Of a stretch of DNA of 64,000 nt, positions 1 through 64,000 are shown piece by piece. The translations under genes were made by a program, and so were the position numbers. The stretch is from Amphiscolops sp. MND2022. Its lineage: Eukaryota. The stretch lies in NCBI GenBank assembly GCA_964187785.1, contig OZ076409.1:3722001-3786000 (forward strand), written 5' to 3'. Below the pieces are notes generated by a model, which had not been told where the DNA came from, ran no database searches, and saw nothing but the letters and a program-made list of their open reading frames with translations. Every line of letters begins with the position of its first letter. Positions within the stretch are counted from its first letter, which is position 1.

Positions 1-52
1 TTCAATTCAATTTCAAATTTCAGCCAATCAGATTTCAGCATAAATATTCTGC

Positions 53-385
53 GGGAACAGGAATAACGTCTAAAAGTCCACCGGGAATAACGTCTAAAGG
101 AATAACATCTAAATCTGAAATGAACGGTGAACGGGAATAACGTCTAAAAAACGGGAATAACGTCTAAAAAGTGGATAACGTCTAAAAAGCGGAATAACGT
201 CTAAAACTGACATACGTTTAATATGTCAAAAAAACCATCAAAGTACGTCTGAAAACCGGGAATAACGTCTAAAAAGTGGAATAACGTCTAAAAAGCGGAA
301 TAACGTCTAAAATTGGCAAATACGTCTAAAACGTCAAAAAATCATCAAAATACGTGGCAACGGGAAGAACGTCTGAGAAATGACA
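53..385. repeat. Irregular array of GGAATAACGTCTAAAA motifs, probably the subterminal arm of a MITE-like element
   Basis: About a dozen copies of (G)GAATAACGTCTAAA with short variable linkers. The motif resumes at ~4395 and occurs inverted at ~4439, on the other side of the LINE. Confidence 0.8.
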
Positions 386-510
386 TCTGAGAGAGAGAGA
401 GAGAAAACACTGTATTATTGTATAGGGATAGCTGGTGCCAGTATACAATAAGTGTAGATTGATTTATGCTGAAGCATAAATGATTTTTTCAAGTTTTACA
501 GGGCGATAAA

Positions 511-3500
511 TCAGGTGAAGCGGAAATCACGCCAAGTATGAGATGTATGGATAGGCATACGACTACTTTCCAAAGTTAGATGCCTTCTGAGACGACTTTT
601 GAATGTGTGTAGACTTATACTAGTGTCTCTTAAGTACAACGGAAGTGAGTTCCACTTCGAAGAAGAATGATGAAAGAAAGAAAAAAGAGATACATGACTT
701 CCCACGTAAATTATCTGATTAGTGCGATCGTTCCACCTGAAAATCGCCGTAGGTAACTTTAAAGAGCTCTGGAAGGCTTTTTTAGTATTTTTGAGATATT
801 GGAACAGAAATACTAGAGATTTCAAATCGATAAGTTGCTTTATTCCAATTATTTTCTTTTTTTCTCTCAGATCACTCGACGATTTAAAGCTCGAACGGAA
901 GTAGACAGATTTTAATGCCCAGTTCATCTGTTTCTCAAGGGAAAGTAGCAAAGGAGGGGATATTTGAGTGAAAAAAATCGCAGAGTATTCGAAATGACTG
1001 ATTATTAGCGCGTGGAAAAGCATGACTAAGACTGTGGTCGGAAATTTGTGTTGTATAGATTCAATAGTTTTTATTCCAACTGCCATGTTTTTCAGAACCT
1101 TTTTTACCTGGGTTTGGAAAGTCAAGTGTTGATCTAACGTTATTCCAAGATATTTACATTCACATTTCTTTTTGACAACTGAGGAGCACACGACAACTGT
1201 TTCGGAGTCTAGCTGTCTCTTGTCTTTTTTTCGGGAAAAAGTTATGAATTCTGTTTTACTACCATTCAAATTTAGTCGATGGGACTTAAAGTAACTTTCA
1301 ATTTTCAAAATATTTGTTTGCAAACATTGCAAAGCAATGTCAGGGTCCTGGTGACTACAAAAAAGCAAGCAATCATCGGCGTACTGGATAATGCGAGCAT
1401 CCTCCGTTATCTGTCCAGTCAGGTCATTGACATATAGGTTAAAGAGCAGTGGTCCTAAAATAGTGCCCTGGGGAACGCCTTGTTTCAGTTCTATCCAATC
1501 CGATTTGACACCGTTCAATGAAACCTGCTGCAGTCTATCACTGAGGAAACTTTTTATAAAGTTGATGGCCGAAAATGAGAAACCAAGAGACTTGAGTTTA
1601 GACAAAAGGATTTCATGTGAAAGTGAGTCAAAGGCTTTTGATAAATCCAGCAAGACTGCATGAACTATCTTTCCATCCTGAATTTCCTGTTGAACCGATT
1701 TGGTGAAAAACAAAACAGCATCTTCTACTGATACTTTTTTCCTAAAACCAAATTGGAGTGGAGCGAGGAGATTTTTTTCTTCAATGTAAGCTGTAATTTG
1801 CCTATGAATACATTTTTCAAGGATTTTGGAGAACGTTGTTGTAATCGAGATGGGACGATAATTTTTGGGATCTAGAATGTCATCTTTTTTGAAGATGGGG
1901 GTTATAGTCGCTCTCTTTAACATCGTAGGAAATACACTTTCATAAATGCACTCATTCAATATGAATGTTAAGTGAGAAGTCAAAATTTGCTTTCCATCAA
2001 TTATAGCCCAAGCGGGCACCTTACAAGGACCGGTAGGTTTGTTCGGTTTCAACTCATTGATGATATCGTAACAATCTTTCACTGTGATTGGACTAAAAGA
2101 GAACGAAGAATCACCGGCAAGGAAGGATGGAACTTCATCATTGATATTACCAAAATATTGACCAAGGTTCGAAAATATCAGGTTGAAATGATCGGCCATT
2201 TCCTTGTCATCAACTATCATTTTACCGAATGAATTTCTCACTGCTGCAAGATTGACCGACTTTTTATTTTGCCCTCGGGCGGAATTTATGAAATTCCATC
2301 TTTCCTTAGCGGTGCACAGAGAAGAAAAACAGCTCCAGGCAAATTTCTCCTGCTTTTCTTTTAGTACCTTAGAAAGTTGATTTCTAAGTTTTGAGTACGT
2401 GGACCAAGTTTGAGCAGAGGTATTATTACAGTATTCGTGGTAAGCTGCTTGGCGTGCCTGGGTTAAGGTTTTGCACTCGCTGTCATACCAGGATTCTTTG
2501 AAAAGTTTAGGGGTCCTTTTTCGGAGAAAAATTTTTTTGACGGGTGCATGCTTTTCCACAACACTAGCTAACATATAGACAAACAGATTGAACATATCAG
2601 TAGCATTCGAACAATTATAGATTCTAAACCATGGGATATTTGATAGTGACAGACAGAAAGCGTCTTTTTGGTATGTACTCAAATCGAACTTTTGCAAGAT
2701 TGTGCACTTCTGTTTTTCAGCGAAAACGTTTGTGAAAACTACTGAGCCAAAATGATCTGTTTTAAAAAGACTGTTGAAAACAAAGCATTTACCGTCTAAG
2801 ATGTTTTCAGCTATTATATAGTCAATGTGTGTTTTTGTAGTTTTACAGACACGCGTAGGTAAATTTGGGCTAGCTACGGAGAACCCATATGGTAATATGA
2901 CAGTTTCTAGGTTTTCCCGTTCAAGTGGGGTGAGGTAGTCTAAATTGTAATCGCCCATCATTGTGATGTTTGCAGTTTCGCACGTGGAGTTGTCTATATT
3001 TGTTTCTAATTGTTCAAGAAAATCATTTTGAAATTGTTTCATAGGATTATAAGTTACGTTAATCAACATGGTTTTCTTGCAATTTTTTGAGAAATCATTC
3101 CTACATTCTACCCAGATGGAGTCGAACTTAGTTTTATCAAAAAGGTTGAGATCTTTTCGTTCCCTCGGAGCAAGTTTCAAAGGTACAAAGAGCATTACAC
3201 CACCACCCTTTTTTTTCGAATTTGCAGAACTTCGGTCACATCTGAAAAGCTCGTGGGTGTTTGAAGCTACATTCCAAAAAACCATGTCATCACTAGGAGT
3301 TAACCAACTTTCTGAGATACCCACAATTGCGTTCGTTCCCATGTCGTTCACAAAAGATTTCAACTGAGTATGTTTTTTAGATACATCTTGAAAGTTCATG
3401 TGGACTATGCGTAAATTTTGTTTATTTTTGTCGGACAACTTGGAAAAATTATCATAGCTAATTTCAGGACCTGGATTTTGCTCAATATCTCCGCATAATT

Positions 3501-3564
3501 TCAAAAGGGCTCTAGCGAATGTTAGAAAATCGAATGAACAAAATGCATCAGATATCCCAAGGTT
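511..3564 (-). CDS. LINE ORF2: N-terminal 2A peptide, AP endonuclease, reverse transcriptase
   Basis: GDIEQNPGP; APE motifs GISESW, MGDYN, HIDY, TDH; RT motifs LDLSKAFD, GVPQGTILGP, QYADD. The frame is open back to the ORF1 stop, with no AUG before the 2A motif. Confidence 0.93.
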   Translation of the reverse strand, partial: NLGISDAFCSFDFLTFARALLKLCGDIEQNPGPEISYDNFSKLSDKNKQNLRIVHMNFQDVSKKHTQLKSFVNDMGTNAIVGISESWLTPSDDMVFWNVASNTHELFRCDRSSANSKKKGGGVMLFVPLKLAPRERKDLNLFDKTKFDSIWVECRNDFSKNCKKTMLINVTYNPMKQFQNDFLEQLETNIDNSTCETANITMMGDYNLDYLTPLERENLETVILPYGFSVASPNLPTRVCKTTKTHIDYIIAENILDGKCFVFNSLFKTDHFGSVVFTNVFAEKQKCTILQKFDLSTYQKDAFCLSLSNIPWFRIYNCSNATDMFNLFVYMLASVVEKHAPVKKIFLRKRTPKLFKESWYDSECKTLTQARQAAYHEYCNNTSAQTWSTYSKLRNQLSKVLKEKQEKFAWSCFSSLCTAKERWNFINSARGQNKKSVNLAAVRNSFGKMIVDDKEMADHFNLIFSNLGQYFGNINDEVPSFLAGDSSFSFSPITVKDCYDIINELKPNKPTGPCKVPAWAIIDGKQILTSHLTFILNECIYESVFPTMLKRATITPIFKKDDILDPKNYRPISITTTFSKILEKCIHRQITAYIEEKNLLAPLQFGFRKKVSVEDAVLFFTKSVQQEIQDGKIVHAVLLDLSKAFDSLSHEILLSKLKSLGFSFSAINFIKSFLSDRLQQVSLNGVKSDWIELKQGVPQGTILGPLLFNLYVNDLTGQITEDARIIQYADDCLLFCSHQDPDIALQCLQTNILKIESYFKSHRLNLNGSKTEFITFSRKKDKRQLDSETVVVCSSVVKKKCECKYLGITLDQHLTFQTQVKKVLKNMAVGIKTIESIQHKFPTTVLVMLFHALIISHFEYSAIFFTQISPPLLLSLEKQMNWALKSVYFRSSFKSSSDLREKKKIIGIKQLIDLKSLVFLFQYLKNTKKAFQSSLKLPTAIFRWNDRTNQIIYVGSHVSLFSFFHHSSSKWNSLPLYLRDTSISLHTFKSRLRRHLTLESSRMPIHTSHTWRDFRFT

Positions 3565-4290
3565 TCATATAAATTTTTTAACACTTTTACATGCACTGGC
3601 AAGGAGCTCTTTATCCCATTTTTGCAGTTTATAAAGGTTTTCAAATACGAGTTTTTCATTATCTTGCATAAAGACAATTATTTTTTCATTAACAGTATGC
3701 ACTCTAGCAACATCATCCCGTTTCCTCAATTCACGAGTTATTTTAGCTCTGATTGGGGTAAGATCATCATTCACAAAAATGTTGGTATTTTTGAGATTGC
3801 GCTTGTTTTTCATTAGCTGATGTTTCGTGTCACGTCTCACAAATTTGGCTATCAGAGGTTTGGGGCCAGACCCTCCGCCAGGTAAACGGTGGCAGGTACT
3901 TACGTCATTGGCAGTAATTTGGACACCGGCCTTTTCAGCAACACTAACCACCTTCGCATAAACGTCCTCGCCTGGCTCTTCTTGCACTCCGAAAATGCGC
4001 ACATTCTCCCTTCGCCCATACTGCTCTATGCTGTCAGCCTCGATGATTGGCGCCAGGTCCTCCGTGGTACACCGACTGGCTTTGTTCAGCTCCTCAAATG
4101 CACAAAATCCACACAGGAAAGGCCTCGCGAAGAAATTCTTGGGAATTTGTGTGGGTACCCATACATTTGTCCAGATGACACATCCATTCCCATCCACACC
4201 AGGTCCAGTGCATTCAATCAGATGGTTGCTACCTTCTTCCTTTTTGCCCTGATTGATGGAGGATGTTGATGGGTTTCGCGCAGACGGCAT
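3565..4290 (-). CDS. LINE ORF1 (Cys-rich PHD-like N-terminus plus L1-type RRM/CTD)
   Basis: EQYGRRENVRIFGV, CHRL...LIAKF and IFVNDDLT are typical ORF1 motifs; clearly homologous to 5150-5881. Confidence 0.88.
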   Translation of the reverse strand: MPSARNPSTSSINQGKKEEGSNHLIECTGPGVDGNGCVIWTNVWVPTQIPKNFFARPFLCGFCAFEELNKASRCTTEDLAPIIEADSIEQYGRRENVRIFGVQEEPGEDVYAKVVSVAEKAGVQITANDVSTCHRLPGGGSGPKPLIAKFVRRDTKHQLMKNKRNLKNTNIFVNDDLTPIRAKITRELRKRDDVARVHTVNEKIIVFMQDNEKLVFENLYKLQKWDKELLASACKSVKKFI

Positions 4291-4473
4291 TTCGTCGGGC
4301 CTTCTCTTTTATCAGTTAATCTGAAAAGACTTATTAAACAGCCGCAGCTATTTAATAAGTTTATCACAACAATTAGGCTGATAAATACAAAACAGGAATA
4401 ACGTCTAAAATAAATCATTTTTTGAGAGTAGCGTCTGGTTTTAGACGTTATTCTTGTTTCGAAAAGGCTTTCT

Positions 4474-4687
4474 GAAAGCGAAAAAATCAAAATGTGGGGC
4501 ATATGCGGTGTATGCACGCTCGCCCTCATCGTCGCAAAGACCAGCTCCAACTACGATCGCTTCGCGATCTCCGTTCCGCTAGGTCTTGGCTCCTGTTCGA
4601 CCTCGCTTAGCAAGATGGGAACATAAGCGGCCCCAGGGGGCCGCGGGCCACTAGAAGGAATGGGGACATATCCGAGGCACGTTTTAT
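4474..4687 (+). repeat. GC-rich ~210-bp interspersed repeat core (copy 1)
   Basis: Closely matches 10055-10265; contains a GCGGCCCC-NN-GGGGCCGC hairpin followed by CACTAG. Confidence 0.85.
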
Positions 4688-4910
4688 GCTTTCCATCATT
4701 CCTACATTATTTAGTCTTATCGTTTTTCTACAATTCCAGAATTCTACAAACTGGTATTCTACAAACTGGACCTAACCAGTTTGTAGAAAACCAAAAACAA
4801 TACCAATATAATGCGGGACGTTTCGGCATGAAAAATTTTCCGAAACGTCCCGAGTTTTTTTAGCCCAAACGTATCGAGTTTTTTTTGACGAAACGTCCTG
4901 TTCCCAGACA

Positions 4911-4988
4911 TAGCGGGAACGGAGATCGCGAAACTGGTCTCAGCGACGGTAAGGGCGAGCGGGCATACACCGTATTTGACCCCACATT
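4911..4988 (-). repeat. Diverged, partial, inverted copy of the same core
   Basis: Reverse complement reads AATGTGGGG...GGTGTATGCCCGCTCGCCCTTACCGTCGC...TTCGCGATCTCCGTTCCCGCTA. Confidence 0.8.
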
Positions 4989-5149
4989 AGGTGAAGAAAA
5001 GTACCTAAATCAATTTAAACGAGTTTAAACGCTTTGCAGGAGCAAAAACCTAGCAAAAAAGAACCAGCCCAATTGTTGTGATAAACTAATTAAATAGCCT
5101 CGGCTGTTTAATAAGTCTTTTCAGATAAATTGTTAAAACGACCGTCAAG

Positions 5150-5881
5150 ATGGGTCCCTCACGAACAAACTCAACTTCAACTAACCCGGCGAAGAAAGAT
5201 GAAGGTAGTAATCACCTGGTCGAATGCACAGGGCCCGGAATTGATGGGAGCGGCTGCGTCATCTGTACCAACATCCGGGTACCAATGTTGATCCCCAAAA
5301 ACTTCTTCTCTAGGCCTTTCCTCTGTGGTTTCTGCGCCGTAGAAGAGCTCAAAAAGAATCAAAATTCTGCTGCTGGAGACCTGTCTCCTGTCATCGAGGC
5401 TGACAGCATAGAACAATATGGGCGCAGGGAAAAATTCAGGATCTTCGGCGTGGTGGCGGAATCAGGCGAGGATGTCTTCGCAAAGGTGGTTAGTGTGGCG
5501 GAGAAAGCAGGTGTGTCAATAACAAAGAATGATGTTAGTACCTGCCATCGTTTACCAAGTGGTGGTGCTGGCCCTAAACCACTAAATGCTAAGTTTGTTA
5601 GACGAGAAACTAAACATCAACTAATGAAAAACAAAAGAACAACTAATTTGAAAAACACTAACATCTTTGTAAATGATGACCTTACCCCCCTTCGTGCTAA
5701 AGTAACACGTGAATTGAGGAAAAGAGATAGTGTTCGCAGTGTGATTACAGTTAATGAAAAATTAATTTTGTTCCTGAATAATGATGAAAAGTTGGTTTTT
5801 GACAACCTCTATAAGCTTCAAAAATGGGATGCGGAACTACTTAATTGTGCCTATAAAAGTTTGAAGAAGTACTCCCCCTGA
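5150..5881 (+). CDS. LINE ORF1
   Basis: 243 aa, aligns end to end with ORF1 of copy A. Confidence 0.88.
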   Translation: MGPSRTNSTSTNPAKKDEGSNHLVECTGPGIDGSGCVICTNIRVPMLIPKNFFSRPFLCGFCAVEELKKNQNSAAGDLSPVIEADSIEQYGRREKFRIFGVVAESGEDVFAKVVSVAEKAGVSITKNDVSTCHRLPSGGAGPKPLNAKFVRRETKHQLMKNKRTTNLKNTNIFVNDDLTPLRAKVTRELRKRDSVRSVITVNEKLILFLNNDEKLVFDNLYKLQKWDAELLNCAYKSLKKYSP

Positions 5882-8800
5882 GACATCGGGATATCTGACA
5901 AAATAATTCTCTTTCTTCTGTATGCTGAACTTTTGATGTTATGCTGCGGTGACATTGAACTGAATCCAGGTCCTCAGATGTGCTATGAAAACGTTTTCAA
6001 AATAACTGAAAAGTATAAAAACAACTTACGCTTTGTTCATCTGAACTTTCAAGATGTATGTAAAAAACATATGCAATTGAAGTCTTTTATTAATGACATG
6101 GGCAAAAACGCTATTATTGGAATTTCTGAAAGCGGGCCTACTCCTAACGATAAAATGTCGTCATGGAATGTAGCTCCGAAAACTCAGAAACTTTTCAGAT
6201 GCGACAGGAGTTCAGCTAACTGTAAGAAGAAGGGCGGAGGAGTTATGATTTTTGTACCCTTGAGACTAGCTCCCATCGAACGTGATGATTTAAATCTCTT
6301 CGATAACTCAACTTTTGATTCGTTATGGGTAGAATGTCGTTGTAATTTTTCGAAAAACTGCAAGTGTAAAATGCTTTTGAATATAACTTACAATCCCTTG
6401 AAGAAATACCAAAATGATTTCCTTGAACAATTATTGACAAACCTTGATAATGCATCTTGTGAATCTATGGAAATAACGCTTATGGGTGACTACAACTTGG
6501 ATTACCTCACTCCGCTTGAAAACGAAAATCTTGTACGGTGGTGTTACCTTATGGGTTTACAGAAGCGTCTCCTTATTTACCAACTCGAGTATGCAAGTCC
6601 ACAAAAACCCACATTGATTATATACTAGCTGAAAATATTGATGTTGAGAAAAGTTTTGTTTTTGAAACTCCTTTCAAAACTGATCACTTCTGTTCTGTTT
6701 TGTTCACCGAAGTAAGTGCGGGTAAACAAAAGTGCATAAGACTACCCAGATTTGACAAGACAAAATACGTAAAGGCTGCTTTTTGCCAAACACTGTCAGA
6801 TATTCCATGGTGCAAAATCTATCAATGCTCAAGTGCTAATGATATGTTCAATATGTTTGTTTATCTGCTATCAAGTGCCCTGGAAAAGCATGGTCCTTTC
6901 AAAAAAGTTTTCTTGAGGAAAAAAACTCCGAAACTTTTCATAGAAACATGGTTTGACGAGGAATGCAAAAACTTACTACGTGAACGGAAGTTGGCCTTTG
7001 AAAAATACTCCAAGAGTTCATCATCTGGAAATTGGTCTGCTTATAGTAAACTACGATCAAAATTATCGTCCGTTGTGAAAGAAAAACAAGAAAGATTTTC
7101 TTGGAATTGTTTTATCTCTCTCAAATCGTCAAAAGACCGCTGGAAATTTATAAACAACGTAAGGGGTCAAAATCAATCAGTCAACATTGCAGCTGTGAAA
7201 AATTCTTTTGGAGACTTGATTGTCGATGATAAGAAAACTGCTGAACACATCAACTTCATCTTCTGTAATCTTGCCAATATTTTGGTAGAGAGTATGAGAG
7301 TGCTCCTGTATTTAAGGCTGGTGATGAGTCGTTCTGCTTCTGCCCAATAACAGAAAAAGATTGTTATGATATTTTGAAACAAATAAATCCCCACAAACCA
7401 ACTGGTCCCTGTAAAGTACCTGCATGGGCAATTATTGACGGTCAACAAAACCTTAGTCCCTCATCTGACATTTGTTCTAAATGAATGGATCAAGGATTTT
7501 GTGTTTCCTTCAATGCTAAAAAGGGCAGTAATAACTCCAATTTTTAAAAAAGATGACATCTTGGACCCGTTAAATTATCGCCCCTTTTCAATAACTACTC
7601 CGTTCTCAAAAATCCTGGAGAAATGTCTGCACAAACAAATTACTGCTTACGCAGAGAGTCGTGGGATACTCACACCACTTCAATTTGGTTTTCGATCGAA
7701 AGTTTCTGCGCAAGATGCCATTTTGTATTTCATTGAAACAATCCAACACGAGATCGAAATTGGAAATATAGTACTTGCTGTCCTGCTTGATCTATCTAAA
7801 GCTTTTGACTCACTTTCACATCAAATTCTTCTCAAGAAACTCGAATCGTTACATTTTTCACCTCCGGCTACACAAATTGTGGAAAGTTTTTTAACAGGTC
7901 GATTGCAGCAAGTCTCTGTGAATGGTGTTCTGTCTGAATGGATTGAATTGAAACAAGGTGTCCCCCCAGGAACAGTCGTAGGACCATTATTTTTCAACCT
8001 GTATGTGAATGATCTTCCAGAACTTATAAGCAGACCTGCTCATATATTACAGTATGCTGACGATTGTTTAGTTTTCTGTAGTGATAAAAAATCAGAGATT
8101 GCTCTTGAAATATTGCAAGACAATATATATAAATTAGAAGAATACTTTTGTCTGAATAAGCTGAATTTAAACGGAAGTAAAACGGAATTCATAACCTTCT
8201 CCCTCAAAAATGATAAACACCTCAACGACTCAGAAACAGTTACTGTGGGCTCCACCTTAGTAAAGAAATCAGACCATTGCAAATACTTATGTGTAACCAT
8301 TGATAAACACCTCGGGTTCCAAACACAAGTTAAAAAGGTGCTGAAAAATATGGCAGTTGGTATCAAAACTGTTGAAACTGTCCAAAGCAGGTTTCCAACT
8401 GGGGTACTTCTCATGCTTTTCCACGCACTTGTGATGAGTCACCTGGAATATTCTCTATTGTTTTTCTTCAAAGTTAGTTCTTCTTTGTTGCTCTCACTAG
8501 AAAAACAGATGAATTGGGCTTTGAAAAGCGTGTTTTTTCGTTCGAATATCAAGTCATCTCATGAATTGAGAAAAAACAAATGTATAATCAGTATACGTCA
8601 GTTGATTATGTTCAAATCCCTGATTTACTTCTTTCAGTACATTAACAATTTAAAAAAGCTTTCCAAAACCAGTTGAAGTTACCTACAGCAACATATCGAT
8701 GGAATTCCCGTACGAATCAAGTTATTTATACGGGTATTTTTTCATCTGTTTCAACATCATCATTCTTTCATTGTACTGCACTGAAGTGGAACTCACTACC

Positions 8801-8912
8801 ACTACATATGCGAGATCCAAGTGTGAGTCTACATGTATTCAAAAGTAGATTGAAAATTCATCTGGAAAAGAGTCAAATGCAGTTCCGATCCAAGGAGCTA
8901 GTACCTGCGTAA
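5882..8912 (+). pseudogene. LINE ORF2 (2A-APE-RT) with several frameshifts
   Basis: Pieces 5933-6628, 6538-7350, 7435-8676 and 8673-8912 are collinear with ORF2 of copy A; GDIELNPGP and QYADD present. Confidence 0.92.
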
Positions 8913-9237
8913 TTTCCGCTTCAAATAAACCTGTCTGTCTTTCTTTTTAATTGTTGTAAAGTTCGAGAAAACTACTTATGCTTGCATAAGTCATCTACAC
9001 TTTTTGTATGGTAAGCTGTCAGCTATCCTCTTACAATAACATAGTGTTGTCTCTCTCTCTCTCAATTGGATATCAAGGGTTTCGATCCATTTCCGATCTC
9101 GCTTTTCGATCACACAAACATTCGATCTCAAAATACCGTACCAGAAAGCGCAACCTGCAACCAAAAGAAACTCTTCATTGATAGGTTGTTCCGTTGAATA
9201 TGGGACAGTTTGCCAAGACCCAGTTTGCCAAGTTCGG

Positions 9238-9929
9238 TGTAACGTCAAGCTAGTAACTACGTTCTAGAACTGGGACAGTGCCCGGATAGCTTCAACAAGA
9301 GACCAGTGTCTATAAACAGCCTGGACATTAGTTTTTAGTCCCAAAAGGTCTCAGTAGGGACTTTTCCAAGACGCCGTGGAGACTCCTCATTTTAGAGCTC
9401 CGTGGCGACGTGCCGGCACACTCAAAGTCCGGACACGTCCCACAAGCATGTAAAGACATATCCTAAGGGTTCCTGCGGTCCTACATACTTCCGAGGTCCG
9501 AAAACAGAGGTTCAGCTGAAATACATTCTAATTCGGAAAATCAGGTCTAAAACAATCAACATTGGGATCTGCCAGATTTCAATATCACCATAAACTTGCA
9601 AAAGTTCTTATTGGCACCAAAATCAATCAATATGATCGCCTTCAGCATGTTTATGTCAATTCTGAAGTTTTGGACATCATCCACGAACAGGTGATATTTG
9701 GATTTTGGGGCATTCTATTGTAACAACCCGCAATTTCGTGATTGGATGGCACAATCATGGGTTTTCTGATGTCTTCAGTGTCTTGACATCGTCTCGTTCT
9801 CTCCTCTCGTCTGGGGGGTGTCTTTTTTTCTTGCATTTGCTTCCTTTTCGATTTCAACGACCTGCCAGGTCGGCCATTTTGAATCGCACCTTTTTTGGTT
9901 CTTGGTCGAATTTTTGGTACTGACTGGTG
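9238..9929. mobile_element. Solo-LTR-like repeat, right end truncated
   Basis: Starts TGTAACGTCAAGCTAG and is homologous to 22885-23006 joined to 39627-40216; the terminal GACGTTACA is missing. Confidence 0.7.
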
Positions 9930-10437
9930 TCCCTACCTTGCCCATTTTGCCGAATTAATTTTCGGCAAAGTGGGCATCGAAATTCGGCAAAGTGGGTATC
10001 GAAATTCGGCAAAGTGGTCAAGGCAGTTGTATACATCTGCAAAAACAGACTTTTGAAAGCGAAAATATAATGTGGGGCATATCCGATGTATGCACGCTCG
10101 CCCTCACCGTCGCAAAGACCAGCTCCCACTACGATCGCTTCGCGATCTCCGTTCCCGCTAGGTCTTTGCTCCTGTTCGACCTCGCTTAGCAAGATGGGAA
10201 CATAAGCGGCCCCAAGGGGCCGCTGGCACTAGAGGAAATGGGTACATATCCGAGACACGTTTTACACTTTGAATCACTTTATAGCTTTAAAAGTCTGTTT
10301 TTGCAGATGTAGACAACTGCCTTGCCCACTTGACCGAATTTCGATGCCCACTTTGCCAAAAAAAATTGGAAAAATGTCCCATACTTTCGGTAAAGTGGGA
10401 TTCGGCAAAATTGGATTCGGCAAAAAGGGCATATACC
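9930..10437. mobile_element. MITE/foldback element with long inverted arms around the GC-rich core (copy 2 at 10055-10265)
   Basis: About 9965-10060 is an inverted repeat of about 10284-10357; arms are built from TTCGGCAAA(G/A)TGG units. Confidence 0.75.
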
Positions 10438-10866
10438 GTTCCTTCTTGTTCTTGTTCTTTTTGAGCTTTTCTTACAAGCTTTCGAAAATTTTAGCATTTT
10501 CGCGATTCAATTGATCTATCGAAACTGCTTTGCCCTTTATGTATCAGGATGTCAGGCTTTCAACCTAAACAGCTGAGCGAATGAACATCAAATCTTGTGA
10601 TTGGCACATCAATCGACGGATTATATAAGTTCAAAGAATTGGAGGTTCTGGATTCAGCTGGTTTACCTGAAGTTCCAGCCCTAACACTTCATTTTCCCCA
10701 GAACGATTGCAACCTTCAACAACCACTTAGTCAAAAGAAATTTGACCGGCTGAATTTTTCTCCCAACAGTCGGCTACATTCCATCAACCTGCCTGTAATA
10801 TCACCTCATTTCAATCGTCATTCTGATCACAACATCTCTTACCGAGACTGCATCCAAACTTCCACA

Positions 10867-12227
10867 TGTTTTCTCTAACCTCTAACACGCTCTCACCATT
10901 GTCGTCATCTCGTCATAGAGAAGGAGAAACCTATGACGTGGGTATTTGCCCGGGACAGGCGCCCATAGCCATAGGCCCATTTTGCCTCCTGTGTAAAAGT
11001 TGTCCCGTCAGGAGGGTGTAGTCGTCTCTTAGGGAGCCCCCGCCACCTTTATCCAGTCGTTTATTGCTAACAGTAACGGGCACTTCGCTTTGTCTTCGGA
11101 ACCACCGCTTAGTTAGCCTTTAAAAACATTCCGAAAGGAAGTATAAATGTAAACTTCGCCATTCAAGGTGACTTGGGGAATAATATCTAAAGTGGCTAAG
11201 TAGCCATCAAATCACAACAAAATGCAACATTTTCGTCGATAACAATTATTTGGCAATGTCCGCATTCAGTTTGCAAGCTGGTGCACCACGGGCACAGCTT
11301 CACGAATTAGATGGAAAGACTCATCTTTACGGGTTTCGCTATTTAAGGTAGCAAACTGCTGAAATCAAGGTTAGCTCCTGTAAATGAGTCTCTTTTCAGA
11401 GGTTTTTGCAGTCTCTGGCGTCTGTTGTGGCGGCTGCTCTTATGTTTTTGCTCGTTCTTGCTCTTTGTTGTCGAAGTACATGCCAATTTTGTGGAAACAG
11501 CGAAAAGAGCAATCACATGCTCAGTGCCACGTCAAAGATCGAATTAGATTTTTTGACAAAATTCTGAACATGTCAAAGTTGCAATTTCGGCTGATTTCGC
11601 TGTACTAGAGGGTGCCGTTACGAACGAATTCCCACCTTCATGGAGACGAGAGAGCAACTTCTGTTCAGATAAACAGCAAAAAAGAATGTGAAGTTAGACG
11701 GTTTTACAATGTCCCCACACTTTATCACGCTTAACTGAATGCCTTTCAAAGAAAACTTGTAGTTTTCAAGGTAACACAATATCTTAAAATGACCCATAAA
11801 AATCAAAACTCCAATTGTTTTTTTAAAAAAAAAATTCGAGATTTTTTGAAACCTTTGTAAAATTTTCACTTAAAATCGTTCGATAGAAAACATATAGTTA
11901 TCAACCGCAATTAATTGGTAAATGTTCAGGGCTTTTAAAAACAATTCCGTGTTAGAAAAAAGCCTCATATTGTCAACAAAAAGTCGAAAAATCCAAACTG
12001 TTCCAATATATGTTTTTTATGCAGTTTAATCACAACTTTGGAGAAATTTTGAAAAAAGGAGTCTCAAAACATTTAGAAACGAACAAATGAGCTATGTAGG
12101 ATTTTTTGAAGGAAGAACTGCCGTCTTTTGCTCCAAAAACACTTCAGAATGATTCCAATGAGTCCCAAAATAGGAAAATAGATTTTTTTCGTAAATTTTG
12201 TGAAACGTTTGAACCGCTTCGATTACA
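10867..12227 (-). repeat. Putative 3' LTR
   Basis: Direct repeat of 18916-20283. Confidence 0.7.
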
Positions 12228-13299
12228 TCCCTTCGCTTACATCCCTCACCGGACTTCATGCATGACATCTCTGTCATGCGGGTAGCCGGTATTGAACACA
12301 TCCCCATATCATCTTTGCAATCCATTGGGAATTGAAACTGATGTTTTACAAGAGTACAATAGCACTATCATCTTTGGCGGTTTGGGCAACACTGAGATTT
12401 TGTTTCATTTCATCTATCGAGCCTGCATCGTCTATTGACTGCCAAAACTAGAGCTAGCTATCGAGCTGGACAACAAGTACTCAAAAATACACTTTCAAAC
12501 AAATCAAAATCTTTATTTTTCATATCCATCTAAGAGCATCCTTTGGTTGAAACAAGTTTTTTGCACTGAGATCGAAAAAAAATCGTTCTAGCACTGTGAT
12601 GTTTTTGCGATTGAACTTTCTTTTGGAGCCCTGAGGCGCAGTGGTGCGGTTTCATTTCAAAACTTGTTTTCCACACCAGAAAAAACTCAGTTTGAAGAAC
12701 AGTTGAAAGTTGTTTTCACTAAAACTTCTTTTCAGCGGAAACGCCACTGTTTGAAAGGAAGACAAGTTGTTTTTTGAAACTATTTTGTTCTACATTTGGG
12801 TTGGTTTGGGCAACACGCACTGTTATGTAGCTCCATACCCGTATTCAGTTCGGTAGCAGCTTTTTAGGAACGTATCAAAAACAAGTTACAACATGCTTGT
12901 GAGAAGTAGCACTGAAGCAAAGGTAGACAAAAAGCTGCTATCTAGATATTTTGAGCTCGCGAGCTCCGTAGGACGAATTATCGCGTTGAGTCTCATGGAA
13001 AAACTTCTGAATCACTTGAAATTATGTTTTCCAGGATTGGAACTGTAGAGTAGACAAAAACAAAAAAATATGAAGAAAAAGCGCCCAACAAAAATAACGT
13101 GCCACATACCATTTTTCTGGTCGACCTTGCACTACTGAGATGTTTTTGATATCGAACTTTACTGATAGCATTAAATCGCTAAGTTAAATAAAAACCGGAA
13201 GAAAAAAGTTTTAGTGTGAAGTTCTGGTTGCAACCATCAAATTCGATTGAAAATTACATACACTCAGAAATTCATTACTGCAAGTAGTGACAACATCCG

Positions 13300-14900
13300 T
13301 AGGTAGTCAACTTGCGTTGAGGAGAACCAGGGTGTCTTCTCTCCATTTGGACTCCCCGGACTGTAATCATTGAACGCCGTTTCTCAACGATTACTTTTGG
13401 TTGTCGACGATATTGAGACTGATAAGTCTCACAGAGGACAGGTGTTTGGACTGCAGCCAGGTCAATGACCCTTCGGTCTGTTCGATCATGCTGTTAGAAA
13501 GGTTTCTGTGACTAAGCGTGGTGGACGACCAGGTCTGTGACCAGTGGGTCGAGTTTTGTTTGAACTACCAGGCAACCTTGCTTTGAAGAACTCCGGGTCA
13601 ATGTGATAATATTGGTGTGGACCACGTCAGGCAGATGTTACTTTCGATAGACTTGGCAGCAACTGAGAAGTTGATATTAGGGACTTTGTTCCAGGAAAGT
13701 GAGAGTTCTCAGCCAAAGTCAACGGATTCGTCAATGAATATTCGTCGAAGCAAGAACTTGGAGTTAAGGATACACTCTCTCCCCCCTTTGATTTTGCAAA
13801 AACATAATAAGTCATCCTAGGTTGCACAATAGAGATGTGACCGCGCAATGGATTATTTTGGAACGTCAGTGGTAGGTATTTTGCTGCCTTTCGAACGTAA
13901 CCATTGTCTTCGAGACTGCGAAGGACGTCTATTCAACAAACGAAAATGAGATAGATTGTCAGAGATAGATTGCAAAATATCGTGATGCAACATTGAAGTT
14001 TGGTCTGCGTGAAAGGAAACATGCCGCTGGTTTGACCGCAAATTAACAAACGTGATGGTCGAAGTTTCGAAGTGAGGAGCCCGCGGAGCTCCTGTGTTTG
14101 AGACTAAGTAGCTGTTGTTCTCGTCGACAGGCATGGCATTGTGTTTTTCAGCGCACAAGTCTGCGAGGACGAGATCAATGCCGGGACCCAGAATTTCGTA
14201 ATCAGTGGGCAGCGGCAGAAACTCGGATCCGGGTGCAGGTTGGAAATGAAGTTCTTCAGCAAAACTGTTTTTTTGAGAATCAAGTACTTGATGGCGTCCA
14301 TGATCGCAAGTCGAATTGATACGCCAATGAGACCCACAATCATCACATATCGGATTTCTGTCGGAAGTTTGTCTGAGCCGCTCGTATTGCAATTCTTGAA
14401 TGAACCAATCGAGCAACTCGAGCTCGTAAAGAATTTCTTGTCTATCAATTTGATTCATGACGGTCAATAATTGCTGGACGAACTCTATCAACGTTTCATC
14501 ACCTAGGTCAGAGACCTCTGCGGCTATATCTAAACATTGTCGTCCTTCTTGAACATTTAGCTTGAACTCAGTGATGGCATCATGTGGTTGTTTGAGTATC
14601 TCCTACCGAAAATTGTTTGAGAGGAATCGAATCCAGTAACTCAATAGAGAGTCGAACATGATCCTTTCTTTGAGTTCCAGGTATACTTGGATTGACTTTG
14701 ATTGGCAATATTGAGCTCAATTGAGTCTTTGGTGGCTCACGTGTACCCACATGGTCAAATGAGCTTGCAATAGGCTTCAGAGTTGATAGAGCTGCCATTT
14801 GTTGGTCATGATAAGGTTCCATCTTTGTTTCGTCTAGGGGAGTGCGTAAACACCGTTCAAGTTTGACACGTGTTTCGTCTAGATTGTTCACAGAGACCAT
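13300..14900 (-). pseudogene. Highly decayed gag/pol-like remnant
   Basis: ORFs 14580-14900 and 13853-14491 can be joined by one frameshift. CDDC..H knuckle-like motif; IDLVLAD and DPLVTDLVVHH weakly recall BEL/Pao protease and integrase-proximal motifs. Confidence 0.3.
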
Positions 14901-17900
14901 TGTCCTGTCTTGCCAAGAGACATAAGATACATAAGAGCCAATATATCATCAGGCAGCAGATCAGGAAGGATAACTTGAGTTTGGGTTGATAGTTTTCTTT
15001 TCATTGGCTAATTTACATTCGGACCAAGTGAGAAGTCTCCGATGGTTTTTCTGTTCAAATTATATCTCGGACTCGTATTTTGTGCCCGCGCGCGTTTCAC
15101 TATTTCGCTGTTCTCCGATATCACTCTCGTGCTTGGTAAAAAATGGCGATTTCTTGATAAAAGCCTGACTTTTTGTCCAAAAACTGGTCATTTTGACAAA
15201 ATCACTTTTTTGTCACCTTGTTTTTCTGCAAAATGAGTTTTGTCAATGTAATTTCGAGAACCAATAACATTCACAAAAGGAGCACAGCACTATGCACACT
15301 GCTCAATGGGCTCGAAAATATTGCTTTTGAACAACATGGTGCAATGTTCGTGAATTATGTACAGCAAACACACGGGCGAGTTGTTCTTTGACGTATTTAT
15401 TTTCGAAAAACTTTGGTGTTTAGTAACTGTTCGAAAGTGTTATATTTACAACTGAGGAAATTTTTGGTGCTGATACTACTTAATGCCCAAAAAACACAAA
15501 ATTGAGGCACCAAAGCGGTCAAGAAAGGTTTTAAAATCGAACAGTCCTGCAAAATATTTGGCGCAAGGAGGGCACAATTCCTAAAATCACGTAATTTTGA
15601 TTAACTCTGATCCCTCAGGGTCCTTTTTTGATGTTCAAAACGCTGTGCAGTCTTCTAGGGTAAAGTGTTTAAGTAGGATGTTTGTGAAATCAAACCCGGA
15701 GTGTCCCTAGGCACTTACAAACTTTCAATTTGAACTTTACAAAAATCAATATTCGAAGCTTCAGGGTTGTCCAAAATGTTTGACCCTTGCCGGCAATTTT
15801 TTGAGCCGTAGGATTTCCTTTTTTGCACCAGGGAAAGTTGCTAGGTCCGTACTGTTGGAATATGAACGCTTTTTGTCCGTGCCTTCTGTACAGCGGAACT
15901 ATTCGGGTTTTACACTGTTCGTATTTTGACAGTTTTTAGTCATTTTTTGAGGCGCGTGTCTGAATACAGTCAAGAATAGTTCTAGCAGTCGTAGTTTGCT
16001 AAAATTCGCACAGCGCGTGCTGTGAGGTACGCAGGATGGAAAATGAACCTCCTGAATTGAATATTTGCTTCCAGAATTGGGATAGAGTCTTTTTCAAGGG
16101 TTTCTGAGGTTTCGGATTTTTTCAAAAAACACTCATGTCGCTCGTATACGCGTTGTAAGCGCAGGACTGGACTCAAAATTGATCACACAATCCCACGTAT
16201 AGCCAGATACACTGCAATGAGCACCATGTGGGGCTCGGACGGTTGGGCAAGATATAGATCTGTAATAGGTGTTCAGTATCACCGTGTCTCAATCGACACA
16301 AGTTGCCACGTGCAATCAAAGACTCTCATCTACAGTGTTGAGCTCGCGAGCTCACTTTGTCAGCAACGGTGCACCAAATGACACTGACAACAATGATCGA
16401 GAGCAATGTAGTCCCAACTTTCCGCCGATAGCTCCCATAAAAGGTCCAACTCGCAACAATACACAGGAAATCACAACTATAAGTAACAGAGTGCTGTGTT
16501 GCAGTAGGTCAGTCCACTTGATACTGTCCAAAATTCACACGTACAGCAAAGTATGCACGAATAGGAGTACACACTAAGGGTTTCCACTGGTTCCCAGCAC
16601 GTAAAGGTGGCTTTTACCCCCACTTTCCCAACTTTTGTCTCGGTGGAACCTTTAACCGAAACAAAGTATATGCACGTCCGAGAAGTGCCGAAATTGCTTC
16701 CAAGAGTCTCAGCAAGCTGAAAAGTATACAACAGTTCAGGATTGGTGCACTGATCCAAAAAGTGAGTCCAGAATCGGGATATTAGGCTTCAGTCATCAGT
16801 CAGAGGGTTTTGTTCGTATTATTTATGTTTTTCAGATTCACATGAAAAAAAACGTAAATGGCTAGCGCTCCTGCTAGAAACATAGGATTAACCTCCAAAA
16901 CTGCCACACAATCTCACGTATGCTGAGGTACATGAGAATAAATGCTAATTTGAGCTGGGGTGACCAGGTGAAGTTTCAACATGGTACAGACGTTCCGTAT
17001 CACTGTGTTCCGAAATACACAGTTTTTCACGTGTCATTCACGATCCCGGACAACGGTAAAGAGCTCCCAAGGTCTTTTTTCGGTAACGATACAACAATTA
17101 TCACTGGTTACAATGCTGGGTAGTAATTTGGCCCCACTCTTCGACTAAAGTGTTCAGGCTACTTCAAAAAACTTCAAAAAATTTACCTTTTTGCACCACT
17201 TTTTGTGCAGTGCGTTTTCGTTAATTGCTCAACAAATATTGCATCAATCGACACAAAATAAGATAGACACTGTTAGTGGGCACCAACAATGCTAGTGGAA
17301 CGGTCAAAATGAAGCACGGATGCTTTGTTGAGGTTCCGACTAGGTACAGATTCTACTTCCGAAAAACAGTAATTTTTGACAAATTGTCTAAGAGGGTCAC
17401 TCCAAGGAATGTTACGGAAGGCAACCAAGTGCCAATTCGTTATCCCACTTGCTGTAGCACTGAAAGTTTTCATTAGGTAAAGGGCACTGTCGGTTCTGTA
17501 GTTTTGGAAAGTTTCGGCAGTTTTTACTCTTTCTGAGGTCAAAACGTCAGAGCGCTTTTCTCAACGTTGGTAAACGCTAAGCTCAGTGCAAGCGTTAATT
17601 TTGATGGCGGTTGCGAAATTGCAACAATCGTTTTAAGGTAGGGTCTTGATATCTATGATACGACCTTTCTTTTGGGACAGTCGGGATTGATGAGAAAATG
17701 AGGTATTTCAGTGCGTTTTCCAACTTTTCGGAGCACTGAAAAAAAATTTGTTTGCGGTTTTGTCCGTCACACGTCGCTTATACTATATAAACAGAAAGTT
17801 TGAGCTCTCTAGCTCCTAGCTAACAAAAAGACTGAGTGCCCCAGACGTTTTAATGGTGTACTCGGACTCTCCTGAAACTACCCCGAAATCAAGGTTTTAT

Positions 17901-18892
17901 GACTTTTCTCGCTAAGAAAACCTTCAAAACCTGATCAAACGTTGTTTTCTGGGCCATGGAATGTGCCCCGAAGTCGTAGCAGCATGGGAGAGGCAATTAC
18001 ATTACTCTACAGTACTCTCCCAGTGACAGATTTTAGTGGGTTTTTGCCAAAATCACAAAAATGCGTGTTTTTTCATACAAAATGCGTCTGAAAAAATGAC
18101 CAACTACTTTTCTGGTTATCCTTGCATTATGTATCAAACCTCTTGAGGTCTTGGGTTACTTTCAATTCATTTTTTCAACTGCTTTGTCTTATATCCAGAG
18201 CGCTCGCGCTCGTACCAAGAAAAGTATTAAAAAAGCCCAATACGACGTTTTTGCAACTTTTGCCCTGAAAATAGCACTTTGTTTCGTTGAAAACAGGTGC
18301 AAAAGCAAACATTGAGTTGCAACAGGGATAAACTAGCATGACCAATCAATTCCTCAAGAAAAATACGCAATCGAAAATTTTTTCATACCGTACTCCAAAA
18401 AGCCGGTTCTTCCAGAATGGTGGGTGGTACCTTCGCCGTCTTTTTTTCTCAACACCCAGACCAGCCAGCGAGACACGGTTTAGAACGTCCGCAACGTCAG
18501 GACTTGTTCTAACTTTCCACCAAATCCCATCTTCCTTTGACGTCCGTAGCAGAAATGGGAAAGGAGAGTCGGGAACACTAGTTTCAACTCATCAATCGGT
18601 CAGATGGAGTATGGCGCATCCATCAGTTTCACCTCTCGTACATAAGCGCAAACCACTAAAAACAGCTAGAAAAACCTGTTAAACACCACTAATAAACCAT
18701 CGGTATTCGGAAAAGTTCCTTAAAAAACGGACAGAATAACTGACACGGGACACTGTCAAAACATCAAACTGTGAAATTGGAGGGAAAACTCTGCGTAAAC
18801 ATCTCCAACCAGAGCCAGGCCATACTTGGCGTTGATCACCACAGAGCCGTTTTTTTAAAAACCATTAAGGGAAGCGCTCCAAGATGACACGC

Positions 18893-18910
18893 GTCCCTCT
18901 GTGGTCGCCA
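18893..18910 (-). promoter_or_regulatory. Primer-binding site, tRNA-Arg-like
   Basis: TGGCGACCACAGAGGGAC, 5 nt inside the LTR end. Confidence 0.7.
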
Positions 18911-18915
18911 TAAAA

Positions 18916-20283
18916 TGTTGTCTCCATGTAACGACAAGCTCTCACAATTGTCGTCATCTCGTCATAGAGAAGAAGGAACCTTTGACATGGGTATTTGCCC
19001 GGGACAGGCGCCCATAGACATAGGCCCATTTTGCTTCCTGGGTAAAAGTTGTCCCGTTAGGAGGGGGTCATCGTCTCTTAGGGAGCCCTCGTCAGCTTTA
19101 TCCAGTCGTTTATTGCTAACAGTAACGGGCACTTCGCTTTGTCTTCGGAACCACCGCTTAGTTAGCCTTTAAAAACATTCCGAAAGGAAGTATAAATGTA
19201 AACTTCGCCATTCAAGGTGACTTGGGGAATAATATCTAAAATGGCTAAGTAGCCATCAAATCACAACAAAATGCAACATTTTCGTCGATAACAATTATTT
19301 GGCAATGTCCGCATTCAGTTTGCAAGCTGGTGCACCACGGGCACAGCTTCACGAATTAGATGGAAAGACTCATCTTTACGGGTTTCGCTATTTAAGGTAG
19401 CAAACTGCTGAAATCAAGGTTAGCTCCTGTAAATGAGTCTCTTTTCAGAGGTTTTTGCAGTCTCTGGCGTCTGTTGTGGCGGCTGCTCTTATGTTTTTGC
19501 TCGTTCTTGCTCTTTGTTGTCGAAGTACATGCCAATTTTGTGGAAACAGCGAAAAGAGCAATCACATGCTCAGTGCCACGTCAAAGATCGAATTAGATTT
19601 TTTGACAAAATTCTGAACATGTCAAAGTTGCAATTTCGGCTGATTTCGCTGTACTAGAGGGTGCCGTTACGAACGAATTCCTACCTTCATGGAGACGAGA
19701 GAGCAACTTCTGTTCAGATAAACAGCAAAAAAGAATGTGAAGTTAGACGGTTTTACAATGTCCCCACACTTTATCACGCTTAACTGAATGCCTTTCAAAA
19801 GAAAACTTGTAGTTTTCAAGGTAACACAATATCTTAAAATGACCCATAAAAATCAAAACTCCAATTGTTTTTTTTAAAAACAATTCGAGATTTTTTGAAA
19901 CCTTTGTAAAATTTTCACTTAAAATCGTTCGATAGAAAACATATAGTTATCAACCGCAATTAATTGGTAAATGTTCAGGGCTTTTAAAAAACAATTCCGT
20001 GTTAGAAAAAAGCCTCATATTGTCAACAAAAAGTCGAAAAATCCAAACTGTTCCAATATATGTTTTTTATGCAGTTTAATCACAACTTTGGAGAAATTTT
20101 GAAAAGAAAGGAGTCTCAAAACCTTTAGAAACGAAAAATGAGCTATGTAGGATTTTTTGAAGGAAGAACTGCAGTCTTTTGCTCCAAAAACACTTCAGAA
20201 TGATCCCAATGAGTCCCAAAATAGGAAAATAGATTTTTTTTTCGTAAATTTTGTGAAACGTTTGAACCGCTTCGAAGGTTACA
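18916..20283 (-). repeat. Putative 5' LTR
   Basis: Direct repeat of 10867-12227, adjacent to the PBS. Confidence 0.7.
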
Positions 20284-21457
20284 ATGCTAAAAAAGAACAA
20301 CGATTGCAGTTGATGTCCAGGTGGTTTTTGAGTTTTGCAAACAGCCTCAAACTGACCGGAAAGATTCAAAAAGACCTCAATTTACAGCTTTTGATATTTT
20401 TAGTTATTGTTTGTGGTAAAAGTTTCGTACCTTAGACGGTTCCGAAAGTTCCCGACGATTTATCAAGGTTCACAGTCCTCTCTTAAAGGAAAACGTTGTA
20501 GCTTTCTAGGTGGAACAATTTCCAAATGACCCGAACTTCGAGTGTTTTATGAAAGTTTCGTAGCTTTTGTGAAATTTTGTTCGATAGAAGAACGTGAATT
20601 TTCAACAGCAAACAACGTTATCGGATAGGCTGTTTGAAAATGAATAGCCAGTTCACGTTAGAAAAGTGCCTCAAAATAAACCCAATATAGTAGAAAAACG
20701 CAGAGATTTTTGTGAACTTTAGGGCAATGTGGAGCATTTCGTGAGTTAGATTCTTTGAAATTTTGAAAAAGAACTAACTATGCAGTTTGCTTCACGACGC
20801 AAAGTATGCCGCCTCTGTGCGTTCATTCTGTGAGTGAACAGAATGAACTCAAAGTAGTCAAATTTTCGTGAATTAGGATCTAGAAAAACTCTACGACAAA
20901 TGGAACAGTTTTCCGGTAGTCAAATTTTCCGTTGTCCAATTTTCCATATACGATAAATGTGGGAAATAAACAACAAAACGTTTAGTGATATTGCTTCAGG
21001 CTTACCTGCTGGGTTACAAAACATGTTCAAAGTGTTTTTCAAAAAATCTCTTGCATTTTTTATTTAATTTGGTCATTAATCGATAAAAAACTTCAAAGAA
21101 TGCATCAACTGAATGTTTAATCAAAACAAAATCAATATACTTTTGTTGATTGTAATTGCTTGGTTCGACAATAAAATGGATTATCCGGAAAAATTAAGCT
21201 TTATGTTATTTTTTATGTTTTTTTCCAGCTAACCAAAAGCACTCAATAATTGCTGAGTGTTTTTGTGAGAGCAGACATCACAAAAAACAAACTCAATACT
21301 CACTTTGTTTCAGTCTTTGACGGATTCTCCACTTTTGTTTATTCACCTGTTGTTAACGTTCACCATATAGTCAGGGAAAAGGCAGCGCGTATCAAAAAAA
21401 TGCTCAAAAAACTCATCATTTTTTGAAAATTATAATCAAGCTTTCACAGCATTCTGA

Positions 21458-22699
21458 ATGAAGTTATTTCCGTTTTGGGCACATTTTCACATCTTCTTCG
21501 CTTTTTTGGATACTCTGGCTTCCAAAACAGTTCCGAGGGCGCAAAGCAGTGCCAGTTATGGCGATGGAAGGGCGGGAAAACGACTTTTGGGCCAGATAAT
21601 TGGTGGTCAGAGAGACATACCGAGAAGTTTCTGCCATCTTTCTTGTAACCGCAATCAACTATGTCGATCTTTCAATTTATGTGGTCGTGGAATTTGCCAG
21701 CTTAACAGAGATGATGTCTTTTCTTCACAGATGGGCGAAAACAATCTAATCGGGGATCCGAATTGCAGATATTTTGGCCAAGATCGGCTCGAGGAACCTA
21801 CGTGTAAGGAAAATGGCACTTTGAAAAGCATTCAAAATGATGAAAATCCTGGAGTTTGTAAGATCAACAAGAAAAGAATTGATCGCGAATGGGGGCCCTG
21901 GGAAGATATTATAACGGTGAACAACGCGAATGAGTTTGAGAAGGAAAGAGTTCAGCCGATGTTGGTAGATTTCGCTCATGGTGGAAAAATTGGTTCTGAC
22001 GAGATACGAGAAATCCGGTTAACGTGGGTGTATTGGGTTCGCGAGCTTAAAACTTGATCCGAGGCAAGAGACAATTGCGTTCAAAAAGGAGGACAGTTGT
22101 TTCACGCTTTGGACGGATCCGAGTCGCAATTAGACTGGCTATGGAGTAAGTGCGGAGGAGCTAAAGCATGGTTAGGGGGTTACACAGCAGACCATTCCAA
22201 GTGGTACTCAATCGCTGGGGGCGTTTTCAGTCCCAGTTCTCTGGTTTGGTTCCCAGGAGAACCAAGCGGTAATGATCGACCCTGGTTGAGAAAACGTAAA
22301 ATGAATCAGTCAGAATTTTGCAAAGACATACCTGGGTGTACAGGCTATGGTTTTCTGGTCAAGATTCATGGGTTCGTTATGTTGAGAATCCATTCCATGA
22401 TCATGAAAAGATATCCATGATTCATCGATGATTCATCGACTTAGATAAAATGTTGAGAAAACTTTGCCAGATGCTTGCAAAAGCCATTTTCCCGATAAAA
22501 ATATTGATCTTCATGAAATCTTGTCTCAATCTTTCAAAAGACAAAATTCTTACAAAGTTTCGCTAAGTTTCTCTCAAAATTTAACAAATACGAATTTTCC
22601 CAACTAGGGGGCGAGTTTCACCTGAATATCATGGAAGGCAGACTCAATGATGGATTGCAAACCAATCAGCTGCAAAGTATTTGCGATCTTCTGGCTTGA
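21458..22699 (+). pseudogene. Secreted PAN/apple-like plus C-type-lectin-domain gene, disrupted
   Basis: Signal-peptide-like N-terminus; CHLSCNRNQLCRSFNLC...CQLN; KT*SEARDNC...GGQLF...AWLGG...WFPGEPS. After a MITE it resumes in frame as GEFHLNIMEGRLND...SICDLLA*. In-frame TGA at 22055-22057 where Trp is expected. Confidence 0.75.
22280..22609. mobile_element. 330-bp MITE inserted in the lectin gene
   Basis: Imperfect TIRs CCCTGGTTGAGAAAA / TTTTCCCAACTAGGG; removing it restores the reading frame. Confidence 0.75.
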
Positions 22700-23006
22700 A
22701 TCATTCTTACGACGAGAATTCTCACAAAAGCGGTGCCTTTATTGCCAGTTTCATACTGAATAGTTCCAGCATAGCGCGAGTGTCTCCGAATATTTTTTGT
22801 TTCGTGTCTGACATTTTCAAGACACGGTGAACTACATGTGTGGCGTGGCACCATCTCACTTTTAATTCCAAACTTTTGTTCAAGTGTAACGTCAAGCTAG
22901 CGACGCACATACCAGAACTGGGACAGTACTTAGGTAGCCTGGACAGGAGACCAAAGTCTTACAACATGCCTAAATACTAGTTTTTCGTCCCTAAGGGTCT
23001 CCTGGG

Positions 23007-25349
23007 TGTTACGACTATTGTTCGGTGTTGTTTTAGAACTAGTCGCAGTTCGTGACTTGACTGGGGTGGACGTTCCTGTTACGGAGATGTTTTCTTGGTC
23101 AGAATCAGAATCTTGTATGTTCGAACTAACTGTGCGTTTCTTGTTCGTTGGTGCTATTAACTTGAGCATTTCCTTTTGATTTTCGGCTAATATCTTTGTT
23201 AGATCAGTCATTATTTCTTTTCTCAGAGTTGTTTTCATTTCCTCCAAGTTTTCAAGCTCGAGTCTAGGATTTTTACTAGAACTAGGTATCAGGTTTTCAA
23301 TAGAGCCATTCTCATTCAGGGAAGCTTCAAAATCTCCTGACACTAACTCAGCTACAGCTTTCCTCTTCTGGCTTCTAGTTGTCATTTTGATAGAGAGAGA
23401 GAGAAGGTATCTTTGGAAAAATTGAATTCTTCAAAGATTTAAGTTTTCTTTTGAATACGTTGTAGTAACGGAACAAAACTGATTGTTACAAGGCAAGTCA
23501 AAATTGTAAACTTTACATGTATGTACTACATATTTATACTTTCCCAGCATCATTTGTTCCTCACCTAAAAATTCCTAGGTATCACAAAATCGGGTTTGTT
23601 CAACAAAAAGCGCTAATGATTCATATCATTTCAGTCCCGCGTCGTAAAATCAGGCATCAAAATTCCTAGTTGCGTCAGCGTTCCGTAAAATTTGTTGAAA
23701 TCATTTTTGTTCAGGCAACCCCATTTCCTGTTTAAAGCTCAAAATTGCGGTAAAATAAAAGTCTAGCTTGCATTTCCATCAGCGCAAGCACGCCGGCATG
23801 AACAATTAGTCAACTTCCAATTTGGGAAGCTGAGATTCGAAGCAACAGAATGACACTCAAAAATGGTGACGGAATGACGACGGAATAAATCAATTTGGAA
23901 GCGGAGGAAAAACATGGAAAATTGGTATAAAGGAACAAACGATGCTGAAACTATAATCTCAAATTCAAACATATGAATTACCTGCTAATGGTATGCTATA
24001 TCGTTTACATTGAACACAAATTAAGTCCAAACAGGACTTTAACGAGATACAACAAAGATGAGCGCAACATAATCGTAATAATAAACGGAAAGCAACTTCA
24101 ACACTTTGCACAATAATCATGAAATTTATCAAAACATAATCGAAGTCTGATCACTAGCCCGATTGTCATTATCATGAAATACAACTGTCACTACTGGCTT
24201 GGAGCCTATGAATTGGCGTTGACCTTACGTCCTACGTTAGGATTATCATTAATATATTTTGAATGCCGTAGTAAATCAAGTAGATTTGTTCCCTTAAAGG
24301 GGAACTAAATAAGGCGTAATGTCAACGTGTTTTAGTGATTTACCATGATGATACAAATCCAGAACATAAAATTACCATTGCAATTTTCTATCATTCTTCC
24401 TTACAGTACAGTTTTCCTTATGTAAAATCATAACTCTTAAATCTTTCAAATGCATCGATTTAAAAGGCTTCGTTTGGATTTCGTTTGAAGCAGTATTTTT
24501 CATTTGCAATTTTACAATTCGCTCCGTAGGTGCTACGTATTAAGATTATCTATAGCAGAACAGCGGAATACAATTTTACAATCCGCTCCGTAAGTGTTCC
24601 GTACGTATTGAGATTGCTCATAGCTTAGCTGTTGCATCAAGCGAAGAGAAAGAGGAGTGCGTAGGTGAATTCATTCTCTTTCTCTTATTCCAATTGGTGT
24701 TGCTAGGGGCAACCGAAATTGATTCTATTCGACTTAGCTAAGAATAGTTCTATCAATAGAGTGACGTTATCGGTCCGTAGAAGCAAAATTCCTAATATTA
24801 GCTCAGTAGATTGACGTTGCCATAGCGTTGTAAATATTTGCCTAAATCACTTGGCTGTGCTTTTAAGTGAATATTGACAACCACTTCATCTCTGGAAAAC
24901 AATTCCGCTCTATTATTTGTCTGTTCCTTTTCATTTTAGATTGTATGAATTCCGTTGGGATCTCGGAATTGAATTTTATTTTAATGTTTTCATTTTAGTG
25001 TGGACCAGTGGAAAGAATGATCCCAATTATAAATGTTCATTTTAGTGTTTAGATTAGTATGGCAGGAAATCAGAAGATCATACCGGAAATGAAAAATCTT
25101 ATCACGCGCAGGGGATATTTGACCGGATGTTTTAGCTAAAAATCATTTCTGAAAAGTGTTCCGTAACGTTTACGCTAGGTTTTGTATTTGGAAAATTATC
25201 TGCAATCGATTCAGCTGTACTGTAAGTAGAATTTAGATTAGTTTTAAAATTAGTTTAATAGAGTTTACCTCGGCCTTTTCCTCGACCTCTTCCAAAGCCG
25301 GGTATGCCGCTACAGCAGTAGAAATTACGACCGGGAGCGGGTCGTGACA
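23007..25349 (-). repeat. 3' LTR (2,343 bp)
   Basis: Near-identical to 37279-39621; preceded on the minus strand by the purine-rich AAGAGGGGCCC. Confidence 0.97.
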
Positions 25350-26160
25350 GGGCCCCTCTTGAACCAAGAGACAAGGGTAGAGCGTTGCAGTGCGGGATCT
25401 CTTTTCGGATAATGATTGGGGGGCGTCCGTTGTGTAGGCGCCTGCCGCGAGCAAGACCTCTGCCCTCCTTCATCTTGGCTATGAGTTTTTCTTCTTCTTC
25501 CATTTCGTGACTTTCCTTTTCTATTTGCGCCCATACAGCAGGACAAAATTCGGGTGGCCCACTTGGTTTGCTCGAGTTGCCTAATGTACAATTGCATTTT
25601 TCTTTTCCCTCCGTAGGGGGAACGTTTTCCTTTCTGCGGGGTAAGAATGGGGGTTGTCTGGGGCATTCCATTGCTTTCAGGCCACGGTCACGTCTGGCGG
25701 TTGCGGAGAACTGACGGTCTTCTAAATCTAAGTTGTATAGTGCGTCCAGATCAGCTAGCGGGGGTTCATTTAGGTCATTCAGCCTGACCGTATTCGGTAT
25801 TCTTTCATTTCCCAGCAAGGGAATTTTACCTTTCGGAGTGGACGCGGTTTCTGCCCGAGAGGACTGCTCCTTCGGGGAAGATGGTTCTTCGTAGTAGTCA
25901 TCTGTGTCCGAATTGGCTGCTGACAAGTTGAACGTGACTCGCCCGAACTTCTTTTTCTTTTTGGGGGTGGGCCCAAATTTCCTCGGGGAGACATCGGAAC
26001 CAAAAGAAGACTCTAAGTCTGCGTCACTCCCGCGGTAAACTTCGACTGAGGAGTCACTTAGAGTTCCTACCGTATTCAGTGGCAGCGTTTTCAGCGGAGT
26101 GCTCGTGCGATTATTTTCCTCATCAGAAGAGATGTCAATAACCAAGCTATATCCGTTCAT
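25255..26160 (-). CDS. Accessory sense ORF (301 aa), low-complexity with NLS-like and RG-rich segments, overlapping the 3' LTR
   Basis: Intact ATG-to-stop ORF with PKKKKKF and GRGRGKGRG; crosses the PPT and ends 95 nt inside the LTR. Confidence 0.7.
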   Translation of the reverse strand: MNGYSLVIDISSDEENNRTSTPLKTLPLNTVGTLSDSSVEVYRGSDADLESSFGSDVSPRKFGPTPKKKKKFGRVTFNLSAANSDTDDYYEEPSSPKEQSSRAETASTPKGKIPLLGNERIPNTVRLNDLNEPPLADLDALYNLDLEDRQFSATARRDRGLKAMECPRQPPFLPRRKENVPPTEGKEKCNCTLGNSSKPSGPPEFCPAVWAQIEKESHEMEEEEKLIAKMKEGRGLARGRRLHNGRPPIIIRKEIPHCNALPLSLGSRGALSRPAPGRNFYCCSGIPGFGRGRGKGRGKLY

Positions 26161-26751
26161 CTTGTTGAGAATTTCAGATTGTTTTATTTCAAGGATTTTC
26201 CTTGTTGGCGACGATTGTGCGTTAAGAAAATTGTGCTGGTCAAGCTTTATGAAGATTGGACGACAAATGACCGTTTCAAATTCTTTCTTACGTAATTTTT
26301 ATCGAAATTCTATTGGTCGGTTTTTCCGTTTTCGTTCCGGTGCGTCCCGAGTTAAGAAAAGAGATTTCTTTCATCTGCGCAGTGATTGGTTGAAACTCAT
26401 AGAAAATCTTCCAATTTTATCTTCTTTCTTCTTTCTGTTTAATGGCGCGATGACGTCATTGATTTTTCTCGAATGTTCTACGTTCATATTCCGTAATTTT
26501 CAAAATGCCATCTTTTCTTCAGAGCTCCTTGATGAATCTTTTATTCATCCGTATGCTTTTTGGAACGTTTTGTCCCGTCACTGCCGTAATGGGCTTTCAC
26601 TGAAGTTGAAGTTTAGATGATTTTTAATTACGTAGGGATGACGTTAATGATTTCTTTTAGGGTGTCAACTTTTACTCGACGTGATTTCTATTTTGTTGAT
26701 TTCTTTTCCCTTTTTAGATTTCGTTGGCATTCGCTATTGTCACTTTTGATC
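26161..26751. promoter_or_regulatory. Candidate bidirectional internal promoter
   Basis: Lies between two divergent genes; CCAAT/ATTGG at ~26255, 26312, 26385 and 26411; TGACGTCA at 26451-26458. Confidence 0.45.
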
Positions 26752-29700
26752 ATGAGTGAAAACGCTGTTCCTCTTGATGTCTCTGGTTTTCTCAGGGGCA
26801 TGAGACTAACTTCTGCTTCACTGAAGACGACGCTTATCCCTCGGAAACGGAAGTTATAGTTACATCTTCAGGTTGGTAAAAATCTTTCTGACTTCTTGGG
26901 TAGTAGGACTATTTTTGTTTTGGTGATCAGCCTTTTATAGTCTTACCCGTAACTCTGACGCGTCTGAACCAGATCTTGATTTTCAGTAACTCAACCTGGA
27001 ACTTCCTTGGCTGTTGTTTCCGCTACCACTACGGGTGGGACATCTGCTAACCCCGTGGGGTTATCTTCGCTGGGTTCTTCTTCGAAGCTGCCTCCAGTGA
27101 CTTCAGTGCTGGTTCCTGAGCAGTCCATCAATGATGCTTTGACATCGTTGCTTCCCGCTTGTCCTACTACTGAGTCTTCAGTTGTTGCGGGCATTGATGT
27201 TTCCTCTGCCGTTCCTCCTGATTTGTCCGAGGTAGTTCCGGGCATTGATGTTTCCTCTGCCGTTCCTCCTGATTTGTCCGAGGTAGTTCCGGGCGATTTT
27301 GATGTCAGTGTGGAGCCTCATGAAGGTGAGGCTGCTACCACCTCCACAGGAGAAGAAAGAGCTGTAGAAGAGGAGGATACGCCAGTCTGTAAGTTGTGTG
27401 ATTGGTTTCTTTTGTTGTTGTTGTTGTTTTTTTTGTTTTTTTTGTCAACTTGTTGGTTTCTGTTTTCCATTTCTTATCACTCTTGTGTTGTAGGTTCGAA
27501 AGTGTTTCCATTCCGGAAGACGAGCGTGAAGTTCATGGAATCGTCTCCGAAATTGAAAAGGACAACACGGGTCGCAGATGTTGATGCTACCTTGAGTGGT
27601 TGGAGTGGGGCAGAAGACGTATCATTCTCGGCAACTCCCGTGTCACCCGAGATGATGCAGCTGGGTCGTCAGTTGGCTTCGACGGTAGAGGAGCGTACTG
27701 CTCGGCAGATACAGACAGGTGAGTTGTTTATTTGTGATTGGCCTCTGGTTGGAATGGTGTGTGGTACGTTGCAGCGACGTTTGTTTTGGGTGTTACATTT
27801 GTTTGATTGGTTTTGTGCGTGTTATAGGCTTCAGCGAGCTTGTTGAGAAAGTGGAGAGTCACTTTGAGCGCCCGAAGGCGAAGAAATATAGCAGTCGGAA
27901 GTTGTTGCACCGTCGGATGCTAGCGCTGAATCCATTGTTTGCTGATTTCGTGACGGGTTCGGAGTGTGGAAGTGCAAAGGTCTTCTATTGTCGCATTTGT
28001 AGAAGAGACGTAAAGATGGGTTCAAAAGGGTCAGCTGAGTTTGCTCGTCACTTTGAGTCAAAGAAGCACTGGGAGCAGGACGTCACATATCGTGTGCACA
28101 TGGGTCTCCCTGTGTACAACAAGCTAATGGAGCCCATGGAGCTGAGTGCCCGTCAGAAGGACGACTTCCTTTCGCGGCCCTTCGTGGATTTGGGCGGGGA
28201 GTTTCCTTTCCCTGAGGACATGTTGCCCAAACATTCGAAGGCTTCTTCGAAAGTGCCACTGATGACTCTCGTTTCAAGCTTGAGTGATGTGTTGCGCAGT
28301 GGCGGGGATTTCACGTTGGTTCGTCGTCTGTGGGGCTACTTCCTTGCGTCTCTGGGCGGTCGGGATCCAGAATTCTCTCTACAGTGGAGTCGCTCAGAGA
28401 CTGTGGTTAGTATTTTGTGTGTTTGGTACATTTAGTGGGTGGTGTTCTGTTATGTGGTGTTTGCTCCTTTTATTGTAAGCCGCTAGGTGACCGTAAAGAT
28501 ATACTGTTGTGTGATTTCGCTCTCCGTTGTGGTTTATTTTCTCTTCCTTCTTCTTGTCATTTGGGTGTTTGTTTCAGTCCGTGTTGTGTCAAGGCCTTGT
28601 TCCCCGAGTGCTGCGCGTGATGTTCAAGAACATTGGGCAATTTCGGGAGTATTCTCTGCAGTACGAAAAGGATACGGAGGTAGAACGTTGTTTCGTTCTC
28701 TTCTGGGAAGACAACTATTTGAAGAAGGTATGTGTCGGTTGTGAGTCGCTGCTGCAGCGTGTGCCAAAACCAGAGTTGCTGCCCTTGGCACGAGTCGTCT
28801 GTAGTTTACCGTCTGGGAAGTTGCCTTTGGCTATAGTTGGCGGAAGTCCGTCCTTAGTCCGTGTCTTGAGTGACACTCGCGCTGACAGTCGTGTCTTTGT
28901 GTCTTACCAGCCCTTCACTAGTGAGATGTTGATTCGCTGTATTCGGCAAGCCTATCAGGACGTGTTCAGTATGATGGAGGTGACTTCTCTGGTGGATTAT
29001 ACTGTGTTACGTTTGAAAACTGCCATTTACGAGGACTGGATGGAGGAGAGAGCCATACTGTGTAAAAGTGTTCGTCAGGGCCACGTGGAATTCGCTGATT
29101 TGCGGGAAGTACTGTCAGATCTGATAGAGCTATGGCCTTCAATACGTCCATTTGTTCGATGTACTGGTAACCCTGAGGCTAAGGACAAAGCTGAACGGGT
29201 GAGTGAAAATTGTTCCTTCCGTCCGGTGTAGTTGCGGTGTTACTTTTTGTCAAATCAGGTTGTGTATTTTAGCTACAGGGGATTGATTGGTTACTAACTG
29301 CCAATAATATGATAACTTATCGGTTCAGTCTGCTGAAAGTGATTCTTGATACTTGTGAGTGTTTTCTTTTGAGTTGATAGATTGTTTTTTGACTGTTGTT
29401 GACTGCGTATTTGTTCGTATTAGTGGCTGTTCTTTCCTGTCTTCCTCTTTTGTGTATTGGGGTAGGGTTGTTCTTCTGTTGTATACAAATCATGGTGTAT
29501 GTTTTAGTTTACAACAATTGCCCCAGATTTCGACAGGATCAGGCGGATTATGCTTTCCGCGCTTATGGCGAGTTTTGCAATTTTGTGTATTGCCTGCTCT
29601 TGAAAACTCGCAGCACCAGTGGTCTTCCTGAAATTCATGCTTGGGAGTGTTACATGGATGCCGTGAAGGTCCGGGATTTCGCTGTTGTTCCGTGTGATTC

Positions 29701-30808
29701 TTTCCTCTCTAATCATGACTTGGGGCAACAGTTATCCGCAGGCAAGACGAAAGAGTATGTGGCTTTCCGACTTCATTGTCGTCAGTTCGTTGATCGTCTG
29801 ATCATCATTTTACTGGAAAGCACATATGCACGTTCTATTATTGCCAAGGGGATGTGTAGTTTCTGCACCGAGTTGATGCTGGAAGGCGATGATGTGGCCG
29901 TTTTCAGTCTATTTGCGGATTTGTGCCGTATTCTTGTATCCTGTGGTTCGCTGAGTGTGGACGAAAGTAGTGCAGCTTTGGAGGAACATGCAAGTTTCAT
30001 TGTGGAAAAACGTGGGTATCATTCTTCGTCAGGGCAGTCTGCTGGTGACATCGTGAATGTGGTGCCGTACCTGCTCCGTGATGTAGGGTTCTTGTCACGA
30101 CCACATTTGCTCCGGGTATTCAAGTTGTGTTGTCTTGTCGCGGGAGTGTCTGTCGCACGCTATCCTGCCGTGTCTCTGGATTTATCTGGTTTTGCATTGA
30201 GTGTTGCAGACTTTCAGAGCTGTGTGCAACTGGTGCAGTCTTATATATTGAGCGAAGGGTATTCGCATCAATCCTTCTTCAGTGATCAGACTCTTATAGT
30301 TGTGAAGAAGGCCATCGCAGATGCTGGTAGATTCTTTGGAGCGTCTGACTTCAGTATGTGGACAGATTTTTGCAGGGAGGATGTAGATGCCTTTGTTGTG
30401 AAGTATAGTGCCTTATTTACTACTTTCCTCGCAGAGCGCCGGAAAAGCTTCGATGCCCGTTATGTGGAGTACAACAATGCAAATCGGATGTCCCGGCTAT
30501 CGGATAGTGGCGATACAGCTGGTTCGAGTGGTTCCTTGAGTTCTGTGATCCAGCGGAAGAGGCAAGATACAGGTCCTCCAAGTGTTGTTTCTATGAAATC
30601 TGGTGGCAGTAAGTCAAGTAATGGCGGAACGAAGTCGGAGTCTAAGTCTGCTACTATTTCGTTTAAAAGGAAGCAGCAGAAAAACGTCGGTGGTGATTCG
30701 GGTGGTGGAGCTGGTTCGTCTAAAGGAAGAAAGAAAGTTGTACGAGAAGCTGATGATGATGGTTCTGGTAGTCAGCCGAAGTCTAAGAAAGTGTCCAAAA
30801 ACTGTTGA
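26752..30808 (+). CDS. Antisense multi-exon gene (~1,100 aa): BED-like zinc finger plus degenerate hAT-transposase-like body
   Basis: Exons (start uncertain)-26871, 26987-27388, 27494-27718, 27828-28405, 28578-29198, 29273-29354, 29508-30808. All six introns are GT-AG and phase-compatible. Contains FYCRICRRDVKMGSKGSAEFARHFESKKH. Confidence 0.82.
27190..27293 (+). repeat. 51-bp in-frame tandem duplication (GIDVSSAVPPDLSEVVP x2)
   Basis: Exact direct repeat within exon 2. Confidence 0.9.
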
Positions 30809-30962
30809 TGATTTAGTTTCATTTGGGTTTTGATGTAGTTATATTTTCTTTTTATTGTCTGCTGATCTTTGTTGTATTAGTTTTTGGGTATGTAGTTTTA
30901 GAGAGTCTTGAGAAAAATTGACGTAGCCATTCCGGTTCGGTTTGGTTTGTTGAGTTTTTTAG

Positions 30963-33900
30963 CTAGTCTTGAGTTGGACGTGAGTCCTCCGTAGTAACTG
31001 AGTCAAGCATTCGAAAATCAGGATTGACATTGGGTTTCGGATTAGGTCGCAAGTTGTATCTTCCCACTTTTCTAGGGTTATATCCAACGACGATAGGCGG
31101 CAATTCGGGTGTTTTGGGAGGGCTGTGTATCGGTGGTGGGGTCAAAATATATGGGTTATCGCTGACATCTAGGTCAAATGACGTTATATTGTCGGAAGGT
31201 GTTTTATCTTCTGCAGTATTTTCATTTGTGGATGTTTGAGCCACGTCGTTTTCCGTTGTAGGTGCGTCTGTGGTTATTTTAACCACGTCATTTTCCACTA
31301 TACTTTCTTTGGTGGTTGTTTTAACCACATCATTTTCCGTTGTACTTTCGTCGTTTCCTGCTATGTCTTCGATTTCTGTAAGTGTAGCTTCTTTGGCGGC
31401 GTTTTCCGTATTGTTTCCGAACAGAACTTCTCCGAATTCGGTTTCCCAAGCTTGCGCGTACCAATCATTGTGGGTTGTTTTAACCTCTGGGTCTGGAAGG
31501 TAATCTTCCCTTCTGACTGTTACGTCAGGTACTCGCTGATTGGGCGCATATAGCCTTAGGCGAATTCTGTGGAGGGTTTGAGTATACCTAGTTCCCGTGC
31601 GGCGTACGACGTAGTTGTTGTTCGAGAGTACTTTGACTACTATGTAGGGTCCAGTCCAGATGCAATCTTTAAAGGCAAATTTCATTGACTGGTTGTCTGC
31701 CTTCGGATTAAGGACGTAGCAGTAGTCGTTGACTTTGAGTGGCGTTGCTGTTGCTTTCTTGTCATAGTACTGTTTGTACTTTAAGTAGGACTGCATTAGA
31801 TTTTCTTTGGCGGCATGGTGTATTTCGGATATTTGCTTCTGTAGTTTATCCGTCAGTTCTTCGTTGTTATCTTTTTTCCATTCAGGTTTCAATCCGAGTT
31901 TTATGTCTAGGATGTTGTACGGAATGCGTCCGTGAAATACTGTTGTAGGTTCACAACCTAGGCTTTCATGATAGCTCGTATTGTAGTTCATGACCGCGAT
32001 CTGGACATATTTATGCCACATAGAGCGTCGTTCTCCCGTTGATATCTTTAGGGAGGTTTTCAAAGAGGCATGAGTCCTTTCTAGGATGCCAATTGTTTGA
32101 GCGTGTTTCGTCGATGCGTGGCTTATCCGTATATCCAATGTTTGTGTTATTTGATTGACTACTTCTGACCTGAATTGTGATCCTTTATCTGTTAGAATGA
32201 CGGTCGGCAGGTAGCAGTGTCGTGTCATGACGTCTATTATGCATCGTGCGACTGTTTTGGCTGTCATGTCCTGTGTCGGGTAAGCGAAAAGGTAACGTGA
32301 AAAAACATCCATCATCGTTATGATGTGTTGGTATCCATTTGAGGAAGGTAGGTTTGGTAGAATGTCTACTTCTAGGCAGTCTTCTGGTCCCATTGTGAAT
32401 TCAGTGTTGCTTAGCATTTTGGGGCGTATTTGTCTTGTGTCAATTCTTTTATTGGCAATGCAGTCTTGACAGCTGGTTACCCAAGCTCTGATTTTACGTG
32501 CAAGACCCGGGAAGTAGTATTTCGCTCTGCATTCTTGTATCATTTTTGCGATTCCTGGATGTTTATTTGTTTTCCCATGTAGAGTGGCCAAGAGTTCTGG
32601 GACTAGGTGTTTCGGAATTATAATTTGATTATGGGTGACTGATCCGTCTTCTCCGTAGTATTTCCGCATCAGAACTCCATCTTTCATTATGATTCTTTCT
32701 TCATGGCGTAATAGGTTTCGTCCTCGTGGTTCAGTTTTGAGAAGGTGTTTGTCATATTCTTCATGTGAGATCCGTTGTTTCAGTGCTTTGAGGAGAGGGT
32801 CTGCATCTTGTTCGTTTCTGATCCGTGCATTTTCTTTGATTGCGCCGAAGGAGTAGACTGCGGAGTTGAGTGGTATCTTGATGACTTCGGTTACTTTTGT
32901 TGATAGTTCTCTCTCATGTTCGTCTAGGGCGCGTTGTTTGCTGAGTGCTTTTCGGGCAAAGATTTCTTGTTCAGATTCATCTTCTTCATCAGGTAGGAAG
33001 AAAAGTTGTTCTTCGTCAGCTACATCTGATGATTGTAGATTGACCTCAATTGGGGACGTTAGGATGTCGTCTCGTAGTTTAAGTTGTACCTTTTCTTTCG
33101 GTGTGAGTTCGAGTCTTGAAAGAAAACCTGCTGCTGTGTTTTGGGAGCCTGCTACGTGCATGATTCGAAACTTGAACTGTAATACATAGTCACAGGCATT
33201 CCAGAGTGCAGGGGGTGTCGTTTTGGTCTGGAAGAATCTCGTTACTGAGCGGTTGTCTGTTAAGACTAGGGTTGGAATTGTTGCTTCCCATAGTATGTGA
33301 CTGTATTCGAGGAATGCATGATAGATTGCTAAGAATTCCTTGCAGTAGATAGACATTTTCAGTTGTGCAGGTGAAAAAACTCGTGATCCGAACGCTACTG
33401 GTGCGAAGGTTTTTCGTTTGGAGAATATTTTGCGTTCATCGTTCTCCTCAATCATGAAGGCGTAGCCTGACGCACGAAAGCTTGCATCCGTCATTAGGAC
33501 GTATTGTTTTCCTGCTATGGGCTGTCGGAGCGCAAGTCCACAAGCTTCCGCTAAACTGGCGTTAATTTCCTTAAAGTTATCGACAAGTTCTTCTGATATT
33601 CTGATCTTGGAGTCTGCTTTAAGAAGTTCGTACATGCCAAGCTTTTCTGACAAGCGCGGTATGTAGTTGCGGTAATAGTTAACAAAGCCAATGTACTTTT
33701 GAACTTGTTTTTTGGATTTGGGGAAGAGTACTTTGGAGAGGAAATTTTTGACTTTTTGATCTTGCGGGGCTACTCCGTCGGGGGTGATGATTCGGCCAAG
33801 AAATTCGATTTGGGTTACTCCAAAATGGCATTTTTCGATGGTTAGTTTTAGTCCTGCTTTCCTAATGCATTTGAAGACTGCTCCGATGTTTTTTATGAGC

Positions 33901-36251
33901 TGTTCCGTTGTGTTTGCAGCAATGCCAATGTCATCTACGTATTGTGCACATTGATCGGCTTTGATGACTGAGTCCAGATACTCACGCATGAAGCTCGAAA
34001 AGGCTGATAGGGCTCTGCTTAGTCCTTGTGCCAGACGGCGATAGGCGAACGTCCTACTAGCAAAATTAAAAGCAAGTAACTCTACTGACCTTTGGTCTGC
34101 CATTTGAAGGCAGTGATACGCCTGGGAGCAGTCGAGTTTGCAGAATAGTTTTTTCCCTGCTAGGTGTTGTGCCGCATCTGAGAGGGTGCTGACAGGGTGG
34201 TTGTTGTTGATGTAGTCATCTGCTATGAGTGCGTTGATTTTGCGCAGATCCACCAGTAGTCTCAGTTTGCCGTTGGGTTTCCGTTGTGCAAATATAGGAC
34301 TGGCGTACTTGGAGAAGGGGAGTGTCGTGATGATGCCGTATTTGTGCATCAGTGCCAGTTCCAGTGTTAGGTCTTCTTTGAGGTTGATCGGGACGGATAA
34401 GCTCTGTGTGTAGACTGGTTTGTCGTCCTGTGGTGTTAGGCTGACTTTGAACTGTGTATTCATCCCGATATCTAGTCGGTGTCGAGCAAAGATGTCATTG
34501 AATTCAACAATGGTGTCCTCAAGTTTTTCACGGTCTTTGCCCGTAATTAGTGAGTCTGTCCATTTGAACATTGATAGAAATTTGTTGCGAGAGTCTTCGT
34601 TTTCGGTTGGGTCAAGTTTTTCTAATTCGGCAAGGTCCCGCAGTTCTTTCAGGATTCGCTTTTGTATGGGCGAATGTTCTTGTTCGTTGCCTGGGTGTTC
34701 TGGGGTCGGGAACCAGAATTTTTCTTCATTGTCTTCTGGCCGTTCTACTTGCATTAGTGCGTTGATGTACGTGACCACATCGTCATGGTCATTGAGGAGA
34801 TTCAGGGCGGCAATGTCAACTGGGCGGATCATCTTCGTTTCTTCGGGTTTCAGGATTTGCAGTTCGGCCATTTTGGTGTCGTTGGCTATTGTGTATGGAA
34901 AATCCGTGGTGTTGGCGATTTTAATTGGGAGCTTTTTATCTCTAGCTGTTGTAATCGCTGGGGCTACTATTACTTTCGCGCATTCATCGAATTGTGGTAG
35001 GGGTTGTATTGTGCCCGTTATTGGGTGCTCAATACTCACAGGGATTGTTGCGTAGATGACTCGGGTAGAGTGCGCTGGGATTGTATGCTTGGCTTCGGTC
35101 TTTATCGTGATGGGTTTGGGATTGCACTTTTGTCTTTCGTCTGTGAGCGCCATCGTGATTTGGATCTTGGGAAAGTTGATGGTTCCCTGTGCCGTGTCAA
35201 GGATTGCGGCATGCTTTCGTAGAAACGCTAATCCAATTATGGGGAATGACGTTTGATTCATGATGATGAATGTTTCTTCAAAAGTGTAATCTCCTATTTT
35301 GAAGCGTAGAGTGTACGTGGCAAGTGGTTGTTCTAGTTCGGCATTGGCGTATTGCACTTTGAAAGGGGGTGGAGGTGCTTTGTTAACAATGCATTGACTC
35401 GCCTTTTGGTGGAGTTTTTCAGTATCCCTTTCGCTAATAGCATTAATGTACGCACCTGAGTCGACTAAGGCTTCGATTTTGACAGTATTGAATTCGATTG
35501 GTAAGAAGAGCATTCTCTTTTTCTTCTTGAGGGCAATTGCAGACATTAACGGGATGTAGTCGTCTTCCTTGTCGTGCTGGATGAATTCTTTGATGACATC
35601 TAGATCTTCTGGTAGTGTTGGATGACATTCCGTTATTTCTTCGTCTTCAGCGGCTATTGCTGTGGCTGGCGCGGTTGGTGGTGATGACGAGAGTGAAGCG
35701 GTGTTTTCTCGCTGTTCTCTTGCTTGTCGTGACCATATTGTTTTGTCTTCAATGCATATGATGTTTTCGGCATCGATCGGTGTGGACGTGACGGTGACGG
35801 GTGCTGTTGGGGACGGTGTTGTTCTTTTCAGGATCGGTGACGGCGGTGACGGTAGGTTTGTGGTCTTCGTGGTTTGAGCTTGAGGGTTTGAGACTTGGAT
35901 TTTGAAGGATAGTTTATTTGTATCATAGATGGTTGGTTCATCCCAAGGGTCATATCTGTAGTCTCTGTCATATATATAAATTCGGTCTGTTTTTGATTCC
36001 GGTAGCGGTCTTTTGAGTGTCGCATAGTTATCGGGCGATTCTGTTATCCACTGGGGTAGTGGCGTTGGATCTTCTGGGTGTCTGGCGTTATGCCTGAGTA
36101 TCATGCCTACGTTCCAGCGGCGTTGCCAGTCTTGAGTTGGTTCTTCATTACATTCAGTTAAAAAATCTTCTTCATACCTGTTTGGGGGGTCCTCTATCGT
36201 GTACGCCCTCGCGTCTACTTTTTCCCCAAATCGTAGGCGCGGCGACTTTAG
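30963..36251 (-). CDS. pol: Gypsy Pol (protease, dUTPase-like linker, RT, RNase H, integrase)
   Basis: ALVDSGA, LLVDLRKIN, QYVDD, MTDAS, H..HPG...C..C, TDKGSQF, WTGPY. The frame is open upstream to the gag stop, in the -1 frame. Confidence 0.95.
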   Translation of the reverse strand, partial: LKSPRLRFGEKVDARAYTIEDPPNRYEEDFLTECNEEPTQDWQRRWNVGMILRHNARHPEDPTPLPQWITESPDNYATLKRPLPESKTDRIYIYDRDYRYDPWDEPTIYDTNKLSFKIQVSNPQAQTTKTTNLPSPPSPILKRTTPSPTAPVTVTSTPIDAENIICIEDKTIWSRQAREQRENTASLSSSPPTAPATAIAAEDEEITECHPTLPEDLDVIKEFIQHDKEDDYIPLMSAIALKKKKRMLFLPIEFNTVKIEALVDSGAYINAISERDTEKLHQKASQCIVNKAPPPPFKVQYANAELEQPLATYTLRFKIGDYTFEETFIIMNQTSFPIIGLAFLRKHAAILDTAQGTINFPKIQITMALTDERQKCNPKPITIKTEAKHTIPAHSTRVIYATIPVSIEHPITGTIQPLPQFDECAKVIVAPAITTARDKKLPIKIANTTDFPYTIANDTKMAELQILKPEETKMIRPVDIAALNLLNDHDDVVTYINALMQVERPEDNEEKFWFPTPEHPGNEQEHSPIQKRILKELRDLAELEKLDPTENEDSRNKFLSMFKWTDSLITGKDREKLEDTIVEFNDIFARHRLDIGMNTQFKVSLTPQDDKPVYTQSLSVPINLKEDLTLELALMHKYGIITTLPFSKYASPIFAQRKPNGKLRLLVDLRKINALIADDYINNNHPVSTLSDAAQHLAGKKLFCKLDCSQAYHCLQMADQRSVELLAFNFASRTFAYRRLAQGLSRALSAFSSFMREYLDSVIKADQCAQYVDDIGIAANTTEQLIKNIGAVFKCIRKAGLKLTIEKCHFGVTQIEFLGRIITPDGVAPQDQKVKNFLSKVLFPKSKKQVQKYIGFVNYYRNYIPRLSEKLGMYELLKADSKIRISEELVDNFKEINASLAEACGLALRQPIAGKQYVLMTDASFRASGYAFMIEENDERKIFSKRKTFAPVAFGSRVFSPAQLKMSIYCKEFLAIYHAFLEYSHILWEATIPTLVLTDNRSVTRFFQTKTTPPALWNACDYVLQFKFRIMHVAGSQNTAAGFLSRLELTPKEKVQLKLRDDILTSPIEVNLQSSDVADEEQLFFLPDEEDESEQEIFARKALSKQRALDEHERELSTKVTEVIKIPLNSAVYSFGAIKENARIRNEQDADPLLKALKQRISHEEYDKHLLKTEPRGRNLLRHEERIIMKDGVLMRKYYGEDGSVTHNQIIIPKHLVPELLATLHGKTNKHPGIAKMIQECRAKYYFPGLARKIRAWVTSCQDCIANKRIDTRQIRPKMLSNTEFTMGPEDCLEVDILPNLPSSNGYQHIITMMDVFSRYLFAYPTQDMTAKTVARCIIDVMTRHCYLPTVILTDKGSQFRSEVVNQITQTLDIRISHASTKHAQTIGILERTHASLKTSLKISTGERRSMWHKYVQIAVMNYNTSYHESLGCEPTTVFHGRIPYNILDIKLGLKPEWKKDNNEELTDKLQKQISEIHHAAKENLMQSYLKYKQYYDKKATATPLKVNDYCYVLNPKADNQSMKFAFKDCIWTGPYIVVKVLSNNNYVVRRTGTRYTQTLHRIRLRLYAPNQRVPDVTVRREDYLPDPEVKTTHNDWYAQAWETEFGEVLFGNNTENAAKEATLTEIEDIAGNDESTTENDVVKTTTKESIVENDVVKITTDAPTTENDVAQTSTNENTAEDKTPSDNITSFDLDVSDNPYILTPPPIHSPPKTPELPPIVVGYNPRKVGRYNLRPNPKPNVNPDFRMLDSVTTEDSRPTQD

Positions 36252-37657
36252 TTTTTTGGCTGAGAGGACGTGGTAGGTACAGGTTGTTCACTGATTTTGT
36301 TGGTTGGGATGGTGAATTCTCGTTTCTTCTTTCTGGGGTCATTTGCTGCGTTGGCTCCGTTCCAACAATTCTCAGTTTTGTGCATCTTGCCACATGTATC
36401 ACACTTGGGTTTGGGTACTTCGTTTTGGGCTGGGTCTTTTGTGTTTGTTTTGGCTGTATTATAACGTTCTCGTTGAAGTTTGCGACACTGTGCCTTGTAG
36501 AGGCCATATTTGCCACAGTGAAAACAATGGCCTCGTTGTTGTTGGTCTTTTTTATGGTCCGTCACTACAGCGTCCACTGTGTTGAGTGGGACTAGGGTTG
36601 TTTCATCGGGCGCACCTAGTCCGTTTAATCTCATTTCCCTCTCAAGATGTAAAACTATGTCATTGTAGGGTTTATCTTCCAAATATGCTCTGTTGAGGAT
36701 CTTTTTGACGTGATCCGGCATTTTGGCGTAGATTGCTTTATCAATGAATTTTTGTGCTTCTGAGCCGAATGCTTCCTTTGCAGTTTTTTGCAGGGTGTCA
36801 AGGAACTCATGGAGTTTTTGTTTAGTGGGGTCAAAATGCAGGGCGTCCCACTCACATCTCGCTTTAGCGGATGATTATAAATCACCAAAGCGGCGTTTAA
36901 ATGCCGTTATGACTTCTTCTAGGTTGTCTTTTTTGGTGTCATCTAGATTACAATACGCTTGTAGTGCGTTTCCTCGTAGGAGTGAATGGAAGTAGTTGAT
37001 CTTTTGTATCTCGGTTAGGTGAGGATACATTTTGATATTGTTTCGGAATAGGTCCTCAAAAAGTTCAAACTTTTCGGACTTACCATCGAAAACTGGGAGC
37101 GAAGCAGTGAGTGCTTTCGGCATCGGAAGTAGATTGGTTGATGGGAATGTCTGTGGTTGTGGTGCGAACAGTATCTTTGACGTGGATGGTCGGTCTTTTG
37201 GTTGTTCGCTAAGTATACGTTGTGCTTTTGGTCGTTTGGTGGGTTGGTTAGTGGAATCATTGAGGACTCCTGTCACCATGTTACGACTATTGTTCGGTGT
37301 TGTTTTAGAACTAGTCGCAGTTCGTGACTTGACTGGGGTGGACGTTCCTGTTACGGAGATGTTTTCTTGGTCAGAATCAGAATCTTGTATGTTCGAACTA
37401 ACTGTGCGTTTCTTGTTCGTTGGTGCTATTAACTTGAGCATTTCCTTTTGATTTTCGGCTAATATCTTTGTTAGATCAGTCATTATTTCTTTTCTCAGAG
37501 TTGTTTTCATTTCCTCCAAGTTTTCAAGCTCGAGTCTAGGATTTTTACTAGAACTAGGTATCAGGTTTTCAATAGAGCCATTCTCATTCAGGGAAGCTTC
37601 AAAATCTCCTGACACTAACTCAGCTACAGCTTTCCTCTTCTGGCTTCTAGTTGTCAT
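36248..37657 (-). CDS. gag: Gypsy Gag with one in-frame TAA (36875-36877)
   Basis: ORFs 36875-37657 and 36248-36721 share a frame with a single stop between them; LPVFDGK motif; knuckles CFHCGKYGLYKAQC and CDTCGKMHKTENC. Confidence 0.88.
37261..37278 (-). promoter_or_regulatory. Primer-binding site (tRNA-Leu-like)
   Basis: TGGTGACAGGAGT directly after the LTR's terminal CA. Confidence 0.75.
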
Positions 37658-39621
37658 TTTGATAGAGAGAGAGAGAAGGTATCTTTGGAAAAGTTGAATT
37701 CTTCAAAAATTTAAGTTTTCTTTTGAATACGTTGTAGTAACGGAACAAAACTGATTGTTACAAGGCAAGTCAAAATTGTAAACTTTACATGTATGTACTA
37801 CATATTTATACTTTCCCAGCATCATTTGTTCCTCACCTAAAAATTCCTAGGTATCACAAAATCGGGTTTGTTCAACAAAAAGCGCTAATGATTCATATCA
37901 TTTCAGTCCCGCGTCGTAAAATCAGGCATCAAAATTCCTAGTTGCGTCAGCGTTCCGTAAAATTTGTTGAAATCATTTTTGTTCAGGCAATCCCATTTCC
38001 TGTTTAAATCTCAAAATTGCGGTAAAATAAAAGTCTAGCTTGCATTTCCATCAGCGCAAGCACGCCGGCATGAACAATTAGTCAACTTCCAATTTGGGAA
38101 GCTGAGATTCGAAGCAACAGAATGACACTCAAAAATGGTGACGGAATGACGACGGAATAAATCAATTTGGAAGCGGAGGAAAAACATGGAAAATTGGTAT
38201 AAAGGAACAAACGATGCTGAAACTATAATCTCAAATTCAAACATATGAATTACCTGCTAATGGTATGCTATATCGTTTACATTGAACACAAATTAAGTCC
38301 AAACGGGACTTTAACGAGATACAACAAAGATGAGCGCAACATATTCGTAATAATAAACGGAAAGCAACTTCAACACTTTGCACAATAATCATGAAATTTA
38401 TCAAAACATAATCGAAGTCTGATCACTAGCCCGATTGTCATTATCATGAAATACAACTGTCACTACTGGCTTGGAGCCTATGAATTGGCGTTGACCTTAC
38501 GTCCTACGTTAGGATTATCATTAATATATTTTGAATGCCGTAGTAAATCAAGTAGATTTGTTCCCTTAAAGAGGAACTAAATAAGGCGTAATGTCAACGT
38601 GTTTTAGTGATTTACCATGATGATACAAATCCAGAACATAAAATTACCATTGCAATTTTCTATCATTCTTCCTTACAGTACAGTTTTCCTTATGTAAAAT
38701 CATAACTCTTAAATCTTTCAAATGCATCGATTTAAAAGGCTTCGTTTGGATTTCGTTTGAAGCAGTATTTTTCATTTGCAATTTTACAATTCGCTCCGTA
38801 GGTGCTACGTATTAAGATTATCTATAGCAGAACAGCGGAATACAATTTTACAATCCGCTCCGTAAGTGTTCCGTACGTATTGAGATTGCTCATAGCTTAG
38901 CTGTTGCATCAAGCGAAGAGAAAGAGGAGTGCGTAGGTGAATTCATTCTCTTTCTCTTATTCCAATTGGTGTTGCTAGGGGCAACCGAAATTGATTCTAT
39001 TCGACTTAGCTAAGAATAGTTCTATCAATAGAGTGACGTTATCGGTCCGTAGAAGCAAAATTCCTAATATTAGCTCAGTAGATTGACGTTGCCATAGCGT
39101 TGTAAATATTTGCCTAAATCACTTGGCTGTGCTTTTAAGTGAATATTGACAACCACTTCATCTCTGGAAAACAATTCCGCTCTATTATTTGTCTGTTCCT
39201 TTTCATTTTAGATTGTATGAATTCCGTTGGGATCTCGGAATTGAATTTTATTTTAATGTTTTCATTTTAGTGTGGACCAGTGGAAAGAATGATCCCAATT
39301 ATAAATGTTCATTTTAGTGTTTAGATTAGTATGGCAGGAAATCAGAAGATCATACCGGAAATGAAAAATCTTATCACGCGCAGGGGATATTTGACCGGAA
39401 GTTTTAGCTAAAAATCATTTCTGAAAAGTGTTCCGTAACGTTTACGCTAGGTTTTGTATTTGGAAAATTATCTGCAATCGATTCAGCTGTACTGTAAGTA
39501 GAATTTAGATTAGTTTTAAAATTAGTTTAATAGAGTTTACCTCGGCCTTGTCCTCGACCTCTTCCAAAGCCGGGTATGCCGCTACAGCAGTAGAAATTAC
39601 GACCGGGAGCGGGTCGTGACA
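37279..39621 (-). repeat. 5' LTR (2,343 bp), containing the gag start codon
   Basis: Near-identical to 23007-25349. Confidence 0.97.
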
Positions 39622-40332
39622 CTGGGAACTTTTCCAAGACGCCGTGGAGTCTCCTCATATTAGAGCTCCGTGGCGACGTGCCGGCACACTCCAAGTCCGG
39701 ACACATCCCACAAGCACGTAAAAACAGTCCTGAAAGCTTCCTGCGGTCCTACATACTCCCGAGGTCCGAAAACAGGGGTTTAGGCAGAGCACATCTCAAT
39801 TAAGTAAATAACGTCTAAAATCAACACCTTCCAGTTTTACCATTAACAAACACCTGAAAATCTGCCAAAATACTATAAAACAGCACTGGGGAGGCATTCT
39901 GAACAGTTCCTAGCGAGTTTTGAGCTTTGGGTTCAACTCACGCAAAAATCGCACCTTCTTCTTCATCTCTTTTCCGGCTCATTCTTGCGATTTTCCGGTT
40001 TTGATGGCACAACACTGGGGTATTGGCTAGTTTCTGCTTCTGAATATCTTCTTTCGCTGCTTTTCGGTCTTCTCTGTGGTCTGGGGGGGTCTTTTTGCGT
40101 TGTGTGTGCTTCCTTTTCGATTTCAACGACCTGCTAGGTCGGCCATTTTGATTCGCACACTTTTTGGGTATTCTTCGAATTTTTGAAATTTTTGACCTTG
40201 ACTGGTGGACGTTACAAAGTAAAACTTAAAATTTTAGAAGTTCTTAGAAAGCACAAATTATGCAAAGTTAGGTAGACATTTTTGCCAATCATGCATTTCT
40301 TACAAACTTTGTTCTGAAATCACAAACATTGC

Positions 40333-43300
40333 TTTCAGTTTGTTCATTCATGAATCATTTCATTCATTGAATTCTTTTTTTTTGGTTTTCGGCGCTTGAT
40401 CAAATTGTGAAATAGTTGACTCTTCATGATTGAATTACCGCGTTAAAGTTGATTTACTGAACCTTGAATTGGAATGTAACTGAAATCTGCAATCAATCGA
40501 AAGTGATCAACAATTTACATTTTGCAGAAAAAGAAAATGAGTTCGCAACAGTTAAAAAAGGGCTCCTAACCTCTTAGGTTATGGGCCCAGGCGACGCTTC
40601 CGCGAAAAGAGAAAGTGTCCTCGGCCTTATAAGCAAAAAGGACAACAAAGAAATTTGAAGAAAAAAAACGATAGAAGTTTGAAAGAAATTGCCGAAGAAA
40701 GCATTGTAATTGAAAAACTTTAGCAAAAACAAGGAACACTTCATTGAACTGTGGACAAACTTGGCAACTGGTATTTTCATTTGAACAAACCCTGTTTCAA
40801 AAAAACCCATAAATTTTGAGTGTTTGTGGTAAAATGGACATTTAAATTCGAGTAAAAAAAGTAAAAAAATGACCTAAGGTTTTCATTGTTCGGGAGCGCC
40901 AATTTCATTTATTGATTCCGACAGTCTCCCACAAAATCTAACGTTGATTTCTGTATTTAAAAAAATCACTACTGAGAGCGAAGCAAACCTGTTCTTGATG
41001 ATGGCGAGTGTTGTGACAAAACTGGAAAGCTTGAAATTTTAAGGTAAAGATGAAGATTTTGTCCTGTTCAGTGAACAATTTGAAGCCCGTATGTACCTGT
41101 TGAAGCTGCGTGGTGTGCTATTAGGAACCGAAACCGAGGAAGACTTTTTACAAAAAGACAAGCCTAACGCTTCACGAGAGCATCGTGAGGAAGCCCGTGT
41201 TAAGGCAGCAAAAGTTTCTGAGGAGAAAAAGTATCATGTATGGTGTGAGTTGGTGCAGTGTTTGGATGCAAAATATGTGTTGTTCCTCCGTAGTCAAAAA
41301 AGAGATGGTCCAGCCGCGTGGGGTAAATTGTGTGAAAGGTTTAGGAGTTACGAGCGTCCTCGTTTGCAACACTTGATAGAAAAATTAACGTCACATAGAA
41401 AAGAAAGTTCGGAAACTGTCATTGAAGATAATACTCGAGCAGAAGACCTTTAGTACAACTTGAAACAAATTGGGGAAGCAGTGTCGGAACAAATGTTCAT
41501 CTCCATTCTTCTGAAAGGTTTGCCGAAAGAGTACAAAACATTTGTAACCATGGCTAAATTTAGCAAAGACAGAAAAGATTTGGAGGAAATTAAAAGAGAT
41601 CTCGTGAACTTTGAGTTTGACCTTAAAAACACAACCAAGGAGGAAAATACGTTTTTCGCAAGAGCACCAGTGAAGTGCTATGTTTGTGGTACTTTTGGTC
41701 ATAAACAAGCAGACTGTAGGTTCAAAAAGGAAAACAGATCAGATCAACAGAAAACATTCAAGTGTCACAGGTGCGGAAAAACGGGACATTTTGCCAATGA
41801 ATGTAAAGACGGTGAAAAAGCTGTTTTGAAGTATTGTAATAACTGCAAGAGAAAAGGGCATGACATAACAGAATGCTTCAAACAAGGAGGAAAAGCATAC
41901 AAAGGGAAGGAAAAGACAAATTATTCAGAAATAGAAACAGTTGAAGAGTTTTCATTCTTCTCGACCGAAATGAACATGAATAACAGTAACAGTGATTTAG
42001 TAAGTGATAGGGGATGTACCAACTACACGATAAAAGACAGAAACCAATTCGTAGAGTTTGAAGAATGGGAAGTTGTTGTGTCGTGTGCAAACAATAGTGA
42101 GTCAAATATCGAGGAAAAGGAACAGCTGTCTTCGATGTAAAGGATGTTCTTGGGACATTGAAACGTATTGAGTTCAAAAATGTCTTGTATGTGCCGGAGT
42201 ATGAGAGAAATTTAAAATCGGTGGCAAAACTCAAACAAGCAGGGGTACAAGTGAAGTTTGGCACTGAAAATATTATTGAAACCAAGAATGGAACTAAGTT
42301 CAACATGGAGGAAAGAGAAAACTTGTTTGTCTGGCGTGTGAAAGCGTGTGATGATGTGTCTGCTGGTGAGTGTGGAACCAATCGGGTTGAGGAAATTGCT
42401 CTCAGTTCTAAGTTGAGTATCTGGCACCGTCGATTAGGGCATAATAATGATCTCTCAAAACTCTGTGAGCATGTTGATGGTATGAGTGTGAGTGTTGATG
42501 ATTCTGGATTGCGTGAGTGATGTGAATTGAACAAACAAAAACGTAGAGCAATTCCCAGAGATTGTGGGACAAGAGCACAGGACATTCTTGAGTATGTGCA
42601 CGCGGACATTTTAGGTCCAGTTGCTCCCGTTTCTGTGGATGGTCACCGCTATGCCATTGGCTTTGTTGACAGTTGCTCTCGTTATTGTAAAGTTTACTTC
42701 ATGAAAAGCAGAGAGGAGACTTTGGAAAAAGTCCAACAGTTTTGTGCAGACGTGGGCAAGCCTCGTGTACTAGTAACTGATGGTGCGTTCGAATTCGTAA
42801 GTAAAGAGATCAAGTCATGGTACAGAACAAAGGGAATAAGAACGGAACTCTCAGCTCCATATACACCAGAGGAGAATGGAAAAATAGAGAGGACATGGGG
42901 GACTGTGGTCGGTTTTGCACGTTGCATGATACATGATGCAGGGTTGAGCAAGGAAGACTGGACTTATGCGCTCAATTACGCATTTCAATTGAAAAATGTG
43001 TGTCTGCATTCCGCTATCAACAAAACTCCATATAAAGTGATGTACAAAATGAAATCTAACGTGAATTTTTTGAAGGTGTTCGGTTGCAAAGTCTACGCAT
43101 TCATTGAAAAACAATTCCGCACAAAGTTTGACAGTACAGCTCGTGAAGGAGTTTTTCTCGGATTCAGTGACAACAGCAAAACGTATATTATCGGCATTGA
43201 TAAAGGAGATGGTACACTCAAGACAATCAAAACAAGGAGTGCCAAGTTTGACGAGGAAGTATACTTTGCGAAACCAAGCTCGGAACAAAAGCAAAGTGAT

Positions 43301-45169
43301 ACTGAATTACATTCAAATGAACCTGATTTGTCGTTTTCTGCAACTAAGTCTGAACAGCTCCTGAATGTCGAATCACCCAAACAAGAACCAAGAGATATCA
43401 AAGAAGCCCTAGAAACACCTGAGTGGAGAACAGCAATGGAGGAAGAATACAATTCGCTACAGAGCAACAAAGTTTGGAAACTAGAACAATTGCCTAATGG
43501 AACCAAGCCTTTGAAGGAAAAATGGCATTTTGCGGTGAAGTACAACGCAGATGGTACAGTAACAAGTACAAAGCCCGCTTCGTGGCTAAAGGTTTTTCCC
43601 AGAAAGAAGGTGTCGACTACAATGAAACCTATTCACCAACTGCTCGTTTAACAACAATCAGAGTTTTGCTGAATCTCGCTGCCCAGTATGAAGTCTGTCC
43701 CAAGCAGCTTGATATCAAAACTGCTTTCCTGAACGCTAAGATCGATGAGGATATATATCTTGAACAGCCTGAAGGTTTCGAGGAAACTGATCTGAATGGT
43801 GGCAAATTGTACTGTAAATTAGAAAAAAGTTTGTATGGTCTGAAACAATCTGTCAGAAATTGGTATTTGACATTGAAATCTTGTTTAGAAAAGATTGGTT
43901 TCAAGGAGTGTTCGTTCGACAAATGTCTGTTTGTGTGTGGTGAAGGTGAGAACTTGAGTGTTGCGTGTGTGTGGGTTGATGATATTCTGTACTGGAGTCG
44001 TCGAAAGTCATTCACGGAGTGGTTCGAAAATGAGATAAAAACAAATTTCGATGTAAGTGACTGCAAAGATTTTAACTGGTTCCTTGGAATGAAGATTAAC
44101 TGTGAGCCGGGAAAAATTACTGTGTCACAGGAGAAGTACATAGATGAAATGTTGGAAAAATTTGGAATGACTGAGTGCAAGCCAGTCGATACACCAATGG
44201 TGGAGAAAACTGTCCTTTGTAAAGAACAATGCCCCAAAAATGAAGAAGAAAAAGAAGTAATGGGAAAAAGAGACTACAGAGGCCTTGTGGGTAGCTTGAA
44301 TTACCTAGCTCAAACATGCCGCCCAGACATTGCTAATGCTGTGCACGCGTTAAGTAGTTTCTTGATTAACCCAGGCATTGAACATTGGATAGCAGCAAAG
44401 CGGGTTTTGAAATACTTGAAAGGCCAAAGAGACAGTAAACTTGTATTTAAAAAGTCAGACAGTGGTATCGAGTTGAGTGCTTTTTCCGATGCCGATTGGG
44501 CAGGTAACATTGACAATAGAAAAAGTACTGGTGGTATGTGTGTGAAGCTGAATGCGAAGTCTGGATGTGTGAGTTGGCAAAGTAAAATACAAAGTAATGT
44601 GGCAACATCAACAGCAGAAGCTGAAGTAAACGCTTGTGTAGCGTTGTGTCATGAAACTATTTTCATAAGTGGTTTGTTGAAGGCGCTTGGCGTGAGTGTG
44701 CAGAAACCTGTTGTGCTGAATCAGTTCATCATAGTAAAACAAAACATTTTGCAATAAAAACGCATTACCTGCAAGATCTTAGTGAAAAGGGGGAGATTGT
44801 TTTGAATTACGTAGAAACTGAAAACATGCCTGCTGATATTCTAACAAAACCGCTCCAAAAAACAAAACTGATGAAGTTCAAAGGATTCCTGATGAACCCG
44901 TAAAACGCTCCGAAAAAGGGGGAGTTTCAGTTTGTTCATTCATGAATCATTTCATTCATTGAATTCTTTTTCTTTTGGTTTTCGGCGCTTGATCAAATTG
45001 TGAAATAGTTGACTCTTCATGATTGAATTACCGCTTTAAAGTTGATTTACTGAACCTTGAATTGGAATGTAACTGAAATCTGCAATCAATCGAAAGTGAT
45101 CTACAATTTACATTTTGCAGAAAAAGAAAATGAGTTCGCAACAGTTAAAAAAGGGCTCCTAACCTCTTA
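40333..45169 (+). mobile_element. Full-length Ty1/Copia LTR retrotransposon, decayed
   Basis: LTRs 40333-40576 and 44925-45169, TSD ATTGC, PBS GGTTATGGGCCCAG, PPT GAAAAAGGGGGAG. Confidence 0.95.
41001..44903 (+). pseudogene. Copia gag-pol polyprotein with stops and frameshifts
   Basis: Three CCHC knuckles, WHRRLGH, SAPYTPEENG, YKARFVAKGFSQ, WVDD, FSDADWAG; domain order PR-IN-RT-RH. Confidence 0.95.
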
Positions 45170-48100
45170 ATTGCAAGTTTCTTACAATGTCGATCATTTG
45201 TTACAAGTTTATGATAACATTTTTGCAAGAAGAGCATATTTTGGTATGAAATTTTTACAAAAATTGCGTTCGCTATTTTCTCATGTATGGAATTTCAAAC
45301 AAAATTTGGACGAAAATCAGTCAAAATTTCTCTGAAATTTCCTTGTGTCATGTTTGAATAGAACAAATTATGTGTCACTGAATTAGAAATCATGTTTTTC
45401 ACAAACACAACTAACCTAATAAACGGTTAGCATTAAGAACTCTTTTCGACACCGCATTTCCTGAAATAGCTTGAATTGTAGGATATTTTGGGGAGTACAA
45501 ACTAAAATCACTGTATCTTAGAAATATTGATTGAAATTTGGGTACAAGGATTACAACTGAATGAAAAAACATCAAATACCTTTACTTCTATGCTAAAATA
45601 TCTTTATTTCTTTATATTCGTTTTCTTTTTCGAGTTTCTTTTTGTCTCGTTGAATTTTATGCTGTGTTTTGTTATATTTTCAAGTTAAAATTCGTCCTAG
45701 CCCTTTCATCCAATTGAGATTCATCAACGACAGGGATGCTTTTTGGCTTTTGTGACTATTGATGGTAATTCAAGTGTTTGTTTCTCTGTTTGTTTTCACT
45801 GTCGCTTTTGTCTTTCCCTCGAAATTGTTTTGGTTGTTGTTCATGCCTTCGTAATTGGTTCTGCCTGTCACCAATCGAGAATTTTTTATTATTAAAGATT
45901 GTGATTTTAGTGTGATTTGATGATCCGCTGTTTCTTGTGTTTGATTGAAAGTTGAAACTCACTGGCACGTACACTGACAAAAAGTGTGCAATTTGTCTGG
46001 CAAAACTGCAAAATCAACAATTTTTTCGTCAACAGGCACCTCCGGGAAAGGTGAAATTCAGTTCTAGCGCTGCTAGCGACCTGAAATTTCACACCGTTCA
46101 TTACACTGGCTGAATCGTGGGGACTTAACCTCCGATTGCATCAAAATTGACTCTGTGGGTGTTACGGTTACTTAACAATGTTCACTGAAAAAATGACTAT
46201 GTCGTGAAATTCACAAAAATTGGTCAAACTCGCCTTCTAGGCGTCCTAGCTACCTGAAATTTTGTATGCGAGCGTAAATTATGCCCACGTAACAGAAAAA
46301 CACGGCGGCGAGGTGCCTGGGTTAATACCTGGCGGTTTGGTGTGACAAAACCTTGATGTACATGAGGTACCATTTTTTCGGGTCAAAATTCACAAAAATG
46401 TCAATTTCTCGGCTTTGGCTAGCCACTAGCTGCTCAAATTGCACAAATCGTCGTGATTCGGTACCACGTGCTCAAAAATACGGGAAATTAGGTGCAGGAA
46501 TACCTTCGGGATATCGCACTGGGCTCAATTAAAATACCGATTTTTCGGCAATTTTATGCACTTTTCGAGCACAACTGCGGCTAAGATTTTTCCACGAGTA
46601 CTGACAGTAGCGCCACCAGATTCACGCTACTAGCGTAACGTTTTGCGTTCTACACGATGGTGCAATTCGTTTTTGCCTTTTCCTGCTAGGAGAGATTTCG
46701 ACTTGTCAAAAAACGTGGTTGTCGAATTCCCAGAATACCGCAAAATTAGTGCGTTTTCGGCTATTTCTCGGCAACCACAGCTCGGAATCACTCGCAGTCT
46801 TCTGCGTTAGCAACGTTACATTCTATATTAACAGAAAACAGGGGGCCCGCGGCGCGCCAATTCGGTCCGATTTTTTGGTTCTTCAGGTACTGTAGAAGAG
46901 AATACTTTAGCACTTTGAAGTCCTTTTGCTCTTTTTGAGCCTTAGATTTGGCGCCAACTTGGGCCAGTCCCAGCCCGTTATTGTATTGGAACGGTTTGGG
47001 TATTCTGCTCACCTTTTCGTAGTGTGCACTCCTTTCCTCTAGTAGTTTGTATTTTCAGCCAAATTGGTGGAGCAGTTGTTTTGTCTCGATGAGTTTGGTG
47101 CTCTGCATTGACCAAAAGCAAAAACTTTGTATTTTGTTCACGGTGGCTACTAGATGTTTCTGACTATTTTGATGAACAGCCTTTCCTAGACTGATATTAG
47201 TTCCTTCTGTTGTTAGAGATGTTTTAATTCTTCAATCAATCATACATAGATTACTGTATCAGATCGGTTATCGTCTCACTTGTCTTGTCATTTTTGTTGA
47301 TTTTTTCAATTTCGTAATCGACTGGGGATCTACGTAGCATTGACAGTAATTTAGAGGCGATTAGTTCGGCAGGTGGTGCGATATTGTTTTTCACTGTTTT
47401 TCTCTGTTTGTAATATTCGTGTCCATACGTCTTCAGATGTTCCGTTTGGCTCTTTTGTAATCCAAAGAAGTCTGCTCTGCTGTGAAATTTGTTTAAAATT
47501 CTGATAAGAAAAGTAATCGGAAAAGTGAGTATATTTGCTTTATGTCAATTCGATTGAAGTTGTTATCTCTGACGGTCTTTGTCATCTGAGGAAGAATCGA
47601 GGATTTCAGGTAGTATTGGGAACTGCGAATCAAAGAAATTTTCTTTTCGACACTGACCGAAAGGCAGTTTTTTTGGGGTTCGCCTAGTGCCCAAATGATT
47701 ATATATTTGATCCGGAGATCCCAGTAGAACTGAATTTCTCGATAGTTTCTCTGCAGTTGTCACTACGTTCAGGTCGATTCCTTGTGTCATGAACGGCAGA
47801 GTGATTTTACGATGGGCTTTCGTTTCTGTATTTTTCGTTTTTTTCCAGGTGTGTACTTTGCATGAAGAACGTGTGCAATCTACCACTCGTTCTCTTGTCG
47901 TTTTTGTTTCAGTATGGTTACGGCATGTTGCATCTCATGAGAATGGAAAAACTCAGACTTTTCCAAATCATCAATTTTGATTTTTGCTGCGTTTTAACGT
48001 AAAGTGAACCTTGTACACCTTTGGCAGGCACTTAGCCGTCGGAGTTACGCTAATCGACATTTATCACATTCCCTTTTTTGCCACATTGAGTAATCGTAGG

Positions 48101-48633
48101 TACTTAAAAAAAACAAAATGCAAGTTTATTCTACGAGTTGTCTGAGTATAAAACGGATACTACACTAGCACCAATAAATTGATGAGGTTTCAGTTTTAAT
48201 GTTGTGGACAGTTATACTCTCGCCTTTGCGCTACTATCTTGGTGGAGTTTTTTTCACACGACGTTGCTCGTAGAAAATTCAAGTTCAATAAAGCAGCGTT
48301 TTATCGTATTCACGTCGTTTTTTGTTTATCGTTTAGGTTTAATATCCAACTTGTTCACTTTCAATTGGTATTCTCAATCATTGCTTCTGCTTTCAAAAAA
48401 TCTGAGAGTCAGTTCCAGTTGAAGCCAAAGAGGCAGGCGTGGTTAACAAGAATGTGGATGAAACCTTATGTTAGGGTTTTTGAATTCTTCTCACAGAGTG
48501 CTTGCTGATCTAAACAGGTTGGCTTCCAAGGATGTTCAAACAAATAGGGCGGACTTTTCGAGTTTTTTATATTTTATCATTTTTTTTGTTAATTTTGTGA
48601 CAATTTAAGCAAATCTAGGAATTTTTTTCATTT

Positions 48634-51600
48634 TGTTAAGATCGCTAAATCTAAGTTTAAAACAGGTTAGGTACAGAGGTATCTCTTCAGCTGTATTGTA
48701 TCTATCTCAAATACATAATGGTAGAGTAATGTATCTTTTACACCATATCAACTAAACATAAATAGAGCAGTAGCTAAGTCAGTTGTTTATGAGTTTGTTT
48801 GACAACAACACTGTTGCTCTTTTTGGGTTGTGACCTTCGTATGTCATATTCCCCCCTCTTCATGTGGGTTTGTGGTTTGGGGTGTTGATCCCGTATAATA
48901 CGGTTGACTTCTTCTTTTGTCCGTATGTTAGGGTCTTCCTCTTCTTCATTGTTTTGTGGTGGTGTCGTTCGTTTTTCCTGTAACAAATTATGGTTATTTT
49001 TATTTCTTTTACGGTTATTATTGGTTTGATAAGGGATACCGCCTAGTTTATCGGTTTGTTTTGCAAATGGTAGTCTTCTAGACCTTCTTACGGGTGTTGT
49101 TGGTTTAGTTATTATGTGGTCGTGGTTTATACCTGTCTCCGGCGATAGTCTCGTTTCTTTCGGGTGGATTTGTAGTTCGTCGTCTACATTCACGCTTATT
49201 GGTCTGCCTTCACTGTTGTTGTAGCAGTTGAATTCGTCATCTGAGACGATGCTCAGGTCTAGATCCGTCATGTTGCCGGTATTCTTTTGTGGGGAAGTAA
49301 ATTGTCCCTTCTCATTTCTCGGTTGGTCTTTCCTGCGGATCCAGTCTTCACTATTTTCGTGGTTGTTTGGCTTTGGTGGTGCTTTCCTTCTGAGACACAA
49401 GTTGTTTGTGGCTCAGTTGATTTTGAGCAAGACGGTTGTTCCGCAGTCGTTTGTCGAGTGGTTATCCGTTTCGTCGGTGTTGTATTGTTCTGAAATGGTA
49501 ATGGGTTGGATATTAGTTTTCTGTGTATTACTTTATTTTTTATCGGTGGTAACTGTATGTTTGGTACCCGAAATAGCTGTTTGTAGTTTGTTACTAAATT
49601 TGCTGCCCAGTGAATTCGTTTTGTAGTTCTTTTCGTAAAAAGAGAAAGGATATTTATTCGTACTGACCGTATTTGGCGGTTTTTTCGTCTGGGAGAAAGT
49701 CATCCCCTGTCTGTACTTTGGATCGGTCGTCTTTTTCTTGGACATCACCAAGTGGTCGGTGATTTCGCCCGTAGAGCTTCGGGTTATGTACACGGACAAG
49801 TCTTTTGAATCGGCTGAAATAGCATTTTTTAAGTTGGTTAGTTTCGTTCTGGGTTTTCGTCCAAAATGGAGTTCAAAAGTTGTTTTTTTTGTAGTTCAGA
49901 ATGGGTTGTAAATCTAAGCACATGTAGTGTTTTGTCTAAACTATTTCTAAGATTGGTTCCGTCCTCTAAATTTGCTTTTAATAGATTCTTCATAGATTGG
50001 ATGGTTCTCTCAGCCAATCCCGTTCCAGAATGTAAATTTGCTGTACCGTTTTTACGGGTAATATTGTTTTCATTACAATATTTGCTAAATTCTTTTGATA
50101 TGAAAGCGCTTCCTTTGTCTGTTTTAATTGATTTCGGGACGCCGTAAATATTGGTATATTCCTTTAGGAATGTTATTACGGATTCATGATTCGTATTCTT
50201 GCAAATTTTTGCTACCGGCCATCGGCTATTGCTATCGACGGCGATTAGTATGAAGGGGGAGTGTTCAAAATGTTTACTGTTTAGATTTCCAGTGAAGTCC
50301 ATTTGGATTTCTTCGCCTGGGTTTTCCGGCGGTTCTATTTTTGTTTTTTTTTTCAGTACTGGGTATTTGACATTTCAAATTCTTACCGGCGTTCAGGCAG
50401 GCGGAGCAGGTTCTTGCTTTTTTCTCAATGTCGTCCCGCATGTTCGGCCACCAGAATATGGCTGCATCGCCACACATCTTGTTGATTCCGGGATGCCCGA
50501 AGTGGAGTGCGTTCAGTGTTGCGTATCTGAGGCTTTTTGGGACGATAATTCTGTCGTCGACCATGGTGATTCCCCAGCGGTGGGTTAATCTCTTTATGAT
50601 TGGTTTGTAGGTTTCTGGGGCCTGGCTGAGATTGTTGTCTTCGATGCAGCGTTGTAGTTCAATCAAGCCGGGTCTTCGGCGGTGCCTTTGATTAGGGTTT
50701 CAAGATCGAGCATGAAGTCTAATTCTGCCGCTCTAACATTGTCTTCTTGCTTTTTGTTCCTTGTGGCTTTGTTTTCTATTACGCGGTTGATGCGTACGTA
50801 GCGTATTGCGATTTCCTCGATTGGCCCGTCTCTAAATTCTTGTACCGGGATAGCCGGGTATGCGCCGGGTTCTTGAGTTGTGACGGGTTCTTCGGGGGTA
50901 GAGGAAACCGTCGATTCGGTCTCTCTATTGGTTTCCATTGGTGTTTCTGTCAATGTGCTGTGTTCTTGGTGTTCCTGTGACGATTGGTCACCAAAGTTTT
51001 TGAAATATCCTCCGCCGATATGAGTTATTCGGTGTTCTTCTTTCCGCTTTAGTCGGAGGTCGATTCGTTTTACTTCTTTTCGTTCTTCTTCGTCCGGTCT
51101 TCTCGGTACTAGAATTTGTCTTTCTAGTTTCTTGTTGTAGTAATGGCGCATGTTCCCGGGTTTTGTTAGTGCGATCCGTTGTCTCACTAACTCTTTGGTT
51201 TCCGGCGAAATGTCTCTTCTCTTTATGATTTTCATGATTGTATCATCCGCCCCCCAATGGTATTTTAGTCTCCCCTCTTCGTCTCTGGGGTATCTCTCCG
51301 GTTCTTGTGTATCTTCGTTGTTGTTGTTGTCCATTGTCTGGCTCTTTTCTAATTTCAATGATAATTGTCTGTCACGGTGTGATTAATGAAATTAGCGGTC
51401 GTTTGAAAGTTTGAATGATTGTTCGTTTTACTGCAGCGAGTACCACTCTGAGTGCGTCGCGTATCATGCATGACTGCCGTGTTGGAGTGATTTGATTGGT
51501 TGAAAATCCGGCCGATGCGGTAATTTGCCGTTGCAAGCTGCGCGTTGGCGTCAATCACGAATTCTTCTCCGTAATTTTCTTCGGTGGGATTTCTACTGAT

Positions 51601-54600
51601 AAAATCCGTGAATTTGATTTCTTTTCCTGCGGTGTATTTTAATGTGATGTCGAAATGATTGAGTCTGTCGAGCCACCGGGTTAATCGGGCACTGTATTGT
51701 TTATTCGATTTATTCTTCTTCAAAAGCGGTTCCTCGGCTTGGTGGTCGGAGAATAATTGAACTTGTTTTCCGTATAGGTGAAATCTGAACCGTTCTAATC
51801 CCCATACTACCGCCAGTAGTTCTAGTTCTCCGACTGAATTTTTTTTCTGCGTGGTTAAGGTATCGGCTGGCGAATGCTATTGGTTTTAGGTCTCCATTGC
51901 TTTGTTTCTGCCATAATGCTATTCCAAGACCAGTACCGCAAGCGTCGGTAGTTACAATGTTTTCTTTGTTTCCATTGTAGTGTGCAAGGCATGGTTGCGA
52001 AGTTAGTTCTTTCTTGATTTTGTTGAAATCGGTGTTTCGTTCTTCTGTCCACTCCCATTTCGTGTTTTTTTTGAGTAATTGTCTCATGTTGTCGGTTTTT
52101 TCGGATAAGTTTGGAATGAATTTTGCAAAGTATTGGATCGCCCCCAAAAGGGATTTGAGTGTTTTTGTGTTGGTTGGTGGGTTTAATTTGTTTATGGCTT
52201 CCGTCTTTTCTTTGTTCGGTCTTTTTCCATCCTGGGCAATAGTGTGTCCCAGCCAGACTGTCTCTTTTAAGTAAAATTTTGACTTTTTCTTGCTCGCCTT
52301 GTAACCTTCGTTTTCAAGTTTTGTGAGTACTGATTCTAATTTTTGGGTGTGTTTTTCTTTTGTGCCCCGTGTGACCACTATGATATCGTCTAGCCATACG
52401 GGTGTTTCGTGTCCGAGCGTACGGTCTATCTTCTCTTGGAATATTGTGGGTATTTCTGCTGGGCCTTAAAATCCTTTTCGGAAACGGTAATATCCATTGT
52501 TTTTTTCTCCTGTGATTGCGAAGTTGCAATGTTTGCTTGTATCGGGCGCTAATTTCATTTGACCGTATGCATAGTCCAGGTCTATTACGGATATCCAAAT
52601 TGGGTCGGTATTGTTTTCTGATAATTCCGCGGATATTTGGTTGAGTAGTTCATCCATGTTCGGCATGTGTGGTCTTTTCTTTATGCAGCTATCGTTCAGT
52701 TTTCTGGCGTCTAGTGCGATTTTGACGGATTTGTCTTTCTTTACCGTAATTACTACGGGTGATACGAAGCAATCTTCTTCGATTGTTTCTAGTCTTTCTA
52801 AATGTCCGGATTCTATTAGTCGGTTCAGTTCGTTTTTTACATCTTCTTGCAAATGGTAGGGTATCGGTCGTGCTTTTTGTTGTATTGGGTAGCATCCCGG
52901 ATTTATTTGTATTTTGACTTCGGCGTCTTTTATCGTGTGGTTGGTGTTGAAGAGTTTGTGGTATTTTTTGTATACGCTTTCTGATTGGTTGGTTTCGTTG
53001 TTCAATGAGATTTTGTTTATTGTTATTGGCAGTTGTTTTAACCAATTTACTCCCAGTAGTGGTGTGATATCGTTTCTTTTGGTGATTAGCATCGGTAGTT
53101 TGGTTGATACCCCGTTGTATTCCGCGGTTACCCATGTTTTCCCATGAATTTGATTTCGTTTTTGTTTACGTCCTGGTATCTTTCTTTCATTGGTTTGATT
53201 TCTTTTGTTTTGTGTATTTTTTGGTCGTATGGCATGATGGTGACCGGAGATCCAGTGTCGATGATAAATTTTTGCTTTTCCCCGTTTATTATCATTTCGA
53301 CGCCGTAGTGGTCATTGTTGTCGGGTAGTATTTTGTTTATTTGTGTTATTTGGCGGATTTCTTCGGGTTCGCTTTCTTCTTCTTCTTCTGAACTTGTTTC
53401 TTCCAGATAATTGATTCTTCTTTGGTCGTTTCTGCTTTGTTTACTGCGGCATACTCGTGCGAAGTGGCCCATTTTCTGGCAGTTGTTGCATTTTGCGTTT
53501 TTTGCCGGGCATGTATGTTGTGGGTTCCAATTTTGTTGTCCACAAAATCCGCAGTTGTTTTTCTTTTGTGTTGTTCTGTCACCGTATTTATCGGTTTTGA
53601 ATTTTGGTTGTATTTTTTGGATTGGTTCTTCTTTGATTTCTTTATCTTTTGCAAGTGCAGCTGGTATGGTAGATTGTTTGTGTCGGCGGTCGTAGCTGTT
53701 TTGTGTGATAAGCTCTACGGTGGTTTTCAGGTTTAAGGTCTTCTCGCGGATAAGTTTCTCCCGAAGTTTTTTATCGGTTATACTCGTGATGAATTTCGAT
53801 ATTAATATGTCTTCCTGTTTAATATCTTTGAATTCGCAGTTCTTTTCGAGTGTTATCAGCTTTTTCCAGTGTTCTTCTGGTGTCTCGTTTTCTTCTTGTT
53901 TAGCCCAGAAGAAATCTCCGCGGCTATGGTATGTATTTCTTTTCGGCATGTAGTACTCTTTAAATAGCTGTATTAATTTGTCGGTTGTAATTGTATCTGG
54001 ATCCGTATTGAATTCGCTTTTTGTGTTGATTTCAATTGTTGACGGTCCGGCGCCCCAGATAAAATCTTGTCTGATATCTGGTTCTTTTGTATTCCACGGG
54101 TCTCCGGTTGGTACCGTATCATCCGTTAGTATCGGTTTGATGTCGATGTTATAGATTCTTTTTATGTAGTGCCGGAGTCTTTCGGTCCATTCTTTGGGTG
54201 TATATAAGTTCTTGCCGTCTAATCCGGTATCTTCTAGATATGGTAGTTGTATCTTGGTTGCTACGGCCATTCTAGTGTAGTTGTATGTTGGTAGGGTAGA
54301 AAGGGTAAAAGAGGTGAACAAATTCAGTAAAAGGAAGTCTTGCTTACTGCGCCATGTTAAGATCGCTAAATCTAAGTTTAAAACAGGTTAGGTACAGAGG
54401 TATCTCTTCAGCTGTATTGTATCTATCTCAAATACATAATGGTAGAGTAATGTATCTTTTACACCATATCAACTAAACATAAATAGAGCAGTAGCTAAGT
54501 CAGTTGTTTATCAACTAAACATAAATAGAGCAGTATCTAAGTCAGTTGTTTATGAGTTTGTTTGACAACAACACTGTTGCTCTTTTTGGGTTGTGACCTT

Positions 54601-54611
54601 CGTATGTCACA
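48634..54611 (-). mobile_element. Full-length, decayed Ty3/Gypsy element with short LTRs
   Basis: LTRs 48634-48848 and 54355-54611; PBS TGGCGCAGTAAGCAAG (tRNA-Ser-like); PPT AAGAGGGGGGAA; flanks CATTT / CACTT. Confidence 0.92.
48850..54270 (-). pseudogene. Gag-pol with multiple frameshifts and stops
   Basis: CNNCQKMGHFARVC, FIIDTGS, IALDARKLN, TTDAC, LHFGHPG, TDKGSAF. Confidence 0.92.
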
Positions 54612-54689
54612 CACTTCTGGTTATAGAACGTTTTGCCGTTTTGTTGCCGGCGTTTTTTGTCACGTCATTATGACGATTTTTGTTAGCTT

Positions 54690-55150
54690 CGTGTTGGGAC
54701 CAAAAATACCTTCAAGATCAAGGTATATCTTCTGAATTTATATCTTCTGAAAAAAAATGTTTTTCGGCGACATACGGTTTCTTCTATTTGAATGTTAGAT
54801 TGAGAAAATAGCCTTTCGACTGCTCCTGGGCTTGCTGGAATGGCTGAAATTTCAAGCATCATTTTTTTGAACACTACACATTTTCGGCACATTTTCTGCG
54901 TCGCAATTCACGCGCTCAATTTAATTATTGCGCAATTTTGTGTAGTTCGTGTATTTCTCCTGTATATTTCAAAAAAAATCGTGTATCGTGTTGGTTCGTG
55001 TAATGAAAATCAAAAAATTGAGAATTGCAATTTTTTGAATAATTCATGGAAAAGTAAAGAAGATCTGAGAGATAGTTTCGATTTGCAGTACATCTAGGTT
55101 GGTGAAAATATACATTGAAACACTTCAATTTAACTACATTCCATTTGGCA
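54690..55150 (-). pseudogene. hAT transposase C-terminal relic
   Basis: LEISAIPASPGAVERLFS resembles the hAT dimerisation motif; flanking frames are broken. Confidence 0.55.
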
Positions 55151-56257
55151 TCAACAGAAAGATAAAATCAAATTGGGCATTGTAATTTTAAATTAAATCG
55201 GTAAACAATTTTGGCAACATTGAGCACAGAATTTGATACAAACAACAGAATTTGATGATCTGTGGTAGATGCAAATATATTGCGAAACAAAAGTTGCTTC
55301 AAACGCTTTCTTTTCCCGTGAAATTTGATAAGCTTCAAAGCAGTTGAAAGTCAAAACGTCGAAAAAAGCCCCAACGAATCTAATAATAAAAAATTTCTTG
55401 TGTTTTTCTAAGTTCTGTTTTGAACACTTTTTGAAAGTGATTTTCTTGACCAATATTCCATTTCTCATCCATGTTTTTCCCAGCTGAACATAATATGTAT
55501 TTTTGAGTATAAATTAAGCACCTTACTTGATCCCTTTGCTTTATAGTGTTTTTCTTGAATAATGCTACATTTTATTGTCTGACATGTCCTGTTTTTTTTT
55601 TGCTGATAACAAATGAAAAGTAATTTACATTTTTCTGTTTTTAAATTTCGGATGAATTTTTTCATTTAGGAAGAAAAAGAAAGTCTTTGAAGCATTGCAT
55701 AACCAATGATTACATAATATAGCATGACGTCACATTTCACTCGTCACTGTCTCTCGGTGGTTCGTCTCGAATGTGAAGGGAAGTAGAAGTTTACCAGCAC
55801 CTTTCTTCTCGTTTGCAATTCGGTTCAAGTCGGGCCGAGCTCTTCCTGAGCCTCGTTTGCCAATGAGAATCGGATCATCGCTGATAGTGTCAGGATTGCT
55901 CAAGTGATTGTTTCGGGTTTTCGAAAAAAGAAACAAAAAAAGTAGTTGGTTTCATTTAATTTTGTCAGTTTTAGGCTGATGATTAAATTTGTTTATATAC
56001 GTTATTTTTGCAATAAGGAAAAATTTGGTTTTTGAAATATTCTTGACAAAGTGTTTCGCCTGAAAACTGGTCAAAAATCGTATAAGTTTTTTTTGAGAAT
56101 CAGGTCGTGTTTGAATTCCCGAATTGACCCTACATGCAAGTCGTCATACAATTGTACTACGATTGCGTCATAACCACGCCAACGGAGTCTACTTCAACTG
56201 GCCGACTGATCAACTGAACGAAAGCGCAACTGACCGACTGATTGAATGATGAAATTG

Positions 56258-56375
56258 AATTTGATTGGTTATTGGAAATACGAGACGGTTTCGGTAATTT
56301 CATCATCTTGTCGGAGAATTTGATTGGTTAATGGAAATACGAGACGGTTTCGGAAATTTCATCATCTTGTCGGAA
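56258..56375. repeat. ~60-bp tandem duplication
   Basis: ATTTGATTGGTTA(T/A)TGGAAATACGAGACGGTTTCGG(T/A)AATTTCATCATCTTGTCGGA occurs twice. Confidence 0.85.
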
Positions 56376-58888
56376 AATAAACAACGTTCGAAAAACGCGT
56401 CGAAAAATTCCATATCAGCGATTATTTTCAGATTGTTATTTGAAGTGGTTAGCATATTTGTTGTATGGCTCGGTCGCTTCGCTCCCTTCGCCAAGTAGCA
56501 ACATTGAGGCATGGCCGTATGGCACGTCGCTCCGCTTCGCTTCGCTCCTGCATTTAGGGCACTAGGAGTATGTGAACATATCTGACTACGTTATCGTAAT
56601 TTTCTATTCACGCATTCGGCTAGTTGCACATTCTTCCAATTGAACAGTCGGCCAGGTGCACGGTACCCACGCCAACGACTTAGGCGTGATCGTGCCACGA
56701 CTCGCATTACGATTGGAGCGATGTCGTAATAAGATTGTACTACGAAACGTGTGATCGAGTTCGAACAAAGTGTCCGCAAAGCACGCCAGCAATTTCAGAA
56801 AAGATTCTAAGCGAGATTCCTTCTGCACTCTAAAGCGTAACTTAGACCACTATCTTGCAAAATAGCAACTGGAAAACTGATTCAACTTTTTAAGAACGGG
56901 TTGATGAAACAAATTGTAGCTCATCAATGTTTTGCCTGAAGTTACGAGGAAAATAATATGACAAAAATGGAAGCCGCCTGGAAAATTTCTGTGGAAGGAA
57001 TGAATTATGAAACATAATTTGCTAGATTTATTATTCACTGAACGAGAAATCGAAGAAAACAGAACATGCGCTTCGTAGTATGATTCGTAATGCAAATCGT
57101 AGTTTGATGTCCATGATTGAGTCGATCTTGCTACGATCGTACTAGGATAGGCGCGATATTGCTGTGAGGGCCAACGTGGGTTAGACTCAATTGCATTGTT
57201 CGATGGAAAAACGAAATAAAACAATTTGGTGAAATGAAAAAGTAAAGAAAAACGCATCACAGTGCTGAAAACTAAAGAGATACCAAATTATGTTTCGATG
57301 GCAAAAAATTGTGGAAAACCTAAAAAGGAGAACCCTTTTGGTCTTTAGTGACTTTAACTCTTCAGATTGGAAATTTTTCAGTTGAAAAAGTGGGCCATTC
57401 AGTGTTAGCATTGTCATCTGACATAAATGCTTGCCTTGGTAATAGTAGAGAACTTCTTTTTACGAAAAGAGGCAACTAAAAATTGTAATTCAAGTTTTTT
57501 ACTGAACTGTCACAAGCAGCATCATTTCTATCTGAAATTTGTGAAATGCTGCCATGTTTTTGCATGATGCAGGTAAAATTCGCATGAGTTTACTATGCAA
57601 AATCAAAGAATCTTTCAAAATTTGCCTGTATGCATGAATGCAGCATGAAAAAAGTCCCTGTTGTCAAAAAAAGGTAGTTGTAAGTTGAGCATTCCTGATT
57701 ATGACTCGTCTGGCACTGGGTTTTCCTCGCAAAATAAGTTGTGTAATGACAAAAAAACAACCAGATATCAAAAACACAGTCAGCAGGAAAATTCCAAAAA
57801 ACATGAGCCAGGCGAAGAGAACGCTGTAAAAGACGAGTTGCTGTTTTTCAGAAAGCAGCATTTTTTTCGCCAGAAGAGGGTTGGTGTAAAAGTGATTAAA
57901 TTAACCAGCAAAAGTAAACAACAGAGAATAAAACCTTGTAGATTGGGGAGGATTGCGAAGTTCCGGTCTCCGTGACATGAAAAGCGGCGGCGTTCTTTTT
58001 GTAAAGCGGCTTAAAGGATTTTAGGGGGAAGTTTTTGAGGGGTAGGGAAAGGCTGTATTTGATCCGGAAATAATTGTAAGATAGCCAAGACTATATCCCA
58101 GACTATAAAACCAGTTAGTTAATGTAGTCTAGAAGCTAGTTATAACAACTCTGACCTTTTCCAGACTTTTCCAGACCGCATCCAAAAATGTTCCAGCTTA
58201 TGCAGTTAGATTCAGTAACATCAGTCTGCAAAGGCTATTATAATAATGGCACGCAGACTTGAAAGTTCGCGGTGTCAAGGTCAGATGCACTTTTGACACT
58301 TTTCCTGGAAAAGTTACCAAGTAATAGTATTAACGGTCTCCCACAAAATCAGTAATGAGATTTCTTCTCAGGTAATTCTGGGCGACAAGAATGTACGTGG
58401 ACTGCATTAAAGCAGAGACTGAATGGATCACTTTAGCCAGCAAGTGATATTACGAACTTGAAATCCCTGAAAAAGCAGAACCTATGAAAAAAAATTAAAA
58501 AACGAAACATTTGAGAACGAAGTTGAATGAATAAAATTCCATAAAACTTTGGTTGAATTAATGAGTGGTTCATGTAATCAAGAATAGATTTTTGGTACAA
58601 TTTCACCGCGATTATTTCGTCATGATCTTTTTATTAGGAAACTTCGGAGTTTAAAAGAACAAATACATATGAAATAATTGTTCAAATACATAATGACTTT
58701 CTCGGCTTTGAATGAGGTTTTTTAACTTGTACTACAAACACATGAATAAATTGAAGTTAATTTCCCCAATTCCGCAGGGTTGACGCCGAATAAGCAGTTC
58801 CGCTCTTCTAAGTGGGGGCCATTTCGGATACGATCTCCCCATAGCAAGCTATAGTTAGAGGACAAATTGAAGACTTGAGACATTATTA

Positions 58889-60700
58889 TGTTGTTATTTG
58901 CTAATTAGTCACAAGTACCTGCTATTGTTTTATTATGTCAATAATGTAAACTTTACTCAGTAGCAATTGATAAGCAAGAAAATAAGTTTTGCAGAACAAC
59001 TGATTCTTGTACTAAACGGTTACAACATAGCGCAGTCAGTGTCAGATGAACTGACAGTTACCTTGAAATTAGTGGAAAATTTTCCTTCAATTAATTACTA
59101 AAGAATGGATGACACCAACACCAGCCCACCGCCAACGGGGGAACAGCCTAATCGGACGACCGGTCAATCAAGCAGCTGCCGGTTGATACACATTGAGATG
59201 ACAATGAGAACGGGGGATCGGGTAATTTGCACTCAAAAATTGACCACTCCCAGCTTAGAGGAACATAACAGCTCAGTGCGAATCTGTGGTGGCAAAAATT
59301 TGTCCGATAAATTAAACTGACAAAAGATATAGACCTGTCAAACATGACACACTCGAAAGAATCTGCCCCAAAACCACGAACAACTGGAACTGGATAACAA
59401 AGATACAGTCTTATGGGCACTCGGACAAAGTTAACTTACAGAAATCACGAAAACAGTAAGAGAACGAGAACACTAATGTTACTTTAATTATTTACCCTAT
59501 TCCAGTTACACTTCACACCGAAAAGACAAGCGCAACACAGCCGAGGTGACTTCGACATAAAGAGAGAAACCAAAGAAACAGCGGCAGATGCCTCAAAAAG
59601 AATTCTGAAAGTCAAAAAACAGCAAATTAGAAACTATGTACGGTTGCCTTAGCAACTATTTTGACCACATTGTTTTGAATCACAAAACGCAAAACCAAAC
59701 AGCGAACCGAAGCCTTCCGAAACGCGTGAACAAATTGCCCTTGCTTGGCTTAATCAAACTCCACAAAGCAGCATAAACTCTACAACACCACAATGCAAAT
59801 TAAACATGGATGCAAGAACCAATGACAATTTGGAAATCGCTGATCCTTCTGTAGAAACAAGAAACTTAATCGCCCGCTGGAGGGACATTGTTAAACCGGG
59901 CATGTATCGACAAAACGGTGGTCGTTGGAAAAATACCACGAACCGAAGTTTCTTTGTATCGAAAGAAAAAAAAATCGAGGAGCAGCTACAACAAACCATC
60001 TTAGACATTGAAAATGGACATCAACACCAGTCCCAAGGTTTCCAACCACAAGAAAGCAGGAACGAACAATGGACGGTGGACACATTTTGGGAAGTAGACC
60101 GTCCACAATGCCAACAAATACCACACGAAGACCAACCCGGGTCCTCATCACAAGATAATGAATAGACATACCAAGGGTATATGTCAATGAGGAGGGAGAA
60201 GTAGAATCGGATACCGATCAAGACCCATCCACATGGAAGTCCCGGGGTCAATTGGGCGGAATACCTTGGCGTCAAAATCTTCCAATACATAAAGATATGT
60301 CTTGCACCCAATGTGAACGCAGAAGAGCCAAACGACTGAGATCAGGGCAATGCAGTGAGAGAAACGGAGAGAAACTTCTCTACAACTGCTAATGACCGAG
60401 ACATATAACGACCATAATCTCTTTAAAACTTTTGTCAAACGCCAGCAACAAGATAACATGCCGGAAAAGTACATGTACAAGAAAAACTCTTTACGAGATA
60501 TGGGCTAGTATTCTACGGAGACCGGATCAGAGTTCCCAAAAACTTACGAACAACAGTCATCAGCATCCTTCACAAAGGCCATCCACCCATGAACAAAATG
60601 TCAAAGGACGTAAGACGTTTCTGGTGGCCGAGAAACACAGAAGCCATCCAGAAAAAATGCGGCGGTGGAATCCCTGGCAAAATGTCCGATAAGAACATTA
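58889..60700 (+). mobile_element. Old, internally deleted Gypsy relic
   Basis: TGTTG...TACAACA LTR-like segment (58889-59027), then TAGCGCAGTC (degenerate Ser-type PBS); integrase zinc-finger remnant LHKGHPPMNKM...FWWP...IQKKC at ~60565-60670. Confidence 0.6.
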
Positions 60701-62010
60701 GAGTGAAGGGTTGGACTCCAAGACCTTCCTTGTTACAACCTGCTGCTAGTTCAATGGTGCGTGAGTGGCTGTGTTCCGAGACCGTCGTTGAACCTCATTG
60801 TATCTCTAATCGTGCGTGCTAGTTTGAACTGCAAGACAGTCGTCGTTGAGAAACAATTCCTTTCACTCCAAGACCGATAGAGAAGATTTGCGACGAGTTT
60901 TACTGACGATGTTATTTATATCACACCCAATCTTTACGGAAATCAAATCAATTTGCTGGAACCTTTGTTTATTGATTCGTTGCGTTATATGTCTCTCAAT
61001 ATTATTGGCGATATCCTCAGCTCTTATTATTGTGTTCATTCTAGTATTTGTGGTTGTGAAATTGTGTGCGTCTAATAATTAACGTATATATTTGATGTGT
61101 AAAACTCAGTTTTCAAACTGCTCTTTTCATCCTAGAAAAGACACTCAAAAACAGCTGAAGAGTTGCGACAGAAACCCCTGAAGAAGGCTAATATTCAAAG
61201 CGGTAAAGATCCCTGGTTTCGTTGTCACACTTACCTCCGACGTTTTCGATTGAGTTTATTCGTCTTTTCTTTCGAAGTTATTAAAAATGTTTGTAAATAC
61301 TCAGCCAGTCATTGTTTCGTGGATGGTACCTATGTGTTTAATTGAATTGTTTTGGAGCAATTCTCAACAAATTGTTAAAGCTACTGAAAACCAAAAAGTT
61401 TACACTTGAACATTCAGTTACTTTGATCTTTACAGAAGTTCTGTTCCATGAAATGGTGAGTTTCCGATCGAAGCGTTGGGTATAGTGAACAAAAATTGTT
61501 ACAGCTCTCAAAATTTTGGGCATATTGAAGTATATTGTCGAAGCATCAACAAAGTGTTGGTGCGCAATTGAATTTCGCATCTCTCACAACCCACCGTTGT
61601 TGGTTTTCAAGCATATTCTTTTTTGCTATCTTGGTTGTGTGGTCATGCGAATAAACGCGTTTGGCGGAAAAAAAACAACAAAGAAGAGAGAAACGGCGAA
61701 TAATCCGACCATGAAGGCCTTCCAAAAGTCACTTTGAACGCGCCGATTCAAGCCGATCATCTTTCACCAATTAGCTGTGACCACGATACGGTAGTTTATA
61801 ATGGTGAATATCCGGAAAAGATTTTAGAAAAGTATAACAGCTTTTTCGGCCTCCCAGCCGCGGATTATGGGGATTAAAACCCCCTTCCTTGTTCTCAATT
61901 GTCGACTGTTTCCAGCATATGTGTTAACATTTTTAAATGTTTTTGTTGGATTGAGTATTTAGACCGTTCAACATCAAAACAAATATGCTTTCAATTTTCC
62001 TTGTTCGAGT

Positions 62011-62085
62011 AAAATTAATGACTTACCTTCAATATTTTTCAAAACAATTTTCTCATTCTATAGTGATGACAGCACAAAAGTTCAC
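62011..62085 (+). pseudogene. Possible LINE RT fragment
   Basis: Translates to KINDLPSIFFKTIFSFYSDDSTKV, resembling the INDLP...YADD.K motif; very short. Confidence 0.25.
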
Positions 62086-64000
62086 ACAATTAGCAATTTT
62101 TTCAGCAATATTTTCAATTCCTCCAAAAAGTTTTCACACATTCCAGTTTCATTTCGAACTTTGAAGCTGTTTGAAGACTCAGCAATGACATCGAATACAG
62201 AAAACGATATCTTTCAAGTATTTTTTAATTAGAATCCAGCTTTCAAGATGAAGGTTGTTTGACAAAATACTGATATCTATTTTCGAGTTACAACTTTGAA
62301 ATATTGTCAAATTGTACAAACTTAAAGTTGTAGATTTGTGAATGGCAATAACCTGCGTAAAATAAAAACACAACGTTGGATCCTTGAAACAATGGAAAAA
62401 CAGTAACTCTGTTGCAAATTTTGCTATTTACAAGACCCCATGCATTCCAGAGTTGCGAAAACAATCTTATTTTGTTATTAACAACTGACTCAATAAATCT
62501 AGCAACAACGTGGGAGAAATTTTGATTGAAAACGCTGAAATTTTGTTTGCTTTCTCTCTGGTCGTCATGTAAATTGGAAAATCAGAATTGACTTTTTCGA
62601 TTTTTGGATTGTGACTTATGTTGGGAGAATTCAAGAAACGAGGAAAGAAAAATCGATAATTGAAAATACTTTGTCTGCCAAAGGATCTCAAATCCTACGT
62701 GTTAAATCTTAATAAGAAGTTTTTGTGGAACCTGTTTTTGACAAAAAGTACTTTTTCCTGGGTTTTTCCAGAACTATCGATTAAAATTTGGCAAATGCTA
62801 GTTTAGCCAGGGTTATAACTAACTTGGTTAGCATAATCTAGAATTGATAAATAGATAATGTGACGTTATAAAGTAATTTGCGACAACTCGTGCTCTGATT
62901 GCGACCGAGGGAAAATTTTTTGCCAGCAGCGGTGTCAGTGGATTGCGCTATCGAAGAGATTGTAAGGCTGTAAGCGGAGATGTTGCGACATTTTTGCCAA
63001 TGGTCGCTGACGTTGGGAGAGAATATTGCGCAATATATCTTTCTCAGACGGAAGAAGGTTATCAGAATAATTAAAAATTCACCCATTGCAAAGAACTTAG
63101 CAAAAAGCTGCTTGGTGAGAATTGATAAGAAGTTGCCGGAATTTCCCGCGGCTAGAGAATGACAAGGATCATTATCTCACCTACATAAAGCATGGGGATT
63201 TGCGCGGGAAAATAAAGCAAGAGTTCACATTTTTCCTGTTTTCCGCTCTAGAGCTTCGCTCCCTGAAGTTTAATTAGTGAGATTCAATTGAGAAATTCAA
63301 ACCCCCTCCTAGCTTGCTCTATTGATTCTGTGAATTGAATGAGATTCTAAATAACATTAAGCACGCATAGATTACAAAATGAGAAGACAAAAAACTTTGT
63401 AATCTAGGCGTGGTTAATTTCAATTAGACAAAGGTACTAGTACATGAAAAACAATGGCACGGTATAACGCTTCCGCTTTTTGGAGAAAGCAAACGCATTA
63501 ATGTCATATGGCGAAAATTGAGACTACATTTCAAGTCAAAAAGTTCGATTGTTAAAAGAATGGATTTCGATTTCGATTTAAAAAACATATAGCCCATTAA
63601 TGCGTTTTACTAATTTAATTTGGGACTGATATAATCAAGTGAAAGTGAACATTGCAGTTTAACTAGAGTGAATAAAGAATAAAGAAATAAATCCTGCAAA
63701 ATTATAAAGAGAAGATAAAATATTCAACATTTTTAGATTTCACTCAAATCTTTTTACGAAGTATTTGCTATATTTCGGCTAAACTAATTTCGGCTAAGTG
63801 ATCATAATTAGTTAACTAATTAGTTTAGGAGGTTTTCATTTTCATACATTTCTCAATTCAAATGAGCTAATTTTTACACCAGTGTTGATACGTTTTGGCG
63901 TCTTCATGAATTATTATCAATAATTAAAGCTGTTTCATTCATTACTAACTATTTTTACTGAAATAATAATTCAACCGAATTAGAAGTAACTAGCCAAAAT

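Follow-up and report, generated by a model that had tools for sequence, protein, structure and literature searches.

Structure of the element

The window analysed here is a 64,000-nt stretch of contig OZ076409.1 from Amphiscolops sp. MND2022 (GCA_964187785.1, positions 3,722,001 to 3,786,000). It contains, on the minus strand, a Ty3/Gypsy LTR retrotransposon of 16,615 bp (23007–39621), recognized by paired LTRs with TG...CA ends, a target-site duplication (TSD) within the 4–6 bp range, a primer-binding site (PBS) complementary to a host tRNA and a polypurine tract (PPT), albeit short, ahead of the 3' LTR. The 5' LTR (37279–39621, minus) and the 3' LTR (23007–25349, minus) are 2,343 bp each and differ by exactly 9 substitutions and no indels, in agreement with the size and the roughly nine differences given in the first-pass annotation. 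The perfect TSD that it described is also present, with CTGGG flanking the element at 23002–23006 on the left and 39622–39626 on the right. The insertion site is a repeat, and an unoccupied paralog of this target repeat lies in the window at 9259–9561. The 13-nt PBS (37266–37278, minus) is the complement of the 3' end of tRNA-Leu(CAG), and an identical PBS occurs in a distant clade; ARAGORN called tRNA-Leu at one of the four loci with this pattern. The purine tract adjoining the 3' LTR (25350–25360, minus) is a weak PPT, and the 5' LTR has a single TATAAA, at LTR position 1812. The label "giant" had to be dropped, as the element falls below the >20-kb internal length set for giant elements in the accessible text of PMC6431247.

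The gag gene (36248–37657, minus; DUF1759), 469 codons long in sister copies, starts at an ATG at 37657 within the 5' LTR, the final 379 nt of which are its first 126 codons, and its frame also covers the PBS. Within a 40-nt gag/pol overlap lies an A-AAA-AAC heptamer (36251–36257, minus), a predicted −1 frameshift site that we take to match the slippery-site pattern. The pol gene (30963–36287, minus) has the PR-RT-RNase H-integrase domain order of Ty3/Gypsy elements; its description as intact holds for the single open frame of 1,774 codons but not for the last acidic motif of RNase H, which is altered. In gag, codon 261 of the window copy is an in-frame stop (36875–36877) and the first zinc knuckle is altered, and the frame is open in 8 of 9 resolved sisters. 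The window copy therefore lacks the open gag and pol of an autonomous element; it is young, and it is non-autonomous because of the gag stop and a frameshift in the antisense gene described below. LTR pairs of sisters differ by 0–8 substitutions in nine of the ten resolved cases, consistent with the claim of a recently active lineage.

The stretch from the pol stop (30963) to the 3' LTR measures about 5.6 kb. This region, annotated earlier as a series of accessory genes, is indeed present but holds just two, a sense single-exon ORF and an antisense seven-exon gene. The sense gene, ORF3 (25255–26160, minus), encodes 301 aa, includes the PPT and runs 95 nt into the 3' LTR; coding sequence thus reaches into both LTR ends, as had been claimed, through the start of gag and the end of ORF3. 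Its product is S/P-rich with a basic cluster and an RG-rich end, and its dN/dS is 0.15–0.23 in most pairs. The reported absence of env was confirmed, since no env-like frame was found by Pfam search and 19-residue hydropathy reached at most 0.52 for ORF3 and 1.68 for exon 7 of the antisense gene. With these values, ORF3 does not resemble the sense third ORF of errantivirus-like elements, which has a signal peptide or transmembrane segment.

The antisense gene

The second gene lies on the plus strand between ORF3 and pol, convergent with pol, and is predicted to encode ~1,110 aa in seven exons. Exon 1 (26752–26871) starts at ATG 26752 and is frameshifted in the window copy, while exon 2 (26987–27388) is S/T/P- and acid-rich, fast-evolving and marked by a 51-bp tandem duplication at 27184–27294. 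After exon 3 (27494–27718), exon 4 (27828–28405) encodes a CxxC-x16-H-x5-H zinc finger (27989–28069), whose C, C, H and H ligands are kept in 56, 55, 54 and 52 of 56 aligned rows, respectively. Exon 5 (28578–29198) has a predicted RNase-H-like beta-beta-beta-alpha-beta-alpha core from which conserved catalytic acids are absent; it is followed by exon 6 (29273–29354) and by exon 7 (29508–30808), which encodes a helical region and a basic low-complexity tail and ends with the stop at 30806–30808. For exon 7, no longer homologs were found among 7,989 candidates, the ESM Atlas search returned helical-repeat leads only, all below 0.9, and its model (pLDDT 50) retrieved no fold under E 0.9.

Across 21 copies, the GT-AG sites are conserved while the intron sequences have diverged: donors 1, 4 and 5 and acceptor 5 are kept in all 21, and acceptors 4 and 6 and donor 3 in 20. 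Splicing exons 2–7 in silico gave 1,069 codons in which the only stop is the terminal one. The plus-strand ORFs were also considered as several genes, a reading rejected on this splice-site conservation and joined frame, which make them exons of one gene. Exons 4, 5 and 7 have a dN/dS of 0.05–0.18 (three pairs with the window copy, dS under 0.3), indicating that the gene is kept by purifying selection; with the values for ORF3, this places both accessory genes under purifying selection. Judged from sequence, the antisense gene is very probably a real, expressed gene.

The head-to-head spacer between the two genes (26161–26751) is a candidate bidirectional promoter with conserved ATTGG (26312, 26385) and TGACGTCA (26451) motifs, presumably CCAAT and CRE. 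It likely serves as an internal bidirectional promoter, and the antisense promoter is likely internal rather than in the 3' LTR. Conservation within the cassette peaks in intron 1 (26872–26986, plus), whose mean column identity is 0.87 versus 0.52–0.75 for exons 1–6 and the exon 7 core. This intron includes the palindrome GACGCGTC (26957–26964), a candidate binding site that is retained in the distant clade, and, in 11 of 21 rows, a TATAAA that was considered as an ORF3 promoter.

Distribution and exchange of the cassette

We examined 39 copies from the 40 best pol matches and found the antisense gene in 38, comprising 19 of the window type and 19 of a type with only 48–56% protein identity; a 10-nt microhomology marks the deletion in the sole non-carrier. 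The accessory region is thus a family trait, and the refuting condition set in the first-pass annotation, that sister copies with the same LTR and pol lack 25350–30960, was not borne out. Compared with the window element, sister L005 is at 99% in integrase and 97% in ORF3, with antisense exons that are saturated. Antisense-gene distances are uncorrelated with those of IN, ORF3 and U3 (rho −0.02 to −0.08), which correlate mutually at 0.39–0.75, and the antisense-gene and backbone trees, both within-genome only, disagree. These patterns indicate that lineages swap the antisense gene as a cassette. Co-evolution of the antisense protein with the variable U3 in the manner of Tax was rejected for lack of correlation, and a special co-segregation of ORF3 with U3 could not be told apart from linkage, with L076 and L090 as exceptions.

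Intron content also varies, with intron 6 precisely missing in L005 and L013 and the gene nearly intronless in the distant clade (RT 79%), which has the same layout. Near-intronless (8/8) and intermediate (2/2) homologs are all found behind pol, in antisense orientation, within Gypsy elements whose RT is 76–88% identical, so that none of the ten distant homologs with context read is host-like.

Origin of the antisense gene

The idea of a hAT origin was recorded before it was tested. A Foldseek search with a model of the antisense core (pLDDT 44) placed Hermes at ranks 1–4 of 350,542 chains (E 7e-3 to 6e-2; best match E 7.4e-3, prob 0.85). For exon 4, ESM Atlas matches included zf-C2H2_12, FAM200B-like and GTF2IRD2 clusters at 0.89–0.90, and nine of the ten best family matches were concordant. 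The protein has the N-terminal CCHH zinc finger of hAT transposases, and the order and spacing of strands and helices in exon 5 agree by eye with the hAT core. No DDE triad is conserved: at the positions predicted to be catalytic, chosen by eye, residues vary or are Gly (E20/Q12/R10 in ~50 rows; G34/D4/N3). Taken together, descent from a catalytically dead hAT transposase appears reasonably probable.

A less probable reading, which we consider unlikely overall, is an accessory gene of other descent, either a zinc-finger gene taken up from the host or an orphan fold, with the Hermes match arising by chance from a poor model. Every sequence-profile test was negative: Dimer_Tnp_hAT (PF05699) had no C-terminal match in any antisense-protein member, and hhalign gave no support when the profile was set against those of six Ac-type hAT transposases found in the same genome. 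Hermes was absent from the matches listed in both VIA runs, and the intron-rich structure is like that of a host gene. Sequence searches of the PDB gave no match. Against this, two independent methods applied to two different exons both led to hAT in the expected domain order, and the ten distant homologs above sit in Gypsy elements. Finally, a hAT transposon nested in the ancestral element could explain the opposite orientation and introns and may well be the origin, but its persistence as a decaying passenger is refuted as a present-day state by the dN/dS of 0.05–0.18 and deserves almost no credence given the conserved splice sites, retention across the RT divergence (79%) and the lack of the flanking inverted repeats that, with an 8-bp TSD, mark a hAT transposon, none of at least 30 nt being found within 23007–39621.

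Proposed function

The accessory proteins may be regulatory, as previously suggested, and a DNA-level helper role of the antisense protein falls slightly short of an even chance. Under this model, ORF3 and the antisense gene, arranged head-to-head, would share one internal promoter. Owing to the antisense orientation, the genomic RNA would retain the introns of the antisense gene, which would be copied along, template switching between co-packaged RNAs would swap the cassette at ~26600 and ~30900, and occasional use of the spliced antisense mRNA would account for precise intron loss. The protein would retain the transposase zinc finger and DNA-binding/dimer part and bind a site within its own cassette, for which the intron-1 palindrome is a candidate, so that the cassette could move freely between backbones. 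As a nuclear DNA-binding helper, it would keep the element transcribed despite host silencing.

Alternatively, the target of the protein may be RNA, as for Rev or for CERV of C. elegans; it would bind a conserved genomic-RNA element (intron 1 read in sense) and export or package genomic RNA, a role that we regard as rather improbable. It would suit the conservation of intron 1, the weak leaning of the finger to RNA-binding C2H2 types in Pfam (zf-met, zf-C2H2_jaz, SF3a60; E 0.07–0.97) and the precedent of CERV, an essential spliced accessory protein of an animal Gypsy element according to the accessible text of PMC10309623. However, intron 1 has a weak consensus fold (−10.15 kcal/mol, two-sided change at 1 of 23 pairs), an Rfam search of the intron gave no match, hAT ancestry would favour DNA binding, and a better candidate for RNA binding is ORF3 with its RG-rich end.

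Both element ends and target DNA are bound by transposases, and a dead one might serve as an integration cofactor: attached to integrase or to cDNA ends, it would guide the pre-integration complex or shield it. Conservation of the LTR termini, PBS and integrase is sufficient for any cassette type to serve them, but the cassette falls to 48–62% identity among elements with integrase 91–99% identical, without co-variation, and eight TSDs showed no common sequence, making this role improbable. Least likely is a braking role, as has been proposed for HBZ, in which protein or antisense RNA would dampen the element and lower host cost; the gene is convergent with pol and overlaps the genomic RNA, so that dsRNA could form. 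Dual roles of this sort have been proposed for plant antisense ORFs (accessible text of PMC7264820), but element-level selection retains the gene in 38 of 39 young copies, and deletion mutants, which should shed a pure brake, are represented by a single copy.

Returning to the preferred reading, we assign a probability of roughly 0.5 to the whole, namely a young non-autonomous Gypsy copy with a selected, cassette-swapped antisense gene that is likely a dead-hAT descendant and likely a nuclear DNA-binding anti-silencing helper. The fuller proposal, in which the lineage domesticated a dead hAT transposase whose spliced antisense gene and own intron-1 target palindrome would form a self-contained anti-silencing cassette, which thousands of Gypsy copies would trade as if from a pool of alleles in an arms race with the host, is tentative and in that complete form unlikely.

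Comparison with known systems

Here the antisense gene can be traced to an origin, likely the taming of a class II transposase by a class I element. Spliced and ancient, it belongs to a family with thousands of candidate copies; its many exchangeable alleles on near-identical backbones therefore offer natural comparisons for accessory-gene roles and bear on how one transposon family dominates a 1-Gb genome.

HIV nef spans the PPT/U3, and HTLV-1 HBZ is antisense. The likeness of our element to complex retroviruses, earlier described as nef-like and HBZ-like, stands for the layout only, with a sense ORF over the PPT and 3' LTR start and an antisense spliced gene; sequence and fold give it no support, env is lacking, and the antisense promoter appears internal, unlike the antisense LTR promoter noted in the accessible part of PMC7264820.

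Antisense extra genes of LTR retrotransposons are known mainly from plants. The antisense ORFs of plant Retand/Tat Ty3/Gypsy elements (maize Grande gene23, rice RIRE2) are the closer precedent. As described in the accessible text of PMC11963269 and PMC7264820, these elements also have an extended stretch from pol to the 3' LTR (2.9–6.6 kb versus 5.6 kb here) and a family-wide antisense gene proposed as a DNA-binding regulator, which in Grande (gene23) is nuclear and has its own internal promoter. The same text gives the plant ORFs as TRP28 (Transposase_28, PF04195), a domain without a match at E ≤ 1 in our protein, and describes them as ORFs rather than a six-intron gene, of unknown origin without similarity to other TEs, where a hAT origin is indicated here; it states origin and function of such genes to be open and does not describe cassette exchange and intron loss. 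The window element additionally has ORF3 and a gag start inside the LTR.

Modular accessory genes moving between element types, as here, are known from rotifer LTR elements that have ORF3 enzymes in common (PMC5408684) and from the plant mobile domain (PMD) common to Gypsy and MULE, with flow described as host to MULE (PMC5418596); in the accessible text, their cargo is esterase, exonuclease, env or PMD, with no transposase core. CERV of C. elegans Cer1 is an accessory nuclear protein from a spliced mRNA of an animal Gypsy-type element, but works in RNA export and is called neither antisense nor transposase-like in the accessible text of PMC10309623. VANC of Arabidopsis VANDAL (PMC5735166, accessible text) is likewise a TE-encoded, fast-diverging accessory protein and could be a model for the proposed function; it is an unrelated protein of plant DNA transposons, and its targets are co-evolving tandem repeats.

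In literature that left most subscription papers and Repbase out of scope, we found no LTR element described as carrying an antisense gene of hAT descent. The antisense protein resembles hAT transposases (Hermes, PDB 8sjd/8edg/4d1q) and dead hAT-derived host proteins (FAM200, GTF2IRD2, ZBED5) in its order, here partly predicted, of zinc finger, helical part, RNase-H-like core and helical region, and is similar in length to hAT transposases, from which it differs in lacking a conserved DDE, a Dimer_Tnp_hAT match and inverted repeats (at least 30 nt searched). Those dead hAT-derived proteins are kept by host genomes, whereas here the keeper would be a retrotransposon.

Structure and condition of the window element

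The Gypsy element runs from 39621 to 23007 on the minus strand (16,615 bp), with an LTR pair and a TSD. Its 2,343-bp LTRs differ by 9 substitutions and no indels, a divergence of 0.38% that points to a recent insertion; CTGGG stands at both outer edges, and the repeat that the element interrupts, when the flanks are joined, has an intact paralog at 9259-9561. The 13-nt PBS matches tRNA-Leu(CAG), and pol is a single frame of 1,774 codons in Gypsy domain order; 35523-36287 (~250 codons ahead of protease) matched no Pfam family. The gag frame starts at 37657 (minus strand), 126 codons within the 5' LTR, and crosses the PBS; the sense accessory frame, ORF3 (26160-25255, minus strand), takes in the PPT and extends 95 nt into the 3' LTR. 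These data confirmed the first-pass annotation in length, LTR pair, TSD and coding sequence overlapping both LTR ends. The pol that it called intact is open throughout, but the RNase H motif is altered. The gag has a stop at codon 261 and an altered zinc knuckle, antisense exon 1 is frameshifted, and the window copy is defective. Sister gag frames are open in 8 of the 9 pairs resolved out of 10.

Elsewhere in the window lie two facing, diverged LINE-like elements with RT (Pfam RVT_1; 391-9063), which are 68% identical across 4 kb. There are also a Copia element (40333-45169; 245-bp LTRs, 98.8%) and a decayed Gypsy element with small LTRs (48634-54609). Direct repeats of 1.34 kb, 8 kb apart and 97.7% identical (10885-20275), enclose a single ORF at a threshold of at least 150 codons (249 codons, no Pfam match) and are possibly a non-autonomous LTR element. 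On C8 of the genome searched (G000:C8, ~35.59-35.65 Mb), a large tandem array of a ~296-bp unit has unit ends resembling the primer tRNA-Leu; such ends gave 817 matches genome-wide and 0 with a reversed control.

The accessory region is shared by sister copies

A first look returned 21,929 RT, 3,555 integrase DNA, 5,408 antisense exon 5 and 636 window-type antisense DNA candidates, which are not copy numbers. Nine sister LTR pairs carry 0-8 substitutions; eight have perfect 5-bp TSDs and the remaining one is a tandem. Two sisters arranged in tandem (L021 and L022, G000:C1:94125442-94153514) have one LTR in common, with a PBS after the middle LTR and a spacing of 14,271 bp between their internal regions.

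Sisters lacking the accessory region would contradict the first-pass annotation and were sought among the best 40 pol matches. Nineteen, including the window copy, coincided with antisense-DNA matches; 20 of the other 21 were retrieved. In 19 of these the antisense gene is divergent, at 48-56% protein identity, and the last has a deletion. The gene is thus present in 38 of the 39 examined, and the accessory region is common to sisters. The deleted copy (L001, G000:C6:57003537-57013536) has lost the antisense gene completely, along with most of ORF3 (window 25556-31102), with the deletion at a 10-nt microhomology.

A spliced antisense gene of probable hAT origin

The plus-strand ORFs between pol and the 3' LTR are exons of one gene: 26752-26871, 26987-27388, 27494-27718, 27828-28405, 28578-29198, 29273-29354 and 29508-30808. 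Exons 2-7 join into an open frame of 1,069 codons that ends at its only stop. Across 21 aligned copies, splice sites are canonical in 21/21 (donors 1, 4 and 5, acceptor 5) or 20/21 (acceptors 4 and 6, donor 3), and in 20/20 for acceptor 2 (one copy has a deletion), 19/19 for donor 6 and 18/19 for acceptor 7; donor 2 (12/21) and acceptor 3 (18/21) align poorly. Intron 6 is precisely absent from two sisters (L005 and L013), which suggests that a spliced antisense mRNA exists and is occasionally copied.

The idea of descent from hAT DNA transposons was formed before it was tested. Exon 4 encodes a CxxC-x16-H-x5-H finger, with Atlas matches to zf-C2H2_12, FAM200B-like and GTF2IRD2 clusters (0.89-0.90). 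The order of elements in the exon 5 model is helix, three strands, helix, short strand, helix; in Foldseek, its four best-ranked matches were all the hAT transposase Hermes (best E 7.4e-3), and, judged by eye, its spacing fits that of hAT cores from the same genome. Against the link stand the model's pLDDT of 43.6 and the rmsd of 14 A; VIA-align, hhalign, hmmsearch, Pfam and PDB sequence searches did not support it, and exon 7 had no match. We put the probability of hAT derivation at about two in three. At the presumed catalytic positions, acidic residues are not conserved; as an enzyme the protein does not belong to the hAT family.

An old layout under constraint

An exon 4 profile search found 448 relatives at E <= 0.001, all unnamed among those checked. 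One ENA protein, P0190 (890 aa), covers exons 4-7 without introns and has a large clade of relatives in the genome searched, antisense behind pol in Gypsy elements at 8/8 loci with context read (RT 76-80%, integrase 35-56% identical). Paired LTRs (up to 2.1 kb, 98-99.9%) were seen at seven of the eight; among four checked, all share the window element's PBS and an ORF3 entering the 3' LTR, and three start gag 114 codons within the LTR. The element layout as a whole is old, and it remains active. Best matches in this genome are 47-53% identical to P0190 and 32-39% to a second unnamed ENA protein, P0188, so the gene family probably exists in further genomes.

Nei-Gojobori dN/dS of sisters against the window copy was 0.05-0.18 for antisense exons 4, 5 and 7 (L035, L038, L076), 0.16-0.19 for ORF3 (four pairs, dS < 0.3) and 0.03-0.10 for integrase. 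The near-identical pair L080/L081 gave 0.3-0.9, as expected from post-insertion changes. Intron 1 conservation was 0.87 versus 0.48-0.75 in exons and 0.35-0.66 in other introns. Its palindrome GACGCGTC (26957..26964) is exact at 18/22 window-clade loci and found at 8/8 distant-clade loci (7 exact), and is missing at 2 intermediate loci and in a 177 kb control. The antisense gene and ORF3 are arranged head to head; the 590 bp between their starts hold conserved ATTGG and TGACGTCA motifs, suggesting a putative internal promoter.

Exchange of the cassette and its possible role

Identity between L005 and the window is 94-98% over 23600-26600, drops to 32-65% over 26600-30800 and returns to 91-99% from 31100 on. 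Integrase and ORF3 trees have their deepest split in common (6 versus 13 rows, full support), and the exon 5 tree lacks it. Among 18 hand-picked copies, whose pairs are non-independent, pairwise exon 5 distances gave correlations of -0.05 (integrase), -0.06 (ORF3) and -0.02 to -0.08 (U3 segments), whereas the latter three correlated among themselves at 0.39-0.75; the antisense gene is thus not tied to an LTR, ORF3 or integrase of matching type. Within U3, 23864-24534 (LTR positions ~800-1500) is a hypervariable, exchangeable block, of which a different version occurs in 8/20 pol-picked sisters together with a different ORF3 type.

Most likely, the history began when a hAT element integrated behind pol in the opposite orientation; its gene would have lost catalysis and ends and yet been retained. 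The antisense orientation would keep introns from being removed from genomic RNA, and template switching may exchange the cassette. The zinc finger, the basic tail and the transposase scaffold suggest that the protein binds DNA in the nucleus, and we tentatively favor, at somewhat under even odds, a DNA-level helper role. Each of three other roles appears less probable than this helper: a function in RNA export, an integration cofactor, or a brake on the element. ORF3, which we take to be disordered, basic and RG-rich, may bind RNA.

Comparison with known systems

The interpretation given in the first-pass annotation is partly supported; by the standard in the portion of PMC6431247 consulted, 'giant' does not fit this size. 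A literature search covering few subscription journals found no paper on this antisense gene. That the gene exchanges freely and diverges fast fits a module that is self-contained and faces the host, for which VANC, as described in the consulted part of PMC5735166, may be a parallel. What defines plant Retand elements is a long region from pol to the LTR that carries antisense ORFs; the parts of PMC11963269 and PMC7264820 consulted call the origin of these ORFs unknown. The new features are the spliced form with seven exons, its likely descent from hAT, the exchange as a cassette, the intron loss and a palindrome that is conserved.

Follow-up and report, generated by a model that had tools for sequence, protein, structure and literature searches.

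An antisense gene within a Gypsy element

The window, by which we mean the whole 64,000-nucleotide stretch of Amphiscolops sp. MND2022 DNA that was analysed (GCA_964187785.1 OZ076409.1:3722001-3786000), contains a young Gypsy-type LTR retrotransposon of 16.6 kb whose sense strand is the window's minus strand, and which carries on its antisense strand a gene of seven exons and six GT-AG introns lying tail-to-tail with pol (Table 1). Membership in Ty3/Gypsy is apparent from the TG..CA LTRs with a short, 5-bp target duplication and, within pol, from the Gypsy-type RNase H, the H2C2 integrase finger and the domain order. Pfam places the protease at positions 258-364 (Asp_protease, E 8.6e-06), reverse transcriptase at 669-832 (RVT_1, 1.2e-22), RNase H at 900-1033 (RT_RNaseH, 1.5e-12) and integrase at 1224-1393 (Integrase_H2C2, 1.8e-13; rve, 5.5e-13). 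Upstream of pol, two gag ORFs (36875..37702 and 36248..36874) abut in one frame and match DUF1759 (E 1.4e-09), a domain typical of animal elements. The candidate third sense ORF near the 3' LTR is low-complexity, rich in Ser, Lys and Glu, and has no Pfam match; at the same site the C7/C5 subfamily has an open frame of 279 codons, with 32% identity over 192 aa.

Table 1. Features of the element and of its antisense gene (positions in the window)
Feature	Position	Strand	Remarks
Target-site duplication CTGGG, left copy	23002..23006	.	identical 5 nt at 39622-39626
3' LTR	23007..25349	-	2,343 bp; 9 mismatches vs 37279-39621; TG..CA termini
Candidate third ORF, element sense	25255..26298	-	347 codons stop to stop; first Met is codon 47
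Candidate PPT, purine-rich, adjoins 3' LTR	25350..25365	-	element-sense end ...CAAGAGGGGCCC; putative role
Region from 3' LTR to exon 1, 1.4 kb	25350..26751	+	putative promoter and 5' UTR, here or in LTR, placed by position only
Exon 1	26752..26871	+	120 nt; ATG out of frame with remainder in window copy
Intron 1	26872..26986	+	GTTGGT..CAG, phase 1; GT..AG in 14/16 copies
Exon 2	26987..27388	+	N-terminal region, low-complexity, poorly conserved
Intron 2	27389..27493	+	GTAAGT..TAG, phase 1; GT..AG in 14/16 copies
Exon 3	27494..27718	+	protein identity 68-81% in C12, C2 and C6 copies
Intron 3	27719..27827	+	GTGAGT..TAG, phase 1; GT..AG in 15/16 copies; intron at same position in C6 copy
Exon 4	27828..28405	+	zinc finger, then conserved region; 119 relatives
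CCHH zinc finger, C-x2-C-x16-H-x5-H	27989..28069	+	in exon 4
Intron 4	28406..28577	+	GTTAGT..CAG, phase 0; GT..AG in 14/16 copies
Exon 5	28578..29198	+	44 relatives
RNase H-like core	28629..28916	+	predicted strand-strand-strand-helix-strand-helix
Intron 5	29199..29272	+	GTGAGT..TAG, phase 0; GT..AG in 15/16 copies; 70-103 nt at same position in other subfamilies
Exon 6	29273..29354	+	27 codons plus 1 nt
Intron 6	29355..29507	+	GTGAGT..TAG, phase 1; GT..AG in 16/16 copies
Exon 7	29508..30808	+	ends with TGA
All-alpha domain	29537..30148	+	exon-7 residues 10-213
C-terminal tail	30521..30805	+	Ser/Lys-rich, basic, disordered; pLDDT <50 from residue 338
Convergent spacer between antisense-gene and pol stop codons	30809..30962	.	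154 nt
pol ORF	30963..36287	-	1,774 codons; protease-RT-RNase H-integrase (Pfam)
gag region	36248..37278	-	split in window copy by in-frame stop 36875-36877
Candidate primer-binding site	37262..37278	-	TGGTGACAGGAGTCCTC (element orientation), directly after 5' LTR
5' LTR	37279..39621	-	
Target-site duplication CTGGG, right copy	39622..39626	.	

When spliced in silico, the antisense gene yields 1,100 open codons that start inside exon 1 and end with the TGA at 30806-30808, and every intron acceptor consists of a pyrimidine-rich tract followed by AG. The original prediction had described an intron-containing antisense gene inside a Gypsy element, with the six introns and donors of Table 1, about 1,070 uninterrupted codons from exon 2 onward, and a stop codon some 155 bp from that of pol; this description was confirmed at the sequence level, with approximately 1,069 codons counted from exon 2, all phases joining in one frame, and 154 nt separating the stop from the end of the pol ORF at 30963. 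It had also noted that the ATG at 26752 is one base out of frame, which is true of the window copy. By comparison with other copies, 11 of 16 of which have a stop-free exon 1 of 121 nt with an in-frame ATG and an unchanged GTTGGT donor, the out-of-frame ATG is a defect of the window copy. With an in-frame stop in gag as well, this copy is itself probably defective. Exon 2 contains a 51-nt in-frame tandem duplication (27184-27294). Within the region upstream of exon 1, positions 26000-26751 are 75-91% identical among 90%-class copies, indels being present, and beyond the antisense stop codon neither AATAAA nor ATTAAA occurs on the plus strand, as judged from a search of positions 30701-31600.

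Conservation, selection and position of the gene

The retention of splice sites, the common positions of the introns and the low dN/dS in the true frame together rule out a chance open frame. Among 16 copies, GT..AG was retained in 88 of 96 intron-by-copy combinations, while intron lengths drift by non-multiples of three; five more diverged copies, with 50-80% protein identity, have introns at common positions but of differing lengths, and common positions extend to subfamilies with no more than 50-70% protein identity. In other subfamilies, for example, intron 4 is found at an unchanged position with lengths of 80, 115, 135 and 155 nt, and the P0216 subfamily has 53 in-frame codons there that are translated through. 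The exons themselves align with few interruptions: exons 4, 5 and 7 mostly show no gap columns among copies, exon 4 has 35 invariant columns across 13 sequences, and exon 5 is of equal length (207 codons) in the C7, C5 and C6 copies, with a full-length identity of 58-79%.

A test for dN/dS below one in other copies had been proposed along with the prediction. We obtained values of 0.13-0.22 for exons 4-7 in all 16 copies, and of 0.08-0.56 for exons 2-3 in those copies that could be aligned. In a frame control covering 12 of the 16 copies, dN/dS was 0.11-0.19 in the true frame. Of the five control frames, four yielded 1.0-6.6; the remaining one, the reverse frame with which third codon positions are shared, had values of 0.17-0.29 and is interrupted by stops. 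Furthermore, 81 of the 98 stretches matching exon 7 in the source genome are free of stops, further subfamilies with 36-55% identity are mostly open too, and exon 7 retrieved 429 clusters at E<=1e-3 from a representative library. The sampled relatives are 94-98% identical to places in the source genome itself, and a scan of JGI metagenomes using the alignment of exon 4 produced 39 matching stretches but no relative.

The second proposed check concerned presence and synteny in other copies. The gene lies tail-to-tail with pol, at a distance of approximately 158 nt, at 34 of 35 loci (31 distinct copies), the sole exception being a deletion that spans both gene ends. The five diverged copies show this arrangement as well, as do two additional subfamilies, and no diverged subfamily inspected departs from it. 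A nested DNA transposon can be excluded, as there are no terminal inverted repeats (TIRs) and the place of the gene relative to pol is fixed. No inverted repeats flank the gene, the sole inverted pairs, of 13-15 nt, having one arm inside exon 7, and the mobile unit is delimited by the LTRs and their 5-bp duplication, in agreement with the earlier report that neither TIRs nor an 8-bp duplication could be seen. Judged by its sequence, the antisense gene is a real gene under purifying selection, is part of the element, and is retained in many diverged lineages.

Domain organization and possible hAT ancestry

For domain analysis the exons were studied separately, and the natural read-through ORF P0216 was used to fold exons 4 and 5 together. 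The predicted protein of approximately 1,100 residues begins with a variable, disordered N-terminus; a single conserved CCHH finger, an RNase H-like core and a large helical region follow, and the tail is basic and disordered. Of the BED-like CxxC...H...H finger that had been predicted, the finger itself stood, since C54, C57, H74 and H80 of exon 4 show little or no variation across 13 relatives and across approximately 28 rows of alignment A2. The designation 'BED-like' was not established: zf-BED gave no Pfam match for the finger, and the Pfam matches obtained, all sub-threshold (best E 0.035), hint at U1/matrin/JAZ-type C2H2 variants. The predicted basic C-terminus was borne out, the tail being variable yet basic in every relative compared; it may serve in nuclear localization.

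The original prediction had also found no obvious catalytic Asp or Glu and no SVER.FS motif. The three hAT ORFs of the source genome contain 'SDIWT', 'TDNATN', 'RWNS' and 'SERVWS', and these motifs, as judged at motif positions only, are unrecognizable in family alignments A1 and A2. However, several acidic residues in or after the core are conserved and could have a role (P0216 numbering, counts per aligned rows): E282 in 26 of 26, E288 in 27 of 29, E318 in 28 of 28, and D355 and D380 each in 27 of 29. An invariant Glu lies on strand 1 and a conserved G-x-S follows strand 4. The canonical catalytic motifs have probably been lost.

The proposed origin from a hAT-like transposase found support in the predicted fold, with its RNase H-like core, but in none of the sequence-level tests. 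When the AF2 model of exons 4-5 was compared by Foldseek with 350,542 chains, Hermes transposase filled each of the first nine places (E from 4.9e-4 to 1.8e-2; alignments of 304-444 columns), and any different transposase or integrase came at rank 16 or later; this model is, however, poor (mean pLDDT 59.7, with 53 intron-derived residues included), and the Hermes rows have TM values of 0.13-0.17 and rmsd values of 17-26 A. When superposed as rigid bodies, the cores of retroviral integrases reach scores equal to that of Hermes. The comparison of structure models with Hermes, also suggested at the outset, gave the top nine ranks for exons 4-5 but none for exon 7, which had no Foldseek match and for which Hermes was absent from the top 620 chains. 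There is a weak structural match to the Hermes helical domain, tied for exon 7 with many unrelated helical chains, and the order of the two Hermes matches agrees with that along the protein. The finger lies approximately 142 residues ahead of the first strand of the core; in the three hAT ORFs of the source genome this spacing is 121.

At the sequence level, Pfam detected no hAT domain (zf-BED, DUF659, Dimer_Tnp_hAT) in five exons or in 26 + 54 relatives. The hAT dimerization domain PF05699 was found in none of 26 exon-7 relatives at E<=10, whereas in control searches it was detected at 150 places in the source genome and, with an E-value of 4e-17, in the three hAT control ORFs. Hermes was not retrieved by HMM searches of PDB sequences, and hhalign against the three hAT ORFs gave probabilities of 0.2% and 0.1%; as the profiles are shallow (Neff 2.2-3.9), a remote relation may still exist. 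The best hhalign stretch, non-significant, pairs the finger CxxC with the hAT finger. In the ESM Atlas, exon 7 retrieved only helical-repeat look-alikes, under 0.9, and exon 5 had no usable match. We consider hAT ancestry partly supported, at the level of the modelled fold.

Interpretation and related systems

Our preferred interpretation, which we regard as fairly probable, is that this Ty3/Gypsy element carries an extra antisense gene whose product is a hAT-type descendant devoid of the canonical motifs and acts in trans as a nuclear nucleic-acid-binding factor. Descent from a hAT-type transposase is likely; the order of finger, core and helical region matches that of a hAT transposase such as Hermes. 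An unlikely, though by no means far-fetched, alternative is that the gene is a selected accessory gene of other origin, its core deriving from a retroelement integrase, from another DDE superfamily or from an old family of its own, so that the matches to Hermes reflect a common fold plus helices. While the uniformly negative sequence and profile tests against hAT and the tied exon-7 match are in keeping with such an origin, it does not readily account for the nine leading Foldseek ranks of Hermes or for the two matches being in protein order. Moreover, retroviral integrases have an HHCC domain directly before the core, unlike the CCHH finger found here some 142 residues upstream.

Far less probable is that the protein has kept nuclease or transposase activity by means of a non-canonical acidic site, providing a second DNA-level activity such as target-site cleavage or joining. 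The invariant or nearly invariant acidic residues and the strong selection over the whole core would fit an enzyme; on the other hand, no hAT motifs can be recognized for the three catalytic residues, G-x-S occupies the position after strand 4, Dimer_Tnp_hAT is absent from all 26 relatives, and TIR-like ends are lacking both next to the gene and, on visual inspection, at the LTR termini. A last and very improbable view is that a hAT DNA transposon or a captured host gene once inserted into a single Gypsy copy and has since been replicated as a passenger, without service to the element; this would be compatible with the out-of-frame exon 1 of the window copy. That reading is close to refuted: the gene has the same place and orientation in subfamilies in which exon 7 is only 36-70% identical, its dN/dS is low, it has no TIRs, and its base composition matches that found elsewhere in the element, with a strand bias of T>A and G>C that is uniform over 26-38 kb.

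Under our preferred interpretation, the accessory-factor hypothesis, the antisense gene would be transcribed from its own promoter, located either in the LTR or in the 1.4 kb preceding exon 1, and its transcript would be spliced by the host. The introns would outlast each round of reverse transcription because the genomic RNA of the element contains them in reverse orientation. The protein, most likely descended from a hAT-type transposase that lost its canonical catalytic motifs, would then serve the element in the nucleus as an accessory factor that binds nucleic acid, possibly in the control of LTR transcription or in tethering cDNA and integrase to chromatin. In the LTR, repeated short motifs that could represent binding sites showed no excess over shuffles, and tandem repeats are limited to two weak arrays of 12-14 nt. 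More tentatively, a long-lived and large Gypsy radiation may have made a catalytically silent hAT descendant its permanent, intron-bearing antisense gene, serving as a DNA-binding helper for target choice or LTR control.

Antisense genes in LTR elements are known from plant Gypsy elements, as extra ORFs, and from some retroviruses. HBZ of HTLV-1 is a small bZIP protein whose gene contains a single intron and is transcribed from the 3' LTR. Like the HBZ gene, which is spliced and yields a nuclear regulator, the gene described here is antisense in the 3' part of its element, and it would likewise be spliced and encode a nuclear factor; unlike HBZ, it has six introns and encodes a large transposase-like protein. 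Hermes, other hAT transposases and their host derivatives share with the protein the predicted order of a CCHH-type finger, an RNase H-like core and a large helical region, but here zf-BED, DUF659 and Dimer_Tnp_hAT are not matched, the DDE motifs are unrecognizable, there are long disordered N- and C-terminal extensions, and the gene has neither TIRs nor 8-bp duplications, moving only as retroelement cargo.

The closest parallel is provided by the Tat/Retand/Grande Gypsy elements of plants, for which published accounts describe antisense additional ORFs (aORF-3R) between pol and the 3' LTR that are retained across lineages; a nuclear location or DNA binding is predicted for their products, and a part in regulating the element has been proposed (Vicient & Casacuberta 2020, PMC7264820; Retand, Mob DNA 2025, PMC11963269; Ustyantsev et al. 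2015, PMC4408406). Retroviral antisense genes such as HBZ are mentioned in two of these texts (PMC7264820, PMC11963269). Here, too, a conserved antisense ORF common to the copies of the lineage lies between pol and the 3' LTR, in the same place and orientation as aORF-3R, and the region from pol to the 3' LTR, 5.6 kb here, is given as 2.9-6.6 kb for Retand. One plant type is described there as bearing a domain named after a transposase, TRP28 (PF04195); neither PF04195 nor the plant mobile domain (PMD) was matched in our five exons at E<=10, or in the 26 + 54 relatives. The gene differs from aORF-3R in its six introns, the word 'intron' being absent from the main texts of PMC7264820 and PMC11963269, in its product of approximately 1,100 residues with a hAT-like fold order, and in its association with a DUF1759-containing gag. 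In searches of openly accessible full texts, we found no description of an LTR retrotransposon bearing an antisense gene that contains introns or resembles hAT.

The six conserved introns point to a separate, host-spliced antisense mRNA and illustrate a way for split genes to be carried by retroelements. Given the link to cut-and-paste transposases at the level of the fold, one class of mobile elements may have recruited a protein of the other; if so, a class I element would depend on a catalytically silent class II transposase, encoded by a multi-intron gene protected only by its orientation. Should the protein bind the LTR or host chromatin, it would offer a testable handle on target choice or on escape from silencing. 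With hundreds of copies, most of them open, in subfamilies whose identity falls as low as 36%, the source genome offers a natural series for mapping the important residues of the protein.

Structure of the carrier element and its antisense gene

Self-comparison of the window revealed a pair of 2,343-bp direct repeats (99.6% identical, nine mismatches) with TG..CA termini, both outer ends of which are bordered by a 5-bp duplication, CTGGG. Between these LTRs, the pol ORF encodes, in this order, a protease, reverse transcriptase, Gypsy-type RNase H, H2C2 integrase finger and integrase core (Pfam), while a gag region with DUF1759 (Pfam) lies upstream. The whole is a young 16.6-kb insertion of a Ty3/Gypsy-type LTR retrotransposon, the sense strand of which is the minus strand of the window. 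The 5.6 kb that separate the pol stop from the 3' LTR hold the antisense gene, which runs on the plus strand.

Features of the window, with coordinates as window positions
Feature	Position	Strand	Description
LINE-like RT elements	891-4380 / 8545-5065		inverted pair, 70% identical
Direct repeats	10885-12222 / 18934-20275		1.34 kb, 97.7% identical, 8 kb apart
LTRs of the Gypsy-type element	23007-25349 / 37279-39621		direct repeats
Sense open frame	25255-26298	minus	347 codons
Antisense gene	26752-30808	plus	seven exons
pol ORF	30963-36287	minus	1,774 codons, between LTRs
gag ORFs	36248-36874; 36875-37702	minus	abutting
Copia-type element	40333-40576 / 44925-45169 (flanking repeats)		245-bp repeats
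Gypsy-like pol remnants	48634-48846 / 54355-54609 (flanking repeats)		between repeats

The gene model put forward in the original prediction holds for this copy: all six introns and their donors were recovered, with pyrimidine-rich acceptors ending in AG; the joined exons form a single frame of 1,100 codons, free of stops up to the TGA at 30806-30808; and this TGA lies 154 nt from the pol stop, tail-to-tail. ATG 26752 is, as had been noted, out of frame. However, exon 1, which is 120 nt long here, measures 121 nt in 11 of 16 other copies and there has an in-frame ATG, no stop and an identical donor, so that the uncertain start is a defect of the window copy rather than of the gene. Exon 2 contains an in-frame 51-nt tandem duplication (27184-27294; 2.2 units, 98%), one unit of which is missing in 11 of the 16 other copies, while three have both.

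The gag region is interrupted by an in-frame stop (36875-36877, minus strand), and its pol-proximal ORF overlaps pol by 40 nt in a different frame, an arrangement that would suit a frameshift site. The interval between the 3' LTR and the antisense gene holds a low-complexity, Ser/Lys/Glu-rich sense-strand frame without a match in Pfam. A diverged subfamily (C7/C5) has a 279-codon open frame in the equivalent place, 32% identical over 192 amino acids. The frame may represent a third gene on the sense strand, or the likeness may reflect conservation of the DNA alone.

Predicted splicing, selection and linkage to pol

We aligned 16 further copies, 86-99% identical in exon 7, to the window. Of the 96 intron-by-copy cells, 88 retained GT..AG; the other eight belong to two truncated copies and two among the most diverged. 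Intron lengths vary among copies by non-multiples of three, and exons 4, 5 and 7 are mostly gap-free. In five copies from remoter subfamilies (exon-7 protein 54-70% identical), tblastn matches end exactly at the exon limits of the window, and the gaps between them mostly start with GT and finish with AG; intron 4 measures 80, 115, 135 or 155 nt in these copies, compared with 172 nt in the window. In P0216, a relative from a protein collection, the ORF continues through an in-frame intron 4, adding 53 residues that start with Val-Ser and finish with Phe-Gln, as expected from a GTGAGT...TTTCAG intron.

For exons 4-7, dN/dS was 0.13-0.22 in all 16 comparisons, which is below one, as had been proposed as a check. 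Among the five alternative reading frames (12 of the 16 copies), four gave values of 1.0-6.6; the fifth, the reverse frame with shared third positions, gave 0.17-0.29 and is not open. On these alignments, the antisense gene is a real, selected gene with six predicted introns. Intron divergence (K 0.06-0.22; 26872-29507 against copies L031-L046) is lower than the dS estimated for exons 4-7, which is 0.2-0.3 among copies of the 86-92% identity class, and some copies show 98% identity in introns 1-2 against 89% in exon 2. Recombination between subfamilies could account for this, as could constraint acting on the introns.

The arrangement with pol recurs in other copies. At 34 of 35 fetched loci (31 distinct copies), pol runs on the opposite strand, with its C-terminus some 158 nt away from where exon 7 ends; the sole exception carries a deletion spanning both gene ends. 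All five diverged copies are likewise tail-to-tail with pol, and so is one representative each of two further subfamilies, in which exon 7 is linked to that of the window only via P0014, a relative 36% identical to the window exon 7. The antisense gene evolves faster than pol: the C7 copy is 83% identical to the window in pol and 42-63% in exons 4-7. Across 26-38 kb the enrichment of the plus strand in T and G is even, and therefore the gene has the element's own composition. Over 26000-38000, AT skew is -0.26 to -0.31 and GC skew +0.11 to +0.25, uniformly and with the antisense gene included; a similar strand bias recurs at 48-54 kb, where there is a second Gypsy-like remnant. The original prediction had reported no terminal inverted repeats, and we also found none flanking the gene. 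Given its fixed position beside pol, its composition and the absence of such repeats, the gene is very unlikely to be a passenger carried passively or a DNA transposon nested in the element. Comparison of the copies shows that a selected, intron-bearing antisense gene travels with the element.

A search of the 1.07-Gb genome with exon 7 yielded 98 scored places from 7,220 first-look candidates, and 81 of the 98 contain no stop. Two relatives from the public protein collection have 94-98% identical places in this genome, as well as further large subfamilies at 53-72%. A representative library contributed 429 matching clusters (E<=1e-3). The 10 clusters looked up are all ENA-derived, and the whole set may come from Amphiscolops sp. 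MND2022 or near relatives.

Protein domains and possible hAT descent

Pfam matched none of the exons, save sub-threshold C2H2 hints around the finger. The zinc finger recognized in the original prediction is evident in relatives, where C-x2-C-x16-H-x5-H is invariant or nearly so. AlphaFold2 modelling of exon 7 (26 sequences) predicted an all-alpha domain with confidence (pLDDT about 85-98 over residues 10-213); after it come helices modelled with less certainty and then a basic, disordered tail. Exons 4 and 5 were folded jointly via P0216 (54 sequences), which resulted in a mediocre model (mean pLDDT 59.7), the exon-5 part of which is predicted to run strand-strand-strand-helix-strand-helix, the pattern of an RNase H-like fold. 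When this part was compared with 48,161 chains by VIA-align, the list was full of RNase H-like proteins: Argonaute PIWI (6.4), lentiviral integrase cores (5.7-6.1, reaching 6.3 in a repeat comparison), Prp8 RH (5.9) and Hermes (5.1, over residues 175-286), along with UvrC, ISCth4 and RuvC-type domains. Foldseek, against 350,542 chains, placed the Hermes transposase at ranks 1-9 (E 4.9e-4 to 1.8e-2, 304-444 columns).

The proposed likeness to hAT transposases finds support only at the level of fold, and fails in every sequence test. A single solved family, Hermes, takes the nine top places in Foldseek; the two matches to it follow the order of the protein, leaving about 100 residues for Hermes 286-364; and the finger precedes the core at a distance close to that in hAT ORFs of this genome. 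On the other side, the Hermes matches in Foldseek have TM-scores of 0.13-0.17, and Hermes fits the core no better than integrase cores do. Profile searches among PDB sequences did not find Hermes, hhalign comparisons with three genuine hAT ORFs from the genome gave probabilities of 0.2% and 0.1%, and PF05699 matched none of 26 exon-7 relatives, yet 150 places elsewhere in the genome. Weighing both sides, we consider hAT descent of the protein moderately probable. A source for such a capture exists, as the genome is rich in ordinary hAT transposase genes: the 150 scored PF05699 matches include open frames of 597-697 codons, three of which were confirmed by Pfam. The hAT motifs around the catalytic residues, not obvious in the original prediction either, are plain in the three control hAT ORFs and unrecognizable in the antisense protein family, which has a conserved G-x-S after strand 4 of the core; the canonical active site has likely been lost.

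Parallels, possible function and surrounding repeats

Plant Tat/Retand/Grande elements carry antisense ORFs in an equivalent position, some with a TRP28 domain and predicted DNA binding, for which a regulatory role has been proposed (PMC7264820, PMC11963269, PMC4408406). Their domains are unlike those of the window gene, and introns go unmentioned in these texts, with 0 occurrences of the word in the main text of PMC7264820 and of PMC11963269. HBZ and other retroviral antisense genes are a looser parallel. Full-text searches of the open literature listed no LTR retrotransposon with an antisense gene described as rich in introns or as hAT-like.

Transcription of the antisense gene would start from a promoter of its own, in the LTR or ahead of exon 1, and the host would splice the transcript; the introns would persist since the genomic RNA of the element contains them in antisense orientation. 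With its finger, a probably inactive transposase-like core and a basic tail, the protein would most likely bind nucleic acids in the nucleus and serve the element in trans. Candidate sites of action are the LTR, in which repeated short motifs did not exceed those of shuffled sequence, and target chromatin.

The remainder of the window is transposon-rich. The DNA immediately to the right of the element (39624-40185) is 84-86% identical to 9357-9916, so the element inserted into another repeat.
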